In this document: positions 1 through 64,000 of the stretch, one piece after another
Position numbering within the stretch: position 1 is the stretch's first letter
Layout of the letters: the number at the start of each line of letters is the position of its first letter
DNA from: Spirochaetia bacterium
Lineage (GTDB): Bacteria; Spirochaetota; Spirochaetia; UBA9216
Assembly (NCBI GenBank): GCA_965140585.1
Contig: OZ223270.1
Coordinates: forward strand, 32,001 to 96,000
Length of the DNA: 64,000 nucleotides
Direction: 5' to 3'
Notes under the pieces: model-generated
Seen by the model: only the letters and a program-made list of their open reading frames with translations
Databases searched by the model: none
Told to the model about the DNA's origin: nothing
Program-made: the position numbers and the translations under genes

Positions 1-1
1 T

Positions 2-1084
2 ATGAAGCGGATAAAGATTACAGGACCTATTTCGCTCACTATTTTAATTATAGCGGCAGTAATTATTACATCAGGATGTAACGGGACTACCGACCGCATC
101 ACCGTTGAACAGGCTGATTACTTGCTCAGTTCATACTACATGTTAAGGGGCGATGACGAAATTGCAGACAGCCGTGCTGCATGGCCGGCCTATACGGACA
201 GCATAACCTTACCGACTGATTCCACAGCGGTTACCGACAGAAAAAATAACTACCCTGAAAAAGGTCAGAAGACAGACGTCACAATTATCAAAACCCTCGT
301 AACTAACGTTTACAAAGTATCATCAGTAACCACATACCCTAAAAAAGATTCTATTTCATCAACCACCGAGGTATACTATATCTATGACGATCCTGAAAAC
401 GGGACGTTCGGCGAATTCGATTCGGCAGATTATATCTGTGATTCAGCAGGGACCCGTAACGACAACCTCAGAAGCACATTCCAGACAGAATACGATAACG
501 GAACAATTCGGTATGAAGAAATAATTGCAACAACAGCCGATGGATTAAGTTCAAATTATGCGGAATTCGATATAGACGGGGAGCTGAGTTTCCCGACTCC
601 CGATTCGGATGGAGACTGGGCACCTGCCGATGACGGAACAGGAACTGCAACATGGTCCAGTATGGTCAGCTATATCCAGGAAGAAGAGAGTGGATTCTGG
701 ATATGGACTAATTACAGACTGATTACCGGAACCAGATATTATACGGAGCTTACATCAGGTTCTGATATAACAAAAACATCCGTATCTTATGAAAAATGCA
801 TAGAAAGAGACTCCTCCAACCAGTCAACCAGAGATAACATCATCGTATTTCTAAAGAGACTGTTTAACGACAACACAACCGATCTTGATTATGCCGGAGC
901 AACTCTTTCCGAAACTGTTATCCGATATGAAATTCTGCCTAGCGGAAAGAAAACCGTTAATTCAAACACACTGGTAAAGGATCAGGATTCTTCGACTGTT
1001 GTTACTTTTACGGCAGCCTATGAAGAAGAAGCCGATGGAAGCATCACAAGCGCCGGAACTCCGGTAGCAGCATATCCACAATAA
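2..1084 (+). CDS. Hypothetical lipoprotein
   Basis: 360-aa ORF; basic N-terminus, hydrophobic stretch and lipobox-like ITSG-C; acidic Thr/Asp-rich mature part; no family recognised. Confidence 0.75.
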   Translation: MKRIKITGPISLTILIIAAVIITSGCNGTTDRITVEQADYLLSSYYMLRGDDEIADSRAAWPAYTDSITLPTDSTAVTDRKNNYPEKGQKTDVTIIKTLVTNVYKVSSVTTYPKKDSISSTTEVYYIYDDPENGTFGEFDSADYICDSAGTRNDNLRSTFQTEYDNGTIRYEEIIATTADGLSSNYAEFDIDGELSFPTPDSDGDWAPADDGTGTATWSSMVSYIQEEESGFWIWTNYRLITGTRYYTELTSGSDITKTSVSYEKCIERDSSNQSTRDNIIVFLKRLFNDNTTDLDYAGATLSETVIRYEILPSGKKTVNSNTLVKDQDSSTVVTFTAAYEEEADGSITSAGTPVAAYPQ

Positions 1085-1102
1085 TATCCCTTTGAAAATT
1101 TT

Positions 1103-1134
1103 AAAAAACCGGGAGAATTTTCTTCCGGTTTTTT
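1103..1134 (+). terminator. Intrinsic terminator
   Basis: AAAAAACCGGGAGAA-TT-TTCTTCCGGTTTTTT hairpin just after the stop at 1084. Confidence 0.75.
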
Positions 1135-1201
1135 ATTACATAAAAGTATAAAACATACGGTCAATCTTGAATCGACCTCTCTATTCCTGCATAATAAACC
1201 T

Positions 1202-2029
1202 ATGAAAGGACTTATTGTAGCAGCCGGGTACGGCACCAGATTTCTTCCCGTGACCAAAACCATCCCGAAGGAAATGCTTCCTCTTATAGATAAACCGTCA
1301 ATTGCTTTTATAATTGAGGAGTTTATTAATTCCGGAATCGACGAGATTCTAATTATTACATCCAGACGTAAAAAAAGTCTGGAAGACTTCCTTGACAGAG
1401 AGATCGAACTTGAGTCGGTATTTGACAAAGAGGGTTCCGCAGCAAAGGCTGCAAAAATCAAGCCCTATGACGCGAAATTTCTTTTTGTACGTCAGCAGGA
1501 AATGATGGGAACCGGACATGCACTTATGCAGGCAAGACCGATGCTTGACGGCGAACCCTTTGTTGTAGCCTATCCTGACGACCTGCACTTCGGAGACAAG
1601 CCGCTGGCCCTCCAGCTTATTGAAAAATACAGAGAAACCGGCTGCAGCGTCATGGCGACCCTGCATAATCCGCCGAACCTTGAACGCTACGGGATTCTTA
1701 AGCTGGCCGACGATGGCCTGCACGTTACTGACATCGTTGAAAAGCCGGCTCCGGGAACCGAACCAAGCTGTGAGGCTTCAATAGGACGGTATCTATATAC
1801 TCCTGAAATTTTTGACTTACTGGAAGAAGGATGGTCAAAACATACTTCTGGTGAATACTTCCATACATATGCTCTTAATAAAATGATGTCGGCTGGAAAC
1901 GTAGTTTACTGCGAAACCGAGGGCGAGAGACTCGATACGGGAGCCCCGGCGGGCTATCTGCAGGCGATAATTAAGTACGCAATGCAGGACCCCGAACTTG
2001 CTGAAGTTCTGCGCAGCGAAGTGAAATAA
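1202..2029 (+). CDS. galU: UTP--glucose-1-phosphate uridylyltransferase
   Basis: AAGYGTRFLPVTKTIPKEMLP, RQQEMMGTGHA, VEKP and IGRY motifs. Confidence 0.9.
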   Translation: MKGLIVAAGYGTRFLPVTKTIPKEMLPLIDKPSIAFIIEEFINSGIDEILIITSRRKKSLEDFLDREIELESVFDKEGSAAKAAKIKPYDAKFLFVRQQEMMGTGHALMQARPMLDGEPFVVAYPDDLHFGDKPLALQLIEKYRETGCSVMATLHNPPNLERYGILKLADDGLHVTDIVEKPAPGTEPSCEASIGRYLYTPEIFDLLEEGWSKHTSGEYFHTYALNKMMSAGNVVYCETEGERLDTGAPAGYLQAIIKYAMQDPELAEVLRSEVK

Positions 2030-2053
2030 TCTGCCTGCTAATAAACAGCGATT

Positions 2054-3139
2054 TTACCAGCGGTTGAGAACCTTCTCGGCAAACCCCATAAAGTCTTTTA
2101 TTTCCAGGGCTGTTCCGTCATCAAGGACAGCCCTGCCGCTGAATTTACCGAAAACCTGATGTTGGCAGCTTCTGATAATAAGAATGTTGGTATCGGAAAA
2201 CCGGTCTATAAGCGGTTTGAATTCCATTTCAAATCTGCCGTCAGAGCTTGTAAATGTCCAGGGTTCCGTAAACTGCTCACAGCCTTTTGAATCTACCGGA
2301 ATATTGAAAGTCACATTTTCAAACTTATGGCCCCTTCCGTCATAGAAGATGATATTCTCGGTTGCGGCCGAGGTATCACCGAACCCGTAGCCTATGTTGA
2401 ATCCGAAGCGCTTTCCATCAATAATACCGGAACCTGACCCCCAGTACCACGTATTATTGTAAGTCCACACGCCCCTTCCCCAGTCAAGGACAGCATAACT
2501 GCCGGTCGACGGTAATTCACTATCCTGCCTGGATTCTGTACCCTTATTTGTAAAATCGATGCTTTTCCGCCCGGATATAAGACTGCCTTCAGCCTTCATG
2601 CAGTTGATTTTACGGTTAAAGTAGAAATGGGCTGATTTATCAAAGGGAGTAGCAATGACCATGCTGTCATCTGAAAGCGGCTGTTCAAGAACAAGCGACC
2701 CGCTTAGGCCATTATCTCCGTCAAAAGCCGGATAATCAACCTCAAGAGTTCTTATAAGGCTGTTTCCGCTCTGACTGAGAAGAAAACTTATTCTAATGCC
2801 TTTTTCATTTACAACCACATCACCTTCCTCAGTGGAACCGGGCAAATTAAGTTTCCCCATAGGAAAGAGCCCCATAACTGAACCGCTTGTTTCGGTTTTA
2901 TTTTTAAAATCAAAAACTGTGACAGAATAAAATGCCATATATCCGTTATCTGCAACCGTCAGAGCAATACCGTCGTTGTCATTCATAACACAGTAATAGT
3001 CCCATTCTTTGATTCTCCATGCTGGGGCTTTAATCATATTCCGCCCGTAACTAAACAGGGGCTTTCTTGCCCAGCCCGGAGTACCAATATTCCCATTAGA
3101 ATTGAGAAGTACAGTTTTTTCGGTAATTTCAGTCTGCAT
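2054..3139 (-). CDS. DUF2804 family protein
   Basis: GWAR, RIKEWDYY, LDWGRGVWTY, GFNIGYGFGD, HQVFGKFSG and C-terminal GFAEKVLNRW. Confidence 0.8.
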   Translation of the reverse strand: MQTEITEKTVLLNSNGNIGTPGWARKPLFSYGRNMIKAPAWRIKEWDYYCVMNDNDGIALTVADNGYMAFYSVTVFDFKNKTETSGSVMGLFPMGKLNLPGSTEEGDVVVNEKGIRISFLLSQSGNSLIRTLEVDYPAFDGDNGLSGSLVLEQPLSDDSMVIATPFDKSAHFYFNRKINCMKAEGSLISGRKSIDFTNKGTESRQDSELPSTGSYAVLDWGRGVWTYNNTWYWGSGSGIIDGKRFGFNIGYGFGDTSAATENIIFYDGRGHKFENVTFNIPVDSKGCEQFTEPWTFTSSDGRFEMEFKPLIDRFSDTNILIIRSCQHQVFGKFSGRAVLDDGTALEIKDFMGFAEKVLNRW

Positions 3140-4040
3140 ATTCGACCTCCATATTTTTAATTAAGCCTTCAAGCTGTTGAGCTTCTGCCGGCCGGCCATG
3201 TTTTCTGCAGCCTTCTATCCATACCCGGCATTTAAATTTAAGTTCATTAAAAGCAGCACTCTTCTGTGTGCCTGAAAAGCCATTCCAGCAATACCCTTCA
3301 GTATACAAGGCTCCGGGAAAATCAGGGTATATTTCTTTAAATGCAGCGGATGCACCCAGAAGCCCGGCAAGCCCCGTAAGTCTGAACCATTCTATTCTGC
3401 CGTACTTTTCAGACAACTGCGGCCAGTCCCCGGCCTGTTTACATGTATGTTTTTCATTCAGATAACCCACATTTGCGGCAGGGGTTATGCGTAACCAGTA
3501 TTCATAGTCCTCCGCTATCTCCAGATTTTCGTTGAACCCGCCGGTATTAAAATAAAAATCACGGCACATCATAACTGTTGAGGGACCGATTATACATTTC
3601 TTAAGAGCATCTGCAAAAATGTCGCCTTCGCGGCGGTGTTTCTGCCCCTTCTGGCTGACCTCTTTACCGTTTCTCATCCACTGTTCGCGGGTATGTGATA
3701 CCTGAAGAGCCTTCGCCTGCATAAGCTCAAGCTGATTTTTAAGTTTATCAGGAAACCAGTAATCATCGGAATCGAGAAAAGCCAGAAACTCACCTTCTGC
3801 AGATTCTGCGCCTCGGTTTCTTGCCGCCCCGGGCATTCCGCTATGCCGGAACTTTAAAACCCTTATACGGCTGTCTTCGGATGCAAGTCTGTCGGCTATA
3901 AAGGGCGTTTCATCTGTGGAGCCGTCATCTGTGATGAGCAGTTCGAAATCAGTCATTGTCTGAGAAAGGACGCTGCCGACTGCCTTTATAAGGTGGGCGG
4001 GACGGTTGTACACAGGGATTATGGCAGATATAAGCGGCAT
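3129..4040 (-). CDS. Glycosyltransferase family 2
   Basis: SAIIPVYNR, DDGSTD, GAARNRG, FLDSDD (DxD) and EDYEYWLR motifs; overlaps the start of the DUF2804 gene. Confidence 0.9.
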   Translation of the reverse strand: MPLISAIIPVYNRPAHLIKAVGSVLSQTMTDFELLITDDGSTDETPFIADRLASEDSRIRVLKFRHSGMPGAARNRGAESAEGEFLAFLDSDDYWFPDKLKNQLELMQAKALQVSHTREQWMRNGKEVSQKGQKHRREGDIFADALKKCIIGPSTVMMCRDFYFNTGGFNENLEIAEDYEYWLRITPAANVGYLNEKHTCKQAGDWPQLSEKYGRIEWFRLTGLAGLLGASAAFKEIYPDFPGALYTEGYCWNGFSGTQKSAAFNELKFKCRVWIEGCRKHGRPAEAQQLEGLIKNMEVEYAD

Positions 4041-4043
4041 AAA

Positions 4044-4652
4044 TCAGTCTTCAGTTACAGTTTTAACAAGATAGATTGAGAGAACCTTCTCATTCTCCGC
4101 CAGCTCACTCTCAACTATTTCATCATTAAGCAGAATCTGACCGCCCAGGTCTTTAATATGGTAAATGTAGTAAGTGTCAGGAACGGAACTGAATAAATCG
4201 GTTGAAAGTGAAAGTTGTGTATCGGAATCCACTGAAAGAACCTTCGCGGATGAAATTGATGTTGCATTCTGGTAGATAACGTCGCCTTCGACTATCCCCG
4301 CGGTTGTGAAGCTGGCTGTGGAATCTATAAGCTTTGCAGCTCCGTATAGATCGGCTGTACCATTCAGAAAATAGTTAAATACATCGTCCCGAAGGATATC
4401 AGCTTTGAGGTAAAGATACCCTTTAAATTCAGCACCTGCAGTAAACACTCCTGAAGTCCATGGAAGTTCTTCAGCTGTAAGCTTAATAATATTGTCATCT
4501 CCATCGCTGTATGAAATATCCGCAGTGGCTCCATCAAATCCGCTTACTTTGTATTCGTATGTATCTGCAATCACAGCCGGAATCTCTATATCAGAACACC
4601 CTGAAAGAAATGCTATTATACTTATTAAAAATATTAAGTAACTGTTTTTCAT
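4044..4652 (-). CDS. Hypothetical lipoprotein
   Basis: MKNSYLIFLISIIAFLSG-C lipoprotein signal if started at ATG 4652 (ORF track starts at 4679). Confidence 0.7.
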   Translation of the reverse strand: MKNSYLIFLISIIAFLSGCSDIEIPAVIADTYEYKVSGFDGATADISYSDGDDNIIKLTAEELPWTSGVFTAGAEFKGYLYLKADILRDDVFNYFLNGTADLYGAAKLIDSTASFTTAGIVEGDVIYQNATSISSAKVLSVDSDTQLSLSTDLFSSVPDTYYIYHIKDLGGQILLNDEIVESELAENEKVLSIYLVKTVTED

Positions 4653-4758
4653 AAAATTGCCGTATATATAATGTATCATAATTTCGGGAAAATGCTAAAA
4701 ATTTTTATAATTGAAATCGCATGATATTTTTCCGGAAAATGATATAATGTAAGTAAAT

Positions 4759-5898
4759 ATGAAAAAACTCTTCCTTAAGATATTTACAGTATTCTCACTT
4801 CTGACACTACTTACAGGCTGCTCATACGATTATTTCTCGAGGTATGAAAGCAAGAATCTTATTCAGCACCTGAGTCTGGCAGACTGGACTCTTTCAGTAA
4901 GCACTACATACATGGATTACAGCACCGTCACTGCAGCAGTAGCCGGAACTTCCGGGCTTCCCGATGCAGCAGCTGCTATTTACTGCATTGAAAACCTGAA
5001 CCTGGTTCCCGACGGAGATTTTGAAGCAACCACACCTGACACCAACTCATTTCCTGCTGGATGGGACAATTCTAATGCCGATGCAGGAGACGGAGTGGAG
5101 TCGGGCTCTCCCATTGACGGACAGGCCCTTCGATTTGACGAGGGTATTGGAGAATATCTTACTTACGATGTAAACACGATATCTGACGGAGCTATTCCCG
5201 ACTCAAACTACCTGCTTAGATTCGATCTGTCGGGAGATAACACCGGAAACTATTATTTCAGAATTGAAGACACATCCGGTTCAGGAAATGTAACTACATA
5301 TTCTGCAAACCTTCTCCAGAGTGGAACTGCATTCGCCTTTCCTGCTGATTTTTCATCTATATCCCTTACAGAATTTTTAATACATACTGACGACAGCGAA
5401 GTTTTTCATATAAACCTCAGCGACGTCACACTTCAGGCAGGGTATATTGACAACTTCAGGATCGTAAAGTCAGATCAGGATCAGAATATTTCAATTGAAC
5501 TGCCCTTTATCGATGAGAATAGAATCGACTCACTTAACCTTATCTCGGGCTATTACAGATTCAGTGTCTGGGTTAAAGCTGATCCGAATGCCGGTGTTTC
5601 AAATACATTTGCTGCAGAGGCTGTTTCCCTCTCGATAAGTTCATTGGATGAGGAAGGTCTTGCATCAAGGGCAAACAGTGCAGCATTCGACGCTTCTGAT
5701 TATTCATCATTTTCCAATTGGACAGAGATTTATATTGATGCCGAGCTTCAGATTGCACTCCCCTACTGGGGGGAGACCACTGTAATAAAGCTCCAGATAA
5801 GCCCGGGTGATATTACCGCAGGAGCTTCCGGCATTGATTCAGGTTCAATACTTGTATCAACACCGGGACTTTATTATTCCCCCGACTCAGAGTTCTGA
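4759..5898 (+). CDS. Lipoprotein with possible carbohydrate-binding (CBM4/9-like) beta-sandwich domains
   Basis: LLTG-C lipobox; NLVPDGDFE...GW and YIDNFRI, YRFSVWVK segments resemble galactose-binding-like folds. Confidence 0.6.
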   Translation: MKKLFLKIFTVFSLLTLLTGCSYDYFSRYESKNLIQHLSLADWTLSVSTTYMDYSTVTAAVAGTSGLPDAAAAIYCIENLNLVPDGDFEATTPDTNSFPAGWDNSNADAGDGVESGSPIDGQALRFDEGIGEYLTYDVNTISDGAIPDSNYLLRFDLSGDNTGNYYFRIEDTSGSGNVTTYSANLLQSGTAFAFPADFSSISLTEFLIHTDDSEVFHINLSDVTLQAGYIDNFRIVKSDQDQNISIELPFIDENRIDSLNLISGYYRFSVWVKADPNAGVSNTFAAEAVSLSISSLDEEGLASRANSAAFDASDYSSFSNWTEIYIDAELQIALPYWGETTVIKLQISPGDITAGASGIDSGSILVSTPGLYYSPDSEF

Positions 5899-5899
5899 G

Positions 5900-8800
5900 C
5901 TATTTAACAATCATAACCTTCCTATACTCATCAATTCCCGGGGCAACTATTCTTATGAAATAAATCCCCCTGGCAACGATATTACCGGCCCGGTTTGTTC
6001 CGTCCCAGCTGAAGTTGTACGTGCCGGCACCCTGTGCGCCGCGATGAATAACCTTAACCAGATCACCGGCCATATTAAAGACATTAATGGTAACCATTCC
6101 GGCATTCGGCAGGTCATAAGTAAGAACGGTCTTCTCATCACCCTCAACAGGATTGATGACATTATTAAGTATCGTCACACCGGCCGCTTGCTTCTTTATA
6201 TCCTTAATTGAAAAACTCCATGGAACAATGGTCCGAGGATCATCCTTATCAAGAAGATTAGCACAGAAGAGATCTCCGACTTTAAGCAGGAACTGGACTT
6301 CATTACCTGTTTCAATCTCGGAATCATCCGAAGGAATCATAAATTTTCTGGTACCCTCACTACTGCTGTATGGGTTAAGACCTCTGGCTGATGTGTTTGC
6401 CGCAGGAACAAGAGCATTGTTATAGCTCGGGAGCCAGAAGCCGTCATTAAGAACAGACTCTGAAGGATCAACGTCATAATAGAGGCTGGCCGAAAGACCT
6501 TTAAACCTGTCGGCTGCAAGAATTGAGGCTTCAAGCGTAATATTACTGTCTGTCAGATATCCTGTACCGTCAAAGATTCTCAGGCTTGTATCTGTTCCAT
6601 ACAGAGAGTTATTATGCAGGCTGTCTGCCGCCCATATCGGGTTCATGACACCTATTCCGATATCAGAGAAGCGGTGTATGGAGGTAACCTCCATAGCGTT
6701 GCCCAGCTTATCATAGATCTGAGTAGCCTGGGGTATAATCTTTGCCTCAAGGATTTCATCTGCGGTAAGGCCTGAATCAAGGTTGAACCATGCTTCAAGC
6801 AGTCCGCCGCTAAGATAGCTTATTGCGGTAATTCCATTCAGAGAATTGGTTGTACCGCTGAAGCTGAAGTCGGTTTCTGCGACATTAACATAGCCTGCGC
6901 CAAAAACAGGCTCGGAAAACCTGATATATATCTTAGTATCACCAACAGCACCAAGGGCAAGTTCAATATACGGAGGAATACGCTCAACACCAGAAAGAGA
7001 AATTGAGGTGGTAGGTATAAGATTTCCGGCAAGGTCGGTTATATATCCGATTGATGCATCATACTTTATCTGAAGAGCTGTACGGGTATTCCAGGTATGC
7101 AGATCATTCAAAGTCAGTGCAAAATAAGAGTCATCAGCAACTGTAATCGGGCCGAGGAAGATCGAAGAATCCTGAACCGTAGTAGTAATACCGGTATTAT
7201 ATCCGGCTGTCAAACTTGTATCATTTACATCCGCGATAAAAAAGGCGGTATAAGGATCAATCGAGTTTGCAGCATCAATGGCACATGTAGCATCACGGAC
7301 ACCGAGGTTTGCGCCTGCTTCCGGATGAACAATTCCAGCGTCGATAGCCTGGGAGAATCCGCCCTGTGAAGTTTCATTATCCCTTATAAAGAACTCAAGC
7401 CTTTCAATCTTTCCGGTAGTAACGTTAGCGATAGAAATAATTTCATATGTATTTGGAATAACAGTATCGTCATAGACTGAAAAAATAGGAGGCTCAACAT
7501 CCCATCCGGTAATATGGTCTGCAGGCATGCTTATATTCGGTAAACTTGTTGTCCCGCTCACAAGGATATCGGAGACAGCTGTTGTGATAACCGGATCTGC
7601 TATAGCATCTGTCCCCCTGTATGGCTCAGTAGAAGGTTCAATTGTATTCCCATCGGCATCTTTAATAAAACTGTTTGCCAGCGCTTTAATAGAAACTCCG
7701 CCGGCTGTTACATCGGTATTTACGCTGTGACTTAAAAGAGTTTCTGCAGGATCTCCGAGATATCCCGGCCAGAGGGCTGTATCATCAGTTCGCCAGCCCG
7801 CTACATATAGAGTTATTCCAAAATCTCCTGACGGGTTTTCTGTACCGCTTCTATACATGGAGGTAATTGCCGGGTTACCGTCACGGCTGCCAGATAAAAA
7901 AGTTCCTGTATACGAGAAATAACCGACAACATCAACGACTGCTCCATTCTGAACAATATGACCACCGTGCTCACCGGTAGCAAAGGTTTCATCTGCACGG
8001 TCATTTGCCGGAGGCGCTCCCGCACCAATTGCATAATTAACATCATCTCCGATATCTACAGGCTCTGAATACCTGAGATGAAGGAAGTTGTGGCCGTCAT
8101 ATATCTCATCAGACGCAGCTGCCTGATGGTTCACCCGACCGCCTACAACTGCAACAAGATTCGGTCGGCATTCATCTGCAAAAGTTTCATTCGTAGATCC
8201 GTCAGCAATATCCTCGGTGTTAAGCCCATAATTCCGAATATGGTTATGGCCTTCTGCATCAAACAAAGATCCCTTCAGCATTGAAAGTGATGCTGAAATT
8301 GCCTGATGATTTCCTTCGCGGTCCGAACTTCCGGTATTACCGTCACTTGTTCCGGTTGCATCCGTATTCCATGTTGCTGTAGTCCTGTCTATCTGAAGGT
8401 AGAATGTAGTGAGATCTCCCGCACCGTCTGTGGTTGTGAAATTAAACGGAGCAGCATCATCAGCATCAATATATGAGGCACTGAAGGTAAGTCCTGAGTT
8501 TCCATCGACATAGACGTTTGAAACAGCAGCGGATATTTCATCACTATCGTTTTCGATTGCCTCTGTGAATGTAACCCTTATTACATTATCAAAGACAGTC
8601 TCATAATTTACAATCTCGGGAAATGTTGAATCTACGTTTGCAACATTATTTCCGCCGTCAGTATTTCCGTTCTGGGGATCAACGCCAAGCCAATTTGAAG
8701 CGTTACAGTAATCTACTGCCGATCTGAAAACAACTGCATAGTTTGTGCCGTAGGGCCAATCGGTTATATTATCGCCCGGAGCTGTATCAAGCCCGGTGAC

Positions 8801-11800
8801 AGTTGAATTATCGTTTACAATTAGGTTCCAGGCTGCAGTTCCCGGAAGACCCGCGCCGTTAACATAGAAATTACCGCCTGCATTAATAGTTGAGCCGTTA
8901 AGATTAGCAAAGGCAGCACCCGGGGCAGTGCTGAATACCGCAGTTCCGGCGTTATATGTTCCTGCAGAGGGATAGTATGCAAGAGCTCCGGTATTCGGAT
9001 AGGCAAAATAGATATTGCCTGCATGTGTTGCGGCTCTGGCTGAATCAATTGCTGAGTATGTACCTCCGAATACAGCAAGATCACCATTTGTTGTCAGTGT
9101 CCTTGCATTCAGATTGAGAGTTCCGTCATAGAAGATTAAATTATCGGCTGAAAGATGTTTCTGCAGAACCAGGGTGTAACCGCCGGCATCTATGTATAAA
9201 TCCTGGGCACTGATATCTATTGTAGCGGCAGTGGAGGTACAGTTTCCAGCTCCGCGGATGAGCACATATCGAAATGGTATCAGCCCGCTGCCGACAACGC
9301 CATTCAGGGTTAAGGTTCCAATTCCTGAATCCAGGGATAGAATCCCGGTATCAGCACTGCTGCTAACGACTGTTGAATTAAATGTTAAATCTCCCTGTAT
9401 AGAGCCAGTATCATTAATATCAGTATCAAAAACGATAGACTCATCGTCAGTAACAGTTACTGCTGAGGTAAAATAGATATCATCCTGAGTCGTGGTCACA
9501 TTTCCGGCAGTCTGAACAGCTCCGGCTCCATCCTGTGTGAAAGCACCGTCGAGCGATATGTCAGCACCCGGTGCTATATCAAGAAGTCCGGCATTTGTTA
9601 TGGTTACAGCTCCGCCGTTTCCGGCAGTTGAGGTATCGATCGTACTGTTGATTGTAACTGTATTGGTTGTAAGATCCATGCCCCCGGCAGCCTGCAGCAC
9701 TACGGCTCCATCAAACTGGGTATCACCTGTTCCTGCAGTTTGAGTTAGTGTATTTGCACTGAAGGCCAAATCAGCAGTAACATCTGCAGCACTGTTGATA
9801 CTAACATCGCCAAGATCATTTGCTCCGCCGACAATTCCGTTAAAATCAATATTACCGGTTCCTGCTGTAAGACTCAGGTCGTCATCAAAGTTGGCATCAT
9901 CGCCGTTGAGCGTCCCATTGAAGGTAATTGTCCCTGCACCTGCATCGGTATCGAGCGAGACAGTCCCGTTATCAGTAATAGTCACGTTTCTGGTGAAATA
10001 TATACTGTCATTTGTGGTAGTAATATTTCCTGCTGTCTCCACATCTCCGGCACCATCCTGTAAAAAGGCACCGTCAAGGCTCATATTGGCACCTGCTGCT
10101 ATATCAAGCAGACCGGCATTGGTTATTGTTACGGTTCCTCCGTTTCCTGCCGCCAAGGTGTTTATAGTACTGTTAATAGTTACCGTACTGGTTGTTATAT
10201 CCATTCCGCCCAAGGCCTGCAGCGTTATAGCGCCGTCAAACTGGGTATCGCCTGTGCCCGCTGTCTGGGTTAAAGTGTTTGCACTGAAGGCTGCATCTGC
10301 TGTCACATCAAGAGCACTGCTGATTAATACATTGCCCATGTCGACCGAGCTTCCAACAGCGGCATTAAAATCAATATTACCGGTTCCGGCAATAAGGGTA
10401 AGATTGTCCGTAAAATCAGAACCCTCGCCATCGAGTGTTCCACTGAAAGTAATTGTTCCGCCTACGCCTGCACCTGTACTGACTGTAACAGTCGCATCAT
10501 CAGTTATATATGTATTACTTGCAAACTGAATTGTGTTGTTTGAGGTCGTAACATTGCTGTTTGTATCGATTGAGGTGCCGCCGGTCAGAGTAATACCACC
10601 GGTACCTCCGTTTATAGCCGCATTTATATCAAGGTTATTTCCGGCACCTATACCGGTCAGGATTATACCTCCCGCACCTGCGGCTGAAGCTCCTGCCCCG
10701 TTCAGGGTAATAGTACCGTCGGCATCCAGACGGATATTTCCACCTGCAACTGTACTCAGTCCTGTAACTGTAACAGCGCCGGATTCATCAATCGCGATAT
10801 CACCGCCTGCGGAATTGCCAACATTTAATGTATTTACAGTTGTACTGATCGCCTGCCCAAAGCTTACACCAGTACCATTTGCAGTACTGATGGTAAGTAC
10901 ATCGCCGGTAACATTCGAGGTTGAATCGGTATTTGTAACTGCCCCGTTAGCCGTTGTCAGGCTAATGTCGGCATTGCTTCCCTGGGCATCAATTGTATCA
11001 ACCTCAATATCACCGTTAGCTGCGGTTACGCTGATATCGTTAACATCTGTATCGTTACTGCTTACAATATTAGTCAGAACGATATTTCCGGCATTAACCG
11101 TCGAAAGGGTAACCGGGCCGTTTGAAGCCGTAACCGAGGTAAAAGTAACTGCATCGGTCTCCCTGATGGTTACCGAACCTGCAGCCTGCGCATTCAGAGT
11201 CATTGTTGAAACAGCAGTATCCAGATTTATTCCGCCCTGAGCAGTAATGTTAAGATCGGATGCGCTTATATCATTCTCTGCATTTCCGCCTGGATCGGTA
11301 ACCGCATTCAAGGAAGTAAGGACAATATCTCCCGTACCGCCTGTTGTAAGCAGGACAACAGGCGTCGGACCGACAGGATCATATAGAGCGATATCGCTCC
11401 CATCTGCAGAACTGTCAGCGGAAAGTCCGACTGCAGCCCTTACGTCGACAGCCCCGTTTGCAGCCTGACCTATTCCTGAGTCATCTGCCGTAAGTATTAT
11501 AACCGCGGCAGTCACATCGGCGGTTGTATCAGAGGCAGTTGAATCATCAATTGCTCCCGATGCAGATATTGATACAGTATCATCTGCTGTATCCGCAGTA
11601 ATACTACCGAGGCCTGTATCTGCACCGGTTCCGCCGGTATTGGTTACAGTTATGTCTCCGTTTGAAGCAGTGACAGTGACCAGTGTCAGGCTTTGGTTTC
11701 CTGTTTGATCAAAATCAATTGTTGAAGCCCCGCCCGTTGTCATCGTTGTAACTGAAAGTCCGGCATCGGCAGTATGATCAATATCGATATTTCCGGAAGC

Positions 11801-14800
11801 AGTATCAGCAGTAAGAATCGTGACACTTGCAAGTTCAATTTCGTTTGTATCGCCAATTCCTGTTGATGCGTTAAGATCTACAGTATTAGCATTTATATCG
11901 ATATCTGTATCGGCCGCTGCAGAGTCATAGATCTCTCCGGCAGCAGCTGTAAGGGTTACAGTTGATGTACCGGCGCTTATTGTCGGAATTACTGAATTTC
12001 CTATGAGGATGCTTCCGGTTGTTGAAACAAGGGTTTCAGCTCTGTTTACATTATACAGCTTATTGATTGTCAGCCCGTTACTCTCGGTTATCTGAACTGT
12101 ACCAGATGTATTATTATCCAGATCTACAGTAGAAACTGTCGTTTCGAGTACATTTGCATCTCCGACACCCGTATCTGCATCGATAATGAGATTGCCGCAG
12201 ATTATATCCGCAGTTCCATCATCATCTGTAATTCCCCCGGCAGCAGATTCAAGACTGATGTCACCGCTTGTAGTAAGAGAACCGCCGACAAAGGCAATAT
12301 CCCCGGCTGTAGCGGCTCTCAGTTCAAGATTATCGTTTCCAAGGTTCCAGGCATTATTTACAATTATTCCGGCATTACGGTTATAGACAATTATTGTTTG
12401 AACAGAGGCTCCGGCTGTAGAGGAGGATATCTGCGAACTGCTTAGAGCACCGTTTGTTTCGGCGATATTTATATTTCCTGATGGTGCGGCCGCAGTAGTT
12501 GTAAGATCAAGGCTTCCGCCGCCGAGATCAATTTCAATCTCCTCTCCGGCTGCCGAAGTTCCTATTGCATCCTGCGCTGTCAGTGATATTGAACCAGCGG
12601 TAATATCCGAGGCGGCATCTGTTGCGGCTGCCTCAAGGATACTTCCGGAGGCTGCAGTCAAAGCAACAGTGCCTGAAGCGCTTACTGCAGCAACATTGAC
12701 GGTCCCCGCTGTTGATACAATATTTACATCGCCGGAAGCCGCTGTAATGGAAGTGAGTGTTACATTGTTTGCCTCTACTATGCTTATATCTCCAGCGGCT
12801 GCAGTAGAAGCAGTTATACTTCCCACATTTGTGTTTAATGAATTCAGGGTCCCTATGTCTGTCCCTGCAGTCAAAGTAAGTACGGTCGTACTATTTACAG
12901 CTCCTACCCTTGCTGTATTATCAGCTTCCTCAATAGCATCTCCGGCAGCTGTAAGATTGATTGCCCCATTTCCTGTTGACTCTACGACATCCACAGTCAG
13001 ACCATTTGCACCGGCACTCATATCAATCTGACCGGCAGCTGTCTGCACAAGGGATACTGAATCCATAGTAACTACATCGGTTCCGGTTATATCTATAGTT
13101 CCGGCCAATCCTGTCGTAATGTTTCCATATATCAGCAAGACATTCGCTCCGGTAGTATCTATTGTAATGTCACCGCTTGTACTGCTCATAACAACACCAT
13201 TAGAAAGTGTAAATGCTGATGATGAGTTGATGTCTATATTACCCGAACCATTTGCTGTTACGGTATTGCTTAGCGTAATTGGATTTGTTCCGGTGCTCGT
13301 CAGCGTTATTGCTCCATTCGCTCCGGTCGTCGCAATGCTGTTGCCGGTTGTTATTGCTCCGGCAGTCTGTATAGTTACATCACCGCCGCTGCTTGTTACT
13401 CCGCTTCCGGCTCCCAGAATAATTGCAGTGAATTCATTGATGCTTAGAATGCCTCCGGCAGAAGCAACCAGGGTTCCAACATTGGTATTAAGGGCACTGC
13501 CTGCCCCGATATCTGTTCCGGCACTTAATGTAAGAACGGTTGTGCTCCCTGCGGCTCCTATAAGTGCCGTATTATCAGCTTCTTCTATAGCGCTGCCGAC
13601 AGCTGTGAGGTTGATAGCGGCAGAGCCTCCGGTGGCTTCTATTACATCGACAGTCAATCCGGTTGCTCCTGCGCTTACATCTATCTGCCCGTTCACAGTC
13701 TGGATAAGCGATGTTGTATCCATTAATACCGCATCAACAGAAGTGAGATTGATCGTACCAGCACCGGCTGTCGTAATACTTCCGTTTACGGTCAGAACTC
13801 CTCCGTTTAATGTATCCACAGTAATATTTCCGGTACCGCTGCCAAGGACTATGCCATTATTAAGGGTAAAATCATCTCCGGAATTGATGTCCACAATACC
13901 GGACCCGCCGGCACTCACAGCATGTCCCAGAGTAATCGTGTCGCCATTCCCAGTTGTTGTGAGTGTAAGGTTCTGATCGGCGCCGCTTGATACGGTATTA
14001 CCGGTTGTTATAGAACCGTCAGCTTCAATACTTAAAGCACCTGCTCCGCTTGAAATACCGCCGGTCGCATTACCAAGCTGTATCGCACTCACTTCATCCA
14101 CCGTAAAGCTTCCAGTGACTGTGCCTCTGATAACCGACACTGAGGTATCAAGCGCAAAGGATGCCGGGGCATTAACCCATAATATGTTTGCAGCTATGTC
14201 TGCTGCCGCATCTCCGGATGCATCCGTAATACCGCCGGTCGCCGTTACCTCAACGTCTCCGGCTCCGGCATCAATCAGACCGACCGGAAACACCCCGAGA
14301 GAATCAAGGTATATATCTCCGTTTGCAGAAGTTGAATCGGCATTCAGGGCCGTTGATATATCAAGCTCGATACTGGAGGCTGCGGTTCCGATATCTCCGT
14401 TTGAGCTCAGACTTATGGTATTTCCGCTCACATCGGCCACAGCATCATTAGCATTTACGGTGATCGCTCCGCCGCCTGTCAGCGTTACATTACCGTTTGC
14501 TGCGGTAATATCTAAAATCAGAACATCGTTGTTTTCAATGATATCAATATCACCCGCAGCGCTGAGTGACAGATCGAGTGAAACAACATCTGTCTCAACC
14601 GCACCGTTTGCACCGCTGTTGCCTATTCCGTCTAAAGCACTAATCTGCAATTCTCCGCCTGCAGCAATATCACTTCCGCCGGTGTCACCGCCGTCTATAA
14701 CTTCACCGCCTACTGTAATATCAACTGCCGGAGCTCCGGCACTGGTTGTAACAAGTCTTCCAAGAGTAAGATCGGTTCCGGAACTTACAGAAATTGTTCC

Positions 14801-17800
14801 GCTGCCGGCATCAACTACAGCTCCGTCATTTATGATCATCGCCCCGGTTCCGGCGGTAAGGCTGACTGCGCCGGCTCCTGAACCCGTGATATCTCCGCTG
14901 ATAGTTAATGCAGTTCCTGCATTAAGAGTAAGAGTTCCTGTGTAGGCAGAAGCCCCCGCACCAACAGTGAATGCGGCGGGTTCGCTAATATCTACATTTG
15001 CCGAATTAGTGAAAGTAACTGTATTAAAAGCATTACTGCCGTTTGTAAGAGTAATATCATTTCCAGCGCCTGCTTCAAATGCAGCAGCTCCGCTTATGCT
15101 CAGGGCTGCTCCCTGGGTTATATCTCCTCCGACAGTACAAGCAAGCCCGCCTGCTGTAGTTATAGCCGGAAGGGCAATACCGGCTCCTGTACCGGTGATT
15201 ATAAGGTCATTAATATTTGAGGACAGTACTCCGCCGAGGGTTACACTGCCGGTACCGGCATCAATTGTAAAATCACGATTTGCCCCTGAGCCGGCAACAA
15301 CTCCGGAAATCTGAATATTTCCACCGGCAGCTCCTGTATCGATACCGCTGGCTCCGGTGAGACTTATACCCGCAACCGAAACATCGTCAGCGGTAGTTAT
15401 AATATCACCATTGAGCGTCAATGGCGCGCCTGTTGACATTCCGCCGTTAAAATTGCATGTACCGGAAAGTCTTACACTTGTTGTATTCTGAAAATTAACA
15501 GCTCCGGTTATCGTGCAGCCGCTGTCCATTCTGACTGAGTATGCAGAAGCTCCAACATTGAGGGTACCAACCGTCAGAGCTTCGCGAAACCGGATTGTCC
15601 CGGTTGAAGAGGTTATATCTATCTGGTTAGAACCGGCTGTGACTGTGACACCTGCACCGAAATCAACACCGGTGGAATTTGTAATTATCAGGTTATCAGC
15701 TGTAGTAAGACTTGTTCCAACTGTAAATGCGGCAACTGCATCAAATTCGAGATCAAAGTAATCGGTGACACCGTATTCCTGAACTGCGCCTCCGCCTGTA
15801 TACCTGACCGTACCGCTGTCTGTATCTGTAGCAGAAACATTTGTACCGCCTGCTCTGCGCAGAATTGCTGTGCCCTGTAGATCAATAGAGCTGATACTGA
15901 GATCATTTGTCCCGGTCCGGAGTTCGGCGCCTGCGGAAACTATTACATCCTCACCTGAAGAATCAACAGAAAGCACCGGATAGCCGGATGCTATTACAAC
16001 ATCATCAGCCGCTGCCGGAACATAGCCCTCAACCCAGTTTCCGGCTACGGACCAGTCGCCGCCGGAAGAACCGCCCCAGTTGCATTCACGGTAAAACGTA
16101 ACTGATGAAGCATCAGTTACTGCTGTAACCTGTGTTCCTGCATTACCCGCAGTATCGCTGAAATCTATAGTGAATGCAACGGCCGCTTCTGCAATTGTTC
16201 TGTCTGCCGGCAGAAGCTGGTAAACAGCTTGATAATCATCGCCGCCCAGTGACGATTCAGTTGCCGCCCTCGACAGACTTGTTAGGGTCACAACAGGCAG
16301 GGCGGACAGTGTTTCAGACGATGTGAATGTAAGAGTAATTGCATCCTGAATCTTGGCGGTTGCAGTATCAGCATTATCGGATTGAATATGTACGGGAGCA
16401 AGCGTCGGCAGAACCTGATCAACAGTAAGTGTGACTGCACTCGTGCTTCCGGTTGTTGAGTTTCCGGCAATATCGGTAATTACAGCCCTGAGCTGTACCG
16501 TGTCGCCTTCACCAAAGTTTGTCAGAGCTTCAAACTGTGCGGCCGTTGCAGTGTGATCCTTATTTGTACTTATATCGCCGCCGCCTATAGCTATAGCCCC
16601 TGCGAGGTTCTCCCATGCACCGCCTGTCGCAAACCCCTGCAGCTGCACTGTTCCGCCGCTGAGACTTGCATCATTTGCTATGGGGATGGTTACGGTTAGT
16701 CCCGTATTTGTTGAGTTCCAGTAGTTTGCAGTAACTGTTCCGCCGGTAGCGGTTACAGCTCCGGCAGTGAATGCTGTCGGAATAATTTGATCTACAGTAA
16801 GCGTTGTTACACTTGCGCTGCCGGTTGTTGAGTTTCCGGCGACATCGGTAATAACCGCCCGGAGCTGGACTGTGTCGCCTTCACCGAAACCGGTTAAAGC
16901 CTCCAGCTGTGCAGCCGTTGCAGTGTGGTCCTTGTTTGTATTGATATCGCCGCCGCCTATGGCAATGGCTCCGGCAAGGTTCTCCCAGGCTCCGCCTGTC
17001 GCAAACCCCTGCAGCTGTACTGTTCCACCGCTGAGGCTTGCATCATTTGCTATCGGGATGGTTACGGTTAGTCCCGTATTTGTAGAGTTCCAGTAGTTTG
17101 CGGTAACTGTTCCGCCGGTTGCAGTCACTGCTCCGGCTGTAAACGCTCCGGGGGCTGCAACATCAAGCTCGCTTGTATCAGTTGCATCCAGACCGGTATT
17201 TCCTGCCGGATCTGTTAAAGCTACGGTAAGAGTTACAGTACCGTCATTTAGGGCGCTTAAATCATCATTTATTGTATCGGTTGCTGTTGCTATTGTTCCG
17301 CTGCCGGTGACAGGCCCACCTCCGCCGCTGCTTGTATATGTGTAGCTGTAATCTGCTCCTACTTCAGCTCCTGTGAAGTCAAAGTCCAGGCTTGCAACTT
17401 CTGAGGCATTGATATATCCGTCAACATCAGCAATAGCAACCGTATATCCGGCGGGTGCGGTTTGATCGACAGTAAGCATTGTTGCACTCGCGCTGCCGGT
17501 TGTTGAGTTTCCGGCGACATCGGTAATAACCGCCCGGAGCTGGACTGTGTCGCCTTCACCGAAACCGGTTAAAGCCTCCAGCTGTGCAGCCGTTGCAGTG
17601 TGGTCCTTGTTTGTATTGATATCGCCGCCGCCTATGGCAATGGCTCCGGCAAGGTTCTCCCAGGCTCCGCCTGTCGCAAACCCCTGCAGCTGTACTGTTC
17701 CACCGCTGAGGCTTGCATCATTTGCTATCGGGATGGTTACGGTTAGTCCCGTATTTGTAGAGTTCCAGTAGTTTGCGGTAACTGTTCCGCCGGTTGCAGT

Positions 17801-18940
17801 CACTGCTCCGGCTGTAAACGCTCCGGGGGCTGCAACATCAAGCTCGCTTGTATCAGTTGCATCCAGACCGGTATTTCCTGCCGGATCTGTTAAAGCTACG
17901 GTAAGAGTTACAGTACCGTCATTTAGGGCGCTTAAATCATCATTTATTGTATCGGTTGCTGTTGCTATTGTTCCGCTGCCGGTGACAGGCCCACCTCCGC
18001 CGCTGCTTGTATATGTGTAGCTGTAATCTGCTCCTACTTCAGCTCCTGTGAAATCAAAGTCTACGCTTGCAACTTCTGAGGCATTGATATATCCGTCAAC
18101 ATCAGCAATCGCAACCGTATATCCGGCGGGTGCAGTTGTATCAACATCAGCATTGCTTGTGTCTGCGACTGTAGTAGTATTTCCTGCATCATCGGTTGCA
18201 GTAATACTTACGTTTAAATTGGAGGTATCGATCCCGTCCAGAAGAGCATAACTAGCAGTCCATGTTTCAGCTGTATTTGCCATGGCAACCGCAGCCCCGC
18301 CTCCGAACTCTGTAAAATCGGCAGCCGCAGAGCTGATGTCCCCGTTATTATCGCCTCCGGCGGTATTGTTCCAGGTTACGGTGACAGTATCGCCTGATAT
18401 AAAAACACTGCCTGTGCCGGTAGCTCCGCTTATGCTTAGATTACCGTCGGTCACTGTGGGAGACTGATTATCACAGGAGAGATTTGTACCGTTATCAACC
18501 GGTCCGGTTGTACCATCACCATTGGTAACAGTAACTGTTATCCTCACCGTTGAACTGTCTATAATACCTGCGACTATTGTATACGAAGCTGTCCATATGC
18601 CATCACCCGAAGCTGCGTCATCACCGCTACCGTCATCAACAGCAGCAGCTGCAGCTGCCCCCCCGAACTGGGAAAAATCTACGCTTACCGCGGTTATATT
18701 ATTTGTGGCCGGCGGAGCATAGTTTAGAGGACTATTTGTACTATCCCATTCTACAACAATGGTATCTCCGGTTATAAAGACGCTTCCTGTGCCGGTAGCT
18801 CCCGAGATAGTCATATCGGTTGTCTGCACATTAGGCACTGCAAACAGAAAAACTATTGAGCAAATGTTAAATACAGAGGTTAATAGCAGTAATTTAATTC
18901 TCTTTCGGTTGAACAGCATATCTTTAAAAATATACCACAT
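5900..18940 (-). CDS. Giant secreted repetitive surface/adhesin-like protein (Ig-like repeats, haemagglutinin-like beta-strand repeats, C-terminal FlgD-Ig-like domain)
   Basis: 4346-aa ORF; signal peptide (...SIVFLFA; start could be ATG 18919); TD.AGN Ig-like repeats; long G/A/T/N-rich beta-helix-like region; C-terminus NNVINP...WDGTN...VARGIYFIRI...RKVMIVK. Confidence 0.85.
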   Translation of the reverse strand: MWYIFKDMLFNRKRIKLLLLTSVFNICSIVFLFAVPNVQTTDMTISGATGTGSVFITGDTIVVEWDSTNSPLNYAPPATNNITAVSVDFSQFGGAAAAAAVDDGSGDDAASGDGIWTASYTIVAGIIDSSTVRITVTVTNGDGTTGPVDNGTNLSCDNQSPTVTDGNLSISGATGTGSVFISGDTVTVTWNNTAGGDNNGDISSAAADFTEFGGGAAVAMANTAETWTASYALLDGIDTSNLNVSITATDDAGNTTTVADTSNADVDTTAPAGYTVAIADVDGYINASEVASVDFDFTGAEVGADYSYTYTSSGGGGPVTGSGTIATATDTINDDLSALNDGTVTLTVALTDPAGNTGLDATDTSELDVAAPGAFTAGAVTATGGTVTANYWNSTNTGLTVTIPIANDASLSGGTVQLQGFATGGAWENLAGAIAIGGGDINTNKDHTATAAQLEALTGFGEGDTVQLRAVITDVAGNSTTGSASATMLTVDQTAPAGYTVAIADVDGYINASEVASLDFDFTGAEVGADYSYTYTSSGGGGPVTGSGTIATATDTINDDLSALNDGTVTLTVALTDPAGNTGLDATDTSELDVAAPGAFTAGAVTATGGTVTANYWNSTNTGLTVTIPIANDASLSGGTVQLQGFATGGAWENLAGAIAIGGGDINTNKDHTATAAQLEALTGFGEGDTVQLRAVITDVAGNSTTGSASVTTLTVDQIIPTAFTAGAVTATGGTVTANYWNSTNTGLTVTIPIANDASLSGGTVQLQGFATGGAWENLAGAIAIGGGDISTNKDHTATAAQFEALTNFGEGDTVQLRAVITDIAGNSTTGSTSAVTLTVDQVLPTLAPVHIQSDNADTATAKIQDAITLTFTSSETLSALPVVTLTSLSRAATESSLGGDDYQAVYQLLPADRTIAEAAVAFTIDFSDTAGNAGTQVTAVTDASSVTFYRECNWGGSSGGDWSVAGNWVEGYVPAAADDVVIASGYPVLSVDSSGEDVIVSAGAELRTGTNDLSISSIDLQGTAILRRAGGTNVSATDTDSGTVRYTGGGAVQEYGVTDYFDLEFDAVAAFTVGTSLTTADNLIITNSTGVDFGAGVTVTAGSNQIDITSSTGTIRFREALTVGTLNVGASAYSVRMDSGCTITGAVNFQNTTSVRLSGTCNFNGGMSTGAPLTLNGDIITTADDVSVAGISLTGASGIDTGAAGGNIQISGVVAGSGANRDFTIDAGTGSVTLGGVLSSNINDLIITGTGAGIALPAITTAGGLACTVGGDITQGAALSISGAAAFEAGAGNDITLTNGSNAFNTVTFTNSANVDISEPAAFTVGAGASAYTGTLTLNAGTALTISGDITGSGAGAVSLTAGTGAMIINDGAVVDAGSGTISVSSGTDLTLGRLVTTSAGAPAVDITVGGEVIDGGDTGGSDIAAGGELQISALDGIGNSGANGAVETDVVSLDLSLSAAGDIDIIENNDVLILDITAANGNVTLTGGGAITVNANDAVADVSGNTISLSSNGDIGTAASSIELDISTALNADSTSANGDIYLDSLGVFPVGLIDAGAGDVEVTATGGITDASGDAAADIAANILWVNAPASFALDTSVSVIRGTVTGSFTVDEVSAIQLGNATGGISSGAGALSIEADGSITTGNTVSSGADQNLTLTTTGNGDTITLGHAVSAGGSGIVDINSGDDFTLNNGIVLGSGTGNITVDTLNGGVLTVNGSITTAGAGTINLTSVDAVLMDTTSLIQTVNGQIDVSAGATGLTVDVIEATGGSAAINLTAVGSAIEEADNTALIGAAGSTTVLTLSAGTDIGAGSALNTNVGTLVASAGGILSINEFTAIILGAGSGVTSSGGDVTIQTAGAITTGNSIATTGANGAITLTSTGTNPITLSNTVTANGSGNIDINSSSAFTLSNGVVMSSTSGDITIDTTGANVLLIYGNITTGLAGTIDITGTDVVTMDSVSLVQTAAGQIDMSAGANGLTVDVVESTGNGAINLTAAGDAIEEADNTARVGAVNSTTVLTLTAGTDIGTLNSLNTNVGSITASTAAAGDISIVEANNVTLTSITAASGDVNIVSTAGTVNVAAVSASGTVALTAASGSILEAAATDAASDITAGSISLTAQDAIGTSAAGEEIEIDLGGGSLDLTTTAAAPSGNINIAETNGALSSSQISSSTAGASVQTIIVYNRNAGIIVNNAWNLGNDNLELRAATAGDIAFVGGSLTTSGDISLESAAGGITDDDGTADIICGNLIIDADTGVGDANVLETTVSTVDLDNNTSGTVQITESNGLTINKLYNVNRAETLVSTTGSILIGNSVIPTISAGTSTVTLTAAAGEIYDSAAADTDIDINANTVDLNASTGIGDTNEIELASVTILTADTASGNIDIDHTADAGLSVTTMTTGGASTIDFDQTGNQSLTLVTVTASNGDITVTNTGGTGADTGLGSITADTADDTVSISASGAIDDSTASDTTADVTAAVIILTADDSGIGQAANGAVDVRAAVGLSADSSADGSDIALYDPVGPTPVVLLTTGGTGDIVLTSLNAVTDPGGNAENDISASDLNITAQGGINLDTAVSTMTLNAQAAGSVTIRETDAVTFTSVTASNGPVTLSTVNAGNIVLTNIVSSNDTDVNDISVTAANGDIEVDTIDAQGSNADISLTTANGAVTNTDSTSNVTGDVLTISTANGTGVSFGQAISTTVNTLNVGNSAGGDIAIDESGAVTVTGLSTVAGGNIRLDADGTITLNGAGASAAGAGGIILTGIGAGNNLDINAAINGGTGGITLTGGTSIDTNSNVTTSNNTIQFASNTYITDDATVTVSTGAGVGGTITFSGTLDGEGSDFTDNLTLIAGTGNIDFNAAVGSSVDMGNVLISSALDVTADAAFSANTLTQTAGTGDTQFDGAITLQALGGMDITTSTVTINSTINTLAAGNGGTVTITNAGLLDIAAGANMSLDGAFLQDGAGDVETAGNITTTNDSIYFTRNVTITDNGTVSLDTDAGAGTITFNGTLNGDDANFDDDLSLTAGTGNIDFNGIVGGANDLGDVSINSAADVTADLAFSANTLTQTAGTGDTQFDGAVVLQAAGGMDLTTNTVTINSTIDTSTAGNGGAVTITNAGLLDIAPGADISLDGAFTQDGAGAVQTAGNVTTTQDDIYFTSAVTVTDDESIVFDTDINDTGSIQGDLTFNSTVVSSSADTGILSLDSGIGTLTLNGVVGSGLIPFRYVLIRGAGNCTSTAATIDISAQDLYIDAGGYTLVLQKHLSADNLIFYDGTLNLNARTLTTNGDLAVFGGTYSAIDSARAATHAGNIYFAYPNTGALAYYPSAGTYNAGTAVFSTAPGAAFANLNGSTINAGGNFYVNGAGLPGTAAWNLIVNDNSTVTGLDTAPGDNITDWPYGTNYAVVFRSAVDYCNASNWLGVDPQNGNTDGGNNVANVDSTFPEIVNYETVFDNVIRVTFTEAIENDSDEISAAVSNVYVDGNSGLTFSASYIDADDAAPFNFTTTDGAGDLTTFYLQIDRTTATWNTDATGTSDGNTGSSDREGNHQAISASLSMLKGSLFDAEGHNHIRNYGLNTEDIADGSTNETFADECRPNLVAVVGGRVNHQAAASDEIYDGHNFLHLRYSEPVDIGDDVNYAIGAGAPPANDRADETFATGEHGGHIVQNGAVVDVVGYFSYTGTFLSGSRDGNPAITSMYRSGTENPSGDFGITLYVAGWRTDDTALWPGYLGDPAETLLSHSVNTDVTAGGVSIKALANSFIKDADGNTIEPSTEPYRGTDAIADPVITTAVSDILVSGTTSLPNISMPADHITGWDVEPPIFSVYDDTVIPNTYEIISIANVTTGKIERLEFFIRDNETSQGGFSQAIDAGIVHPEAGANLGVRDATCAIDAANSIDPYTAFFIADVNDTSLTAGYNTGITTTVQDSSIFLGPITVADDSYFALTLNDLHTWNTRTALQIKYDASIGYITDLAGNLIPTTSISLSGVERIPPYIELALGAVGDTKIYIRFSEPVFGAGYVNVAETDFSFSGTTNSLNGITAISYLSGGLLEAWFNLDSGLTADEILEAKIIPQATQIYDKLGNAMEVTSIHRFSDIGIGVMNPIWAADSLHNNSLYGTDTSLRIFDGTGYLTDSNITLEASILAADRFKGLSASLYYDVDPSESVLNDGFWLPSYNNALVPAANTSARGLNPYSSSEGTRKFMIPSDDSEIETGNEVQFLLKVGDLFCANLLDKDDPRTIVPWSFSIKDIKKQAAGVTILNNVINPVEGDEKTVLTYDLPNAGMVTINVFNMAGDLVKVIHRGAQGAGTYNFSWDGTNRAGNIVARGIYFIRIVAPGIDEYRKVMIVK
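9470..10430 (-). repeat. Diverged intragenic tandem duplication, 525-nt (175-aa) period; ends approximate
   Basis: AFSANTLTQTAGTGDTQFDGA and TITNAGLLDIA occur twice; TAAAATCAATATTACCGG at 9841 and 10366. Confidence 0.85.
12810..14080 (-). repeat. Diverged intragenic tandem duplication, ~654-nt (~218-aa) period; ends approximate
   Basis: GQID.SAGA.GLTVDV.E, AIEEADNTA and STTVLTL.AGTDIG occur twice; TTATCAGCTTC at 12918 and 13572. Confidence 0.8.
16445..16775 (-). repeat. Third, partial copy (~124-aa module) of the N-terminal Ig-like repeat
   Basis: AFTAGAVTATGGTVTANYWNSTNTGL...TVQLRAVITD.AGNSTTGS almost identical in protein, with many synonymous DNA differences. Confidence 0.85.
16815..18133 (-). 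repeat. Near-identical direct repeat, 675-nt (225-aa) period
   Basis: 16815-17458 matches 17490-18133 with only a few substitutions; identical antisense ORFs at 16872 and 17547. Confidence 0.95.
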
Positions 18941-19006
18941 TAAGATTTATGTGACATTACTTTTTATATATCGAAGATTTTCAGCTGTAACGTTAAATCT
19001 TTCACT

Positions 19007-19981
19007 TCAGCCGGATGAAGAGTTTTTTACATTATTTTTGAGCTGAATTCTGATAAACCTTAAAGTCTGTTCGAGTATCTGTGTTGTACGGATATCACGT
19101 AATTTTACCTCAAAACAGTGTCCGCCGTTTTTATGTTCAAGCAGTCTGCAGTGTACGCCCAGTTCTTTAAGTTTCTGAATAAGTGTGTGAGATGAACGGA
19201 ATGGAACGGTTTCATCCTTCATCCCGTGAACCGCCAGTACCGGAACCATCTCCGACGTTAACCAGGTGACCGGTGAATACCTGATATATGCTTCTTCATC
19301 AAAGGAAGGAAGGGCTTTCAGCGTGCTCCCGGCTGCAAAACGGACAAACAGAGACTTATCATCGGGCGCATAGAGATCTCTGAGATCCGACGGCGCATAG
19401 TAGGCTATAACAGACAGAATTCCCCGCATAGCCTGATGGTTTTTCTGCGACGTATTATAGGCGGCATAACTCAGCGCCAGGTGCCCTCCGGCAGACAATC
19501 CTATAAGGATGATATTGCCTGAAGCTTCATCTCCTGCAAATTTATGCCTGATGAAGGATACGGCATCAGAATAATCCTCAAGGATATCAGACATTCTGTA
19601 TTTGAATCCAAGCCTGTAATCTATTGATGCCACGGTGAATCCTCGGGAGGATAAAAACCTGCACCAGGAGACATTATTCGGCTGATTTCTGAAACCGCTT
19701 ATCCAGCCTCCGCCGTGAGCAAAAATTACAAGTGCCGGTATTCGGTTTTTTTCAGGAGGAGACCAGAGATCAAGCTTAAGCTCCACATCTTCAGCCCTTT
19801 TATAGATAATTGTTTCGGGATGATTTTCACCTCCGGGATCAATGGGAAGTCTGGCTCGTAAAATATTGAGGATGTAGATGATAAAAACAATAATTATACC
19901 CGCAACGGCAGCACTGAAGTTAACTATTGCGAGGATTACAAGAGCCGGAAAGATCAACTTTTTCCTGTTCATTTCATTCAT
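19007..19981 (-). CDS. Membrane-anchored alpha/beta hydrolase (esterase)
   Basis: N-terminal TM segment; HGGGW, IDYRL, GLSAGG nucleophile elbow, HGMKDETVP, GGHCF. Confidence 0.85.
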   Translation of the reverse strand: MNEMNRKKLIFPALVILAIVNFSAAVAGIIIVFIIYILNILRARLPIDPGGENHPETIIYKRAEDVELKLDLWSPPEKNRIPALVIFAHGGGWISGFRNQPNNVSWCRFLSSRGFTVASIDYRLGFKYRMSDILEDYSDAVSFIRHKFAGDEASGNIILIGLSAGGHLALSYAAYNTSQKNHQAMRGILSVIAYYAPSDLRDLYAPDDKSLFVRFAAGSTLKALPSFDEEAYIRYSPVTWLTSEMVPVLAVHGMKDETVPFRSSHTLIQKLKELGVHCRLLEHKNGGHCFEVKLRDIRTTQILEQTLRFIRIQLKNNVKNSSSG

Positions 19982-20031
19982 TATATTGATTTAAGAGAAT
20001 AATAAACAGAGCTGATGAACGCTGATGAATT

Positions 20032-20250
20032 TCAGCCCCCGTCGAGAAGAGTAAATATACTGAGCTTATCGTTAGCAGACAGCACTGTATCATCAGGGAC
20101 ATTTGTTCCGTTTACAACAAAAAGATAATCCTCTGTTGAAGTTTCACCGAGTGTTTTCAGTAGCGAGCGGATATCAGTGCCCTCATCAATCTGACAGGCC
20201 CCTGATTTGATTTTTTTGTTCATCGGCGCATGGATATTTACGGTAATCAT
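20032..20250 (-). CDS. MoaD/ThiS family sulfur carrier
   Basis: 72 aa; VVNG motif and C-terminal DGG. Confidence 0.85.
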   Translation of the reverse strand: MITVNIHAPMNKKIKSGACQIDEGTDIRSLLKTLGETSTEDYLFVVNGTNVPDDTVLSANDKLSIFTLLDGG

Positions 20251-20251
20251 C

Positions 20252-21403
20252 TCAGGCTTCAGCGCCTCCTATCACCCACATTCCGCCGTCCGGACTCATA
20301 ATTTCGGGAATGTCCTTTCTAATGACAACCATATCCTCAATCTTAACATGACCTGTTTCTTTTGTCTTATACTCCATCTCAAGTGAAAGAACCATTCCCT
20401 CAAGAAGACTTTCAGAGGAGCTACGGCTGACCACCGGTTTTTCATGATGAACCATGCCGATGCCGTGCGCTATAAACTTTCCATTAAGGCCCGGAGATGT
20501 TCTTTCAATAAAAGAATCAGCTTCAAGCTGAATCTCAGAAACGGCGGCTCCGGAAACCAGGTAATCAAGCATGTGCTTTTCAAGTCCGTCACAAAGGCCG
20601 AGAAGGTTTTCCGCCTCTGCAGTTGGGTTTCCAATGTGGCCGGTGCGGCAGGTTTCAGCTATACAACCGTTGCTCAGCATGGCCCCAGTATCTATATGCA
20701 GAATATGCCCCTCCCTGAACGTCCTTTTCGGGGAAGCCGCCCGGAACATGTCAGGCCCGGCGCACACAAGGGCATACAGAAAATGCAGTCCCGATTCAGA
20801 GAACTTCTTCTTGAGAATGTCAGCAAGTTCCAGAGTTGTCATGCCCGGTGCTGCAGCGGCAAGGCATTCATTCACCGCTTTCAGATTGAGCAGTGTTCCC
20901 TGCCTTATTATTTCAATTTCTTTTTCAGATTTAACCGCCCGCAGAGTATCCATCAGGCCGGTAATATCAACAAACTCAGCCTGCGGAAGCTCATTTTTCA
21001 GAGTCAGATAGGCATCAGCAGGAAGAGCTGTCAATTCGACTCCTATCTTTCCTGTTTTAAGACCTCTCGACTTAATCTCTTTTGCAGTCTGCTCTGATGC
21101 AGATATGGAATTGAGCTTTGGACTTTCAACACAGTCCTCAAGCCAGATATCGGATTCTGCACTTACCTCATTTTCACCGGGGCGGCCGACAAAGAAAGCG
21201 TTTGAAAGTCCTGCTCCCGGAATAACTATATAAGGAAGGTACTGGGTTCCACGGGTGTGGGTATCCCAGACGAATAGCGGATAAAAATATCCACCGGTAA
21301 GATATCTTACGTTATGCCTGGAGGAAACAAGAATGATATCAAGCCCTTCCTTCTTCATCAGTTCACTGAGTAAATCTGTATTAAATTCGGGTTTCTTTCT
21401 CAT
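20252..21403 (-). CDS. M24 (Xaa-Pro peptidase/creatinase-like) hydrolase
   Basis: NVRYLTG, LRAVKSEKEIE, HGIG..HHEKP, GMVLSLE, HVKIEDMVVI. Confidence 0.85.
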   Translation of the reverse strand: MRKKPEFNTDLLSELMKKEGLDIILVSSRHNVRYLTGGYFYPLFVWDTHTRGTQYLPYIVIPGAGLSNAFFVGRPGENEVSAESDIWLEDCVESPKLNSISASEQTAKEIKSRGLKTGKIGVELTALPADAYLTLKNELPQAEFVDITGLMDTLRAVKSEKEIEIIRQGTLLNLKAVNECLAAAAPGMTTLELADILKKKFSESGLHFLYALVCAGPDMFRAASPKRTFREGHILHIDTGAMLSNGCIAETCRTGHIGNPTAEAENLLGLCDGLEKHMLDYLVSGAAVSEIQLEADSFIERTSPGLNGKFIAHGIGMVHHEKPVVSRSSSESLLEGMVLSLEMEYKTKETGHVKIEDMVVIRKDIPEIMSPDGGMWVIGGAEA

Positions 21404-21523
21404 TGCGGTCTCCTTAAAAACTTGTTTACACAGGGGCTGCGTAATATTATACTTATATTATAAGTTAATTATACTATCAATTTTATAATATTTAAATATC
21501 TAATTCATAAATAAGGACTATAA

Positions 21524-22321
21524 ATGAAAAAAGTAAAAATTCTGTTTGCAGCGGTAATCTTATTGGCCTTTTCAGGAATTGCAGTTAAAGAAGCTTTATT
21601 ATCAAACAGCCCTGAAACATATGTTTGGGGGCTTCATCTGTGGAAAAATATTGATACTGAATACTGCAGACTTTACTATTTTAATAACGATGAAGAAGTC
21701 AAAAAGGCATCAAAAATTATTGATGATATTTATTCAGAAGCTGTGGGGTTATTTAAACATGGAACAAAAACCTCTCCAAGCGAAGACAATCTTATACCTA
21801 TTATCCTGCTTGATAATAACACCTATTATAAAACCTATCCTAATGGCCCAGGTGCCGCCTGGAACGGTAATTCTATGATCATAAATATAGAAAAGGTACG
21901 TTCCGGATCAATACAAGGCGCACTTCTTCATGAATTCATACATGCAGTAACTTTATACAGCGAAGACACAACAGTCACCGGGGCTCCAGGTTGGTTTTGT
22001 GAAGGTATAGCACAGTATCACCAGTATTATGCCCGGAAACTTGTTCTTGAAGCAGCTGCCGATAATCGTCTTATCGAGTGGGATGAGATAACAATACAGT
22101 CAGGACAGTGGGGGACAACTGATCGTCCACTTAAATATGCCGTATCAACTTCAATCTATGATTTTTTAATTAATACTTATGGAATTGATAATATTAATGG
22201 AATTTTTTACACAGACGGTGATTTTTCTGAAATAATTTTAAATATCACAGGCCTGACACTTCCACAACTTGAAAAGGTCTGGAAAGAATATGTATTGCAA
22301 AAGAGGAGTAGAATATTATGA
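21524..22321 (+). CDS. Secreted peptidase MA-like zinc metallopeptidase
   Basis: Signal/TM N-terminus; HEFIH followed by WFCEGIAQY; visibly AT-richer than its neighbours. Confidence 0.75.
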   Translation: MKKVKILFAAVILLAFSGIAVKEALLSNSPETYVWGLHLWKNIDTEYCRLYYFNNDEEVKKASKIIDDIYSEAVGLFKHGTKTSPSEDNLIPIILLDNNTYYKTYPNGPGAAWNGNSMIINIEKVRSGSIQGALLHEFIHAVTLYSEDTTVTGAPGWFCEGIAQYHQYYARKLVLEAAADNRLIEWDEITIQSGQWGTTDRPLKYAVSTSIYDFLINTYGIDNINGIFYTDGDFSEIILNITGLTLPQLEKVWKEYVLQKRSRIL

Positions 22322-22776
22322 CACTGAATTCCAAATTTGTTTTCAAGGTTGAGGTCGAGGTTGAAGCTCCGATACTCGTAGGTCAGGACTCGGTTTCAGG
22401 CAGGAGACAGCTAATACCTATTGGCGCAGGAACAGTCGAAGGTCCTGAAATCAAAGGAACTGTTCTGCCCGGCGGAGTAGACAGCCAGATAATCCGGCCT
22501 GACGGCAGATGCGAACTCTCAGCCAGATATGCCCTGAAATTTGATGACGGCTGCGGAGTATATCTAGAAAATAACGGCATAAGAACCGTACCGAAGGAGT
22601 ATGTAGAAAAAGTCCTGAATGGCGGGTTCATCGATCCTTCATTGTACTATTTCAGAACAACACCTGTTTTTGAGGTATACGATGAAAAATATATGTGGCT
22701 GAAAAACAATCATTTTATATGCAGCGGTGAGCGGCTTCCGGATAAGGTACGTATCAGCTTTTACATGGTCGGCTAA
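22318..22776 (+). CDS. DUF3237 family protein
   Basis: GRRQLIPI..G.VEGP, VLPGGVDSQ, LSARY, YYFRTTPVFE. Confidence 0.85.
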   Translation: MTLNSKFVFKVEVEVEAPILVGQDSVSGRRQLIPIGAGTVEGPEIKGTVLPGGVDSQIIRPDGRCELSARYALKFDDGCGVYLENNGIRTVPKEYVEKVLNGGFIDPSLYYFRTTPVFEVYDEKYMWLKNNHFICSGERLPDKVRISFYMVG

Positions 22777-22823
22777 AAAAATCCCCGGCTTGTGATGTTC
22801 TAAGGCGCAAGCCGAGGATTTTT
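22776..22823. terminator. Bidirectional terminator between convergent genes
   Basis: AAAAATCCCCGGCTTG...CAAGCCGAGGATTTTT. Confidence 0.7.
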
Positions 22824-22835
22824 GTTAAAAACTGT

Positions 22836-23745
22836 TTATTTGGAAGAAGCTTCCGCAAGTTCCTTGAGAAGAGTATCAACCATCAGATCGCCTAAATCTT
22901 TTCTTACCATTTCGATTACAGGTTTTGCCGCCTCAGCCATCTTTACATAATCAGCATCACTGAACTCAATAACTTCAAGACCTGCGTCCTTGAGCTTCGC
23001 AAGTGATTCTTCATTTACACGGATTGAATTCTCATATACATACTTGTCAACTTCTACAAATACATCCTTCATAATCTGCTGGTATTCAGCAGGCAGACTG
23101 TTATAAAAATCGAGATTCATTACATAACCGCTGCAGAACATTACATGGTGGGTCAGCACAATGTATTTCTGCTGTTCATAAATCTTGCTTGAAAGAATTT
23201 TATCAAAGGGGTTTTCCTGAGCCTCAACAAGACCCTGCTGTAGACCAACATAAAGTTCGCTGAAGGCAATAGGAGTAGGATTAGCGCCAAGAGCCTTCGA
23301 GTATGCCATGTGAAGCGGATGCTCCATAGTCTGATCTTAAGGCCTTTAAGATCATCAGCAGTTCTGATCTCCTTATTACTGGAAACCTCTCTGTAACCAA
23401 CCGGAATAACGCCGCTCATCAGCTTAAGATTGGATTCAGTTAGCACATCGTCAACCATTTTGATAAATTCACCTTCTGAATTGAACCGCCCTTTACGTTC
23501 TGGTCAAGTTCCATGATGTTGCCAAGCTGGAAGGCCGGATAATTATCAATCACAATTTTACCTGCTGAGCGTTCAGCAGCAAGTTTCTTTAAGAGATTTG
23601 CACCCTCATTCGCAAAAGAATTATCCGGTGAGCCGTGACCGGGGATAATAGTTACTTTAGGTTCATCAGAAGAAACGGCTTCCTGTAAACCTCCCGCAAA
23701 TACTGTTCCTGTTATCATAACAGCCAGGAGACAGATCAGTCCTAT
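22836..23745 (-). pseudogene. dctP: TRAP substrate-binding protein (DctP) pseudogene
   Basis: Three frame fragments: VFAGG..YPAFQLG; GYREVSSNKEIRTADDLKGLKIR; ALGANPTPIAFSELYVGLQQGLVEAQENP; frameshifts and internal deletions. Confidence 0.85.
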
Positions 23746-24640
23746 GGATAGGTTAATCACAAGAACTACACCAAAATGAACAGGGTCAATCCCAAACATG
23801 GCAATTACGGGCATCATCATGGGAGCAGTTATCGCAATGGCGCCAGCAACATCCGTGAACATACCGATTATCAGAAATATGTATGGATTTGAAAACGTAC
23901 TGGCCAGAAAACTTGCAAGCTCCTGCGCGCATGAGCAAGCGTCATGACCCTTGCAAAAGTCATTGCTGTTATTAAAAGAAAACAGAGCGGTGCAATCGAT
24001 TTTATTGAAGAAAGTAGAATACAGATACAACTGCAACCTCTGTCGGAGTTACGATGCCGCTGTAGATTCCGCCAAGAATAATGACAGGTGTGATAATTGC
24101 CCAGACAATTTCTTTAAGTATATTCAGAAACCCCTTGGCCTTCAGTTCCTCATAGTTAGCGGCAACCTTCTCCTTATCCTCCCCGTTTCTTTTGCAGTAT
24201 ACATAAACATAAAGAATAAGCAGAGCTGCGGAAAAATCCTTCTTGTAGCCGAGGTTTGTCAGTATCGGTATAGTCATTGCCCCTACTGCTGCAGTAGTTA
24301 CAGGCCCGGATCCGCTAATAGCACCATAAAACGCGCAGGTTATGACAACAGCAATCGGAATACCTGCTGTTATCTTCCCGACCAGGTATGCAAATAAGTT
24401 GAACATTTTTTTAGAAATCCCCCCATTGCCATGATGGACCCTGCAAGCTTGAAAAATGGTATGGCAAGTATCGGTGTACTGTCGATACCGCTGACCATCG
24501 CTCTCAGCAGATACAAGACTCCTCCCGGAAATGACGGATTAACAATTCGCGGAATTATCGAACTTATTCCGATGGTAAGTCCGATCGGGAATCCAATAAC
24601 GAGCAGGACAACAAAAACCGAGAAAATTAACTAAGCATTC
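23740..24640 (-). pseudogene. dctM: TRAP large permease (DctM) pseudogene
   Basis: Fragments FYGAISGSG, PVIILGGIYSGIVTPTE, GIDPVHFGVV in different frames; ~900 nt versus ~1300 nt for the intact paralogue. Confidence 0.85.
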
Positions 24641-25134
24641 ACATTCTCCCTGTCTGATGATGTTTTAAAACTGATAATCCCTGTGACTATTGACTGAATT
24701 GCGCGCAGGGCGCCGACAAGAAGACCTGCACCGGCAAATATATAAAAAATAAACACCGGCATCTGCAGACCGGTTGTGATGTTTCCAGTAGCCTTAGTCT
24801 GCTCTACTGCTACCAGAGAGTAGTAAAAACAGAAACTGTAGAATAACAGAAAACTGATATCAATTATGATATTCATTATTTTCTGTGCAACTTCAGGAAG
24901 TTTCTTCACCAGCTGACTAATGCGAAAATTGGATCTGTTCTTAATACAGAATCCCAATGTCATAAATGAAAATAGAATAAAACAATACCTGGCCGTTTCT
25001 TCCAGCCAGCCGAGGGCGTTATGAAATATATATCTCATAATCACCTGAAACATAATTAAAATGCTCATTAGAACGAGCATCGCCACGAGAAAGATTTTCT
25101 CGAGGTTATTATCCAGCCACCTGATAATCCCCAT
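24631..25134 (-). CDS. dctQ: TRAP small permease
   Basis: 4 TM segments; QVIMRYIF....W.EE.ARY. Confidence 0.85.
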   Translation of the reverse strand: MGIIRWLDNNLEKIFLVAMLVLMSILIMFQVIMRYIFHNALGWLEETARYCFILFSFMTLGFCIKNRSNFRISQLVKKLPEVAQKIMNIIIDISFLLFYSFCFYYSLVAVEQTKATGNITTGLQMPVFIFYIFAGAGLLVGALRAIQSIVTGIISFKTSSDRENVNA

Positions 25135-25296
25135 AACTCCTTCTAAATAGATACTTTTTTAATTATTTCTTGATTATAATCTAACGATATATGATCATAG
25201 TTTATTATCTTGTCAATAGAATTTATTCGGCGAATCCATTACGGTTATAACCTGAGATTCTCAACAATCATCTATTTTTCAATACGGGGGATTTTT

Positions 25297-26679
25297 ATGG
25301 CTATTTTTGAAACCATCACAGAAAACGGAGAAATTTCAGGATTGCCTGCAGGCAACCAGGGAATCAGTTTTTTTAAAGGTATACCTTACGCAAAGCCGCC
25401 TGTCGGTGATTTACGCTGGAAGGCTCCTCAACCGGCAGAAAACTGGAAAGGTATCTACAACGCTTACTCATTTTCAGATATCCCGATGCAGTGCAGAGTT
25501 CCCGGAACCTCGATGTATAGAAAAGAATTTTATCCTGTGGATCTGCCACGAAGCGAAGACAGCCTGTACCTGAACATCTGGACTCCCGCAAAAAGTACGG
25601 ACGAAAAGCTTCCTGTGGCGCTGTGGATCTATGGAGGCGGATTCGTACAGGGCTACTCCGACAAAATGGAAACCGACGGAGAGGCCTTCGCCAAAAGAGG
25701 CGTCATTTACGTTTCGCTCAACTACAGACTTAACGTCTTCGGCTTTTTCAGTCACCCTGAACTTTCGGCGGAGTCAGAGAAGGAAACAGGTATCAGAACA
25801 TCAGGTAATTATGGAATTCTTGATCAGATAGCAGCCTTAAAGTGGATACGCAGGAACATTGAAGCCTTTGGAGGCGATCCTGATAAAATTACCGTATTCG
25901 GCCAGTCTGCCGGAGCCATGAGCGTACAGACTCTTCTTTCATCAAAGCTTACCGAAGGCGACATTGACAAGGCAATTATGCAGAGCGCAGCCGGGCTCGG
26001 CTGGATGCAGACAATCAGCAAATTGGAGATTTCGGAAGCTGAAAAGCAGGGAGAAGAGTTTCTTAAGGATATTAAAGTTAAGAATATTGACGAGGCAAGA
26101 AAAATACCTGCAGAAGAGCTTATTAATCATTTTGCAAAGGCTATAAGCCCTGAAGGCCTTCAGTATATGCCGGTGATCGACGGATATGTCCTGGAGAATA
26201 ATCTGATTTCCCTCGCAAAACAGAATAAAACACACAATGTACCGACAATGATCGGCTGTACATCGGACGATCTCTCTTTCAGTGAGGATAAAAAGAATGA
26301 TATCCACATCGGCTGTACAGCATGGTCAAGGCTTCAAAACAGGCTGGGGCATAAGCCGGTTTATCAGTACTACTTTAATCATGCTGTTCCCGACAGCGAT
26401 ATTGGAACTTTTCATTCTTCAGAGCATATGTATGTTTTTCAGACCTTTCTAAGAGGATGGAGATCGTATTCAGGTACGGATTTTGATTTGTCAAACAGGA
26501 TGTGCGCCTACTGGACCAATTTTGTAAAAACCGGGAATCCGAACGCGCCTGAACTTCCTGAATGGAAACCGTACACAAACAAAGCGCCAAACGTAATCGA
26601 ACTTTTTAATGAAAAAAAATCAAGAGAACTTCCGCCAGCCGAGCAAACTACTGCTGAAGCAGACAATTACATCAAGTAA
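25297..26679 (+). CDS. Type B carboxylesterase (pNB-esterase-like)
   Basis: FKGIPYAKPPVGDLRWKAP, SEDSLYLNIW, GNYGILDQ, FGQSAG, FHSSE; ATG 25297 after GGGGG preferred over 25210. Confidence 0.9.
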   Translation: MAIFETITENGEISGLPAGNQGISFFKGIPYAKPPVGDLRWKAPQPAENWKGIYNAYSFSDIPMQCRVPGTSMYRKEFYPVDLPRSEDSLYLNIWTPAKSTDEKLPVALWIYGGGFVQGYSDKMETDGEAFAKRGVIYVSLNYRLNVFGFFSHPELSAESEKETGIRTSGNYGILDQIAALKWIRRNIEAFGGDPDKITVFGQSAGAMSVQTLLSSKLTEGDIDKAIMQSAAGLGWMQTISKLEISEAEKQGEEFLKDIKVKNIDEARKIPAEELINHFAKAISPEGLQYMPVIDGYVLENNLISLAKQNKTHNVPTMIGCTSDDLSFSEDKKNDIHIGCTAWSRLQNRLGHKPVYQYYFNHAVPDSDIGTFHSSEHMYVFQTFLRGWRSYSGTDFDLSNRMCAYWTNFVKTGNPNAPELPEWKPYTNKAPNVIELFNEKKSRELPPAEQTTAEADNYIK

Positions 26680-26681
26680 AC

Positions 26682-26709
26682 AAAAAAAAGGGAGTCACGA
26701 CTGACTCCC
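26682..26709 (-). terminator. Intrinsic terminator downstream of dctP
   Basis: GGGAGTCA-cgac-TGACTCCC hairpin with A8 (U-tail on the minus strand). Confidence 0.7.
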
Positions 26710-26747
26710 CCCGGCAACTACGATTTACCTTAAAAATATCAAATATT

Positions 26748-27794
26748 TTATTTTTTAGCCTTTGCAAGACTGTCAAAAAGACTGTCAACGAGATCTGCAC
26801 CCAGATCATCTGCAATCATTTTGTTTGTACCTTCTGCAATTTTCTTCATATCTGAGTAAAGCTTCTCACTCGGCTGGAGGAACTCCATTCCCTTTTCTTT
26901 TGCCATAGCTGCAAACATTATATCATCCTTTTCGCCGCCTTCAGCGATTCTTGGAGTAGCTCTGTCAATGAACTGCATAAGAACGTCCTGCTGAGCCTTT
27001 GACATGCTGTTCCAGGTATCAAGACCTGTAACCATCTGCACGAAGAAAAGTACATGGTTAGTGAGAACAACATAATCCTGCTGTTCATGGAAACCATTAA
27101 GAACACATACAACTACCGGGTTTTCCTGTGCATCAACAAGGCCCTGCTGAAGAGCAAGATAAAGTTCTGCGAAATTGATAGGAGTTGCACTTGCTCCAAG
27201 AGAATTCCAGAAATTCATGTGATACTTGTTTTCCATGGTTCTTATTCTAATTCCCTTGAAATCATCAATATTCTCAATTTTCTTGCTAGAAGACATAACT
27301 CTGTACATTCTTGAGCTGAAAAGAGTAAGAAGCTTGAATCCTGCTTTTTCAAAAGCAGCATCCATTTTTGTACGGAAATCACCTACTTCACCGCTCATAA
27401 CTGCATCAATTTCGTCCCAGGAATATCCTGCGAAAGCCATCGGCATATCAAGAACAGCAACCTCAGGAACAAAGGATACCATTGGTGATGGTGCACCGAA
27501 GAGTATTCCCTGATCTCCGAGCTGTACAGATTCAGCCATTTCACGGTCACCGCCAAGCTGTGCAGCCGGGTAGATGTCAAACTTGAATACACCATCGGTT
27601 TCTTCAGCAATTTTTGCGGCTTCTTCTTTAACAACGATATCACCTGATTGACCTTCAGCAGAGGCATAACCGATTGATATTGTTATAGGTTTAAGTGTAC
27701 CGTCATCAGCAGTCTCACCCTGGCCTCCTGCAAATGAGTAGCCTGCAACAGCAATTGCAAGCACAAGAACTAATACGATTTTTTTTGCTTTCAT
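26748..27794 (-). CDS. dctP: TRAP transporter substrate-binding protein
   Basis: Signal ending SFAGG; YPAAQLG, KGIRIRTM (carboxylate-binding Arg), ELYLALQQGLVDAQENP; AAGGAG RBS before ATG 27794. Confidence 0.92.
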   Translation of the reverse strand: MKAKKIVLVLVLAIAVAGYSFAGGQGETADDGTLKPITISIGYASAEGQSGDIVVKEEAAKIAEETDGVFKFDIYPAAQLGGDREMAESVQLGDQGILFGAPSPMVSFVPEVAVLDMPMAFAGYSWDEIDAVMSGEVGDFRTKMDAAFEKAGFKLLTLFSSRMYRVMSSSKKIENIDDFKGIRIRTMENKYHMNFWNSLGASATPINFAELYLALQQGLVDAQENPVVVCVLNGFHEQQDYVVLTNHVLFFVQMVTGLDTWNSMSKAQQDVLMQFIDRATPRIAEGGEKDDIMFAAMAKEKGMEFLQPSEKLYSDMKKIAEGTNKMIADDLGADLVDSLFDSLAKAKK

Positions 27795-27853
27795 TAAACA
27801 CTCCTTAAAAAGCATATACTACGTGTAAAAAACACGGTTAAGCCGAATTTAAA

Positions 27854-29161
27854 TCATCCTTTCATTAGATTAACGAGAAAAAGGCTGATATCGGGTATGA
27901 ATGCTATTAGTAAAAGGGCAATACCGAAACTCAGCACAAAGGGGATGGCCTTGCGGCCTACAGAGAATGCATTCTCATTTACCATTGGTGATATAACAAA
28001 GAGGTTCATACCAAAAGGCGGTGTTACCATTCCTATTGCGAGACAGGAAACCATGATAATACAAAGATGAACCGGGCTTACACCCATCATTACGCCTACC
28101 GGGGCAAACACCGGACCGAGAATTACAACGGCAAAACCTACATCCATAACCATTCCCATCAGCAGCAGAAGGATAATAATCCCTACAATAAATAGAAACG
28201 GTGTTGAAAGAACACTTGATACAAAGGCTCCGACTATACTTGCAGTCTTTAAAACTGTCATCATACGGCTGAAAGACATTGCAAGAGCAATTACCATTAC
28301 CAATGGTGCATACTGCGAAACAGCTTTGGCAAAAATCGGGATAATCTCATTAAACTTTATGGTTTTATAGATAAACAGAGAAACTATCAGCGAATAAGCG
28401 ACAGAAATGGTCGCGGCCTCTGTTGGTGTAACAATACCGCTGTAGATACCTCCCAGGATGATAATAGGAGACATCAACGCGAAAAAACTTTCTCTAAATA
28501 CCCTGAAAAACCCCTTTGCCTTAAGCTCATCAACAGCGGAGTCTATCTTAACACGATCTTCACCATTTTTTTTGCAGTAAATAAATGTGTAGACCATTAG
28601 AGACACAGCAATAAGTATACCCGGGACGATACCGGCAACAAAAATTTCGCCGACTGAAGTCTGTGTCATCATTCCGTAAAATATAAACGGAATACTCGGA
28701 GGGATAATTACACCCAGCCCTCCTGCCGTAGCCACCATTGCCGCAATAAACTTCCTGTCATATCCCAGTTTATCTACTAAAAGAGGAATTGTCATTCCGC
28801 CGACAGCTGCAGCAGTAGCAACTCCGCTTCCCGAAATTGCACCGTAAAAAAGTGCAGTAACAATTGCGGCAATTGGAAGACCTGCTGTACGGCGGCCGAT
28901 TAGATAGGCGAAAACATCAAAAAGCTTCTTTGAAATGTCACCGCGGGCCATAACGGCTCCGGCAAGGATGAACATCGGAATGGCAATAAGAGGAATACTG
29001 TCAGCACCCTGTATTGCCCAGCGGATTACAGTATCAACTTTATACGGAACATTAGAGCCGATAAGCAGAGGAAAAAGGGTTGTAAGGCCCATTGAAGTAA
29101 CAATGGGAATCCCTAGAAATAGAAGTCCAAAAAAAACTAAAAATGCAAGACCAACTATCAT
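27854..29161 (-). CDS. dctM: TRAP transporter large permease
   Basis: AIPMFILAG, GAISGSG, IIPPSIP, TPTEAA, TPPFG. Confidence 0.92.
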   Translation of the reverse strand: MIVGLAFLVFFGLLFLGIPIVTSMGLTTLFPLLIGSNVPYKVDTVIRWAIQGADSIPLIAIPMFILAGAVMARGDISKKLFDVFAYLIGRRTAGLPIAAIVTALFYGAISGSGVATAAAVGGMTIPLLVDKLGYDRKFIAAMVATAGGLGVIIPPSIPFIFYGMMTQTSVGEIFVAGIVPGILIAVSLMVYTFIYCKKNGEDRVKIDSAVDELKAKGFFRVFRESFFALMSPIIILGGIYSGIVTPTEAATISVAYSLIVSLFIYKTIKFNEIIPIFAKAVSQYAPLVMVIALAMSFSRMMTVLKTASIVGAFVSSVLSTPFLFIVGIIILLLLMGMVMDVGFAVVILGPVFAPVGVMMGVSPVHLCIIMVSCLAIGMVTPPFGMNLFVISPMVNENAFSVGRKAIPFVLSFGIALLLIAFIPDISLFLVNLMKG

Positions 29162-29649
29162 TTCGCCCCCCCCTCTTTAGCTAATGCTTTGTATTTAATA
29201 ATTTTTGACTGAACATAACGAACCACTCCTAGACCAAAGCCCACAGGAGCTGCAAGGTAAACAAACTGCATGGGAATTTCAAGAGCAGAACTGACCTGCC
29301 CTGTCCTTGCTATTGCCATGAATATCATGATTGATCGATAAAAGAAGAATGAAAACAATCCGAATGTCATAATTGCCGCTACTACATCAATAACCCTGCG
29401 CGGCAATTCCGGGAATTTTGAATACAGCGCATCTACAGCAAGGATTTTATCCAGTCTGAAACAGTAACCTATACTTAAAAACGCAGTCCAGACAAACATG
29501 TAGCGGCACACCTCTTCCGCCCAGCTGAGCGGAGCCATGAAAACATAGCGCAGTATTACCTGGAGCAGCATTATCACTCCTATGCCAATCAGAAGAAGGA
29601 TCATTGCTCCTTCCTCCAAATGCCTTTCTATTTTGTGAAAAACATCCAC
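29158..29649 (-). CDS. dctQ: TRAP transporter small permease
   Basis: QVILRYVF...SWAEEVCRY; GTG start with GGAGG RBS. Confidence 0.9.
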   Translation of the reverse strand: MDVFHKIERHLEEGAMILLLIGIGVIMLLQVILRYVFMAPLSWAEEVCRYMFVWTAFLSIGYCFRLDKILAVDALYSKFPELPRRVIDVVAAIMTFGLFSFFFYRSIMIFMAIARTGQVSSALEIPMQFVYLAAPVGFGLGVVRYVQSKIIKYKALAKEGGAK

Positions 29650-29992
29650 CTGAAAAACCTCCCCTTATCGAAAAGCAAATATCGATTAAAAAATATCTTA
29701 AGTATATACAGATTATACGCAGATTATTCATCCTAAGCTCAGGATAGAAATCTGTCAACTTTTTTCCAGGCTAAACTATATTTCTATTAGAAGAATCTCT
29801 TTCAAAACTCAATTAATCAGTATGGATGATTATTTAGTAGAGTCCTCAACCATTTTACCCTATGAATATATTACTTTGCTCGATAACTGATAAAGATCGA
29901 TTTATACCAAATTGACTGATTTTGAGGCATGTCTATCACTTGCTTAAAAATAATAAGAGTGAAAATAAGATTTTCCTAAGGATTTTTTATTT

Positions 29993-30925
29993 TCATATTT
30001 CCGGCAAATGAAAAAAAAGCAGAATTTTGAGCGCAGTCAGACACAATACAGCTATCATGAGGGTACATTTCATATTCCGAAAACCTTTCACGTATATTTT
30101 ATCCGGAATAATATAATCTTTCAGATGAGGGTTCGTTCTTTCCACAGAAGATCTGATCTTGTATCGTTCCTTTTCAGCCGAACTCATCACTTCCAAGAAG
30201 GATTTTCGCCTTTTATTAAAATCTATGAGATCAAAACGTCCTTTATCCTGAATATATCTATTGATTTGATGGGCATCGCAGGCTGCACCCATAAAGAATA
30301 TAGATGAGATATTTTCCGTTCCGTCAATTTATCCATAGAAATTGTGACCTTGGAATCATGAACATCGGCCCCTGTTACAATTGCAGTCAGAAGAGTGCCA
30401 AGATCTGCAGCATCAAGATATAGTTTATATCCTGTCCAAAAGTGTGTTTTTTCTTTGCTGTTCTTCATCCAACCCCAATCACATGTTTTATTCAGGTTTT
30501 CAGTAATTTGCCTGCTTTTTGTCCATGCTGCTGATTTAATCGGGGATCTTCTTTAGGTAAAACAATTTCCCCTTTTTTTGGCAGCCCCGTATTTTTTTAG
30601 CTCGTACGGCTCTTCTTTATTATCTTTTTTCTTGTTTACTGACTTTTCCAGTGCTGAAATAGCGTTAGTATCCCTGAAAAATCTGGTAAACCCACATATT
30701 TTTCTTAATGAAGAATAGCTTTGCAACCCGAGGATGAGATCCTTGCTTGTGATGATTTTGAAAACAGATTTGGCAAGTAAAGCCCTAATGAAATGAATCA
30801 TGGCATATACTTTTCTGCCTGTAATTGAACTTTGTTATTCAACATTGGATAAAAAATCATCGATACTTCGGAGCATGGTAAGAAATGGGCTCACAAAAAA
30901 CATATTTATCAAAAGCAAGAATTTC
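29993..30925 (-). mobile_element. Degraded DDE transposase (IS4/IS5-like superfamily) remnant
   Basis: Fragments FIRALLAKS..LRKICGF; FWTGYKL.LD...VTGADVHDS; AACDA...YKIRSSVERTN.HLKD; several frameshifts and deletions; terminal IRs not identified. Confidence 0.8.
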
Positions 30926-31840
30926 TTAAAGCTGCCCGAACTCCCGTTTCAGAGAAAGGTACATACCTTCACGAATCCACTTTGTAAGCGAAGCTTCGTT
31001 CACCAGGTCATAACCATGTGAAACCCTCGGCATGCTGTGCAGTTCTGTCGGCACTGCAAACTCCATCAGACGTTTTGCATAATCAATACCTTCATCACGA
31101 AGGGGATCATATTCACATGTCACAACAAATGCCGGAGGAAGTCCGTATAAATCACGAGCCAGAGCCGGCAGCGCATAATATGAGGGTGCAGAACCGTTAT
31201 AGCCGCCGAGATAGAGCTGTATCACATCAGAGAGGCCGTCTCCTTTTACCATCGGAGTTCCCTCATAAAGCATTTTTGCAGAATTCGTAACAGCTATACC
31301 GGACAGAACAGGAAAATTAAGAATCTGCATTTTTATCGCCGGACCTTTATGATCCCGAAGATACAGACACAAACCTGCGGCAAGACATCCGCCTGCACTG
31401 GTTCCGAAAACAGCAATATTATCCTTGTCGATACCGTAATGATCGGGATTTTCATAAGCGTGTTCGAGGACAGCCCGGCAGTCTTCGAGTGCGGAAGGAA
31501 AGATATGTTCAGGGGAAAGCCGATATTCAACTGATACAACAGTACAGTCCACGTTCATCGCAAATCCGGTACACCGATGATTATCGTTATCAAGATCGCC
31601 TGAAACAAACCCGCCGCCGTGAATATTTAAAAGCATTGGAGTTCTTCCAAGCCCCTTTCTTTTGTATATACGGATTTTCACATCAGGTGCGCCGTTCAGA
31701 CCGGGCACAGAGCTGTCGGTAATTTCGAGTTCTTCTGGTGCATTATAATCCCGGTACGGTGCAAGCTTTTTGAAAAGCTCGAGCTGATCTGTAGGTAAAT
31801 TAAACAGGATTTCATACCCTGGATGCGGAAATAGTTTCAT
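30926..31840 (-). CDS. HSL-family (family IV) esterase
   Basis: HGGGF, VEYRLSPEH.FP, GTSAGG, DPLRDEG, HGY; start at ATG 31840 preferred. Confidence 0.9.
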   Translation of the reverse strand: MKLFPHPGYEILFNLPTDQLELFKKLAPYRDYNAPEELEITDSSVPGLNGAPDVKIRIYKRKGLGRTPMLLNIHGGGFVSGDLDNDNHRCTGFAMNVDCTVVSVEYRLSPEHIFPSALEDCRAVLEHAYENPDHYGIDKDNIAVFGTSAGGCLAAGLCLYLRDHKGPAIKMQILNFPVLSGIAVTNSAKMLYEGTPMVKGDGLSDVIQLYLGGYNGSAPSYYALPALARDLYGLPPAFVVTCEYDPLRDEGIDYAKRLMEFAVPTELHSMPRVSHGYDLVNEASLTKWIREGMYLSLKREFGQL

Positions 31841-31884
31841 AACACTCAACTCCACTTCTAAAATAATTCGAGTGTACCTTTTTA

Positions 31885-31934
31885 AAATAGAAACAGAAAC
31901 AGTCGGGACCCCCCAGCCATGGTTGTCCCGACTG
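31885..31934 (-). terminator. Terminator-like hairpin after the 7-gene catabolic operon
   Basis: CAGTCGGGAC...GTCCCGACTG inverted repeat followed by a T-rich tail on the minus strand. Confidence 0.6.
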
Positions 31935-31952
31935 CTTAAAATTATTAATCGA

Positions 31953-32984
31953 TTAAAGTTCAAACATACATTTTACAGTTTCTTTTGCCTTGAAATCCTT
32001 GATTGCCTGTTCGGCCTCATCGAGTGAGTACCTCTTTGTAACCAAGGCTTCACCTGAAACCTTACCGGCTTCAAGCCAGCTCAGTCCCTTAATGAAATGT
32101 CTTTCAAGAAAGGCTACATCACCGTAGATAGTAATACCGCTTCTGATAGCCTTGATGGGCTGAAAATTCGATTCTGTATAAAGACCGAAACAGGAAACAC
32201 GGCCTTTTGCAGCAACCAGATCCAGCATATAATCCCAGACCTTTGGAGAACTTGCAGTCTCAATCAGAATATCGGCCCTCAGTCCGCCGGTAATCTTTTC
32301 AACAGCCTTTACAGGATCCTCATTACTTGCATTTACAATGTGAGTAGCCCCAAGTTCTTTGGCAAGTTCGAATCTCTTTGAATCAGGATCAAGACCGATG
32401 ATTATAATCTTTGCAACACCGGCAGACTTGAGTGCCTGAAGGTGTAGAAGACCAACTGTTCCTGGTCCAATGATAACCGCAGTTTCACCAATTTGAGGCT
32501 GTACATGTTCGAGCGAACGAACTACAAGACTCAAAGGCTCCATGATTGCAGCATCAACAAAGGAAATATTATCTGCAAGCGGGTGTATCAGCTGCGCAGG
32601 AAGTAGAACATACTCTGCGAAAGTACCGTCATAGGTAATACCAATGTGGTCCCAGTCTTCACACATGTTCTTGTTGCCTTTCCGGCAGTTAATACATACA
32701 CCGCATCCGCTTAATGCTTCAAATGCAACTCTCTGTCCGACTTCAAAGCCCTTCACACCGCGGCCAATCTCGGCAATAACACCTGAGCCTTCATGTCCCA
32801 TAATTACAGGAATAGGAACCGGTTTTCTTCCGGTGTATGTTGCATTCAGAATTGAAAAGTCACTATAGCACAGACCGGTTGCCTTAACCTGAACCAGTAC
32901 ATGGTTTTCGGTAACTTCAGGCTTAGGTACATCTTTTACTTCAAATACTCCAGGCTCTGCTGAAGTTTTAACTATCGCTTTCAT
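31953..32984 (-). CDS. Zn-dependent medium-chain polyol/cyclitol dehydrogenase (IolM/Tdh-like)
   Basis: GLCYSD, GHEGSG, CGVC.NC..G..NMC, G.FAEY, GPGTVG. Confidence 0.9.
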   Translation of the reverse strand: MKAIVKTSAEPGVFEVKDVPKPEVTENHVLVQVKATGLCYSDFSILNATYTGRKPVPIPVIMGHEGSGVIAEIGRGVKGFEVGQRVAFEALSGCGVCINCRKGNKNMCEDWDHIGITYDGTFAEYVLLPAQLIHPLADNISFVDAAIMEPLSLVVRSLEHVQPQIGETAVIIGPGTVGLLHLQALKSAGVAKIIIIGLDPDSKRFELAKELGATHIVNASNEDPVKAVEKITGGLRADILIETASSPKVWDYMLDLVAAKGRVSCFGLYTESNFQPIKAIRSGITIYGDVAFLERHFIKGLSWLEAGKVSGEALVTKRYSLDEAEQAIKDFKAKETVKCMFEL

Positions 32985-32997
32985 CTACACACTCCTA

Positions 32998-33966
32998 TCA
33001 GGATGGCCAGGCTATAGTCCAGATGTGCTTCCCTCCGGGCTGATCCGGACCCTTGAGAAGAGCTTCGATTTCTTCCTTGCTTCTCTGTGACATGTATTCG
33101 GCATCCGGAAGTTTACCTGCAGGAAATTTATCAAGTATATCGTTGTGAAGCTTAACTACGTAGTCACAGTATGCTTCGATGGCACCGAATGCTTTTTCAG
33201 CCTTTGCAAGTGAAGGCTTTCCAAGAACTCCTTCAGGATAAATAGCAAACTCTACTCCGCCGCCGCCGATAGCGCTCTGACCGGCCATTGGCATACCGTA
33301 TATGTCTCCGCCCTTGTCGATATGTCCCGGAGGCAGGAAGCCCCAGCATTCAGTATCAACAGCATGTTCCATCTGTATGAATTCTTCAAACAGGGCAAGA
33401 CAAACTGAGTTTTCAGCTTCATCACCGTGTCTGAAAGGAGTCTCAAACGGACCGCCGTGTTCTTTGTCCATCATTGCCTGACCAGAAATTTTCCATACAT
33501 CCATGAAAAAGATCATTGCCGGAAGCTGATATTTCTTTGCCCATTCCTGCATAGCTGAAGGAATGATATATTCCTGGCCGTGGCTGCTCATGAGGATCAT
33601 CTTTCTGAAACCTGCATTCCAGTAACCTGAGATTATCTGGCGTACAAGAGCAGAGTTTACATCGTCTGAGATAGGCACTGTAAATTTCTGACCGAGGTGT
33701 GAGAACGGATGAGAAGCGTACCACATTGGTTCTGCAACTGTACATCCGGTTTTTTCTGCAATCATTTCACACATTCGTGTAACGATGAATACGTCTTCGC
33801 CCATCGGCTGTGAATCGCCGTGGTTTTCAGTTGAACCGAAAGGAATAAGGATAACATCGTTAACCTTGAGTCTTTCTTCAAGTTCTCTTTTTGTCATAGT
33901 CTGATAATAAATTTTATCAGTACTTTCCATTTTTCCGCCTTTGCGCGGAAGGTCCCAATTACCCAT
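32998..33966 (-). CDS. iolN: Creatininase-family ring-cleaving hydrolase, close to 3-dehydro-scyllo-inosose hydrolase
   Basis: YQTMT, GSTENHG..P.GED, TGCTVAEP.WY, WN.GFRK, HGQE, GGP.ETPF.H.DE, GHIDK.G, YPEGV.GK, FPAGKLP.AE..SQR match Thermotoga IolN as recalled; the substrate may differ. Confidence 0.85.
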   Translation of the reverse strand: MGNWDLPRKGGKMESTDKIYYQTMTKRELEERLKVNDVILIPFGSTENHGDSQPMGEDVFIVTRMCEMIAEKTGCTVAEPMWYASHPFSHLGQKFTVPISDDVNSALVRQIISGYWNAGFRKMILMSSHGQEYIIPSAMQEWAKKYQLPAMIFFMDVWKISGQAMMDKEHGGPFETPFRHGDEAENSVCLALFEEFIQMEHAVDTECWGFLPPGHIDKGGDIYGMPMAGQSAIGGGGVEFAIYPEGVLGKPSLAKAEKAFGAIEAYCDYVVKLHNDILDKFPAGKLPDAEYMSQRSKEEIEALLKGPDQPGGKHIWTIAWPS

Positions 33967-33976
33967 TATTTTCTCC

Positions 33977-34342
33977 TTATCCGTCTATTCTGTGGCTTGG
34001 AAGCTGAGGTGCGTAGATCCATACGAATCTTAATGTTTCTTCACCTGTGTTGAGGATCTTGTGCTTTCCTCCCGGCGGATTGTAAACACACACACCCGGC
34101 TCCAGAGGTATTTCCTGATCTTCTGTTACGAAAACGCCTCTGCCTGCTACAAAGAACATTACTTCTTCTTCAACGTTATGTTCATGCTCAGGGACCTGAC
34201 TGCCTGCAGGTGTTTCATTAACACCAACTGCAAGGTTCTGAGCGCCTACTGTTTTTTCTGAAACCAGTGTCCAAGATGTTCTTGCCGGTTCTCTTTTTAC
34301 CGGAGTTACATCTTTAATGTTAACTGCTATAGTTTTAGCCAT
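33977..34342 (-). CDS. Cupin domain protein
   Basis: PEHEH..EE and PPGGKH.I.N metal-binding cupin motifs. Confidence 0.9.
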   Translation of the reverse strand: MAKTIAVNIKDVTPVKREPARTSWTLVSEKTVGAQNLAVGVNETPAGSQVPEHEHNVEEEVMFFVAGRGVFVTEDQEIPLEPGVCVYNPPGGKHKILNTGEETLRFVWIYAPQLPSHRIDG

Positions 34343-34360
34343 ATTTCCTCCAAAAAATCT

Positions 34361-35119
34361 TTAAGCTATATATATTCCGCCGTTTACATCCAGCGCTACA
34401 CCCGTAATCCAGTCGGACTGTTCCGAGGCCAGAAACATAACTGACATTGCTACATCTTCCGGCGTTCCGTCCTTTATAATCTTTCTGCCTTCATTCCATA
34501 TTTCGAATACCTCAGGCGGCACCTGCTTTGTAAGCTCCGTCATTATTGGTCCGGGATTGATTGCATTCACATATATACCATCAGGCCCGAGCTCTCCGGC
34601 CAGACACTTTGTAAGCCCCATAACACCGGCTTTTGAACCGGCATAGTTACAGCCTACTTTCCGTGCTGTTTCTCCGCCGAGCGAGGCCATGTTGACAATC
34701 TTGCCTCGGCCCTTCTTTTTCATTACCGGAGTGACCTCACGGCACATCAGAAAGGTTCCGGTAAGATTTACATCCACAACCGAAGTAAAATCTTCAAGAC
34801 TCAGTTCGTTGATAGGCTTGTGCTTGAGGATCCCCGCAACGTTTACAAGAATATCAATTTCGCCGAACTTACCGGTTACTTTTTCCACAGCAGCCTTTAC
34901 ATCTGCTTCGTCTGTTACATTCACTTTGCAGCAGATTGTTCGCTTCCCTTCCGGGTCGAACTCTGCGGCAAGGGCTTCTGCACCCTCGGTATTCATATCG
35001 AGAAGAGCGAGGCTTGCACCAGCTTCCAGCATCATTCTGGCTATACTGCCGCCGATACCCCTTGAAGCACCTGTAACAACACAGACTCTTCCATTAAAAT
35101 CGTATTTACAATCCGCCAT
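34361..35119 (-). CDS. SDR family oxidoreductase
   Basis: TGASRGIG, LVNVAGI, YAGSK, DVNGG; acidic residue after beta-2 (LLD) suggests NAD. Confidence 0.92.
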   Translation of the reverse strand: MADCKYDFNGRVCVVTGASRGIGGSIARMMLEAGASLALLDMNTEGAEALAAEFDPEGKRTICCKVNVTDEADVKAAVEKVTGKFGEIDILVNVAGILKHKPINELSLEDFTSVVDVNLTGTFLMCREVTPVMKKKGRGKIVNMASLGGETARKVGCNYAGSKAGVMGLTKCLAGELGPDGIYVNAINPGPIMTELTKQVPPEVFEIWNEGRKIIKDGTPEDVAMSVMFLASEQSDWITGVALDVNGGIYIA

Positions 35120-35120
35120 T

Positions 35121-36851
35121 TTAGAAAATGTCCTCCTGTATTTTCACATCCCATATAGCATCCATCTCAGCCTTGCTCACATCAAATACGGTGTTAAAAG
35201 GCGGGAGAGGTTCTTCTCTCATAAACTCGGGAATATCACACATGTTTGAATCAATACCGGCCTTTTCATTGAATTCACGCTCAACATTGAGGCAGTCAAT
35301 AAACATCTTCTGAACATCCTTAAAAGTAAGTGTCCATCCGTATCGGGCATTGAGAAGTCTTGCGGCAAGTTCAGGATCCTTTACAAAGGCTGGTCTCAGA
35401 AAAAGACATACGCCGAAACTGTCTAAGAGAGCACCCCTTACCTGAAGTCTGTATGATATTGCAACCTGGCCTTCAGTACCTCTCGGATCCAGATATTTCA
35501 CTGTTTCAAGGGTATTTCCAGCAGTATGATCCGCGCCCATCGGCGACATTGCGTAGGTTACACCGATGCCCTTCAGGGATCTCGGGTCATAGGCAGGCAT
35601 TGCCTGGCCCTTCGTAGCAGGGATTCTTGTTATACCGAGAACCTTTCCGGTTGCTACCGCTCCTGAACCGATTATACGTCCGAATGGTGTTCCCTGACCG
35701 ACCTGACGAAGAAGGTCCTTGGCGCCTTCGGAGTCACCGAACTCAAGCAGTCCTGCCTCCATGGCAATGCCGACGGCCGCACCGCCGTCTATGGCATCAA
35801 TACCTACCTCGTTTGCAAGGTCGTTAAGGATGGCAATTTCATCAATGTCACCGATTCCGCAGTTTGATCCCAGAAGAGCGATGTTTTCATACTGAAGAGA
35901 AGCAACGTGAGCCTTTCCATCCGGGTCGGGAAAAATGTTTGAGCACTGAATCATGCAGCCCATAACGCAGGGAAGTCCGCGTTTGCCTTCACCGCCACGG
36001 CTGACTATAAGTTCGGCGACCTTATCTCCGTTAATTTCATCAGCCAGTTCAAAACTGCCTGAACTGAAATTCCTGGTCGGAAGTATGCCTATCGCATTAC
36101 ATGTTCCAAGTACTGCAGGAGTACCGAATTCATGTCTGTTATCAGTTTTGGGATCTGCCTTGATAATTGCGGCAACTTCACGTACTGCAGCCTTGAAAGC
36201 ATCCGGATCCGCAAGCGCATCAGGCTTTGCTCCGGCGTCATCAAAAACAACCGCCTTCACACCCTTCGCTCCCATTACAGCACCAAGACCGCCCCTTCCG
36301 GCAGTTCTCAGCTGCAGGCCGGTATGATCGGTGGTTGCAACAACTGCGGCACCAAGTTTATATTCACCGGCAGGTCCGATACAGAGAACTCCGACCTTAT
36401 CGCCGTATTCTTCTTTAAGAACCTTGATTGTCGGACTGGCTTCCATCCATTTAAGTTCCGGTTTTTCAACAAGAACTGCTGAATCATTTTTAACAACAAG
36501 AACATAGCACTTGCTGCTTTCAGGTACATCTTCAAGGATAACAGCCTTTATGCCCATCCGGCCCATTCTTCTGCCGACCAGACCACCGACATTGCTCTCT
36601 TTGACACCACCTGTCAGCGGGCTTTTACCGCCGATGGAAAGCCTTCCAGCTGTTGTCAGATTTGTATCTCCGAGAAGTCCGGTTGCTATAATCAGATGAT
36701 TTTTACGGCCGAGCGGATCACAGCCCGGATCAACTTCTCTCATCAGGTGGTTTGCTATAAACGACCTGCCGCCTTCATGCATTTCTTCTTCTGTCGGTTT
36801 CACAAAACGGATATTACCTGTTCTTGTATCTACCCTTAGAATCTTGTTCAT
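35121..36851 (-). CDS. Aldehyde:ferredoxin oxidoreductase family (W/Mo-pterin)
   Basis: KSPLTGG.KESN.GG, IGPAGE, GRGGLGAVMG.K, C..GC.I.C, YDPR, GADHT, DSFGVCLF. Confidence 0.92.
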   Translation of the reverse strand: MNKILRVDTRTGNIRFVKPTEEEMHEGGRSFIANHLMREVDPGCDPLGRKNHLIIATGLLGDTNLTTAGRLSIGGKSPLTGGVKESNVGGLVGRRMGRMGIKAVILEDVPESSKCYVLVVKNDSAVLVEKPELKWMEASPTIKVLKEEYGDKVGVLCIGPAGEYKLGAAVVATTDHTGLQLRTAGRGGLGAVMGAKGVKAVVFDDAGAKPDALADPDAFKAAVREVAAIIKADPKTDNRHEFGTPAVLGTCNAIGILPTRNFSSGSFELADEINGDKVAELIVSRGGEGKRGLPCVMGCMIQCSNIFPDPDGKAHVASLQYENIALLGSNCGIGDIDEIAILNDLANEVGIDAIDGGAAVGIAMEAGLLEFGDSEGAKDLLRQVGQGTPFGRIIGSGAVATGKVLGITRIPATKGQAMPAYDPRSLKGIGVTYAMSPMGADHTAGNTLETVKYLDPRGTEGQVAISYRLQVRGALLDSFGVCLFLRPAFVKDPELAARLLNARYGWTLTFKDVQKMFIDCLNVEREFNEKAGIDSNMCDIPEFMREEPLPPFNTVFDVSKAEMDAIWDVKIQEDIF

Positions 36852-36855
36852 TGAA

Positions 36856-37905
36856 TTAAACCCCGTTTCCTAACTGAAAGTTTATACTTTTTTCTTTCAG
36901 CAGTTTATTTACGGACTCAATTACACCGTCATCGACCTGAATGCCGTTCTCAAGTGAATTACGTTCCTTATCTGCTTCTATTTCGCCGGGCATGTAGATT
37001 TTATCAACACCGTCGGCTTTTTTAGATGATTTGATTCCATCAATATAGTCTTTTATCATCACCTCAAACTTATTATTATCAATGAACCTTGAGATATCAA
37101 CTGCAATTGCTGAAAAACCCACACCTGTTGGCCCGAGCGGCTTGTGGAATGTCTTAACATCCTTTCCGAAGCTTGAACCGGCGACCAGGCCGCAGAGCAT
37201 ATCAATGAACAGAGCCATACCATAGCCCTTTGGCCCTCCGACCGGCATAAGAGTACCTGCCATTGCAGCTTCCGGATCAGTTGTGCTCACTCCGTCGGCA
37301 TCAAAAGCCCAGCCCTCGGGAATCGGCTCATTCATTCTGAGTGCTCTTCGTATTTTTCCACGGGCAACAAGGCTTGTGGACATATCAAGAGCTATAGGAT
37401 AGTTATCGGCTGCGGGTGCAGCAATTGAAAAGGGGTTGGTTCCAAACATAGCCTCGGCTCCGCCCCAGGGTGCCATTGCAGGTGCGCTGTTACACATGCA
37501 GATACCAAGCATTCCCCTGTTCGCGGCCATCAGGCTGTAATGCCCCAGCAAGCCTACATGATTGGTATTCCTGAGCATGCACATTCCTATTCCGAACTTA
37601 CCGGCTTTTTCGATGGCCAGATTCATAGCAGCTTCAGCCGCAGTCTGTCCGATTCCGTTTCCGCCGTCTATATGCGCGATGGCAGCATCGTTTGTTATCT
37701 CTGTGATATTTGTGGGAACCTGAACCAGTCCGGATTCGATCCGCTGCAGAAGCATCGGCAGAAAGTACAGCCCATGTGTGGCAATACCCTTTGAATCTGC
37801 CTCTATCATTATTCGGGAAACTGTTTCCTGTTCAGACTCGCCGGCTCCGTATGCGGCAAGCAGCAGAGAAATAGTCTTGGCAAGATCTTCTTTTTTTACT
37901 TTCAT
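36856..37905 (-). CDS. Ldh_2 (type 2 malate/L-lactate/2-hydroxyacid dehydrogenase) family
   Basis: GIATHG, DGGNGIG, NHVG, GTNP, LDMSTS, GGPKGYG, PGE; start at ATG 37905. Confidence 0.9.
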   Translation of the reverse strand: MKVKKEDLAKTISLLLAAYGAGESEQETVSRIMIEADSKGIATHGLYFLPMLLQRIESGLVQVPTNITEITNDAAIAHIDGGNGIGQTAAEAAMNLAIEKAGKFGIGMCMLRNTNHVGLLGHYSLMAANRGMLGICMCNSAPAMAPWGGAEAMFGTNPFSIAAPAADNYPIALDMSTSLVARGKIRRALRMNEPIPEGWAFDADGVSTTDPEAAMAGTLMPVGGPKGYGMALFIDMLCGLVAGSSFGKDVKTFHKPLGPTGVGFSAIAVDISRFIDNNKFEVMIKDYIDGIKSSKKADGVDKIYMPGEIEADKERNSLENGIQVDDGVIESVNKLLKEKSINFQLGNGV

Positions 37906-37906
37906 T

Positions 37907-38578
37907 TTATTCCTCGATAAGGCCAAGGCGCTCAAAGACAGCGTCAAGCTTGTTTACAATTACACCGGGAGTTCCGGTTCCGAGGATTTCAGCTTTTTCG
38001 ATCTCTTTCTGAACTCTCTTCTGAGAAGCCTCAAGAACCTCTTCCATTCTTTCTCTTGGAACGATTACAAGTCCGTCATCATCTCCGAGAACCAGGTCGC
38101 CCGGATTTACAATTTCCCCGCCGAAAATAATCGGTTTATTTACAGAACCAAGCTGAGCCTTGACTGTTCCGCGTATACAAATCTGTCTTGAAAAAATCGG
38201 GAACCCCATTTCTATGATTTCTTCGCTGTCTCTGATTCCCCCGTCGATTACAAGGCCTGCAATACCTCTGGCTACAGCAGAACCTGCCATCAGACCGCCG
38301 AAGTATCCGGCATTATAAAAAGCTTGAGTAGTTGAAATTATTACATCACCGGGTTTTGCCACCTGGATGGCCTTGTGAAGCATCAAATTATCGTTGGCTT
38401 TGCATTCAACAGTGATTGCAGGGCCGCAGATCTTCATTCCCTTTGCAATTGGTTTAATTGCAGGGTCAACAGAACCCTTTCTGCCTGAAGCTTCATAAAC
38501 AGTTGCAGAAGCCTGCTCTTTGTATTTTTCAATCAGTTCTTTATCCGGTCTCTCGATGTTAGTATAAACATGTGCCAT
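37907..38578 (-). CDS. HMG/CHA aldolase (LigK/GalC-type RraA family)
   Basis: 223 aa with the N- and C-terminal extensions of LigK; ATVYEA.GR.G, DNLMLH, GYFG, IDGGIRD, GTVK..LGSVN.P, GDDDG. Confidence 0.85.
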   Translation of the reverse strand: MAHVYTNIERPDKELIEKYKEQASATVYEASGRKGSVDPAIKPIAKGMKICGPAITVECKANDNLMLHKAIQVAKPGDVIISTTQAFYNAGYFGGLMAGSAVARGIAGLVIDGGIRDSEEIIEMGFPIFSRQICIRGTVKAQLGSVNKPIIFGGEIVNPGDLVLGDDDGLVIVPRERMEEVLEASQKRVQKEIEKAEILGTGTPGVIVNKLDAVFERLGLIEE

Positions 38579-38681
38579 TCTTTATCTCCTAATCGTAAAA
38601 GATGAGCAGAACAGCCTCGAAGGCAGAAAATAAAGACACTGCCAGCGAGGAATAACTTCTACACAATCAGATTATAATCTC

Positions 38682-38709
38682 ATTATAACTCAGATATTCT
38701 AATTGTCAA
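38682..38709 (-). promoter_or_regulatory. Sigma70-type promoter of the catabolic operon
   Basis: Minus-strand TTGACA (38704-38709) N16 TATAAT (38682-38687); palindrome AGATTATAATCT at 38669-38680 lies immediately downstream. Confidence 0.65.
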
Positions 38710-38781
38710 CCGCAAACTGTCCTACTTAATACTTTTACTATAATCTAATTATATTCTATTCTTCATGAACTGGATTACAGC

Positions 38782-39090
38782 CTACTTAACCTCGGAGTCA
38801 TCACCGTAATTCCCGTTATTATTACAGAACATCAGTGATTTAACACTCTTTTCTGTCAGCAACCTGATACAGAGGATTTGCATCCTTTCCGATGCGTATA
38901 AACTTCCGAAAATATTTATCCTCATCAGCCATATGCTTTTTAAGCACTTCCAGCTCCATTCCCTCACCGTAAAAACCTATCAGGCAGGCAGGAAATTAGC
39001 CTCCGCTATGGAAAATGACGGAAGATACACGGTAGCAGCGACATTCATCGTAAGGATTTTCGAATAATATTCACATTTAATTCTGGCCAT
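38782..39090 (-). pseudogene. Esterase (tributyrin-esterase-like) remnant
   Basis: GGAG RBS + MARIKCEYYSKILTMNVAATVYLP, typical of the family N-terminus, then an early stop. Confidence 0.5.
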
Positions 39091-39156
39091 TGATATACTC
39101 CGGGAACTTTATCAAAATAATGATGATTATTCCGAGGGAACTTCCGGACATTGGAT

Positions 39157-41274
39157 TTAAAAAGAAACATCTACAAGGTTAACGTTGTCCTGTCCCCAGA
39201 CTTTAAAGTTCTTAAGTTCTCTATTCCAGGCATAGAGCTGTTCTTCCTGAACGCGATGTCTGAATTGAATATCTTCTGTAAGAAGTGCCATAATTTTGTC
39301 TTCAAGTTCTATTGCCTTTAATTCATCTGTTGTCACGACAGCTTCCTTGATCAGGACATTAAACTCGTCGCTCTGATATTTTGGTCTGTTCAGACCATCT
39401 GCTGCAAGCAGCAGTGCAGGACTGCAGGCAAGAGCCATTGCAATTACTACACGCTGCTTCATTCCTCCCGAAAACTGGTGAGGATACTCGTTAAAACGGT
39501 CTTCCGGAATGCCGACCCTCTCGAGGATTTTAACGGCCTTAGCATCAGAATCTGCCCGGGATATTTTTTCATGCAGCCTGATTATCTCAGAGATCTGCTT
39601 ACCGACGTAAAAATCGGATTAAGGGCAGTCCTCGGATCCTGAAAAATCATGGAAATTTTGTTGCCCCTGTTCTTTCTCATCTTTGCCTCGGACAGTTTCA
39701 ACAGAGCCTTCCCTTCAAAGAAAATCTTACCTCCGTCAATTACCGCGGGAGTATCCTAAGTATAGACTTTGCTATAGTGGTCTTGTCTGCTCCGGTTTCT
39801 CCAACAAGACCGAGAGTCTCTCCGGCCTTCAGCTCAAAGGAGACATCGCTGGCCGCATAAACCTTGTCTGAATCAGTTGAATAGTGGATATTGAGCCCTT
39901 TTATTGATAGTAAGGTATTCTCCATACGGATGCCTCCTACTTTTTGAGACGCGGATCGAGTGCATCTCGAAGTTCGTCGCAAAGCATATATAGTGAAAGA
40001 ACTGTAAGCATAATTGTTACCCCCGGAAAGATAAAAATGTGCCAGTAGTCTCGAATGTAGTTTCGTCCGCCGGAGAGCATAGCGCCCCATTCAAGGACCG
40101 GAGGCTGAGCACCCAAACCAATAAAACTCAGCATTGCAGCAATAAGTATAGCGCCGGCGACCCCCATAGTCACTGAACGATAAGTGGAGACATGGCGTTT
40201 GGCAGAATATGTTTTCCAATAATTCTCATGTCCCTGGCGTTGATGGCTTTTGCCGCTTCAACGGATTCCATTTCCCGGACACTCAAAAAAGAGGAGCGGG
40301 TCATTCGTGCATACGAGGTTATCAGTGCCCATCAGGTGACTTGCACTTGAAAGTGATAGAACACTGTCCAAATCCTGCTGCTCGTATGGATATGGCGCAA
40401 CAAAATCGGCAAAGACGGCTAAGGACTATTAATATCATGAAGAACAGCCCAACCATTGCCAGCTTGTTTTTAATTTTCTTGCGGTGATACTGACTCTTGA
40501 TACTCGGATCAATATAGGCGTAAAGGATATCAACAAGAAGCATTACAACACTGAAGGTGATAGATATAACCAGAACACTTCTCTGAATTGCGAGATAGTC
40601 GCGGCTCTTGATGGCTGCCACCATATAGGTACCGAGTCCCGGTATAAAAAAACCGATTCAGCAGCAATAGCTCAACTCATCTAAACACCAAGCAGTGCTC
40701 CGATTGTTGTAACAACCGGAATAAGAGCATTGCGCAAAGCATGTACGTAGATGACATTACCCTCGGTCTGCCCCTTTGCACGGGCAGTAGTTATATAATC
40801 CTGCCTGATAACCTCAAGCATACTGGAGCGAGGCTGCCTGGCTATTCGTCCTGCGGCATTAAGCGCAATAAGCATCGAAGCATTATCCTTCCATGAATAC
40901 TGGTTAACAGCCGACGCAACCCCGAGCGGCATTCCAATCAGAACAGAGAGGAGCACACTGAGTGCAGCAACCAGAAGAGTATTAGGAAATCTTGAAATAA
41001 TCTCTTCGGTTACGCTTCGGTTGTTGATATACGAGTTTCCAAGATCAAATTTGATAAAGGCGTTGCAGCAGTAAGTACCGAAACGGACAAGGAAGGGATC
41101 ATTAAGCCCCCAGTCATCCCGAAGTTCGTTTACTTCCTAGGGTGTTGCATCTGAACCAAGTTTAATATGAGCCGGATCTCCGGGTGTAAAATAAAGAAGA
41201 GTAAAAGCAAAAAAAGTTACTCCAAAAATTTCAGAGATCATCAAAAGAATTCTTCTGATAATGTATTTTCCCAC
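39157..41274 (-). pseudogene. Collapsed dipeptide/oligopeptide-type ABC operon (permease B, permease C, ATPase, tail of a binding protein)
   Basis: TPGDPA, RSSMLEVIRQDYITTARAKG, HALRNALIP, DILYAYIDP; LSFIGLGAQPP, LRDALDPR; [22 protein letters not shown]; premature stops, frameshifts and large deletions. Confidence 0.85.
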
Positions 41275-41350
41275 TTGTGACCTCCTTAAAGCTTTCAGCA
41301 GAGTTCTCAATATCGATAAACAATTATATTCCTGAATTAGTTTATTACGG

Positions 41351-41408
41351 TTTTGATGATAGGGCTATGTGCACTTTTTACATATTTTTTAGAGCCCTAT
41401 CATCAAAA
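41351..41408. repeat. Perfect 16-bp inverted repeat with 26-nt spacer
   Basis: TTTTGATGATAGGGCT (41351-41366) / AGCCCTATCATCAAAA (41393-41408). Confidence 0.85.
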
Positions 41409-41469
41409 GCCTCCGCTGATTTTCATCGTACGCATTCCCTGAAGAGATGACCTCACACCGATACCATCT

Positions 41470-41910
41470 GCTTATTACCTCGGGAAACCGGGAAACCCGT
41501 TCCGACAATTCAGCACCCCCGCTTATATTTTCTTCTATCAAATCCTGCAACAGATCGGATATTTTCTCGTTTGTTTTAAAGGAGGAAGTATTTTCAACTG
41601 CGGCAAACTGACAGAGAAAGCCTGAGGCCGCCTTCAGTTCATCAATAAGGCCCTAGTCCTTATGAGGATCTTCGGAAATAAAAATGAAACATCTGGAGAA
41701 AGAGTAACGCTTTTTTATTTCTGCAATAATTCCGTATTGACCTGAAGCAAAAGAAACCCCGTAGGCGCTTACATGCTCCCTGGTAAACAGAGGCACACTG
41801 CCTTTGAGAGTAAGAATGACTCCTAAACTCTGCTCTGAAAGATAACGCTTATCAAGCATTTCATCCAGATAGGCATTTTCCAGCTTACTGTTCCCGCTTT
41901 CAACAAGCGG
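41470..41910 (-). pseudogene. Unidentified gene remnant
   Basis: Protein-like frame (PLVESG...MLDKRYL...PHKD*GLIDEL...) runs through an in-frame TAG at 41653; no clear start. Confidence 0.35.
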
Positions 41911-41928
41911 GCGGTATCTGAATTTCGG

Positions 41929-42573
41929 CTACAATCCTAGGACGTAAGAGCTTGCATTTGAAAGATGCTCCTGCATCCTCCTGCCTGCAGCCTCTTCATC
42001 TCCGGAGAATATGGCATCAAGCAGGGCCAGATGCTCTGTGAGGATATCGTTGAACCTTCGCTTGGTAAAACGCTGCCCGTAATGATTTTTTATTCTGGTC
42101 ATCCTGTCCATCAGGCCGCTGTAGATCTTTTCAAGCGAATCATTTTCTATGGATCGGATAATGGCAGAATGAATATTTTCCCATTTACCCCATTCCAGAA
42201 CCTTTTCCTCCATCAGTTCGCCGGCTTCGAGAATTTTAAGACCGTCTTCCCTGATTTTTTCCAGTTCAGTATTGCCCTTTCTAACAGCAGCCTTCCTGGC
42301 AACACCAACCTCTATAATTTCACGTATCTGGAATACATCCTGAATTTCATTTGAAGTAATGTAAGTAATGGTGGAACCCCGTCCCGGTACATTCTCAACA
42401 AAACCGTCACGCTCAAGCTGTCTCAGAGCTTCCCTTATCGGCGTCTTGCTTACGCCTAGATCTTCGGCGAAAACCGCCTCATTGATGGGCAGCCCCGGCT
42501 GAAGCTCTACATCGATGATTCTTCTCTTAAGGGCTTCATAAACCTGAACCTTCTTGTTTTTTGTTCCTTCCAT
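41929..42573 (-). CDS. GntR family regulator (FCD effector domain)
   Basis: VYEALK..I...LQPG, LGVSKTPIREAL, EH..LLDAI, MQEHL. Confidence 0.92.
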   Translation of the reverse strand: MEGTKNKKVQVYEALKRRIIDVELQPGLPINEAVFAEDLGVSKTPIREALRQLERDGFVENVPGRGSTITYITSNEIQDVFQIREIIEVGVARKAAVRKGNTELEKIREDGLKILEAGELMEEKVLEWGKWENIHSAIIRSIENDSLEKIYSGLMDRMTRIKNHYGQRFTKRRFNDILTEHLALLDAIFSGDEEAAGRRMQEHLSNASSYVLGL

Positions 42574-42689
42574 ATATCTTCACCTATAAATAAATATCAA
42601 ATTATCTAATTAAACCAAGAACAATAATACACAGAATCAGTTATTTAACAAGACCTGCACATAATAACACGTAATCAAATTATAATTAT

Positions 42690-42718
42690 ATTATATTTTG
42701 ATATTGAGACAATGTCAA
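42690..42718 (-). promoter_or_regulatory. Consensus sigma70 promoter of the GntR gene
   Basis: Minus-strand TTGACA (42713-42718) N17 TATAAT (42690-42695), flanked by AATTATAATT palindromes at 42678 and 42720. Confidence 0.7.
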
Positions 42719-42760
42719 AAATTATAATTATATATTTGAAATATAATAAACATGTATTCT

Positions 42761-42795
42761 AAAAAAAAGAGGACTTCATCATGAAATCCTCTTTT
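42761..42795 (-). terminator. Intrinsic terminator
   Basis: AAAAGAGGACTTCAT-C-ATGAAATCCTCTTTT hairpin with A8. Confidence 0.75.
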
Positions 42796-42818
42796 ATAAT
42801 TTGAATCTTCTTTGATAA

Positions 42819-43583
42819 TCAGGAAACAAGCCCTTTAAGATAGGCCAGGGTATCTGAATCTGCATCTGAAGGCAGGTTGATTATCCCGCCGTAGCCGGCA
42901 CTTCCGAGATCTGCAAGAATGGTTTTATAATCGATACCGCCTCCGTTTTCAGGCGCAATACGAATCCTGCGGGTTACATCTGGGTTCTCAATATGAACAT
43001 ATCCTATACCATCAGAACTGCCCCTGGAGCCTTCAGGCCAGATTTTATCAATGCCGGCAAAGCCAAGTGAAACTGAAATATTGCTTCGCCCGATCCTGTT
43101 AATTACCTCTCGGGCTTCATCAAATGTATTTATATAATTAGTCCATTCTTCGGGAAGCGGTTCGATAAGTATATCAGTACCGAATTCTTCGCCTGTCTCG
43201 GAAAGCACAAAAAGAAACTGCAGAGCCTGCTCCCTGAAGGTTCCAATTTCACCCTCCATCGGCAGAATTCTTGCCCGGGGATTATTCCACAATGCATATC
43301 TGCAGCCAGCAGCCGATGTTTTCTCAAACAGTTTTTTAAGATATTCAGTCCAGGCATAAATATTAAACCCCTGCTCCGTTACACGAACCTCACCGGGCAG
43401 AATAGCGGTGCAGACATCATTTTTAAGTCCTGTTCCTGCTATCCTGGATTTCAGTTCTGAAATCTCAGTAACTTTTAACTGCTCAAGCGTAACCGCGGAA
43501 AGCTCAATCTGGTCAAAGCCGTCCTTTGCACAGTTTTCAATATCAGCCGGATCAGTAAGGCTTTTACTCCATTGAAAATTCAC
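42819..43583 (-). CDS. Sugar isomerase/epimerase-like TIM barrel (AP endonuclease 2 fold), divergent
   Basis: GFDQIEL, ILIEPL....NYINT..EA, YVHI..P..R..P, L...GY.G; two metal ligands appear to be missing. Confidence 0.7.
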   Translation of the reverse strand: MNFQWSKSLTDPADIENCAKDGFDQIELSAVTLEQLKVTEISELKSRIAGTGLKNDVCTAILPGEVRVTEQGFNIYAWTEYLKKLFEKTSAAGCRYALWNNPRARILPMEGEIGTFREQALQFLFVLSETGEEFGTDILIEPLPEEWTNYINTFDEAREVINRIGRSNISVSLGFAGIDKIWPEGSRGSSDGIGYVHIENPDVTRRIRIAPENGGGIDYKTILADLGSAGYGGIINLPSDADSDTLAYLKGLVS

Positions 43584-43593
43584 AGGCCCCTCC

Positions 43594-44031
43594 CTATTTC
43601 AGATTCACAAGCGCTTCAAGAGCAAGGATATAGCTTTTCTTACCAAAGCCGCCGATAACACCTACACACACCGGAGCAATAACAGACTGGTGCCTGAATT
43701 CTTCACGGGTGTGTACGTTGGAAATGAATACCTCAACACAGGGCAGCAGCATAGCACCTATTGCGCTGCGCAGTGCATAACTGTAGTGAGCCAGAGCGCC
43801 TGCATTAATTACCACCCCCTCAAATTCTGAAGGAGCCTCCTGCAAAGCATCGATTATTCCGCCCTCACTGTTGAATTGACGGCAGTCAACTTCAACACCG
43901 AGTTCGGCAGCACGGCTCTCAAGACCCGCATGAATATCATCAAGTGAGCCCTGTCCATATATAGAGGTTTTCCTTTCCCCCAGAAGGTTAAGGTTCGGAC
44001 CTGAAATTACAAGATATTTTTTATCACTCAA
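43594..44031 (-). CDS. aroQ: Type II 3-dehydroquinate dehydratase paralogue with degenerate active site
   Basis: GPNLNLLG.R...YG, INAGA..H.S.ALR, SNVH.REEFRH.S; but EVFISN and ALRSA. Confidence 0.8.
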   Translation of the reverse strand: MSDKKYLVISGPNLNLLGERKTSIYGQGSLDDIHAGLESRAAELGVEVDCRQFNSEGGIIDALQEAPSEFEGVVINAGALAHYSYALRSAIGAMLLPCVEVFISNVHTREEFRHQSVIAPVCVGVIGGFGKKSYILALEALVNLK

Positions 44032-44055
44032 AATAGTTCTCCTCTGCTTTTCCTG

Positions 44056-44505
44056 CTATTTCCACGGGTCAAAGGGTTCATCCATAAGTGAACGCAGACC
44101 GAGAATATATCCGTGCGGGCCAAGACCGCAGATCTGACCAATACAGACCGGAGCAATTACCGAAACGTGACGAAACGATTCTCTTTTAAAAATATTGGAT
44201 ATATGTACTTCAACTACAGGCACCTGGGAAGCTGCAATTGCATCCCTCAGAGCAATTGAATAATGGGTATAAGCCCCGGCATTAAGAACTATTCCGTCCT
44301 TAATACCCCTGCAGTTCTGAATGAATGAGACAAGTTCACCCTCGGTATTGGACTGATAAAATTCCAGCTCTACACCGAGCTTCTCAGCCTCGGCAGCAAT
44401 ATCAACATTGATGTCTTCCATAGTTTTGCCGCCGTAGATACCAATTTCACGTTTCCCGAGCATGTTAAGATTCGGTCCGTGAATAACGGCTATTTTTTTT
44501 GACAA
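44056..44505 (-). CDS. aroQ: Type II 3-dehydroquinate dehydratase
   Basis: HGPNLNMLGKRE..IYG, NAGAYTHYSIALRDA, EVHISN, RESFRH.S; TTG start with GGAG RBS. Confidence 0.93.
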   Translation of the reverse strand: MSKKIAVIHGPNLNMLGKREIGIYGGKTMEDINVDIAAEAEKLGVELEFYQSNTEGELVSFIQNCRGIKDGIVLNAGAYTHYSIALRDAIAASQVPVVEVHISNIFKRESFRHVSVIAPVCIGQICGLGPHGYILGLRSLMDEPFDPWK

Positions 44506-44705
44506 GATGTTCTCCTCCAGGAAAATCGGATGTACTTTTATGGATGATAGTAATAGGTTTTCTATTATATATCAATATTTTAACCCGTTTCCGCACGTTT
44601 TTACACTGACCTCATAGTTTTTTAACAGCTGCAGCTGTATAATAATAGGGATACTATAAAACATTATATTCAGCTAAAAGTAATTTTCAAAGGACTGTAT
44701 TTACA

Positions 44706-46334
44706 ATGAAAAGACTATTATTACTATTTATCACAATCGCGCTGGCATCAGCCCCGCTCATGTTTTTATCCTGTGAAGACTTTTTCTTTCCGGAGACACC
44801 GAATAATTCAGACGATACAGAAGACGAAACAACAATCCCTGATACCCCGTCAGCATTAAGCGTTGATTCGATTTCAAGTGCGACGCTGAACCCGTCAATA
44901 GTTCTCGAATGGACCGACAACTCTGATGATGAAACAGGCTTTACAATAGAGAGATCAACATCCACAGACTTCAGCTCCGCTGAGAGCTTTTCGGCTGATA
45001 CAAATGATACCGAATACCTGGACAAAACCATTGCTGAAGATACTGAGTATTACTACCGGATTGCGGCAAAAAACAGCGCCGGCAGCTCGGACTGGGTAAG
45101 CTCATCGGCAATAACCTTCGCATACGATGCCCCCGCCGCCCCATCGGGATTATCGGCAACTAAAACAGGCACTACGAGCTGTAATTTATCATGGACAGAC
45201 AATTCATATTGTGAAAATGGATTTACAATTGAATACAGTGAGAATGAGAATTTTACAACATTTTCAACTGAACCGGCAGACGCCGATGCAACCTCAGCAA
45301 GCCTCAGCGGACTAACTCCGGAAGGCTACTATTACATCAGGGTTCTTGCTTACAATGATACAGGAGATTCGGATTATTCGGATGTAGAAGAGGTAGATCT
45401 CAGCGCAACCGCACCTGATTCGCCGTCAGGACTGATGGTTGAACAGGCGTCAAACACCAGTTGTACCGTAAGCTGGATGGACAACTCAACCAACGAAACC
45501 GGGTTTAAAATTCAATACCGCACCGACGACACTATCACAACGCCAATAACTATTACAGTAGCGGCAGAAACCGATTCAACCCTGATAAGCGGTCTTACCG
45601 AAAACACAACCTATTATTTTCAGGTCTGCGCTACGAATAATGGATCAGATTCCGCTTACACCGATCCGGTATCAGTAGCACTGGTTTCTGAAGTTCCGAA
45701 TACACTGAATATAGTTTTTGAGGATGGGGTCGAGCATGGGGATAGAGAGAAGATTTACACAATATGGATAAGCTGGATAGATGATAATGATACTTCTGAT
45801 GTAAGTGACGATCTGGAAGTTTTTGAGAACATCTATGTTTGCACCCACATACGACTTCAGGATCTGTCGGGAACTGCACTTCCTTATTGGCAGGAAAATA
45901 TCCGCAGTCAAACAGATAATGTTGATGCAGTTTCTGGTTCTACAATTTTTGATGGTGATTTTACTGAGTCAAGGACTTTAACTGACCTACCGGAGGAATT
46001 TACTGTTTGGTTCGAGATCGATCATTCCAGAGACGGAAACGACTGGTTCAGTGATCAGCCTGCGATTCTCTATAAAGTAGTTGTAGATCAATCAATCGAA
46101 GATACTGTTTTTGATTCAGAATTTATTGCATGGACTCCAAACGAATATACTGAATACGGTGGTGCTTACAATAATATACCCGATATGAACGAAGCGGTCG
46201 GTGTCGGTGATATTCAGTATGAGACCCGCTATATCACCAATCAGAGAACCGGTGATGATTTTAACGAAGATCTTGATGATGAACCCGCCACCGACCTTGT
46301 AGGCGACCTCTATGTCACTCTGACTACCGAATAG
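44706..46334 (+). CDS. Lipoprotein with three fibronectin type III domains and a C-terminal DUF2271-like domain
   Basis: FLS-C lipobox; three W.DNS..E.GF.I repeats with Y...V.A.N; YTIW, ALPYW, VDAVSGST. Confidence 0.8.
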   Translation: MKRLLLLFITIALASAPLMFLSCEDFFFPETPNNSDDTEDETTIPDTPSALSVDSISSATLNPSIVLEWTDNSDDETGFTIERSTSTDFSSAESFSADTNDTEYLDKTIAEDTEYYYRIAAKNSAGSSDWVSSSAITFAYDAPAAPSGLSATKTGTTSCNLSWTDNSYCENGFTIEYSENENFTTFSTEPADADATSASLSGLTPEGYYYIRVLAYNDTGDSDYSDVEEVDLSATAPDSPSGLMVEQASNTSCTVSWMDNSTNETGFKIQYRTDDTITTPITITVAAETDSTLISGLTENTTYYFQVCATNNGSDSAYTDPVSVALVSEVPNTLNIVFEDGVEHGDREKIYTIWISWIDDNDTSDVSDDLEVFENIYVCTHIRLQDLSGTALPYWQENIRSQTDNVDAVSGSTIFDGDFTESRTLTDLPEEFTVWFEIDHSRDGNDWFSDQPAILYKVVVDQSIEDTVFDSEFIAWTPNEYTEYGGAYNNIPDMNEAVGVGDIQYETRYITNQRTGDDFNEDLDDEPATDLVGDLYVTLTTE

Positions 46335-46366
46335 ATTTCTCAGTAAATTAAACGTAAAATCACTTT

Positions 46367-46391
46367 ACCCCGGGGCTTTCCCGGGTTTTTT
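46367..46391 (+). terminator. Intrinsic terminator
   Basis: ACCCCGGGG-CTTT-CCCGGG followed by T6. Confidence 0.65.
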
Positions 46392-46423
46392 AATGCTATA
46401 ATTCCAATTCAAAGGAGTTCTCG

Positions 46424-47094
46424 GTGAAAAGAATAATTATGACCATAATGAGTTTAATACTTCTTCTATCCCTCGCCGCCTGCACAAAGCTGAGAATGGA
46501 GCAGACTCTGCAGCCGAACCCAACTCCGGAAAAAAACTGAACGTGGTTTTCACCGACGGGATCGAACACGGCGGCTACCAGAAGGTTTATGCAATCTGGA
46601 TGGAGGGTGATGACGGTTTTTTCCGCAACATATACATCTGCAACAGAATAAAAAAGCAGGATCTTACCGGTACAGCCCTTCCCTACTGGCAGCTGAACAA
46701 GCGAAAGCTTGCATCAAGGGGTGAGATTGATGCTGTTACCGGCGCGACTATTGCAGACGGCGATTTTACTCAGAGTATCAGCCTTACCGGAGCTCCTGAT
46801 AAATTTTCAGTTTACTTTGAAATAGACCACTCCTTTGACCCCAACCAGTGGTTCACCGATCAGCCGTCGCTGCTGTATAAAATCGATGTGGATCTATCCA
46901 GCGGGAAAAACGAATTTGATTCTGAACTCATCGGCTGGACTGCCAACGAATATACCGACAACAACAGCAAAAACGGAACCAACAAAATACCCGGGGCATC
47001 AGTAAAAATGGGTGAACTCCAGTCCAGCGTTCAGTACATAACTGATGCAGCCGACCTGGTAGCTGGGCTTAAGGCCGTAATAACAGAAGACTGA
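46424..47094 (+). pseudogene. DUF2271-like lipoprotein, frameshifted between the signal peptide and the domain
   Basis: AAGGAG + GTG 46424 gives MKRIIMTIMSLILLLSLAA-C, which stops at 46540; the domain (YAIWME, ALPYW, IDAVTGAT) is in the -1 frame (ORF 46543-47094). Confidence 0.75.
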
Positions 47095-47182
47095 AGTATG
47101 CGTTCCCGGCTGTTCGGATGCGGAGCCGTATTTAATGAATTCCTTTTTCTTCGTGATATATTTGGAGAAAAAGGAGTTAAAA

Positions 47183-47944
47183 ATGAAAAAAGTGATTCCC
47201 CTCCTGATCTTCCTTGTTTTTTATTCGTTTCCTGTATTTTCCCAGACTTCCGAAACCGAAGGCTCCAAAGCCTGGCGATGGGGGCTGGTAGGATCAATTG
47301 AGATGGGCGCAGCCTTTGTTGATGAAACGGCCTTTGCTTCCGTCATGGAAGCCGGATACGGAAGCATTGAAACACAGGGAATGACGGTAAACCTGACCGC
47401 CGGTGCCGACCTGCGTAAACCTGATTTTATGGCGGTTGATCTGCTTGTCACATACATGGGCGGCGGGTCGTTTATGTGGACTGACATTTTCGGTTCACCT
47501 GATGAATCCTTTCCGCTTATGAGCGATTCCTGGTCGGTACAGATAGAGATTCAGCCGCTGTTTGAATTTCTGCATGGATTCCATCCATTCATAGGAGGTG
47601 GCTATTCTTTCACAAACAGCCTTATGGATGAGGCTGGTGACGGTTTCAAGGGTGGTACCGGACCCTTTGTTTCAGGCGGCCTTCTGATAATCAATAATTT
47701 CGGCCTCGGCCCCGGATTTCCTGCCTACAGTACCTCACAAAGCTATTTCGGAATCAGGATTTCCGCAAACTACCGCTTCCCCTATAGTTACGGTTTTAAT
47801 ATGGACTGGGATGAATACTCTGAAGGATACACAGGCCCTTCTGACTTATCCGAAATGCGCTCGTTTTTCGAATCGGAGAGTTTTCCTGCCGACTGTTTCT
47901 CATTCAGCATAGGTTTCAGCATGGGTTATATGCCTGATCCTTAA
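47183..47944 (+). CDS. Secreted protein, possible outer-membrane beta-barrel
   Basis: AAGGAG RBS; signal peptide ...PVFS; amphipathic strands (HPFIGGGYSF, FSFSIGFSMGY). Confidence 0.55.
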   Translation: MKKVIPLLIFLVFYSFPVFSQTSETEGSKAWRWGLVGSIEMGAAFVDETAFASVMEAGYGSIETQGMTVNLTAGADLRKPDFMAVDLLVTYMGGGSFMWTDIFGSPDESFPLMSDSWSVQIEIQPLFEFLHGFHPFIGGGYSFTNSLMDEAGDGFKGGTGPFVSGGLLIINNFGLGPGFPAYSTSQSYFGIRISANYRFPYSYGFNMDWDEYSEGYTGPSDLSEMRSFFESESFPADCFSFSIGFSMGYMPDP

Positions 47945-48049
47945 CTAATAAAATACTCAAAGTTTTTAAGTAAAGGCTTAACATTCCGCGAATAGGGTTT
48001 ATACTTAAATATTGGCATTCGCCATATATCTAATAAAAGGAGCAAAAAA

Positions 48050-49660
48050 ATGAAAAGACAGATTGCATTGCTTTTAAGCGGTCTTCTGCTTGTTTTGATG
48101 TTTGCGGGATGTGCTTCATCCCCGATTGTCGAACCCGACGTTGAACATCAGATCACAATCCTTCACACAAACGATTATCATGGACATCCAGTAGCTTTCT
48201 ATGACTATCCGGCTGACGGCCAGGGCGGTCTTCCTGCACAGGCAACGCTTGTGAATGAGATTCGTTCAGAGGGGGGAAATGTTCTTCTTCTGAGCGCAGG
48301 CGACATCAATACCGGTCGTCCAGAATCGAACTTTTTCAAGGCTGAACCTGACATCATCGGTATGAACTATATCGGTTATGATGCGATGTCTATGGGTAAC
48401 CATGAGTTTGACCCTACACCGGCAATTATGCAGGAGCAGATTGCATCTTCAGACTTTCCATGGCTTTGTGCAAATGTTGTTTCTGAAGATACCGGAGAAT
48501 ATATTGAAAATGTAGTCCCCTACGTTATTGAAGACTATGGTAATTACAAGGTTGCTGTTTTCGGCCTTATGACTGCAACTACAGCAAAGAGCGGAAGCCC
48601 CGAAAACATCAAGGGATATAAGTTTCTCGATGAGGTTGAGACTGCAAAGGCTCTTGTTCCCGAGCTTAAGAAAAAAGCCGACATAGTTGTTGCCCTTGTT
48701 CATATGGGTATTTATGATGATGTAAACGAAGGCTCAGAGAAGCTTGCTGCACAGGTTCCCGGAATTGCGCTTGTTATCGACGGACACTCACACACCATGG
48801 TTGAAGAAGCTATTATGGTTACCAATGTAGAAACCGGGATTCAGGTTCCGGTTGTCCAGGCAAAGCACTGGGGAATGTACATGGGCCGTGTTGATCTACG
48901 CTTCATGAACGGTGAGGTTACCGGCGTTAACTATGAGCTTATCCCCATTAATGTTAAGTATCGTGAAAAACTTGATGATGGTTCTTCTATTTACAAATTC
49001 GTAGGCAAAGAACTTAAAAACGATTCGGAGCTTGCTGCGCTGCTTCAGCCCTATGTTGACAAGGTAGACTCTGTACTTAACGAAACTATCGGAACAGCAA
49101 CTGCTCCTTTTATCAACGACAACTCAAGGGTTGAAGAAACTGCTATCGGCGACATGGTTGCAGATTCAATGCTCTGGTACGCAAACACACAGGGTCTTGA
49201 AGCCGATTTTGCCTTCCAGAACGGAGGCGGAGTACGAACAAGCATTGCAGACGGTGCAATTCAGAAGAGAACTGTTTATGAGGTTCTTCCTTTTGATAAT
49301 TCAGTTGCTCTTGTTACCCTTAAGGGTTCAACTGTAATCGAACTTTTCAACGCAACTCCGGCTGCTATCGGCCACGGTGCGATGCCCCAGGTATCAAAGG
49401 GTGTCAAGTTCACTATTGATTCTGCAGCAGGAACTGTAAGCGATCTTATGATCAACGGCAAGAAGGTTGATCCGAATGCCGAGTACAGGATTGCTACAAA
49501 CAGCTACCTTGCAGCAGGCGGCGACGGCTACGGAATGTTCACCGATGCAGTTGACTACTACGACACATCCCTTATGCAGAGAGATGCATTTATCGAATAC
49601 GTTATCTCACTCGGAGGAACCATCACTCCGATGACCGAGGGAAGAATCACAATCAAATAG
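48050..49660 (+). CDS. ushA: 5'-nucleotidase/UDP-sugar hydrolase lipoprotein (UshA-like)
   Basis: FAG-C lipobox; ILHTND.HG, AGD, GNHEFD, GHSH, NGGGVR, LPFDN, YLAAGGDGY. Confidence 0.88.
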   Translation: MKRQIALLLSGLLLVLMFAGCASSPIVEPDVEHQITILHTNDYHGHPVAFYDYPADGQGGLPAQATLVNEIRSEGGNVLLLSAGDINTGRPESNFFKAEPDIIGMNYIGYDAMSMGNHEFDPTPAIMQEQIASSDFPWLCANVVSEDTGEYIENVVPYVIEDYGNYKVAVFGLMTATTAKSGSPENIKGYKFLDEVETAKALVPELKKKADIVVALVHMGIYDDVNEGSEKLAAQVPGIALVIDGHSHTMVEEAIMVTNVETGIQVPVVQAKHWGMYMGRVDLRFMNGEVTGVNYELIPINVKYREKLDDGSSIYKFVGKELKNDSELAALLQPYVDKVDSVLNETIGTATAPFINDNSRVEETAIGDMVADSMLWYANTQGLEADFAFQNGGGVRTSIADGAIQKRTVYEVLPFDNSVALVTLKGSTVIELFNATPAAIGHGAMPQVSKGVKFTIDSAAGTVSDLMINGKKVDPNAEYRIATNSYLAAGGDGYGMFTDAVDYYDTSLMQRDAFIEYVISLGGTITPMTEGRITIK

Positions 49661-49669
49661 CGTTTTACC

Positions 49670-49706
49670 TCCTCCGCAGCCGTTTGCATGGTTGCGGAGG
49701 ATTTTT
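49670..49706 (+). terminator. Intrinsic terminator
   Basis: TCCTCCGCAGCC...GGTTGCGGAGGA followed by T5. Confidence 0.75.
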
Positions 49707-49746
49707 CACTCCATTTAAAATCCATAAGTGTTCGGGAGGGGAGCCG

Positions 49747-50064
49747 GTGGAATCCAGGTACTATGTAATCAATAAAAGACTTATACCCAGCGAGGCTGCA
49801 GAACTTGAGCTTGCGCGGCAGGGCGCCCTTCCTGAAAAGGTTCTGGCCGAAGAGGATTTCCGCACGGGTTTAAAGGAACTGAAAGCCTGCATAGGGTCGT
49901 TTTTCCTGAACAACCGGCTTAATGCATCATCATGCCCAATGACCCCGGAAGAAATTGCCGGGATGGTAGGCAAGATGATAGTTATCAACAATATTCAAGA
50001 CGAGAATATTCAGCTGATGCTTATTCAGGGAGAACGGACCCCGGTTGTATATGTGAGGTATTAA
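49747..50064 (+). CDS. Hypothetical protein
   Basis: GGAGG + GTG 49747 within ORF 49684-50064; weak resemblance to an aminotransferase class IV N-terminal part is not secure. Confidence 0.5.
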   Translation: MESRYYVINKRLIPSEAAELELARQGALPEKVLAEEDFRTGLKELKACIGSFFLNNRLNASSCPMTPEEIAGMVGKMIVINNIQDENIQLMLIQGERTPVVYVRY

Positions 50065-50069
50065 GCTTT

Positions 50070-50798
50070 TCAGATTCTTTTATGGGTTTTCAGATACTCA
50101 AGCCAGGCGGATGTACCGATGCGTGAAGCAAGCTTCTGCACCTTCCTGAATCCTGTTCCATATACCTTATCCTTATCTTCAAACAGACCCTTTATTAGAA
50201 ACTCAGCCTCGGGTGTAAGCTGCTTTTTTAATACAAGGTAGGCAGCCATATTGCAGCTGCCTTCAAGCAGAGGAGGTTTTATATCTGTCAGATTATGGCT
50301 GTAGAACCAGATGTGCATAAGCTCGTGAGCGCAGGTTGAGATGAAACTCATTTCAGGAAGCCCCTGCAGGATATAAATCTGCATTTTGAACTCGCTTATT
50401 TTACCGTTCAGCATTTTACGGTTGAAAACGGCAAAGCCCTGCTTTTCACCGCTGCTTTTATCAAGCTGCTTCAGTTTTGAGCGGCTTATAAGCAGAAACT
50501 CAGGCTTAAAGGGTTTTATAATTATACCCTCGTCGACCAGCTGATCATGAACCTCCTGAAGCAGTTTAAGCCCCGTTTCCACATTATTTACAGCAGAGAG
50601 CAGACAGATTCCACATACCCGGCGGCCGTCCGAATAAGTCCTGCCGCCTCTGGTCAGTTTTGATGAGATAAGCCGCCCGCAGTATGCACACTGCGGAACA
50701 TTCCGGTAATGTGCAGCACAGTAGGAGTTGCCCCAGTAATCAGTGAAATACCGGCCGGATATTTCAACACCGCAATGGGAACATCTCATGTTCTGCAT
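50070..50798 (-). CDS. DA1-like protein: LIM-like Zn fingers plus zinc metallopeptidase
   Basis: CxxC...YW...YCxxH...CxxC...DGRxxCxxC..SAV, then IL.GLP, AHELMH.W, EGSCN, VYG.GFR. Confidence 0.8.
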   Translation of the reverse strand: MQNMRCSHCGVEISGRYFTDYWGNSYCAAHYRNVPQCAYCGRLISSKLTRGGRTYSDGRRVCGICLLSAVNNVETGLKLLQEVHDQLVDEGIIIKPFKPEFLLISRSKLKQLDKSSGEKQGFAVFNRKMLNGKISEFKMQIYILQGLPEMSFISTCAHELMHIWFYSHNLTDIKPPLLEGSCNMAAYLVLKKQLTPEAEFLIKGLFEDKDKVYGTGFRKVQKLASRIGTSAWLEYLKTHKRI

Positions 50799-50836
50799 TT
50801 CATGCTCAACACTTTATGCCCTGCATTTAAGACCCA

Positions 50837-51634
50837 TTAGTCCCCGTCAAGCATGTTTCCGAGCGCACCAAGGATACTGCCCTCACCCTGACGCCTGCCG
50901 CCGGTGTTTGCAGTTCCGACCTGACGCAGGATTCGGTCGGCGAGTCGGGCAAAGGGCATTGACTGCAGAAGCACCGTACCGGTGCCGCTTAAGGTTGCAA
51001 GAAACAGGCCTTCACCGCCAAAGAACATCGACTTAAGCCCGCCGGACTGTTCAATGTTGTAATCCAGGCCGGGTGTAAATGCAACTATACAGCCGGTATC
51101 AATGCGCAGGGTTTCATTGCGCAGGACTTTTTTTACAACAGTTCCGCCGGCATGAACGAAGGTCATTCCATCACCGCGAAGCCGCTGCAGAATAAATCCC
51201 TCTCCACCAAAAAAACCTGTACCAAGTCTCTTATTAAAGGCAATGCTTACCTGAGTTCCCATGGCTGCGCAGAGAAAGGCATCCTTCTGGCAGAGCAGTT
51301 CCCCGCCGAGCTTGCCAAGATTTATCGGTATTATCTTCCCCGGATATGGCGCAGAGAAGGCGACACGCTTTTTGCCGGTCATGCCGCTGTTTCTGAAATG
51401 GGTCATAAATATGGATTCTCCGGTCAGAACACGTTTACCAGCCCCAAGAAGCTTGCCCATGACTGAATTATCGGTTTCTGTCCCGTCACCCATTCTTGCT
51501 TCAAAGGTTATTCCGTCTTCCATGTAATTCATGGCCCCTGCTTCGGCAATTACAACCTCACCCGGGTCAAGCTCAACTTCAATAATCTGGATATCATCAC
51601 CCATTATTTCATAATCAATTTCATGACTGTTCAT
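50837..51634 (-). CDS. TIGR00266 / AIM24 family protein
   Basis: [50 protein letters not shown]. Confidence 0.92.
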
Positions 51635-51685
51635 TTTATAACTCCTGAATTTTTCTCCGGATTCCTTTATTGTACTTTTTCAGGC

Positions 51686-52680
51686 TCAATAATTCAAATA
51701 CATTGCGTAAGCACTGCCTGCATTTAATAAATGTGCATCATCACCCCGACAACCCGTCAATAATACTGAACCATCAGGGTTAAGTGTAGTACTGCTGCCG
51801 AATTCATCATCTTTGGCATCTGATATATTTGGGATCTTCTTTTCACTCCAGCTGCTTCCGTCATAATAATATAAATAAACACTTCCGGCATCTGTCACAG
51901 TTCCGATATCATCAGAACCTGCACCTATGAAAAAAACACCCCCGTTAGACGACATTGCAAGGCTTCCCCCGAAATGATATCCGGCAGCCCCGTCTGAAGC
52001 CTTGATTTTTCTTTCATCCCAGCCGCTGCTGTTATAGGTAAACAGATAAGCCGCACCGGCACTGCTTCCGTTGTCATCATCCTGATATGCACCGATGAGG
52101 ATCGTATTTCCATCGGCTGATACTGCGAGAGCTGCTCCGAATCTTTGATTATCCTGCCCGTCTGAAGGGATCAGTTTTTCGCTTGTCCAGGAACTGCCGT
52201 CATAGCGGTAAACGTAAACCGCCCCGCATCCCTCGGCAGCCTCATCATCCCAGCTCGCCGAAACTATACAAGCAGTTCCATCATCTGAAAAAACTGCATA
52301 CTCTCCAAAGCTGTCACCGGAGGCGATGGTGGATGGTGTTAAATCATCCATGGTTTTGACTGATACGGTGACATTATCAACAGCTTCAGTATTACCGTCG
52401 TCAGCGACCAGAGAAAACATATAATCCCCCTGCTCAGTTTCAAGAGTAATCTCAAATGAAGGAGAAATTAGATTCTCATCATCAAGGCCAATTCCGTTCT
52501 GCGAAATCCAATGGTAGTAATACGGCCTGTCATCTGAACTCTCAATTGTGCCAGTCAGGGTTGCGGTTCCAAGCCCCATTCTGAAATCTTCTCCTGCATT
52601 ACAGGTAAGAGATTCTCTGCATGATGTAAAAAAAGAAGAAAAGCAGCGGCCAACATGACATAAATGTTTTTTTCCGACAT
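51686..52680 (-). pseudogene. PKD-like + FG-GAP repeat lipoprotein, frameshifted in its signal peptide
   Basis: ORF 51686-52579 has DG..FG..VAVS.DG...IGA..DD...GAVY repeats; upstream ATG 52680 (MSEKNIYVMLAAAFLLF) joins FTS-C only if one base is added in the T7 run (+ strand A7, 52628-52634). Confidence 0.75.
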
Positions 52681-52949
52681 TTTTCTATCCGTATAAAAAT
52701 AGTTTTTCTATCCTTAATAAAATATCACTGCAGTGATTGAAAATCACGAAGAACTGTAAAGCAGAATACCGAGTATGAAGCAATTTTTTTTATAATAACC
52801 GAGAACCAACGCCTCACTTTTTCAACGTTGAGATCCCGTTAGAAAATTCACTATTACTTAATTTTTTTTATCAGTATTTTAACAAAAGATTGACTTAGGT
52901 TTGAATACCATTTATCCTTATATTATTATATTCATAAAAAGGAGAAAAA

Positions 52950-54095
52950 ATGTTTAAAAAATTTGTTTTAAGCACATTATCATTCTTCCTTGTGCTGTCT
53001 CTCTCAGTAGCCTCAGGTGCCGCAGAAGACAGTCAGAAGAAAACAGATTCAGAACCTGTGATGAGCAAAAAAGCCTCAGATTCTGAATACACAACAGGCC
53101 CTAACAATTCAATCACTGATGTTCCGGGAATTGAAGTCGGAAACTACCAGGAAAACTATCATGGTACAACCGTTATTTTTGCAACTAACGGAGCTGTAGG
53201 CGGTGTTGATGTAAGAGGTTCTGCACCAGGAACAAGGGAAACAGATCTTCTTGATCCGATTAATCTGGTCGACAGGGTTAATGCCGTAGTGCTGTCAGGC
53301 GGAAGCGCATATGGTCTTGCACCGGCAGACGGATTGATGCGCTGGCTTGAAGAAAAGGGAATCGGATGGCCTGCAGGAGCCGGTGTAGTTCCTATTGTGC
53401 CGGCAGCAGTACTGTTTGATCCGGGCAGATTCGGTCGTGAGTTCACCGAACATCCTACAGCTGAGTTCGGCCGGAAAGCAGCAGAGAACCTTTCCTCCGG
53501 GCCTGTCCAGATGGGTAACGTAGGTGCCGGAGCAGGAGCCATTGCAGCAGGAATAAAGGGCGGTCTTGGAACTGCCAGTATTGATATTGGAAACGGCGTA
53601 ATTGTCGGAGCAATCGTTGCCGTAAATGCCGGAGGAAGCACAGTTAATCCAAAAACAGGAGAACTCTACGGAGCATATCTTGAAATAGGCGATGAGTTTG
53701 CTATTTACTCAGATCCTGATGCACTGGCTTCAGCAAATGTTGATACGGACAGCGAACCTGTAAAAAATACAACCATAGCCTGTATCGCTACAAACGTAAA
53801 ACTCACAAAGGCGCAGGCAAAAAAAATTGCCGAAATGGCACACGACGGAATGGCAAGAGCCATCAGACCCTCACACACTATGTTTGACGGTGATACAATC
53901 TTCGTACTGGGAACAGGCGAACTGTCTCCTGAAGTACTTCAGCAGGAAGCAACATGGGGTTACATGCCGGCAAACATAAACAAAATCGGAGCTGCTGCTG
54001 CCGACACACTCACAAGAGCAATTGTGCATGCAATGCTCAGCGCTGAAAGTGTTGGAGAAGTAAAGAGCTACAGAGATACTTATCTTTCAAAATAA
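52950..54095 (+). CDS. Secreted P1/S58 (DmpA-like) peptidase
   Basis: Signal peptide; ITDVPGI.VG, GVDVRG.APGTRETDLL, LSGGSAYGL, NTT autoprocessing site, P.HT.FDGDT. Confidence 0.9.
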   Translation: MFKKFVLSTLSFFLVLSLSVASGAAEDSQKKTDSEPVMSKKASDSEYTTGPNNSITDVPGIEVGNYQENYHGTTVIFATNGAVGGVDVRGSAPGTRETDLLDPINLVDRVNAVVLSGGSAYGLAPADGLMRWLEEKGIGWPAGAGVVPIVPAAVLFDPGRFGREFTEHPTAEFGRKAAENLSSGPVQMGNVGAGAGAIAAGIKGGLGTASIDIGNGVIVGAIVAVNAGGSTVNPKTGELYGAYLEIGDEFAIYSDPDALASANVDTDSEPVKNTTIACIATNVKLTKAQAKKIAEMAHDGMARAIRPSHTMFDGDTIFVLGTGELSPEVLQQEATWGYMPANINKIGAAAADTLTRAIVHAMLSAESVGEVKSYRDTYLSK

Positions 54096-54112
54096 GCTGA
54101 TTTATCAGACTC

Positions 54113-54146
54113 AAAAAAAACCGGGGAGAAACACCCCGGTTTTTTT
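54113..54146. terminator. Bidirectional intrinsic terminator
   Basis: A8-CCGGGG-AGAAACA-CCCCGG-T7. Confidence 0.85.
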
Positions 54147-54161
54147 ATAAATATGCACTTT

Positions 54162-54202
54162 CTTTCCACAGATTTATCACAAGTTTCCACATGTTTTCCA
54201 CA
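54162..54202 (+). promoter_or_regulatory. Cluster of four co-oriented DnaA-box-like 9-mers
   Basis: CTTTCCACA 54162, TTTATCACA 54173, GTTTCCACA 54183, TTTTCCACA 54194 versus consensus TTWTNCACA. Confidence 0.55.
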
Positions 54203-54212
54203 GATTGTTAAA

Positions 54213-54542
54213 TCAGTCCCTGCAGCGTTCCCTCCATTTACGGCTTCCGCGGCTTGATCCCTTGCCTCCACCCCCGAAGAATGCAGAAACTCCAAGGATA
54301 AAACCGAAGTTATACCAACCGCCGTTGTTATGAATCTCGTAGACATTAACCTTGTCGGAAAAAAGTGAAATTATAAAAGTGAACAGGGCTATAAATCCGT
54401 GCCACAGGCCCATAAAGAACCCGGCGACATCCCCTTCAACATCCTCCAGACCCTTAAACTCATTAGGGCCGGCAGCACAGGATGTAAGAGTCATAAGAAT
54501 AACGGCTGAAATTATAAGCAGTACTATAATTGTTTTTTTCAT
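54213..54542 (-). CDS. Small conserved-looking membrane lipoprotein
   Basis: GGAGG + ATG 54542; LTS-C lipobox; AGFFMGLWHGFI...VYEIHNNGGWYNFGF. Confidence 0.75.
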   Translation of the reverse strand: MKKTIIVLLIISAVILMTLTSCAAGPNEFKGLEDVEGDVAGFFMGLWHGFIALFTFIISLFSDKVNVYEIHNNGGWYNFGFILGVSAFFGGGGKGSSRGSRKWRERCRD

Positions 54543-54634
54543 AAATTGGTTAACCTCCGAATATTTAACATTGTTTTGCTGATAAACTGTTACAATATTG
54601 TACACCCGGATCCTGGTTTTATTCACAATAAGCG

Positions 54635-55513
54635 CTATTTGGCTGCTTTTTTACCCCTAAAATAAAGAAAAAGTGCCGAACCCAGTATCAGGACTGCGCC
54701 TCCTATTGAAAAGGCATCGGGAATCTCTCCAAAAAAAACAACTGCAATCAGCGCAGAAAATACAACATGAGTATAGTTATAAATGGCTACCTCAGAGGCT
54801 GAGCCGTATGAGTATGCAAGCGTTAAAAAAAACTGACCAGCGGCAGAAAAAAGCCCAGTTGCAATGAGGGCAGCCAGCTCGGACGCAGTAGGCGCTGTCC
54901 AGACCCTGAGGAAGGGGAAAATTAAAAAGATAATCGATATTCCGGAAAACCAGAAAATAATAACGAGAGAGTTCTCACTGCCACGGAGCGAGGCAATCAT
55001 AGTGTAAGCCGCGGCAGCAGTCACCGCCCCTAAAAGTCCGGCGACAGCCGGAAGCAGCTGCATATTGAACCCCGGCTTTATTACAAGTATCATCCCGGCA
55101 AAAGATGCTATAAGCGCCGGGTACTGATATCGTTTAAGCTTCTGCTTAAGAAAAACAGCTGAAAATATAATTACAAGAATTGATGACAGCCTGTTCAACA
55201 GTGATGAATCAGCCAGAACGAGCTGCTCTACAGAATAAAAATAAAAAAGAACTCCGATAAACCCGAAAAGCGATCGCAACAATAGCTTCATCCGGTTCTG
55301 AGGCTTTCCTGCAAGAATCCTGAATCCACCTTTACGAATATCAGGTATGAGCATAATAAAAATCAGGAAAAAAATTATCAGATTGCGAAAAAATACCTTT
55401 TCGATGTAGGAAACACTTTCAGCATATTTTATAACCCCGCCCATACAGGCAAAGGAAAATGCCGACAGTATCATGAATGCCGGTGCGAGGAGTTTTTTAC
55501 TGTTGTGATTCAA
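54635..55513 (-). CDS. DMT/EamA family transporter
   Basis: 10 TM segments; VFFR, LLRSLFG, FL...L, GQFFLT.AY, FGEIP. Confidence 0.9.
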   Translation of the reverse strand: MNHNSKKLLAPAFMILSAFSFACMGGVIKYAESVSYIEKVFFRNLIIFFLIFIMLIPDIRKGGFRILAGKPQNRMKLLLRSLFGFIGVLFYFYSVEQLVLADSSLLNRLSSILVIIFSAVFLKQKLKRYQYPALIASFAGMILVIKPGFNMQLLPAVAGLLGAVTAAAAYTMIASLRGSENSLVIIFWFSGISIIFLIFPFLRVWTAPTASELAALIATGLFSAAGQFFLTLAYSYGSASEVAIYNYTHVVFSALIAVVFFGEIPDAFSIGGAVLILGSALFLYFRGKKAAK

Positions 55514-55517
55514 ATAT

Positions 55518-56900
55518 TCAGCCGCCTTTTGATTCTCTAATGCAGGTTTCCGGGAGCACTATACGGAAAATTGAACCTCTGCCGTATTCGGACTCAAGCT
55601 CAACCCGCCCCCCGAGCATATCAGTATACCCTTTTACGATTGTAAGGCCCAGGCCCACACCTTCACGTACACCGTAAATACTTCCGCCGGCCTGTCTGAA
55701 CCGCTCAAATATAAGTGTAGCATCCTCTTCCCTTATCCCGATTCCAGAGTCTTCGACCTCAAGAATAAGTTCACCGGCCGAATTTAAACCGCTTCGGATA
55801 ACAACTTTGCCTCTCCTGGAATATTTGATTGCATTGCTTATGAGGTTATTTAGTATCTGTATGATTTTTATACGGTCACTTACTATCATCAGCGGTCTGG
55901 AACCTGCACAGCCTTCGGCCTCCAGAATGATTGAACCGTCCACAACAGCATCGTAGCTGAGGAATCCGCTTACTGTTTCATCAATTATTGCATTTAGATC
56001 GATATTCTCAAGCATCAATTCACATTCACCGGCTTCAATTCTTGAAACCTCGATTATATCATTCAGGATATTAAGCAGATTTTTAGCACTCGTATTGATA
56101 ATTTCAATATACTGTTCCCGCTGCTCCTCGCTGTCCCTGAAATCTTTCAAAAGCCTTGAGAAGCCGATAATTCCATTGAGAGGTGTGCGGATTTCATGTG
56201 ACATATTGGCAAGAAATATACTTTTAAGATTATCCGATTTCAGGGCGCTCCGGGTCTGCATTTCAAGCTCTTTCGTACGCTCATCTACACGCTGTTCCAG
56301 TTCATGATCTTTTAAAAACAGTCTGATAAGAGTTCTGTTATGCATCTGACTGAAAACTACTGAAATAAACAGAGTGATCATTATAATTACTGCATCAACG
56401 AGCTGCATTCTTTCAATATCAGGGGCGTGGAAAAGATGCAGAATTCCAACACCCGCAATACCGAGGATAACCGTATAAAAGGACCTAATCGTGTTTATTC
56501 CGGCACCAACGATCATCGCAAACAGAAAAACAATATAATCTTTTGAGATCACATACTCATGTCCTGTAGTCAAAGCAGCCCATACGATAAGTAGAGTATA
56601 ATTAAGCAGTACAAAAATCCTGTGAATGCTTTTAACATCATCTTCTTTATCAGGCTTGAACAGAAAAAACCATATCATAAAAACTGACTGAATTATAAGA
56701 ACAGGAAGATTTATTTTCATATAGTCTCCCGCCTTGTAACCCCATAAAAAACTGTTTCCGTTGGTCAGGACCAGAAGCAGAAGAAATAAACTCATAACAG
56801 GGATGACGACAGTAAGACGTTGATAATTTATCAGGAGAAGTTTTTTTCTGATATCGCTGCTGATTTTATGATCCATATCAACAAGCAATGAATAAGACAT
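55518..56900 (-). CDS. Membrane sensor histidine kinase (no cognate regulator in window)
   Basis: ~6 TM segments; FLANMSHEIRTPLN H-box, NLISNAIKY, EDSGIGI, GLGL. Confidence 0.92.
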   Translation of the reverse strand: MSYSLLVDMDHKISSDIRKKLLLINYQRLTVVIPVMSLFLLLLVLTNGNSFLWGYKAGDYMKINLPVLIIQSVFMIWFFLFKPDKEDDVKSIHRIFVLLNYTLLIVWAALTTGHEYVISKDYIVFLFAMIVGAGINTIRSFYTVILGIAGVGILHLFHAPDIERMQLVDAVIIMITLFISVVFSQMHNRTLIRLFLKDHELEQRVDERTKELEMQTRSALKSDNLKSIFLANMSHEIRTPLNGIIGFSRLLKDFRDSEEQREQYIEIINTSAKNLLNILNDIIEVSRIEAGECELMLENIDLNAIIDETVSGFLSYDAVVDGSIILEAEGCAGSRPLMIVSDRIKIIQILNNLISNAIKYSRRGKVVIRSGLNSAGELILEVEDSGIGIREEDATLIFERFRQAGGSIYGVREGVGLGLTIVKGYTDMLGGRVELESEYGRGSIFRIVLPETCIRESKGG

Positions 56901-56927
56901 AATAGTGATTCTACTGTATAATCAGGT

Positions 56928-58253
56928 ATGGACGCAACAATTAACTCTATCGGCCGGAAAAAACTGGATGAAACCGCTAAAATCCAAGTTCCGTCCTCAA
57001 AATCACATACAATCAGGGCTCTTCTGATTGCTTCATTCGCCGACGGTGAAAGCAGCCTTATAAACCCGCTCGATTCCGCGGACGCCCGATCATGTATTGA
57101 AGCCTGCCGGGCTTTCGGTGCAGTAATCGATACAGAAAGCACCGCCGCTGACGGCACGGCAGTCTGGAAGGTCTCAGGAAACGGGGGAAGCTTCCCTGAA
57201 AATATACCGGCAATCGATGTCGGCAATTCGGGCACTACACTCTACCTGGCAGCCGGAATGGCAGCGCTTGCCGGCATCCCGGTACAATTCACAGGAGATG
57301 AGCAGATTCAGCGCCGTTCCGCAGAAAACCTGCTGAGCAGTCTGGAAGACCTCGGCGCCGAGGTCAGACGCATGGGAACAGGAGGCTGTGCCCCCTTCAC
57401 AATTAACGGTCCTATCACAGGCGGAAGCACGTCTATTGAGTGCCCCACAAGCCAGTACCTGTCATCACTGCTGCTTGCCGCCCCGCTTGCCGCCCTGGAC
57501 TCAGGTGTTCAAAGCGTAATAAATGTTCCGCTTTTAATGGAGCAGCCCTATGTTGAAATGACCCTGCGCTGGCTTGATGAGCAGGGCATCAGCTATAAAA
57601 ACAATAACTTCAAATCCTTCGAAATATCAGGCGGCCAGACCTACAAAGCCTTCACCCGCCCCATCCCCGGAGACTTCAGCTCGGCAACCTTCTTTATCTG
57701 CGCCGCTGCAGTAACCGGCTCAAAACTGACCTTTACGGGGCTTGATATAAACGATTCACAGGGTGATAAAGCCGTACTGGACTATCTTGAACAGATGGGC
57801 TGCAAAACTCTCCACAGCAACACGGAAATCACTGTCATCGGCCCCGGCCATCCGGAAAATCCGGATCCCCTGCTCAAAGCAGCGGTAATCGATATAAACG
57901 CTACTCCCGACGCCCTTCCGGCAATGGCGGTCACAGCATGTTTTGCAGAGGGCGAAACAAGGCTTGTAAATGTCGCCCAGGCCCGAATCAAGGAAACAGA
58001 CCGAATCGCGGTCATGGCAGCCGAACTTGGCAAACTCGGAGCAGATATAAGCGAACTTGAAGACGGACTGATTATACGGGGAGGCAACCCGCTTACCGGC
58101 TGCAAACTTGAAGGTCACGGGGATCACCGTATCGTAATGTCGCTTGCAATAGCCGGACTCAAGGCAGAAGGGACAACCACGATCACCGACAAAGAGGCCG
58201 TTGCCATCACCTACCCCGGATTTTTCACCCAGCTGAATAAACTTATAAAATAG
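56928..58253 (+). CDS. aroA: 3-phosphoshikimate 1-carboxyvinyltransferase
   Basis: PSSKSHT.R, GNSGTT, SQYLSSLL, PGDFSSA, RIKETDRI, DHRIVM, TYPGF. Confidence 0.95.
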   Translation: MDATINSIGRKKLDETAKIQVPSSKSHTIRALLIASFADGESSLINPLDSADARSCIEACRAFGAVIDTESTAADGTAVWKVSGNGGSFPENIPAIDVGNSGTTLYLAAGMAALAGIPVQFTGDEQIQRRSAENLLSSLEDLGAEVRRMGTGGCAPFTINGPITGGSTSIECPTSQYLSSLLLAAPLAALDSGVQSVINVPLLMEQPYVEMTLRWLDEQGISYKNNNFKSFEISGGQTYKAFTRPIPGDFSSATFFICAAAVTGSKLTFTGLDINDSQGDKAVLDYLEQMGCKTLHSNTEITVIGPGHPENPDPLLKAAVIDINATPDALPAMAVTACFAEGETRLVNVAQARIKETDRIAVMAAELGKLGADISELEDGLIIRGGNPLTGCKLEGHGDHRIVMSLAIAGLKAEGTTTITDKEAVAITYPGFFTQLNKLIK

Positions 58254-58270
58254 CAATAGAGGAGTTCAGG

Positions 58271-59296
58271 ATGAAAACATACGATCTGAGATCAGATACT
58301 GTAACTAAACCGACAGAGGCCATGCGCGAGGCAATGATGAAGGCGGAAGTCGGAGATGATGTATACGGCGAAGACACAACCATAAACAACCTGCAGGATC
58401 GTGCAGCTGAAATCACCGGTAAACAGGCGGCAATCTTTGTTCCCTCAGGCTCAATGGGCAACCTGATAGCAATCTACGTGCAGGCAGGCAAAGGCCGGGA
58501 AGTCCTAACCCATAAAAACAGCCACATCATCCATTACGAACTCTCTTCGGCAGCATCGATAGCCGGAGCCTCCGTTATCGGACTCGACGGGGAACGCGGA
58601 ATACTCACACCCGAAGCAATCAAACCGCTCATCCGTGACGACATCTACTACATGCCCGTCTCCGGACTGATTGAACTCGAGAATACTCACAACAAGGAAG
58701 GCGGCACCTGCTACACCGAAGCCGAACTCAAGGCCGTCTCAGAACTCGCCAAAGAACACAGCCTTCCTGTCCACATCGACGGCGCACGAATCTTCAACGC
58801 AGCCGAAGCAACCTGCATGAGCGTAAAGCAGATTTCATCCTATGCCGACACAGTCACATTCTGTATCTCAAAGGGTCTCGGAGCCCCCGTCGGAAGCCTC
58901 CTATGCGGAAGCACAAAGTTCATAGCCGAAGCAAGAAGAGTAAGGAAGATGTTAGGCGGTGGGATGCGGCAGGCCGGTATACTGGCAGCGGCAGGCCTCT
59001 ATGCACTTGATAATCACGTCGAAAGGATAGCCTACGATCACGCCGCCGCAAAGGAAATAGCTGCAGCGCTTGCAGAAACATCCTGGGCTTCAATAGATCC
59101 GGCAAAGGTGGAGACTAATATAATTTTCTTTGAAACAACAGGCTGCAGCGCCTCAGATGCCGTTGAAGCACTCAGGAAGCAGGGAATCCTCTGCAGCGCA
59201 GCCGGCTTCCACGCTGTCCGGATGGTCACCAGCCTTGCCGTGGAAAGGGAAGATATTGGTCCGATATGTAAAATAATAGAAAGCCTGTCAATTTAA
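58271..59296 (+). CDS. ltaE: Low-specificity L-threonine aldolase
   Basis: DLRSDTVT.P, GDDVYGED, LENTHN, HIDGARIFNA, SKGLGAPVGS, GGGMRQAG. Confidence 0.93.
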   Translation: MKTYDLRSDTVTKPTEAMREAMMKAEVGDDVYGEDTTINNLQDRAAEITGKQAAIFVPSGSMGNLIAIYVQAGKGREVLTHKNSHIIHYELSSAASIAGASVIGLDGERGILTPEAIKPLIRDDIYYMPVSGLIELENTHNKEGGTCYTEAELKAVSELAKEHSLPVHIDGARIFNAAEATCMSVKQISSYADTVTFCISKGLGAPVGSLLCGSTKFIAEARRVRKMLGGGMRQAGILAAAGLYALDNHVERIAYDHAAAKEIAAALAETSWASIDPAKVETNIIFFETTGCSASDAVEALRKQGILCSAAGFHAVRMVTSLAVEREDIGPICKIIESLSI

Positions 59297-59311
59297 TGAC
59301 AGGCTTCTGCA

Positions 59312-59788
59312 TCACTCGTCGTAAAAGGCTTCAATCCCCGGATACATCATCTTTTTCATTGCGATCTTTTCAGGAATAGTAAAGTATTCCGCTGTCCCGC
59401 TTGTTACAACCTCGTCTTTCTCATTGTAGAGATCAACTGTAACCACAGCGATATTCTTCTTCATTTCAGTCAAACGGCCGCGCAGAGTCACCTTGCCTCG
59501 GTTGGTATAGGCTCCTCCGCTGTAGTTTACATCAAGCCTGGTTGTATAACCGGCAGTCTTCAGTTTTACAAAGACCACCCAGGCCGCAAGCTCATCTATC
59601 AGCGCGGCCCTTACCCCGCCGTGGAGGATGTAATTATATCCCTGAAAATAATCAGGGGCATCCCAGAGGCAGACGATCTCATCGCCGTCCTCATAAAATT
59701 CCATCCGAAGGCCGTGCTCATTATCAGGAGCACAGCCGAAACAATTATATCCTTCATGTCCGATAAAAGGGTTTCTAAGTTTTTTCAC
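59312..59788 (-). CDS. PaaI/hotdog thioesterase
   Basis: CFGC.P.N..GL...F, LHGG...LIDE. Confidence 0.85.
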   Translation of the reverse strand: MKKLRNPFIGHEGYNCFGCAPDNEHGLRMEFYEDGDEIVCLWDAPDYFQGYNYILHGGVRAALIDELAAWVVFVKLKTAGYTTRLDVNYSGGAYTNRGKVTLRGRLTEMKKNIAVVTVDLYNEKDEVVTSGTAEYFTIPEKIAMKKMMYPGIEAFYDE

Positions 59789-59837
59789 CTACACATAATA
59801 CACGTATTTATATTGAAAATCAAACATTCTCACATCC

Positions 59838-59907
59838 ATACCCTAAAAGGTATATTTACAATATATACCTTTTAGGGTATAATTTCCAAATAAACCCTGG
59901 AGGGTAT
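59838..59907 (+). promoter_or_regulatory. hipBA promoter with three palindromic operators
   Basis: ATACC-N6-GGTAT at 59838 and 59865, and with 1 mismatch at 59892; 27-bp period; TTTACA (59855) N17 TATAAT (59878). Confidence 0.8.
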
Positions 59908-59908
59908 A

Positions 59909-60157
59909 ATGAGCTTTATACAGGGATCAAATCAGCTTGCGGTAATTCTCAAAAGTTTCCGGAAAAGCAGAAAACTAACGCAGGCACAGACTGCAGAGAG
60001 AACAGGCCTGCTTCCGAAAACAGTGTCACTGCTTGAGAACAATCCCGACAGGAGCACACTGGACAGCCTGTTTAAACTACTTTCGGCTCTGGATTTGGAG
60101 CTACATATCACAGAGAAGCAGAAACCGCGTAAGTCTCCAGACGGCGGGGAATGGTAG
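59909..60157 (+). CDS. hipB: HipB-like XRE antitoxin
   Basis: RK..KLTQ...A...GL..KTVS.LEN.P...TL.SLFKLL.ALDLEL; C-terminal Trp; overlaps hipA. Confidence 0.9.
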   Translation: MSFIQGSNQLAVILKSFRKSRKLTQAQTAERTGLLPKTVSLLENNPDRSTLDSLFKLLSALDLELHITEKQKPRKSPDGGEW

Positions 60158-61482
60158 ATATGGGAAGGAATAAACAGCACCTCTCCCTTGATGTCTATAT
60201 GAATAACGAAATAGTCGGCACTTGGACAGATTCACCTGTGAGTAAATTCTGTTATTCTGATTCATGGCTCCTGTCACCTAACTCAAGACCTTTGTCGCTC
60301 TCACTTCCACTCACCGCGTCAGACTATGAGTTTAAAGGACCGATTGTTGAATCGTTTTTTGACAATCTGCTTCCTGATTCGATGGAAATACGGAAACGGA
60401 TGCAGATCAGGCTTGGATTAAAAACAACTGACGGATTTGATATTCTTGAAAAAGTCGGAAAAGACTGTATAGGAGCCATACAACTATCCTCTAAAGACAG
60501 ACCACCTGTTAATTCTGGAATGATAAAGGGGAAGATCCTCTCAGATAAAGAAATAGAAGGTATTTTAAAATCCCGCGAAATATCGTCATATCAGAATACC
60601 GATGAGCAGTTTTTCAGGATTTCGCTGGCAGGAGCGCAGGAAAAAACAGCTTTCCTCTTTCATAATGGACGATGGATGCTTCCTGATGGAACAACTCCAA
60701 CAACCCACATCTTCAAGCTTCCTCTCGGCATTATCGGCCAGGATAATGTCGACCTTTCAAATTCTGTTGAGAATGAATGGCTGTGCATGAGGCTCCTGAG
60801 GAATTTCAAAATGCCTGTACCCGATTGTGAAATTCTTAATTTTGGAACCGAAAAGGCGCTTAGTATAAAGAGGTTTGATCGCAGGTTTAATAGCGACAAA
60901 ACCGTACTGCTGAGGCTCCCGCAGGAGGATATCTGCCAGTCTACAGGAACCTCCGGAGGTTATAAGTATGAAAGCGATGGCGGCCCTGGTATCAAAGAAA
61001 TACTTTCAATCCTGAATGGTTCATCAAATCCGGCTGAAGACCGGGAACGGTTCTTTAAAGCTCAGATTTTATACTGGCTTCTTGCGGCTCCGGATGGGCA
61101 TGCAAAGAATTTCAGTATTTTCATACATCCGCAGGGTCGATTCAGCCTCACACCTTTCTACGATGTAATCTCAGTTTATCCGGCAATTGGAAACAACAGA
61201 GGCAATATTCATCCCGGGAAAATCAGAATGGCCATGGCTGTGCATGGCGGCAAGGGCAAGAAATACCATTGGAATAAAATATTCAGACGCCACTGGATTG
61301 AGACGGCAAAGCTCACCGGTTTCCCGGTTCATTCAGCCGAAAAACTAATTGATGATATTATAAACAAAGTCCCGGTTGTAATTAAGGAAACATCAGAAAA
61401 TCTGCCTCCAAAATTTCCGGATAATATAAGCAGAAGCATTTTTGATGGAATTCAGAAGAATGTCGATCGGTTAAAAAAATAG
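60151..61482 (+). CDS. hipA: HipA kinase toxin
   Basis: LSLSLP, FFDNLLPD, FRISLAGAQEKTA, TTHIFKLP, RFDR, QED.CQ, DGHAKNFS, LTPFYD. Confidence 0.95.
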   Translation: MVDMGRNKQHLSLDVYMNNEIVGTWTDSPVSKFCYSDSWLLSPNSRPLSLSLPLTASDYEFKGPIVESFFDNLLPDSMEIRKRMQIRLGLKTTDGFDILEKVGKDCIGAIQLSSKDRPPVNSGMIKGKILSDKEIEGILKSREISSYQNTDEQFFRISLAGAQEKTAFLFHNGRWMLPDGTTPTTHIFKLPLGIIGQDNVDLSNSVENEWLCMRLLRNFKMPVPDCEILNFGTEKALSIKRFDRRFNSDKTVLLRLPQEDICQSTGTSGGYKYESDGGPGIKEILSILNGSSNPAEDRERFFKAQILYWLLAAPDGHAKNFSIFIHPQGRFSLTPFYDVISVYPAIGNNRGNIHPGKIRMAMAVHGGKGKKYHWNKIFRRHWIETAKLTGFPVHSAEKLIDDIINKVPVVIKETSENLPPKFPDNISRSIFDGIQKNVDRLKK

Positions 61483-61504
61483 GCAGCCTCAAATGAAGCT
61501 GCCT
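61473..61504. terminator. Terminator between convergent hipA and htpG
   Basis: AGGCAGC...GCTGCCT hairpin preceded by A7. Confidence 0.6.
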
Positions 61505-61530
61505 TGTGATATTCAAATAAGAGTTTCAGC

Positions 61531-63402
61531 CTATACAGCCTTACCCATTACCCTGTTAAGTCTTTTTACAAATTCAGCAGGTTCCTTGAGTTCGGTACCC
61601 TCAACAAGCATCGCCTGTTCCAGAAGAAGGAAGCAGATATCGTTAAACATATCCTTGTCAGCAAGATCTTTTAGTTTTGTAACAATCTCGTGATCAGGGT
61701 TAACTTCAAGGATGGGAACAATATCCGGCATATCGGTCTGACCCATTGCACGCATCATCTGCTGCATCTGCATTGTCGGATCATTCTCATCGGCAACAAT
61801 ACAGGAAGGAGAATCTGAAAGCCTTGTTGATGCAACGACATCTTTAACCTTGTCGCCCAGAGCCTTCTTAATCTTCTTGATTACCGGTTCAAGATCCTTT
61901 TCTTTTTCTTTGTCCTCTTCAGTCTTGAGATCATCTGCAGCGCCGCTCTTGTTTACAGCCTTGAGCTCAATCTCGCTGTAATTAAAAATTGAAGGAGTAA
62001 CAATTTCATCGATCTCATCATCCATGATGAGAACTTCAATACCCTTCTTTTTATATGCTTCGAGAAGCGGAGAGTTTCGGAGTGTTGCCTCATTACCACC
62101 GGTGATGTAATAGATCGATTTCTGATCTTCCTTCATCCGTTCCTTGTACTGCGCAAAGCTTACCCAGCCCTCTTCCTCAGTTGATTTGTATCGAACGAGC
62201 TCCAGAATGGTTTCACGGTTTGCATAATCCGAATAAAGGCCTTCCTTAAGCGGTCTGTTGTACTGTTCAATGAAATCCTTGTATTTTTCAGGATTGTTTT
62301 CTGCAAGTTTCTTGAACTCACCCAGAACCTTTTTGACAGATGAGCTTCTGATAGATTCCAGAACCCTGTTCTGCTGAAGTATTTCACGGCTTACATTAAG
62401 CGGAAGATCCTCTGAGTCGATTACACCGCGCAGGAAGCGCAGATAAACAGGCATCAGTTCCTTCTCATCATCGGTAATAAATACACGTTTAATGTAGAGC
62501 TTTACCCCCGGCTTGTAGTCAGCCTGGTAGAGGTCAAAGGGGGCCTTTGAAGGAATGTAGAAAAGGGTTGTGTATTCCTGGGTTCCTTCGGCTTTTGTAT
62601 GAATATGGAGCATAGGGTCTTCATTGTCATGCCCGATTGTCTTGTAAAATTCATTATAGTCTTCGTCTGTAAGCTCGGACTTCGATTTTTTCCACATTGC
62701 AGAGGCGCTGTTGATCTGCTCAATTTTATGTTCTTTGAGCTCTTTTCGGTCATCGCCCTCGCCTTCCCACTTTGACTCATCGTATTCAAGAAAGATCGGG
62801 AATGCTATGTGGTTTGAATATTTCTTAACAAGCTGTTCAATCTGCCATCTATTGGCATACTCAGCTCCGCTTTCATTAAGGTGAAGGATAACAGTTGACC
62901 CCTGAGTTTCGCGTTCAGCCTCAGTAACCGTGTAATCGGTCTTCCCGTCGCTTTCCCATTTCCAGGCCTGCTCATCGCCCGCCTTCTTCGCAATCACTTC
63001 AACCTTGTCTGCAATCATGAAGCAAGAGTAGAAACCTACACCGAACTGTCCGATAAGGTTGGATTCCTTCTTTGCGTCGCCTGTAAGCTGACTGAGGAAG
63101 TTTTTAGTTCCCGATCTGGCAATAGTACCAAGATTAGCCTCGAGGTCCTCGGCATTCATACCGATTCCGGTATCCGCTACTGTGAAAGTCTTTGCATCCG
63201 AATCAAAACTGATATCTATGCGGGGCTCAAAATTAAGTGTCTTGAGACTGTCATCCGTAAGGGTCAAGTATTTAAGCTTATCAAGTGCGTCGGATGAATT
63301 GGAAACGAGCTCACGAAGGAAGATCTCCTTGTGGGAATACAGCGAATGGGTGATAAGATCCAGAAGCTGCGAAATTTCGGTTTTAAATTTCTTCTTTGAC
63401 AT
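61531..63402 (-). CDS. htpG: Chaperone HtpG (Hsp90)
   Basis: HSLYSHKEIFLRELVSN.SDA, DTGIGM, LGTIARSG, IGQFGVGFYS, DLPLNVSRE. Confidence 0.97.
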   Translation of the reverse strand: MSKKKFKTEISQLLDLITHSLYSHKEIFLRELVSNSSDALDKLKYLTLTDDSLKTLNFEPRIDISFDSDAKTFTVADTGIGMNAEDLEANLGTIARSGTKNFLSQLTGDAKKESNLIGQFGVGFYSCFMIADKVEVIAKKAGDEQAWKWESDGKTDYTVTEAERETQGSTVILHLNESGAEYANRWQIEQLVKKYSNHIAFPIFLEYDESKWEGEGDDRKELKEHKIEQINSASAMWKKSKSELTDEDYNEFYKTIGHDNEDPMLHIHTKAEGTQEYTTLFYIPSKAPFDLYQADYKPGVKLYIKRVFITDDEKELMPVYLRFLRGVIDSEDLPLNVSREILQQNRVLESIRSSSVKKVLGEFKKLAENNPEKYKDFIEQYNRPLKEGLYSDYANRETILELVRYKSTEEEGWVSFAQYKERMKEDQKSIYYITGGNEATLRNSPLLEAYKKKGIEVLIMDDEIDEIVTPSIFNYSEIELKAVNKSGAADDLKTEEDKEKEKDLEPVIKKIKKALGDKVKDVVASTRLSDSPSCIVADENDPTMQMQQMMRAMGQTDMPDIVPILEVNPDHEIVTKLKDLADKDMFNDICFLLLEQAMLVEGTELKEPAEFVKRLNRVMGKAV

Positions 63403-63519
63403 CAGTAAATTCTCTCCTAATTAACTATCTAAAGCGGGATATTCCCATTAATTATTTGTTTGGAGAAAATATAATAATTTTTTCTGCTGTCGGCAAACAG
63501 GAGTTTAAAAATTTAAGAA

Positions 63520-64000
63520 TTATTCAACGCCGCGCCATCTGTTCCGGTAGTAGTTAAGCAGAGGGATGAACTCATCTGTTGATTTCTGGTTTCCATCACT
63601 ATTGGGGTGATTATCATAATCATGATAAGGCGAGGTGCCGTCATAATCGGATGCGTATTCATAAATTATACTTCCGTTTTCAATAGTGTGATGTGAGTTT
63701 TCTTCTGAAAGAACACAATAGAAATCAAAAACGCCTACATTATTACCTGTATAATCCTTCAGCCAGCCGTTTTCTTCATCCACAAGCCATTCACAAAGCT
63801 CCCTGGTCAGCAAATAACTGGATACCACGGTTTCACCCGGAGGGGTAACTAAAATGAATAATTTATCCTGATGAAGAACAAAGTAATCAAGCAGCTGGAT
63901 ATAAATTGCCTTCTCATCATCGATAGACAAGCCGACTTCACTGCATGGATAGCAGGATTTAAACATTATGATATCATTTTCTCCGCCTGGATTGGATAAT
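63520..64000 (-). CDS. Hypothetical protein, SGNH-like C-terminal part (5' end outside the window)
   Basis: Frame open to the window edge: DIIMFKSCYP, FILVTPP, VFDFY, D.HPN..GN. Confidence 0.6.
   Translation of the reverse strand, partial: LSNPGGENDIIMFKSCYPCSEVGLSIDDEKAIYIQLLDYFVLHQDKLFILVTPPGETVVSSYLLTRELCEWLVDEENGWLKDYTGNNVGVFDFYCVLSEENSHHTIENGSIIYEYASDYDGTSPYHDYDNHPNSDGNQKSTDEFIPLLNYYRNRWRGVE

Follow-up and report, generated by a model that had tools for sequence, protein, structure and literature searches.

The window analysed here is a 64,000-nucleotide stretch of contig OZ223270.1 from a Spirochaetia bacterium, and all features described below lie on its minus strand. Between positions 31953 and 38578 it carries seven co-oriented ORFs, whose neighbours are spaced by −41 to +18 nt as calculated from the coordinates. 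From 5′ to 3′ they encode a RraA/LigK-type class II aldolase of 223 aa (37907–38578), an Ldh_2-family 2-hydroxyacid dehydrogenase (36856–37947, given as its longest possible ORF, so that the real start may lie some codons further downstream), a tungsten-type aldehyde:ferredoxin oxidoreductase (AOR) of 576 aa (35121–36851), a short-chain dehydrogenase (SDR, 34361–35119), a small metal-binding cupin (33977–34342), an IolN paralogue of the creatininase family (32998–33966), and a Zn-dependent dehydrogenase (Zn-DH, 31953–32984). A sigma-70-type promoter, TTGACA-16-TATAAT, matching the consensus at 12 of 12 positions, is located at 38682–38709, about 100 nt 5′ of the aldolase ATG, while a hairpin with a 13-bp stem and a U-rich tail (31897–31937) follows 16 nt past the Zn-DH stop. 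The pattern scanner missed this hairpin because of its long loop; the 131-nt stretch containing it folded at −37.2 kcal/mol (z = −3.5), and none of 200 shuffled sequences folded equally well. A sequence-only reading had described seven packed co-oriented genes between a consensus promoter and a hairpin, and its ORFs, their coordinates and families, the promoter and the hairpin were all confirmed. Its statement that the window holds no dioxygenase, other lig/gal gene, iolG, kinase, or uronate gene also stood, as Pfam scans of the other main ORFs of the window detected neither a dioxygenase nor LigI/LigJ, IolG, a sugar kinase, or a uronate gene.

The aldolase matched the Pfam RraA-like family (150 bits) and passed the cut-off of the 4-carboxy-4-hydroxy-2-oxoadipate (CHA) aldolase model NF006731 (242 bits, cut-off 179), but stayed under that of the stricter TIGR02798 (ligK_PcmE) model (224 bits, cut-off 304.5). 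It aligned to the solved CHA/HMG aldolase, PDB 3NOJ, with E = 1.4e-49, including the catalytic Arg-Asp pair. Where 3NOJ has Asp-102, this protein has Gly, and the sequence-only reading had worried about GYFGG standing where LigK has GYFGD; we judged this concern weak, since the Arg-Asp pair is retained and, among 55 orthologues, Asp occurs in 21 and Gly in 29. The Ldh_2 protein (Pfam Ldh_2, 383 bits) had L-sulfolactate dehydrogenase as its top NCBIfam match (297 bits, cut-off 500). The AOR contains AFOR_N and AFOR_C domains, three clustered Cys residues, and a fourth aligned Cys, and matched PDB 9MQX (E = 3.7e-65) and 1AOR (E = 1e-62). Family profiles identified both the SDR and the Zn-DH. The cupin (Cupin_2) keeps its HxH...E...H motif across 73 distinct orthologues; its top PDB matches were small cupins that have either another function or none assigned. 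The IolN paralogue passed the NF041098 IolN equivalog cut-off (478 bits, cut-off 245) and is 60–92% identical to the orthologues in related clusters, and the deepest node joining such cluster-type sequences in the tree was weakly supported (0.28). A search of this protein for a clade-specific basic residue that could accommodate a carboxylate found none.

Further genes surround the operon. The sequence-only reading made no mention of the fact that, downstream, a same-strand esterase gene and DctQMP continue up to a terminator at 26712–26687. The esterase belongs to the hormone-sensitive-lipase family (Abhydrolase_3, 187 bits) and lies at 30926–31840, its likely start being the ATG at 31840 after a GGAG, while the longest ORF extends to 31963. 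The TRAP transporter genes (26748–29649), assigned by family profiles, are dctQ (29158–29649), dctM (27854–29161), and dctP (26748–27815), past which the pattern scan found a strong intrinsic-terminator-like site with an 11-bp stem and a T run (26687–26712). On the other side, family profiles identified a GntR/FCD regulator (41929–42573), a xylose-isomerase-like TIM barrel (42819–43583), and, in tandem, two type II 3-dehydroquinate dehydratase genes (aroQ; 43594–44031 and 44056–44505). The GntR gene adjoins the aldolase gene in most related loci, and its product is likely the regulator of the cluster. The predicted structure of the TIM barrel (pLDDT 87.9) had ketose 3-epimerases as its nearest folds (E = 6e-14, TMq 0.84), and this epimerase-like gene always stands beside the aroQ pair. 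The earlier assertion that no gene is left over had to be given up: besides the seven genes, the system includes, or may include, the esterase, the TRAP genes, the conserved TIM-barrel gene, and the two aroQ genes.

These genes do not stand together by chance. We surveyed 96 loci (16 from genomes and 80 from metagenomes, forming 54 groups at 97% IolN identity), of which 29 were at least 15 kb and are referred to as long loci. In 84 of the 90 loci with enough upstream sequence, the cupin gene is the immediate 5′ neighbour of the IolN paralogue, and the aldolase and Ldh_2 genes are found upstream in 42 of the 47 loci that extend at least 5.5 kb in that direction. All 29 long loci carry Ldh_2, cupin, and Zn-DH genes, while the aldolase is present in 27, DctP in 26, SDR in 22 (orthologues of at least 50% identity), AOR in 18, and the GntR protein in 17 (at least 30% identity). 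The possibility that the set is not kept together elsewhere was tested and failed, as it recurs in Spirochaetota, Atribacterota, and many metagenome contigs. However, the one-to-one mapping of seven activities onto seven steps proposed from the window proved too neat: AOR is missing in 11 of the 29 long loci, and the dehydrogenase set (SDR, three Zn-DH types, GFO) differs from locus to locus. AOR-less clusters L006, L015, L019, and L036 contain a PF00171 aldehyde dehydrogenase nearest to alpha-ketoglutaric semialdehyde dehydrogenase, and in eight long loci neither enzyme was found within the locus. Atribacterota genomes contain only distant AOR paralogues, with an identity of at most 33%. The replacement of AOR by an NAD-type aldehyde dehydrogenase in some clusters supports a route that includes an aldehyde intermediate. 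A further IolN clade, in which the cupin, IolN, Ldh_2, and AOR genes again occur together, along with a carboxylate transporter, points the same way.

The presence of an IolN paralogue raises the question of inositol. The same genome encodes a canonical inositol pathway on contig 9, where IolG (456 bits), IolN (525 bits), IolO (253 bits), and IolM (544 bits) accompany a sugar ABC importer. The operon paralogue is 48% identical to that IolN, and the Zn-DH is 29% identical to that IolM and stayed under the IolM cut-off (199.7 bits, cut-off 450). Canonical IolG, IolM, and IolO were found in none of the 29 long loci and adjoined the IolN paralogue in none of the 96, whereas the neighbours of other IolN clades include them. 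The separate inositol cluster and the low identity of the two IolN proteins suggest that the operon paralogue serves another substrate; judged by its gene content, the operon is not part of the inositol pathway.

The substrate is proposed from gene context, and the assignment of every enzyme to its step and the order of the steps are likewise inferred. We consider it somewhat better than an even chance (a probability of about 0.55) that the operon serves the catabolism of the hydroaromatic carboxylates quinate and shikimate in a fermentative anaerobe, free of O2 and of aromatic intermediates. The acid would be taken up by the TRAP system and oxidised by the NAD(P)-dependent SDR and Zn-DH (in other genomes also by GFO- or AroE-type dehydrogenases), via 3-dehydroquinate, to 3,5-didehydroquinate, a cyclic 1,3-diketone; shikimate would enter through 3-dehydroshikimate, with the aroQ dehydratases working in the hydration direction. 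The IolN paralogue would then open the ring hydrolytically to a tricarbon-branched acid with a -CO-CH2OH end, the cupin would isomerise this ketol to a 2-hydroxyaldehyde, and AOR, or an NAD aldehyde dehydrogenase in some genomes, would oxidise the aldehyde to the acid. Finally, Ldh_2 would convert the 2-hydroxy acid to CHA, from which the LigK-type aldolase would release pyruvate and oxaloacetate. According to the established structures, C4 of CHA can derive only from a ring carbon that carries an OH as well as a COOH, such as C1 of quinate. By our own arithmetic, the conversion of C7H12O6 to C7H8O8 takes four 2-electron oxidations and two waters, which matches four oxidoreductases and one hydrolase. 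A haem-copper oxidase was not found in the host genome, which is 98.5% complete and has eight [FeFe]-hydrogenase-like genes; this gene content marks the host as an anaerobic fermenter.

With the same substrate and the same hydrolytic opening, the order could differ: the aldolase might split the ring-opened ketol into oxaloacetate and hydroxyacetone, which would pass through lactaldehyde (cupin) and lactate (AOR or aldehyde dehydrogenase) to pyruvate (Ldh_2). Products and redox balance would be identical, Ldh_2 belongs to the malate/L-lactate dehydrogenase family, Gly at the metal second-shell site of Asp-102 could suit another chelating group, and the cupin, IolN, Ldh_2, and AOR module also occurs without this aldolase. 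We regard this order as distinctly improbable; the solved aldolase relatives use a metal-chelating 2-oxo acid, sulfolactate dehydrogenase takes a 2-hydroxy acid with an anionic substituent, and the substitute aldehyde dehydrogenase is nearest to acidic-semialdehyde types rather than to lactaldehyde dehydrogenase (490 vs. 325 bits).

The earlier interpretation was partly supported: its link to quinate and shikimate is strengthened by the aroQ genes, AroE-family paralogues, carboxylate transporters, and the separate inositol cluster. The cluster is associated with dehydroquinase genes: the tandem aroQ pair is present in 13 of the 29 long loci, and aroQ in 19 of all 96, many of which are short. 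In one complete genome there are two such pairs, of which one adjoins the cluster, and in L011 and L014 the cluster is flanked by shikimate-pathway genes. The earlier view that the TRAP and aroQ genes fit quinate held in part, with DctP and the aroQ pair recurring as given above. A point that the sequence-only reading did not raise is that no dehydroquinase genes other than the two aroQ genes of the window were detected in this genome, so at least one of them must also serve biosynthesis. It is conceivable, albeit unlikely, that another carbocyclic or cyclitol acid is degraded by the same 1,3-diketone/IolN/aldolase logic and that the aroQ neighbourhood is partly historical. The biosynthetic need for aroQ in this genome, its absence from 16 of the 29 long loci, the association of the core with DctP proteins of three types and with several dehydrogenase sets, and the nearest solved DctP relatives, which yield no ligand information, would all agree with such an acid. 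Against it, a LigK-type aldolase needs a carboxylate-bearing tertiary carbinol, and the common natural cyclitols with one are quinate and 3-dehydroquinate; moreover, in two genomes a separate type I dehydroquinase is encoded away from the cluster, in addition to the cluster-side aroQ pair, and some clusters contain AroE-family paralogues that score under all housekeeping cut-offs (AroE-family genes occur in 7 of the 29 long loci). That the main entry is aromatic seems very unlikely. Gallate, a tautomer of 3,5-didehydroshikimate, would be freed from esters by two esterases and hydrated by an aroQ paralogue to 3,5-didehydroquinate, giving an O2-free gallate pathway to CHA by the same hydrolytic route. 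The retention of two aroQ paralogues in tandem, the two cytoplasmic esterases flanking the TRAP genes in this lineage, and the fact that LigK/GalC, by its family name, closes the aerobic gallate route could be explained in this way. Nevertheless, the esterases turned up in just one of the 96 loci (L003), the conserved dehydrogenases (SDR, Zn-DH, and GFO) would have no role, and hydration of an aromatic ring is, on general chemical grounds, energetically unfavourable.

No description of a hydrolytic, non-aromatic quinate/shikimate route was found in the literature searched, in line with the sequence-only reading, which knew of none, nor did the searchable literature yield a record of 3,5-didehydroquinate as a metabolite. 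If the quinate/shikimate proposal is true, these plant ring acids are broken down without O2 in many uncultured anaerobes carrying the operon.

The proposed route shares parts with several known systems. The Thermotoga maritima-type myo-inositol pathway reportedly comprises IolG, IolM, IolN, and IolO, as Rodionova and colleagues are said to have described in 2013; our comparison with it rests on the NCBIfam models NF041097, NF041098, and NF041099. As there, a cyclitol would undergo two oxidations to a cyclic 1,3-diketone, and a creatininase-family hydrolase passing the IolN cut-off would open the ring, leaving an acid with -CO-CH2OH at its end. Unlike there, this hydrolase is accompanied by a LigK-type aldolase, Ldh_2, a cupin, AOR, and a carboxylate importer, and the end products would be pyruvate and oxaloacetate instead of a sugar acid. 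The last enzyme, with its predicted cleavage of CHA, is shared with the lower pathways of protocatechuate 4,5-cleavage and gallate (LigK/GalC, PDB 3NOJ); however, the window lacks the ring-cleaving dioxygenase, LigI, LigJ/GalB, and LigC, the aldolase stayed under the ligK_PcmE cut-off, and CHA would be reached without oxygen or an aromatic ring. Classical quinate/shikimate catabolism (Qui/Qsu/Qut) proceeds via 3-dehydroshikimate and protocatechuate. The proposed substrates, the type II dehydroquinases and, in some loci, an AroE-family dehydrogenase are common to both, but no clear dehydroshikimate dehydratase is present here, the aroQ-side TIM barrel being nearest to ketose 3-epimerases, and there are no oxygenases. 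Hydrolysis would open the ring at its alicyclic stage. KduI of pectin degradation is a metal cupin that interconverts -CO-CH2OH and -CHOH-CHO termini in an acidic sugar derivative; the proposed reaction of the operon cupin is a ketol isomerisation of this type, but KduI is larger and has two domains. Quinate and shikimate fermentation by Ilyobacter insuetus has been described physiologically, and we know of no genes assigned to it. As far as the work is quoted in PMC10512730, I. insuetus and related isolates ferment both acids (Brune et al. 2002), and such strict fermenters living on hydroaromatic acids display the physiology that the operon would explain.

The operon comprises seven tightly packed genes on the minus strand (31953–38578), which encode, in order of transcription, an RraA-like aldolase (37907–38578), an Ldh_2-family dehydrogenase (36856–37947), a tungsten-type aldehyde:ferredoxin oxidoreductase (AOR, with AFOR_N and AFOR_C domains; 35121–36851), a short-chain dehydrogenase (SDR, 34361–35119), a Cupin_2 protein (33977–34342), a creatininase-family paralogue of IolN (32998–33966) and a Zn-dependent dehydrogenase (Zn-DH, 31953–32984). 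The ORF coordinates and Pfam families bore out the gene order that had been proposed from the sequence alone. The genes overlap or are separated by at most 18 nt. The claimed consensus promoter was recovered by motif search as a perfect TTGACA-16-TATAAT at 38709–38682, and the claimed hairpin, a 13-bp stem with a U-rich tail, lies 3′ of the Zn-DH stop at 31937–31897; the hairpin stretch folds with −37.2 kcal/mol (z = −3.5), which was equalled by none of 200 shuffled sequences.

Comparison with the NCBIfam models showed that the IolN paralogue scores 478.2 bits on the equivalog NF041098 (cut-off 245), and that the Zn-DH reaches 200 bits on the IolM model, far under its cut-off of 450. The best match of the Ldh_2 protein was sulfolactate dehydrogenase, with 297 bits against a cut-off of 500, so that equivalog level was not attained. 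The AOR (AFOR_N 177 bits, AFOR_C 218 bits in Pfam) also stayed under every NCBIfam equivalog cut-off; its cysteines form a CxxxCxxxC group with a fourth Cys, aligned with those of solved AORs, the AOR spacing being CxxCxxxC. The HxH...E...H metal motif of the cupin is kept across 73 distinct orthologues, and the ESM Atlas placed the cupin and the IolN paralogue in generic cupin and creatininase clusters, with nothing more specific.

The conservation of the gene set was followed through the IolN paralogue. A scan of one genome per species gave 17 loci, 16 of which (Spirochaetota and Atribacterota) carry an IolN 72–100% identical to that of the window, the last one being distant (32%). A metagenome scan gave 283 confirmed relatives, the best 80 of which (60–92% identity) were kept. 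At 97% IolN identity the resulting 96 loci (16 genomic, 80 metagenomic) form 54 groups and are hence non-independent; they were searched with the window's proteins and with proteins from the loci themselves. Among these 16 genome loci and best 80 of 283 metagenome loci, the cupin gene immediately precedes that of the IolN paralogue in 84 of the 90 with at least 450 bp of upstream sequence, and the aldolase and Ldh_2 genes are found upstream in 42 of the 47 with 5.5 kb or more. Twenty-nine loci span 15 kb or more (long loci). In these, Ldh_2, the cupin and a Zn-DH were always present, the aldolase occurred in 27, the TRAP-type binding protein DctP in 26, an SDR orthologue in 22 and AOR in 18, while type II dehydroquinase (aroQ) and TIM-barrel genes were found in 13 each, AroE-family genes in seven, a PF00171 aldehyde dehydrogenase in three, and canonical IolG, IolM or IolO in none. 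The operon is thus real and conserved, which dispels the doubt, raised in the sequence-only reading, that the genes might not keep company elsewhere. Four genes make up the invariant core, those for the aldolase, Ldh_2, the IolN paralogue and the cupin. What varies between loci is the choice of dehydrogenases (SDR, three Zn-DH types, GFO/IDH/MocA, AroE-like), of aldehyde-oxidising enzyme and of DctP (three types, whose PDB relatives are moderately close only and were listed without named ligands). A uroporphyrinogen-decarboxylase/MtaA-like gene and a GFO/IDH/MocA dehydrogenase gene recur inside some cluster versions (for example, 14160–15359 of L012 and 15333–16556 of L017, and also L008, L046, L061 and L067). 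The cluster-type IolN was found in two of 401 sampled Spirochaetota genomes, this one included, and in nine of 86 Atribacterota genomes; with such low prevalence the cluster is patchy and not a phylum trait.

The same genome carries a second IolN on contig 9 (L020, 5400–15400), which scores 525 bits, higher than the window's copy. It belongs to a complete Thermotoga-type inositol cluster with a XylFGH-like sugar ABC importer, IolG (456 bits, cut-off 355), IolO (253, cut-off 300), IolM (544, cut-off 450) and a second Zn-DH. The two IolN copies share 48% identity, the window's copy is 60–92% identical to cluster-type copies in other phyla, and the Zn-DH of the window is 29% identical to the genome's IolM. 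Canonical IolG, IolM and IolO were not found as neighbours in any of the 96 related loci. A maximum-likelihood tree was built from 85 distinct IolN sequences of the cluster type and 14 others; in it the cluster type formed one group with no control inside, with support of only 0.28 at its deepest node and of 0.99 where it joins its sister clades. By identity and by its own group in the tree, the window's paralogue is not an orthologue of the inositol-pathway IolN. Since the genome has its own inositol route, the paralogue should, to judge from these sequence comparisons, act on a cyclic diketone other than the inositol-derived one. The orthologues showed no clean clade-specific Arg/Lys signature for a carboxylate: the basic residues among 12 clade-specific positions are the N-terminal K18 and K26 only, and Arg-179, adjoining the catalytic His, is common to another clade.

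The IolN family of Atribacterota falls into three identity bands relative to the window's protein (74–77%, ~50% and ~40%). Loci of the 40% band contain IolG, IolM and IolO; those of the 50% band contain the cupin and Ldh_2 and lack the RraA aldolase, which suggests that the aldolase is specific to the window's cluster type. One cluster of the ~50% clade (L119, 3176–16999 on contig 55 of an Atribacterota genome; L120–L122 are similar) encodes, in this order, a GntR regulator, a two-subunit fumarase-like hydratase, malic enzyme, a 305-aa protein without family, the cupin, IolN, Ldh_2, a nitroreductase, a TctCBA tricarboxylate-type importer and AOR. Such clusters may stand for a further ring-hydrolysis route not described so far, with a different carboxylated ring compound as substrate. 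These neighbourhoods suggest that the cupin, IolN, Ldh_2 and AOR form a module that travels with carboxylate importers.

In the inositol pathway, the product of IolM is the 1,3-diketone 3-dehydro-scyllo-inosose, from which IolN forms 5-keto-L-gluconate by hydrolysis, an acid with a -CO-CH2OH end, as the NCBIfam family names have it. By analogy, our main reading, to which we give a probability of roughly 0.55, is that the operon encodes an oxygen-free quinate/shikimate pathway, all of whose step assignments are predictions. Quinate would be oxidised at C3 and C5, via 3-dehydroquinate, to 3,5-didehydroquinate, and the IolN paralogue would open the ring hydrolytically to HOOC-CH2-C(OH)(COOH)-CH2-CO-CH2OH. 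The cupin would then isomerise the -CO-CH2OH end from ketol to aldehyde, AOR (or an NAD aldehyde dehydrogenase) would oxidise the aldehyde, and Ldh_2 would oxidise the 2-hydroxy acid to 4-carboxy-4-hydroxy-2-oxoadipate (CHA), which the LigK-type aldolase would cleave to pyruvate and oxaloacetate. Shikimate could enter via 3-dehydroshikimate and the aroQ enzymes. The cupin, AOR (or NAD aldehyde dehydrogenase) and Ldh_2 would form a reusable module converting a -CO-CH2OH end to a 2-oxo acid. Arithmetically, going from C7H12O6 to C7H8O8 takes four two-electron oxidations and two waters; the SDR, Zn-DH, AOR and Ldh_2 together with the hydrolase match this balance. The strongest chemical argument for the substrate is that quinate already has, at C1, the tertiary C(OH)(COOH) found in CHA. 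A different carbocyclic acid as the substrate appears unlikely. That the route is complete, leading without oxygen and without aromatisation from quinate and shikimate, by way of 3,5-didehydroquinate, to pyruvate and oxaloacetate, we consider an even bet.

The aldolase, proposed for the last step, scores 242 bits on the CHA aldolase model NF006731 (cut-off 179) and 223.9 bits on the stricter TIGR02798 (ligK_PcmE), under its cut-off of 304.5. It aligns end to end (E = 1.4e-49) with 3NOJ, a solved CHA/HMG aldolase with Arg-123 as catalytic, Asp-124 as metal-binding and Asp-102 as second-shell residue. The Arg-Asp pair is retained here, as it is in 95% or more of 55 distinct orthologues. At the position of Asp-102, about 20 residues before this pair, 3NOJ has GYFGD and the window GYFGG, which had been named as a possible sign against aldolase activity. 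Since this position varies among the 55 orthologues in the same context (Gly in 29, Asp in 21, others in five), the Gly was not taken to mark a dead enzyme. As the sequence-only reading had stated, no dioxygenase, LigI/LigJ, LigJ/GalB, IolG, kinase or uronate genes were detected by Pfam scans of the window's main ORFs, so none of the upstream lig/gal genes (dioxygenase, LigI, LigJ/GalB) accompanies the aldolase in the window; the LigB and Amidohydro_2 families are represented by one gene each elsewhere in the genome. A GTP-type PEP carboxykinase gene directly adjoins the cluster in three related loci (L015, 14399–15853; L089; L101), and this would fit oxaloacetate as a product.

The AOR gene lies within the operon in many loci; elsewhere (L016; L017 through L021) it is a neighbour of the aroQ genes. 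Spirochaete loci without AOR (L006, L015, L019 and L036) have a PF00171 aldehyde dehydrogenase in the cluster instead, the closest families of which are the alpha-ketoglutaric semialdehyde (490 bits) and 2,5-dioxovalerate (429 bits) dehydrogenases, both under cut-off, and no AOR relatives were found in the genomes of L015 and L019. Two unrelated aldehyde oxidisers at the same place support an acidic aldehyde as pathway intermediate, for which this is good contextual evidence. Counting against the aldehyde step, eight of the 29 long loci, mostly from Atribacterota, contain neither enzyme, and two Atribacterota genomes have only distant AOR paralogues (at most 33% identity). The aldolase could instead act earlier, on the ring-opened ketol, yielding oxaloacetate and hydroxyacetone; we hold this to be rather improbable.

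Two tandem aroQ genes (43594–44505) lie 5 kb upstream of the operon, next to a TIM-barrel gene (42819–43583) and a gene for a GntR/FCD regulator (41929–42573), and in other loci, too, an aroQ pair together with the TIM-barrel gene is found by the cluster. Two genomes with such a pair next to the cluster also encode a type I dehydroquinase elsewhere, in a long ORF that is probably the biosynthetic AroD-AroE fusion, and a complete genome contains two aroQ pairs, of which one adjoins the cluster. An AroE-family gene lies inside the cluster in L016, L017, L089 and L111, the L017 copy scoring under every housekeeping cut-off, and shikimate-pathway genes flank the cluster in L011 and L014. No dehydroquinase genes other than the window's aroQ pair were detected in this genome, so at least one of the two must also serve biosynthesis, which makes the evidence weaker here than in the other genomes. 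An anabolic reading, with the pathway running in reverse to make dehydroquinate, was rejected, since hydrolase, importer and GntR regulator genes lie in the cluster, and neighbouring loci already contain DAHP synthase and dehydroquinate synthase. The TIM-barrel model (pLDDT 87.9) is closest in fold to ketose 3-epimerases and a 3-keto-glucoside 4-epimerase (E = 6e-14, TMq 0.84). A role as dehydroshikimate dehydratase was left unsupported by these folds and by the lack of a QuiC/AsbF sequence match; one TIM barrel in L017 reached 94 bits on the QuiC model (cut-off 1200). As a lead only, the modelled fold suggests that the protein may epimerise the carbon adjoining a ketone.

Downstream of the operon, a hormone-sensitive-lipase-type esterase, predicted to be cytoplasmic (30926–31840, minus strand, likely ATG at 31840), is followed on the same strand by the TRAP genes dctQ, dctM and dctP and by a strong terminator (26712–26687, minus strand), beyond which an apparently cytoplasmic type B carboxylesterase is encoded on the plus strand (25210–26679). 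From chlorogenic acids and similar esters, the two esterases, which flank the TRAP genes, could release quinate or gallate. They would be explained if gallate, a tautomer of 3,5-didehydroshikimate, entered by hydration, but they occur in just one of the 96 related loci (L003), and gallate entry is the least probable of the alternatives, with only a slight chance of being right. Compared with L003 (flanks 93% identical at the nucleotide level), the interval between the esterase and DctQ contains an additional stretch of ~1.1 kb (29796–30897), unique within the genome, whose small ORFs have no family matches. A decayed second TRAP system lies at 22836–25134, in which DctM is broken up and DctP, at 163 aa, is truncated at its N terminus; this system appears intact in L003. 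A second decayed transporter set, short ABC importer permease and ATPase fragments, occupies 39157–40956, between the operon promoter and the GntR gene. Apart from these, a giant minus-strand ORF of 4346 aa (5900–18940), probably a huge surface protein, has a C-terminal FlgD Ig-like domain as its sole Pfam match, and a HipA-family toxin kinase gene (HipA_C and Couple_hipA; 60151–61482, plus strand) bears no relation to the operon. The host is an uncultured member of the Spirochaetia; its genome, 98.5% complete, has eight [FeFe]-hydrogenase-like genes and no detected haem-copper oxidase, which fits a fermentative anaerobe with an oxygen-sensitive tungsten enzyme.

Plants contain quinate and shikimate in abundance, both as free acids and bound in chlorogenic-acid esters, and these acids reach anoxic sediments, guts and digesters. 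It has been known since the 1990s that hydroaromatic acids are fermented, and strict fermenters can live on quinate and shikimate. A Fusobacteriaceae lineage fermenting only quinic and shikimic acids was described (Brune et al., 2002, cited in PMC10512730), so that, as far as this citation goes, the physiology is known without the genes. Full-text searches of a literature in which few subscription journals are covered, so that a description could exist elsewhere, yielded no paper on 3,5-didehydroquinate, on IolN in connection with quinate, or on anaerobic breakdown of quinate by a hydrolytic or non-aromatic route, nor any genes or enzymes for a non-aromatic route. If the quinate/shikimate reading is right, the operon would supply the missing enzymes for hydroaromatic-acid fermentation, and CHA, known until now as an intermediate in the aerobic degradation of aromatics, would be reached by anaerobes from the alicyclic side. 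As 3,5-didehydroquinate equals hydrated gallate, a link to gallate may exist; 3,5-didehydroquinate may also lose water spontaneously to form gallate. The automatic labels "3-dehydro-scyllo-inosose hydrolase" and "CHA aldolase of aromatic degradation" would be corrected, a tungsten AOR would gain a physiological role, uncultured Atribacterota and sediment spirochaetes would be recognised as consumers of plant hydroaromatics, and seven or more enzymes would become directly testable.

Set against known systems, the window's IolN paralogue passes the equivalog cut-off of the inositol enzyme (NF041098), but the IolG, IolM and IolO neighbours of that system are missing here. The proposed ending is that of the LigK/GalC route, the upstream lig/gal genes of which are missing from the window. 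As in the classical quinate-to-protocatechuate pathway, type II dehydroquinase genes lie near the catabolic genes. On our best reading, what is new is the combination of IolM/IolN ring-hydrolysis logic with a LigK-type ending, which would serve a new class of substrates under anoxic conditions.
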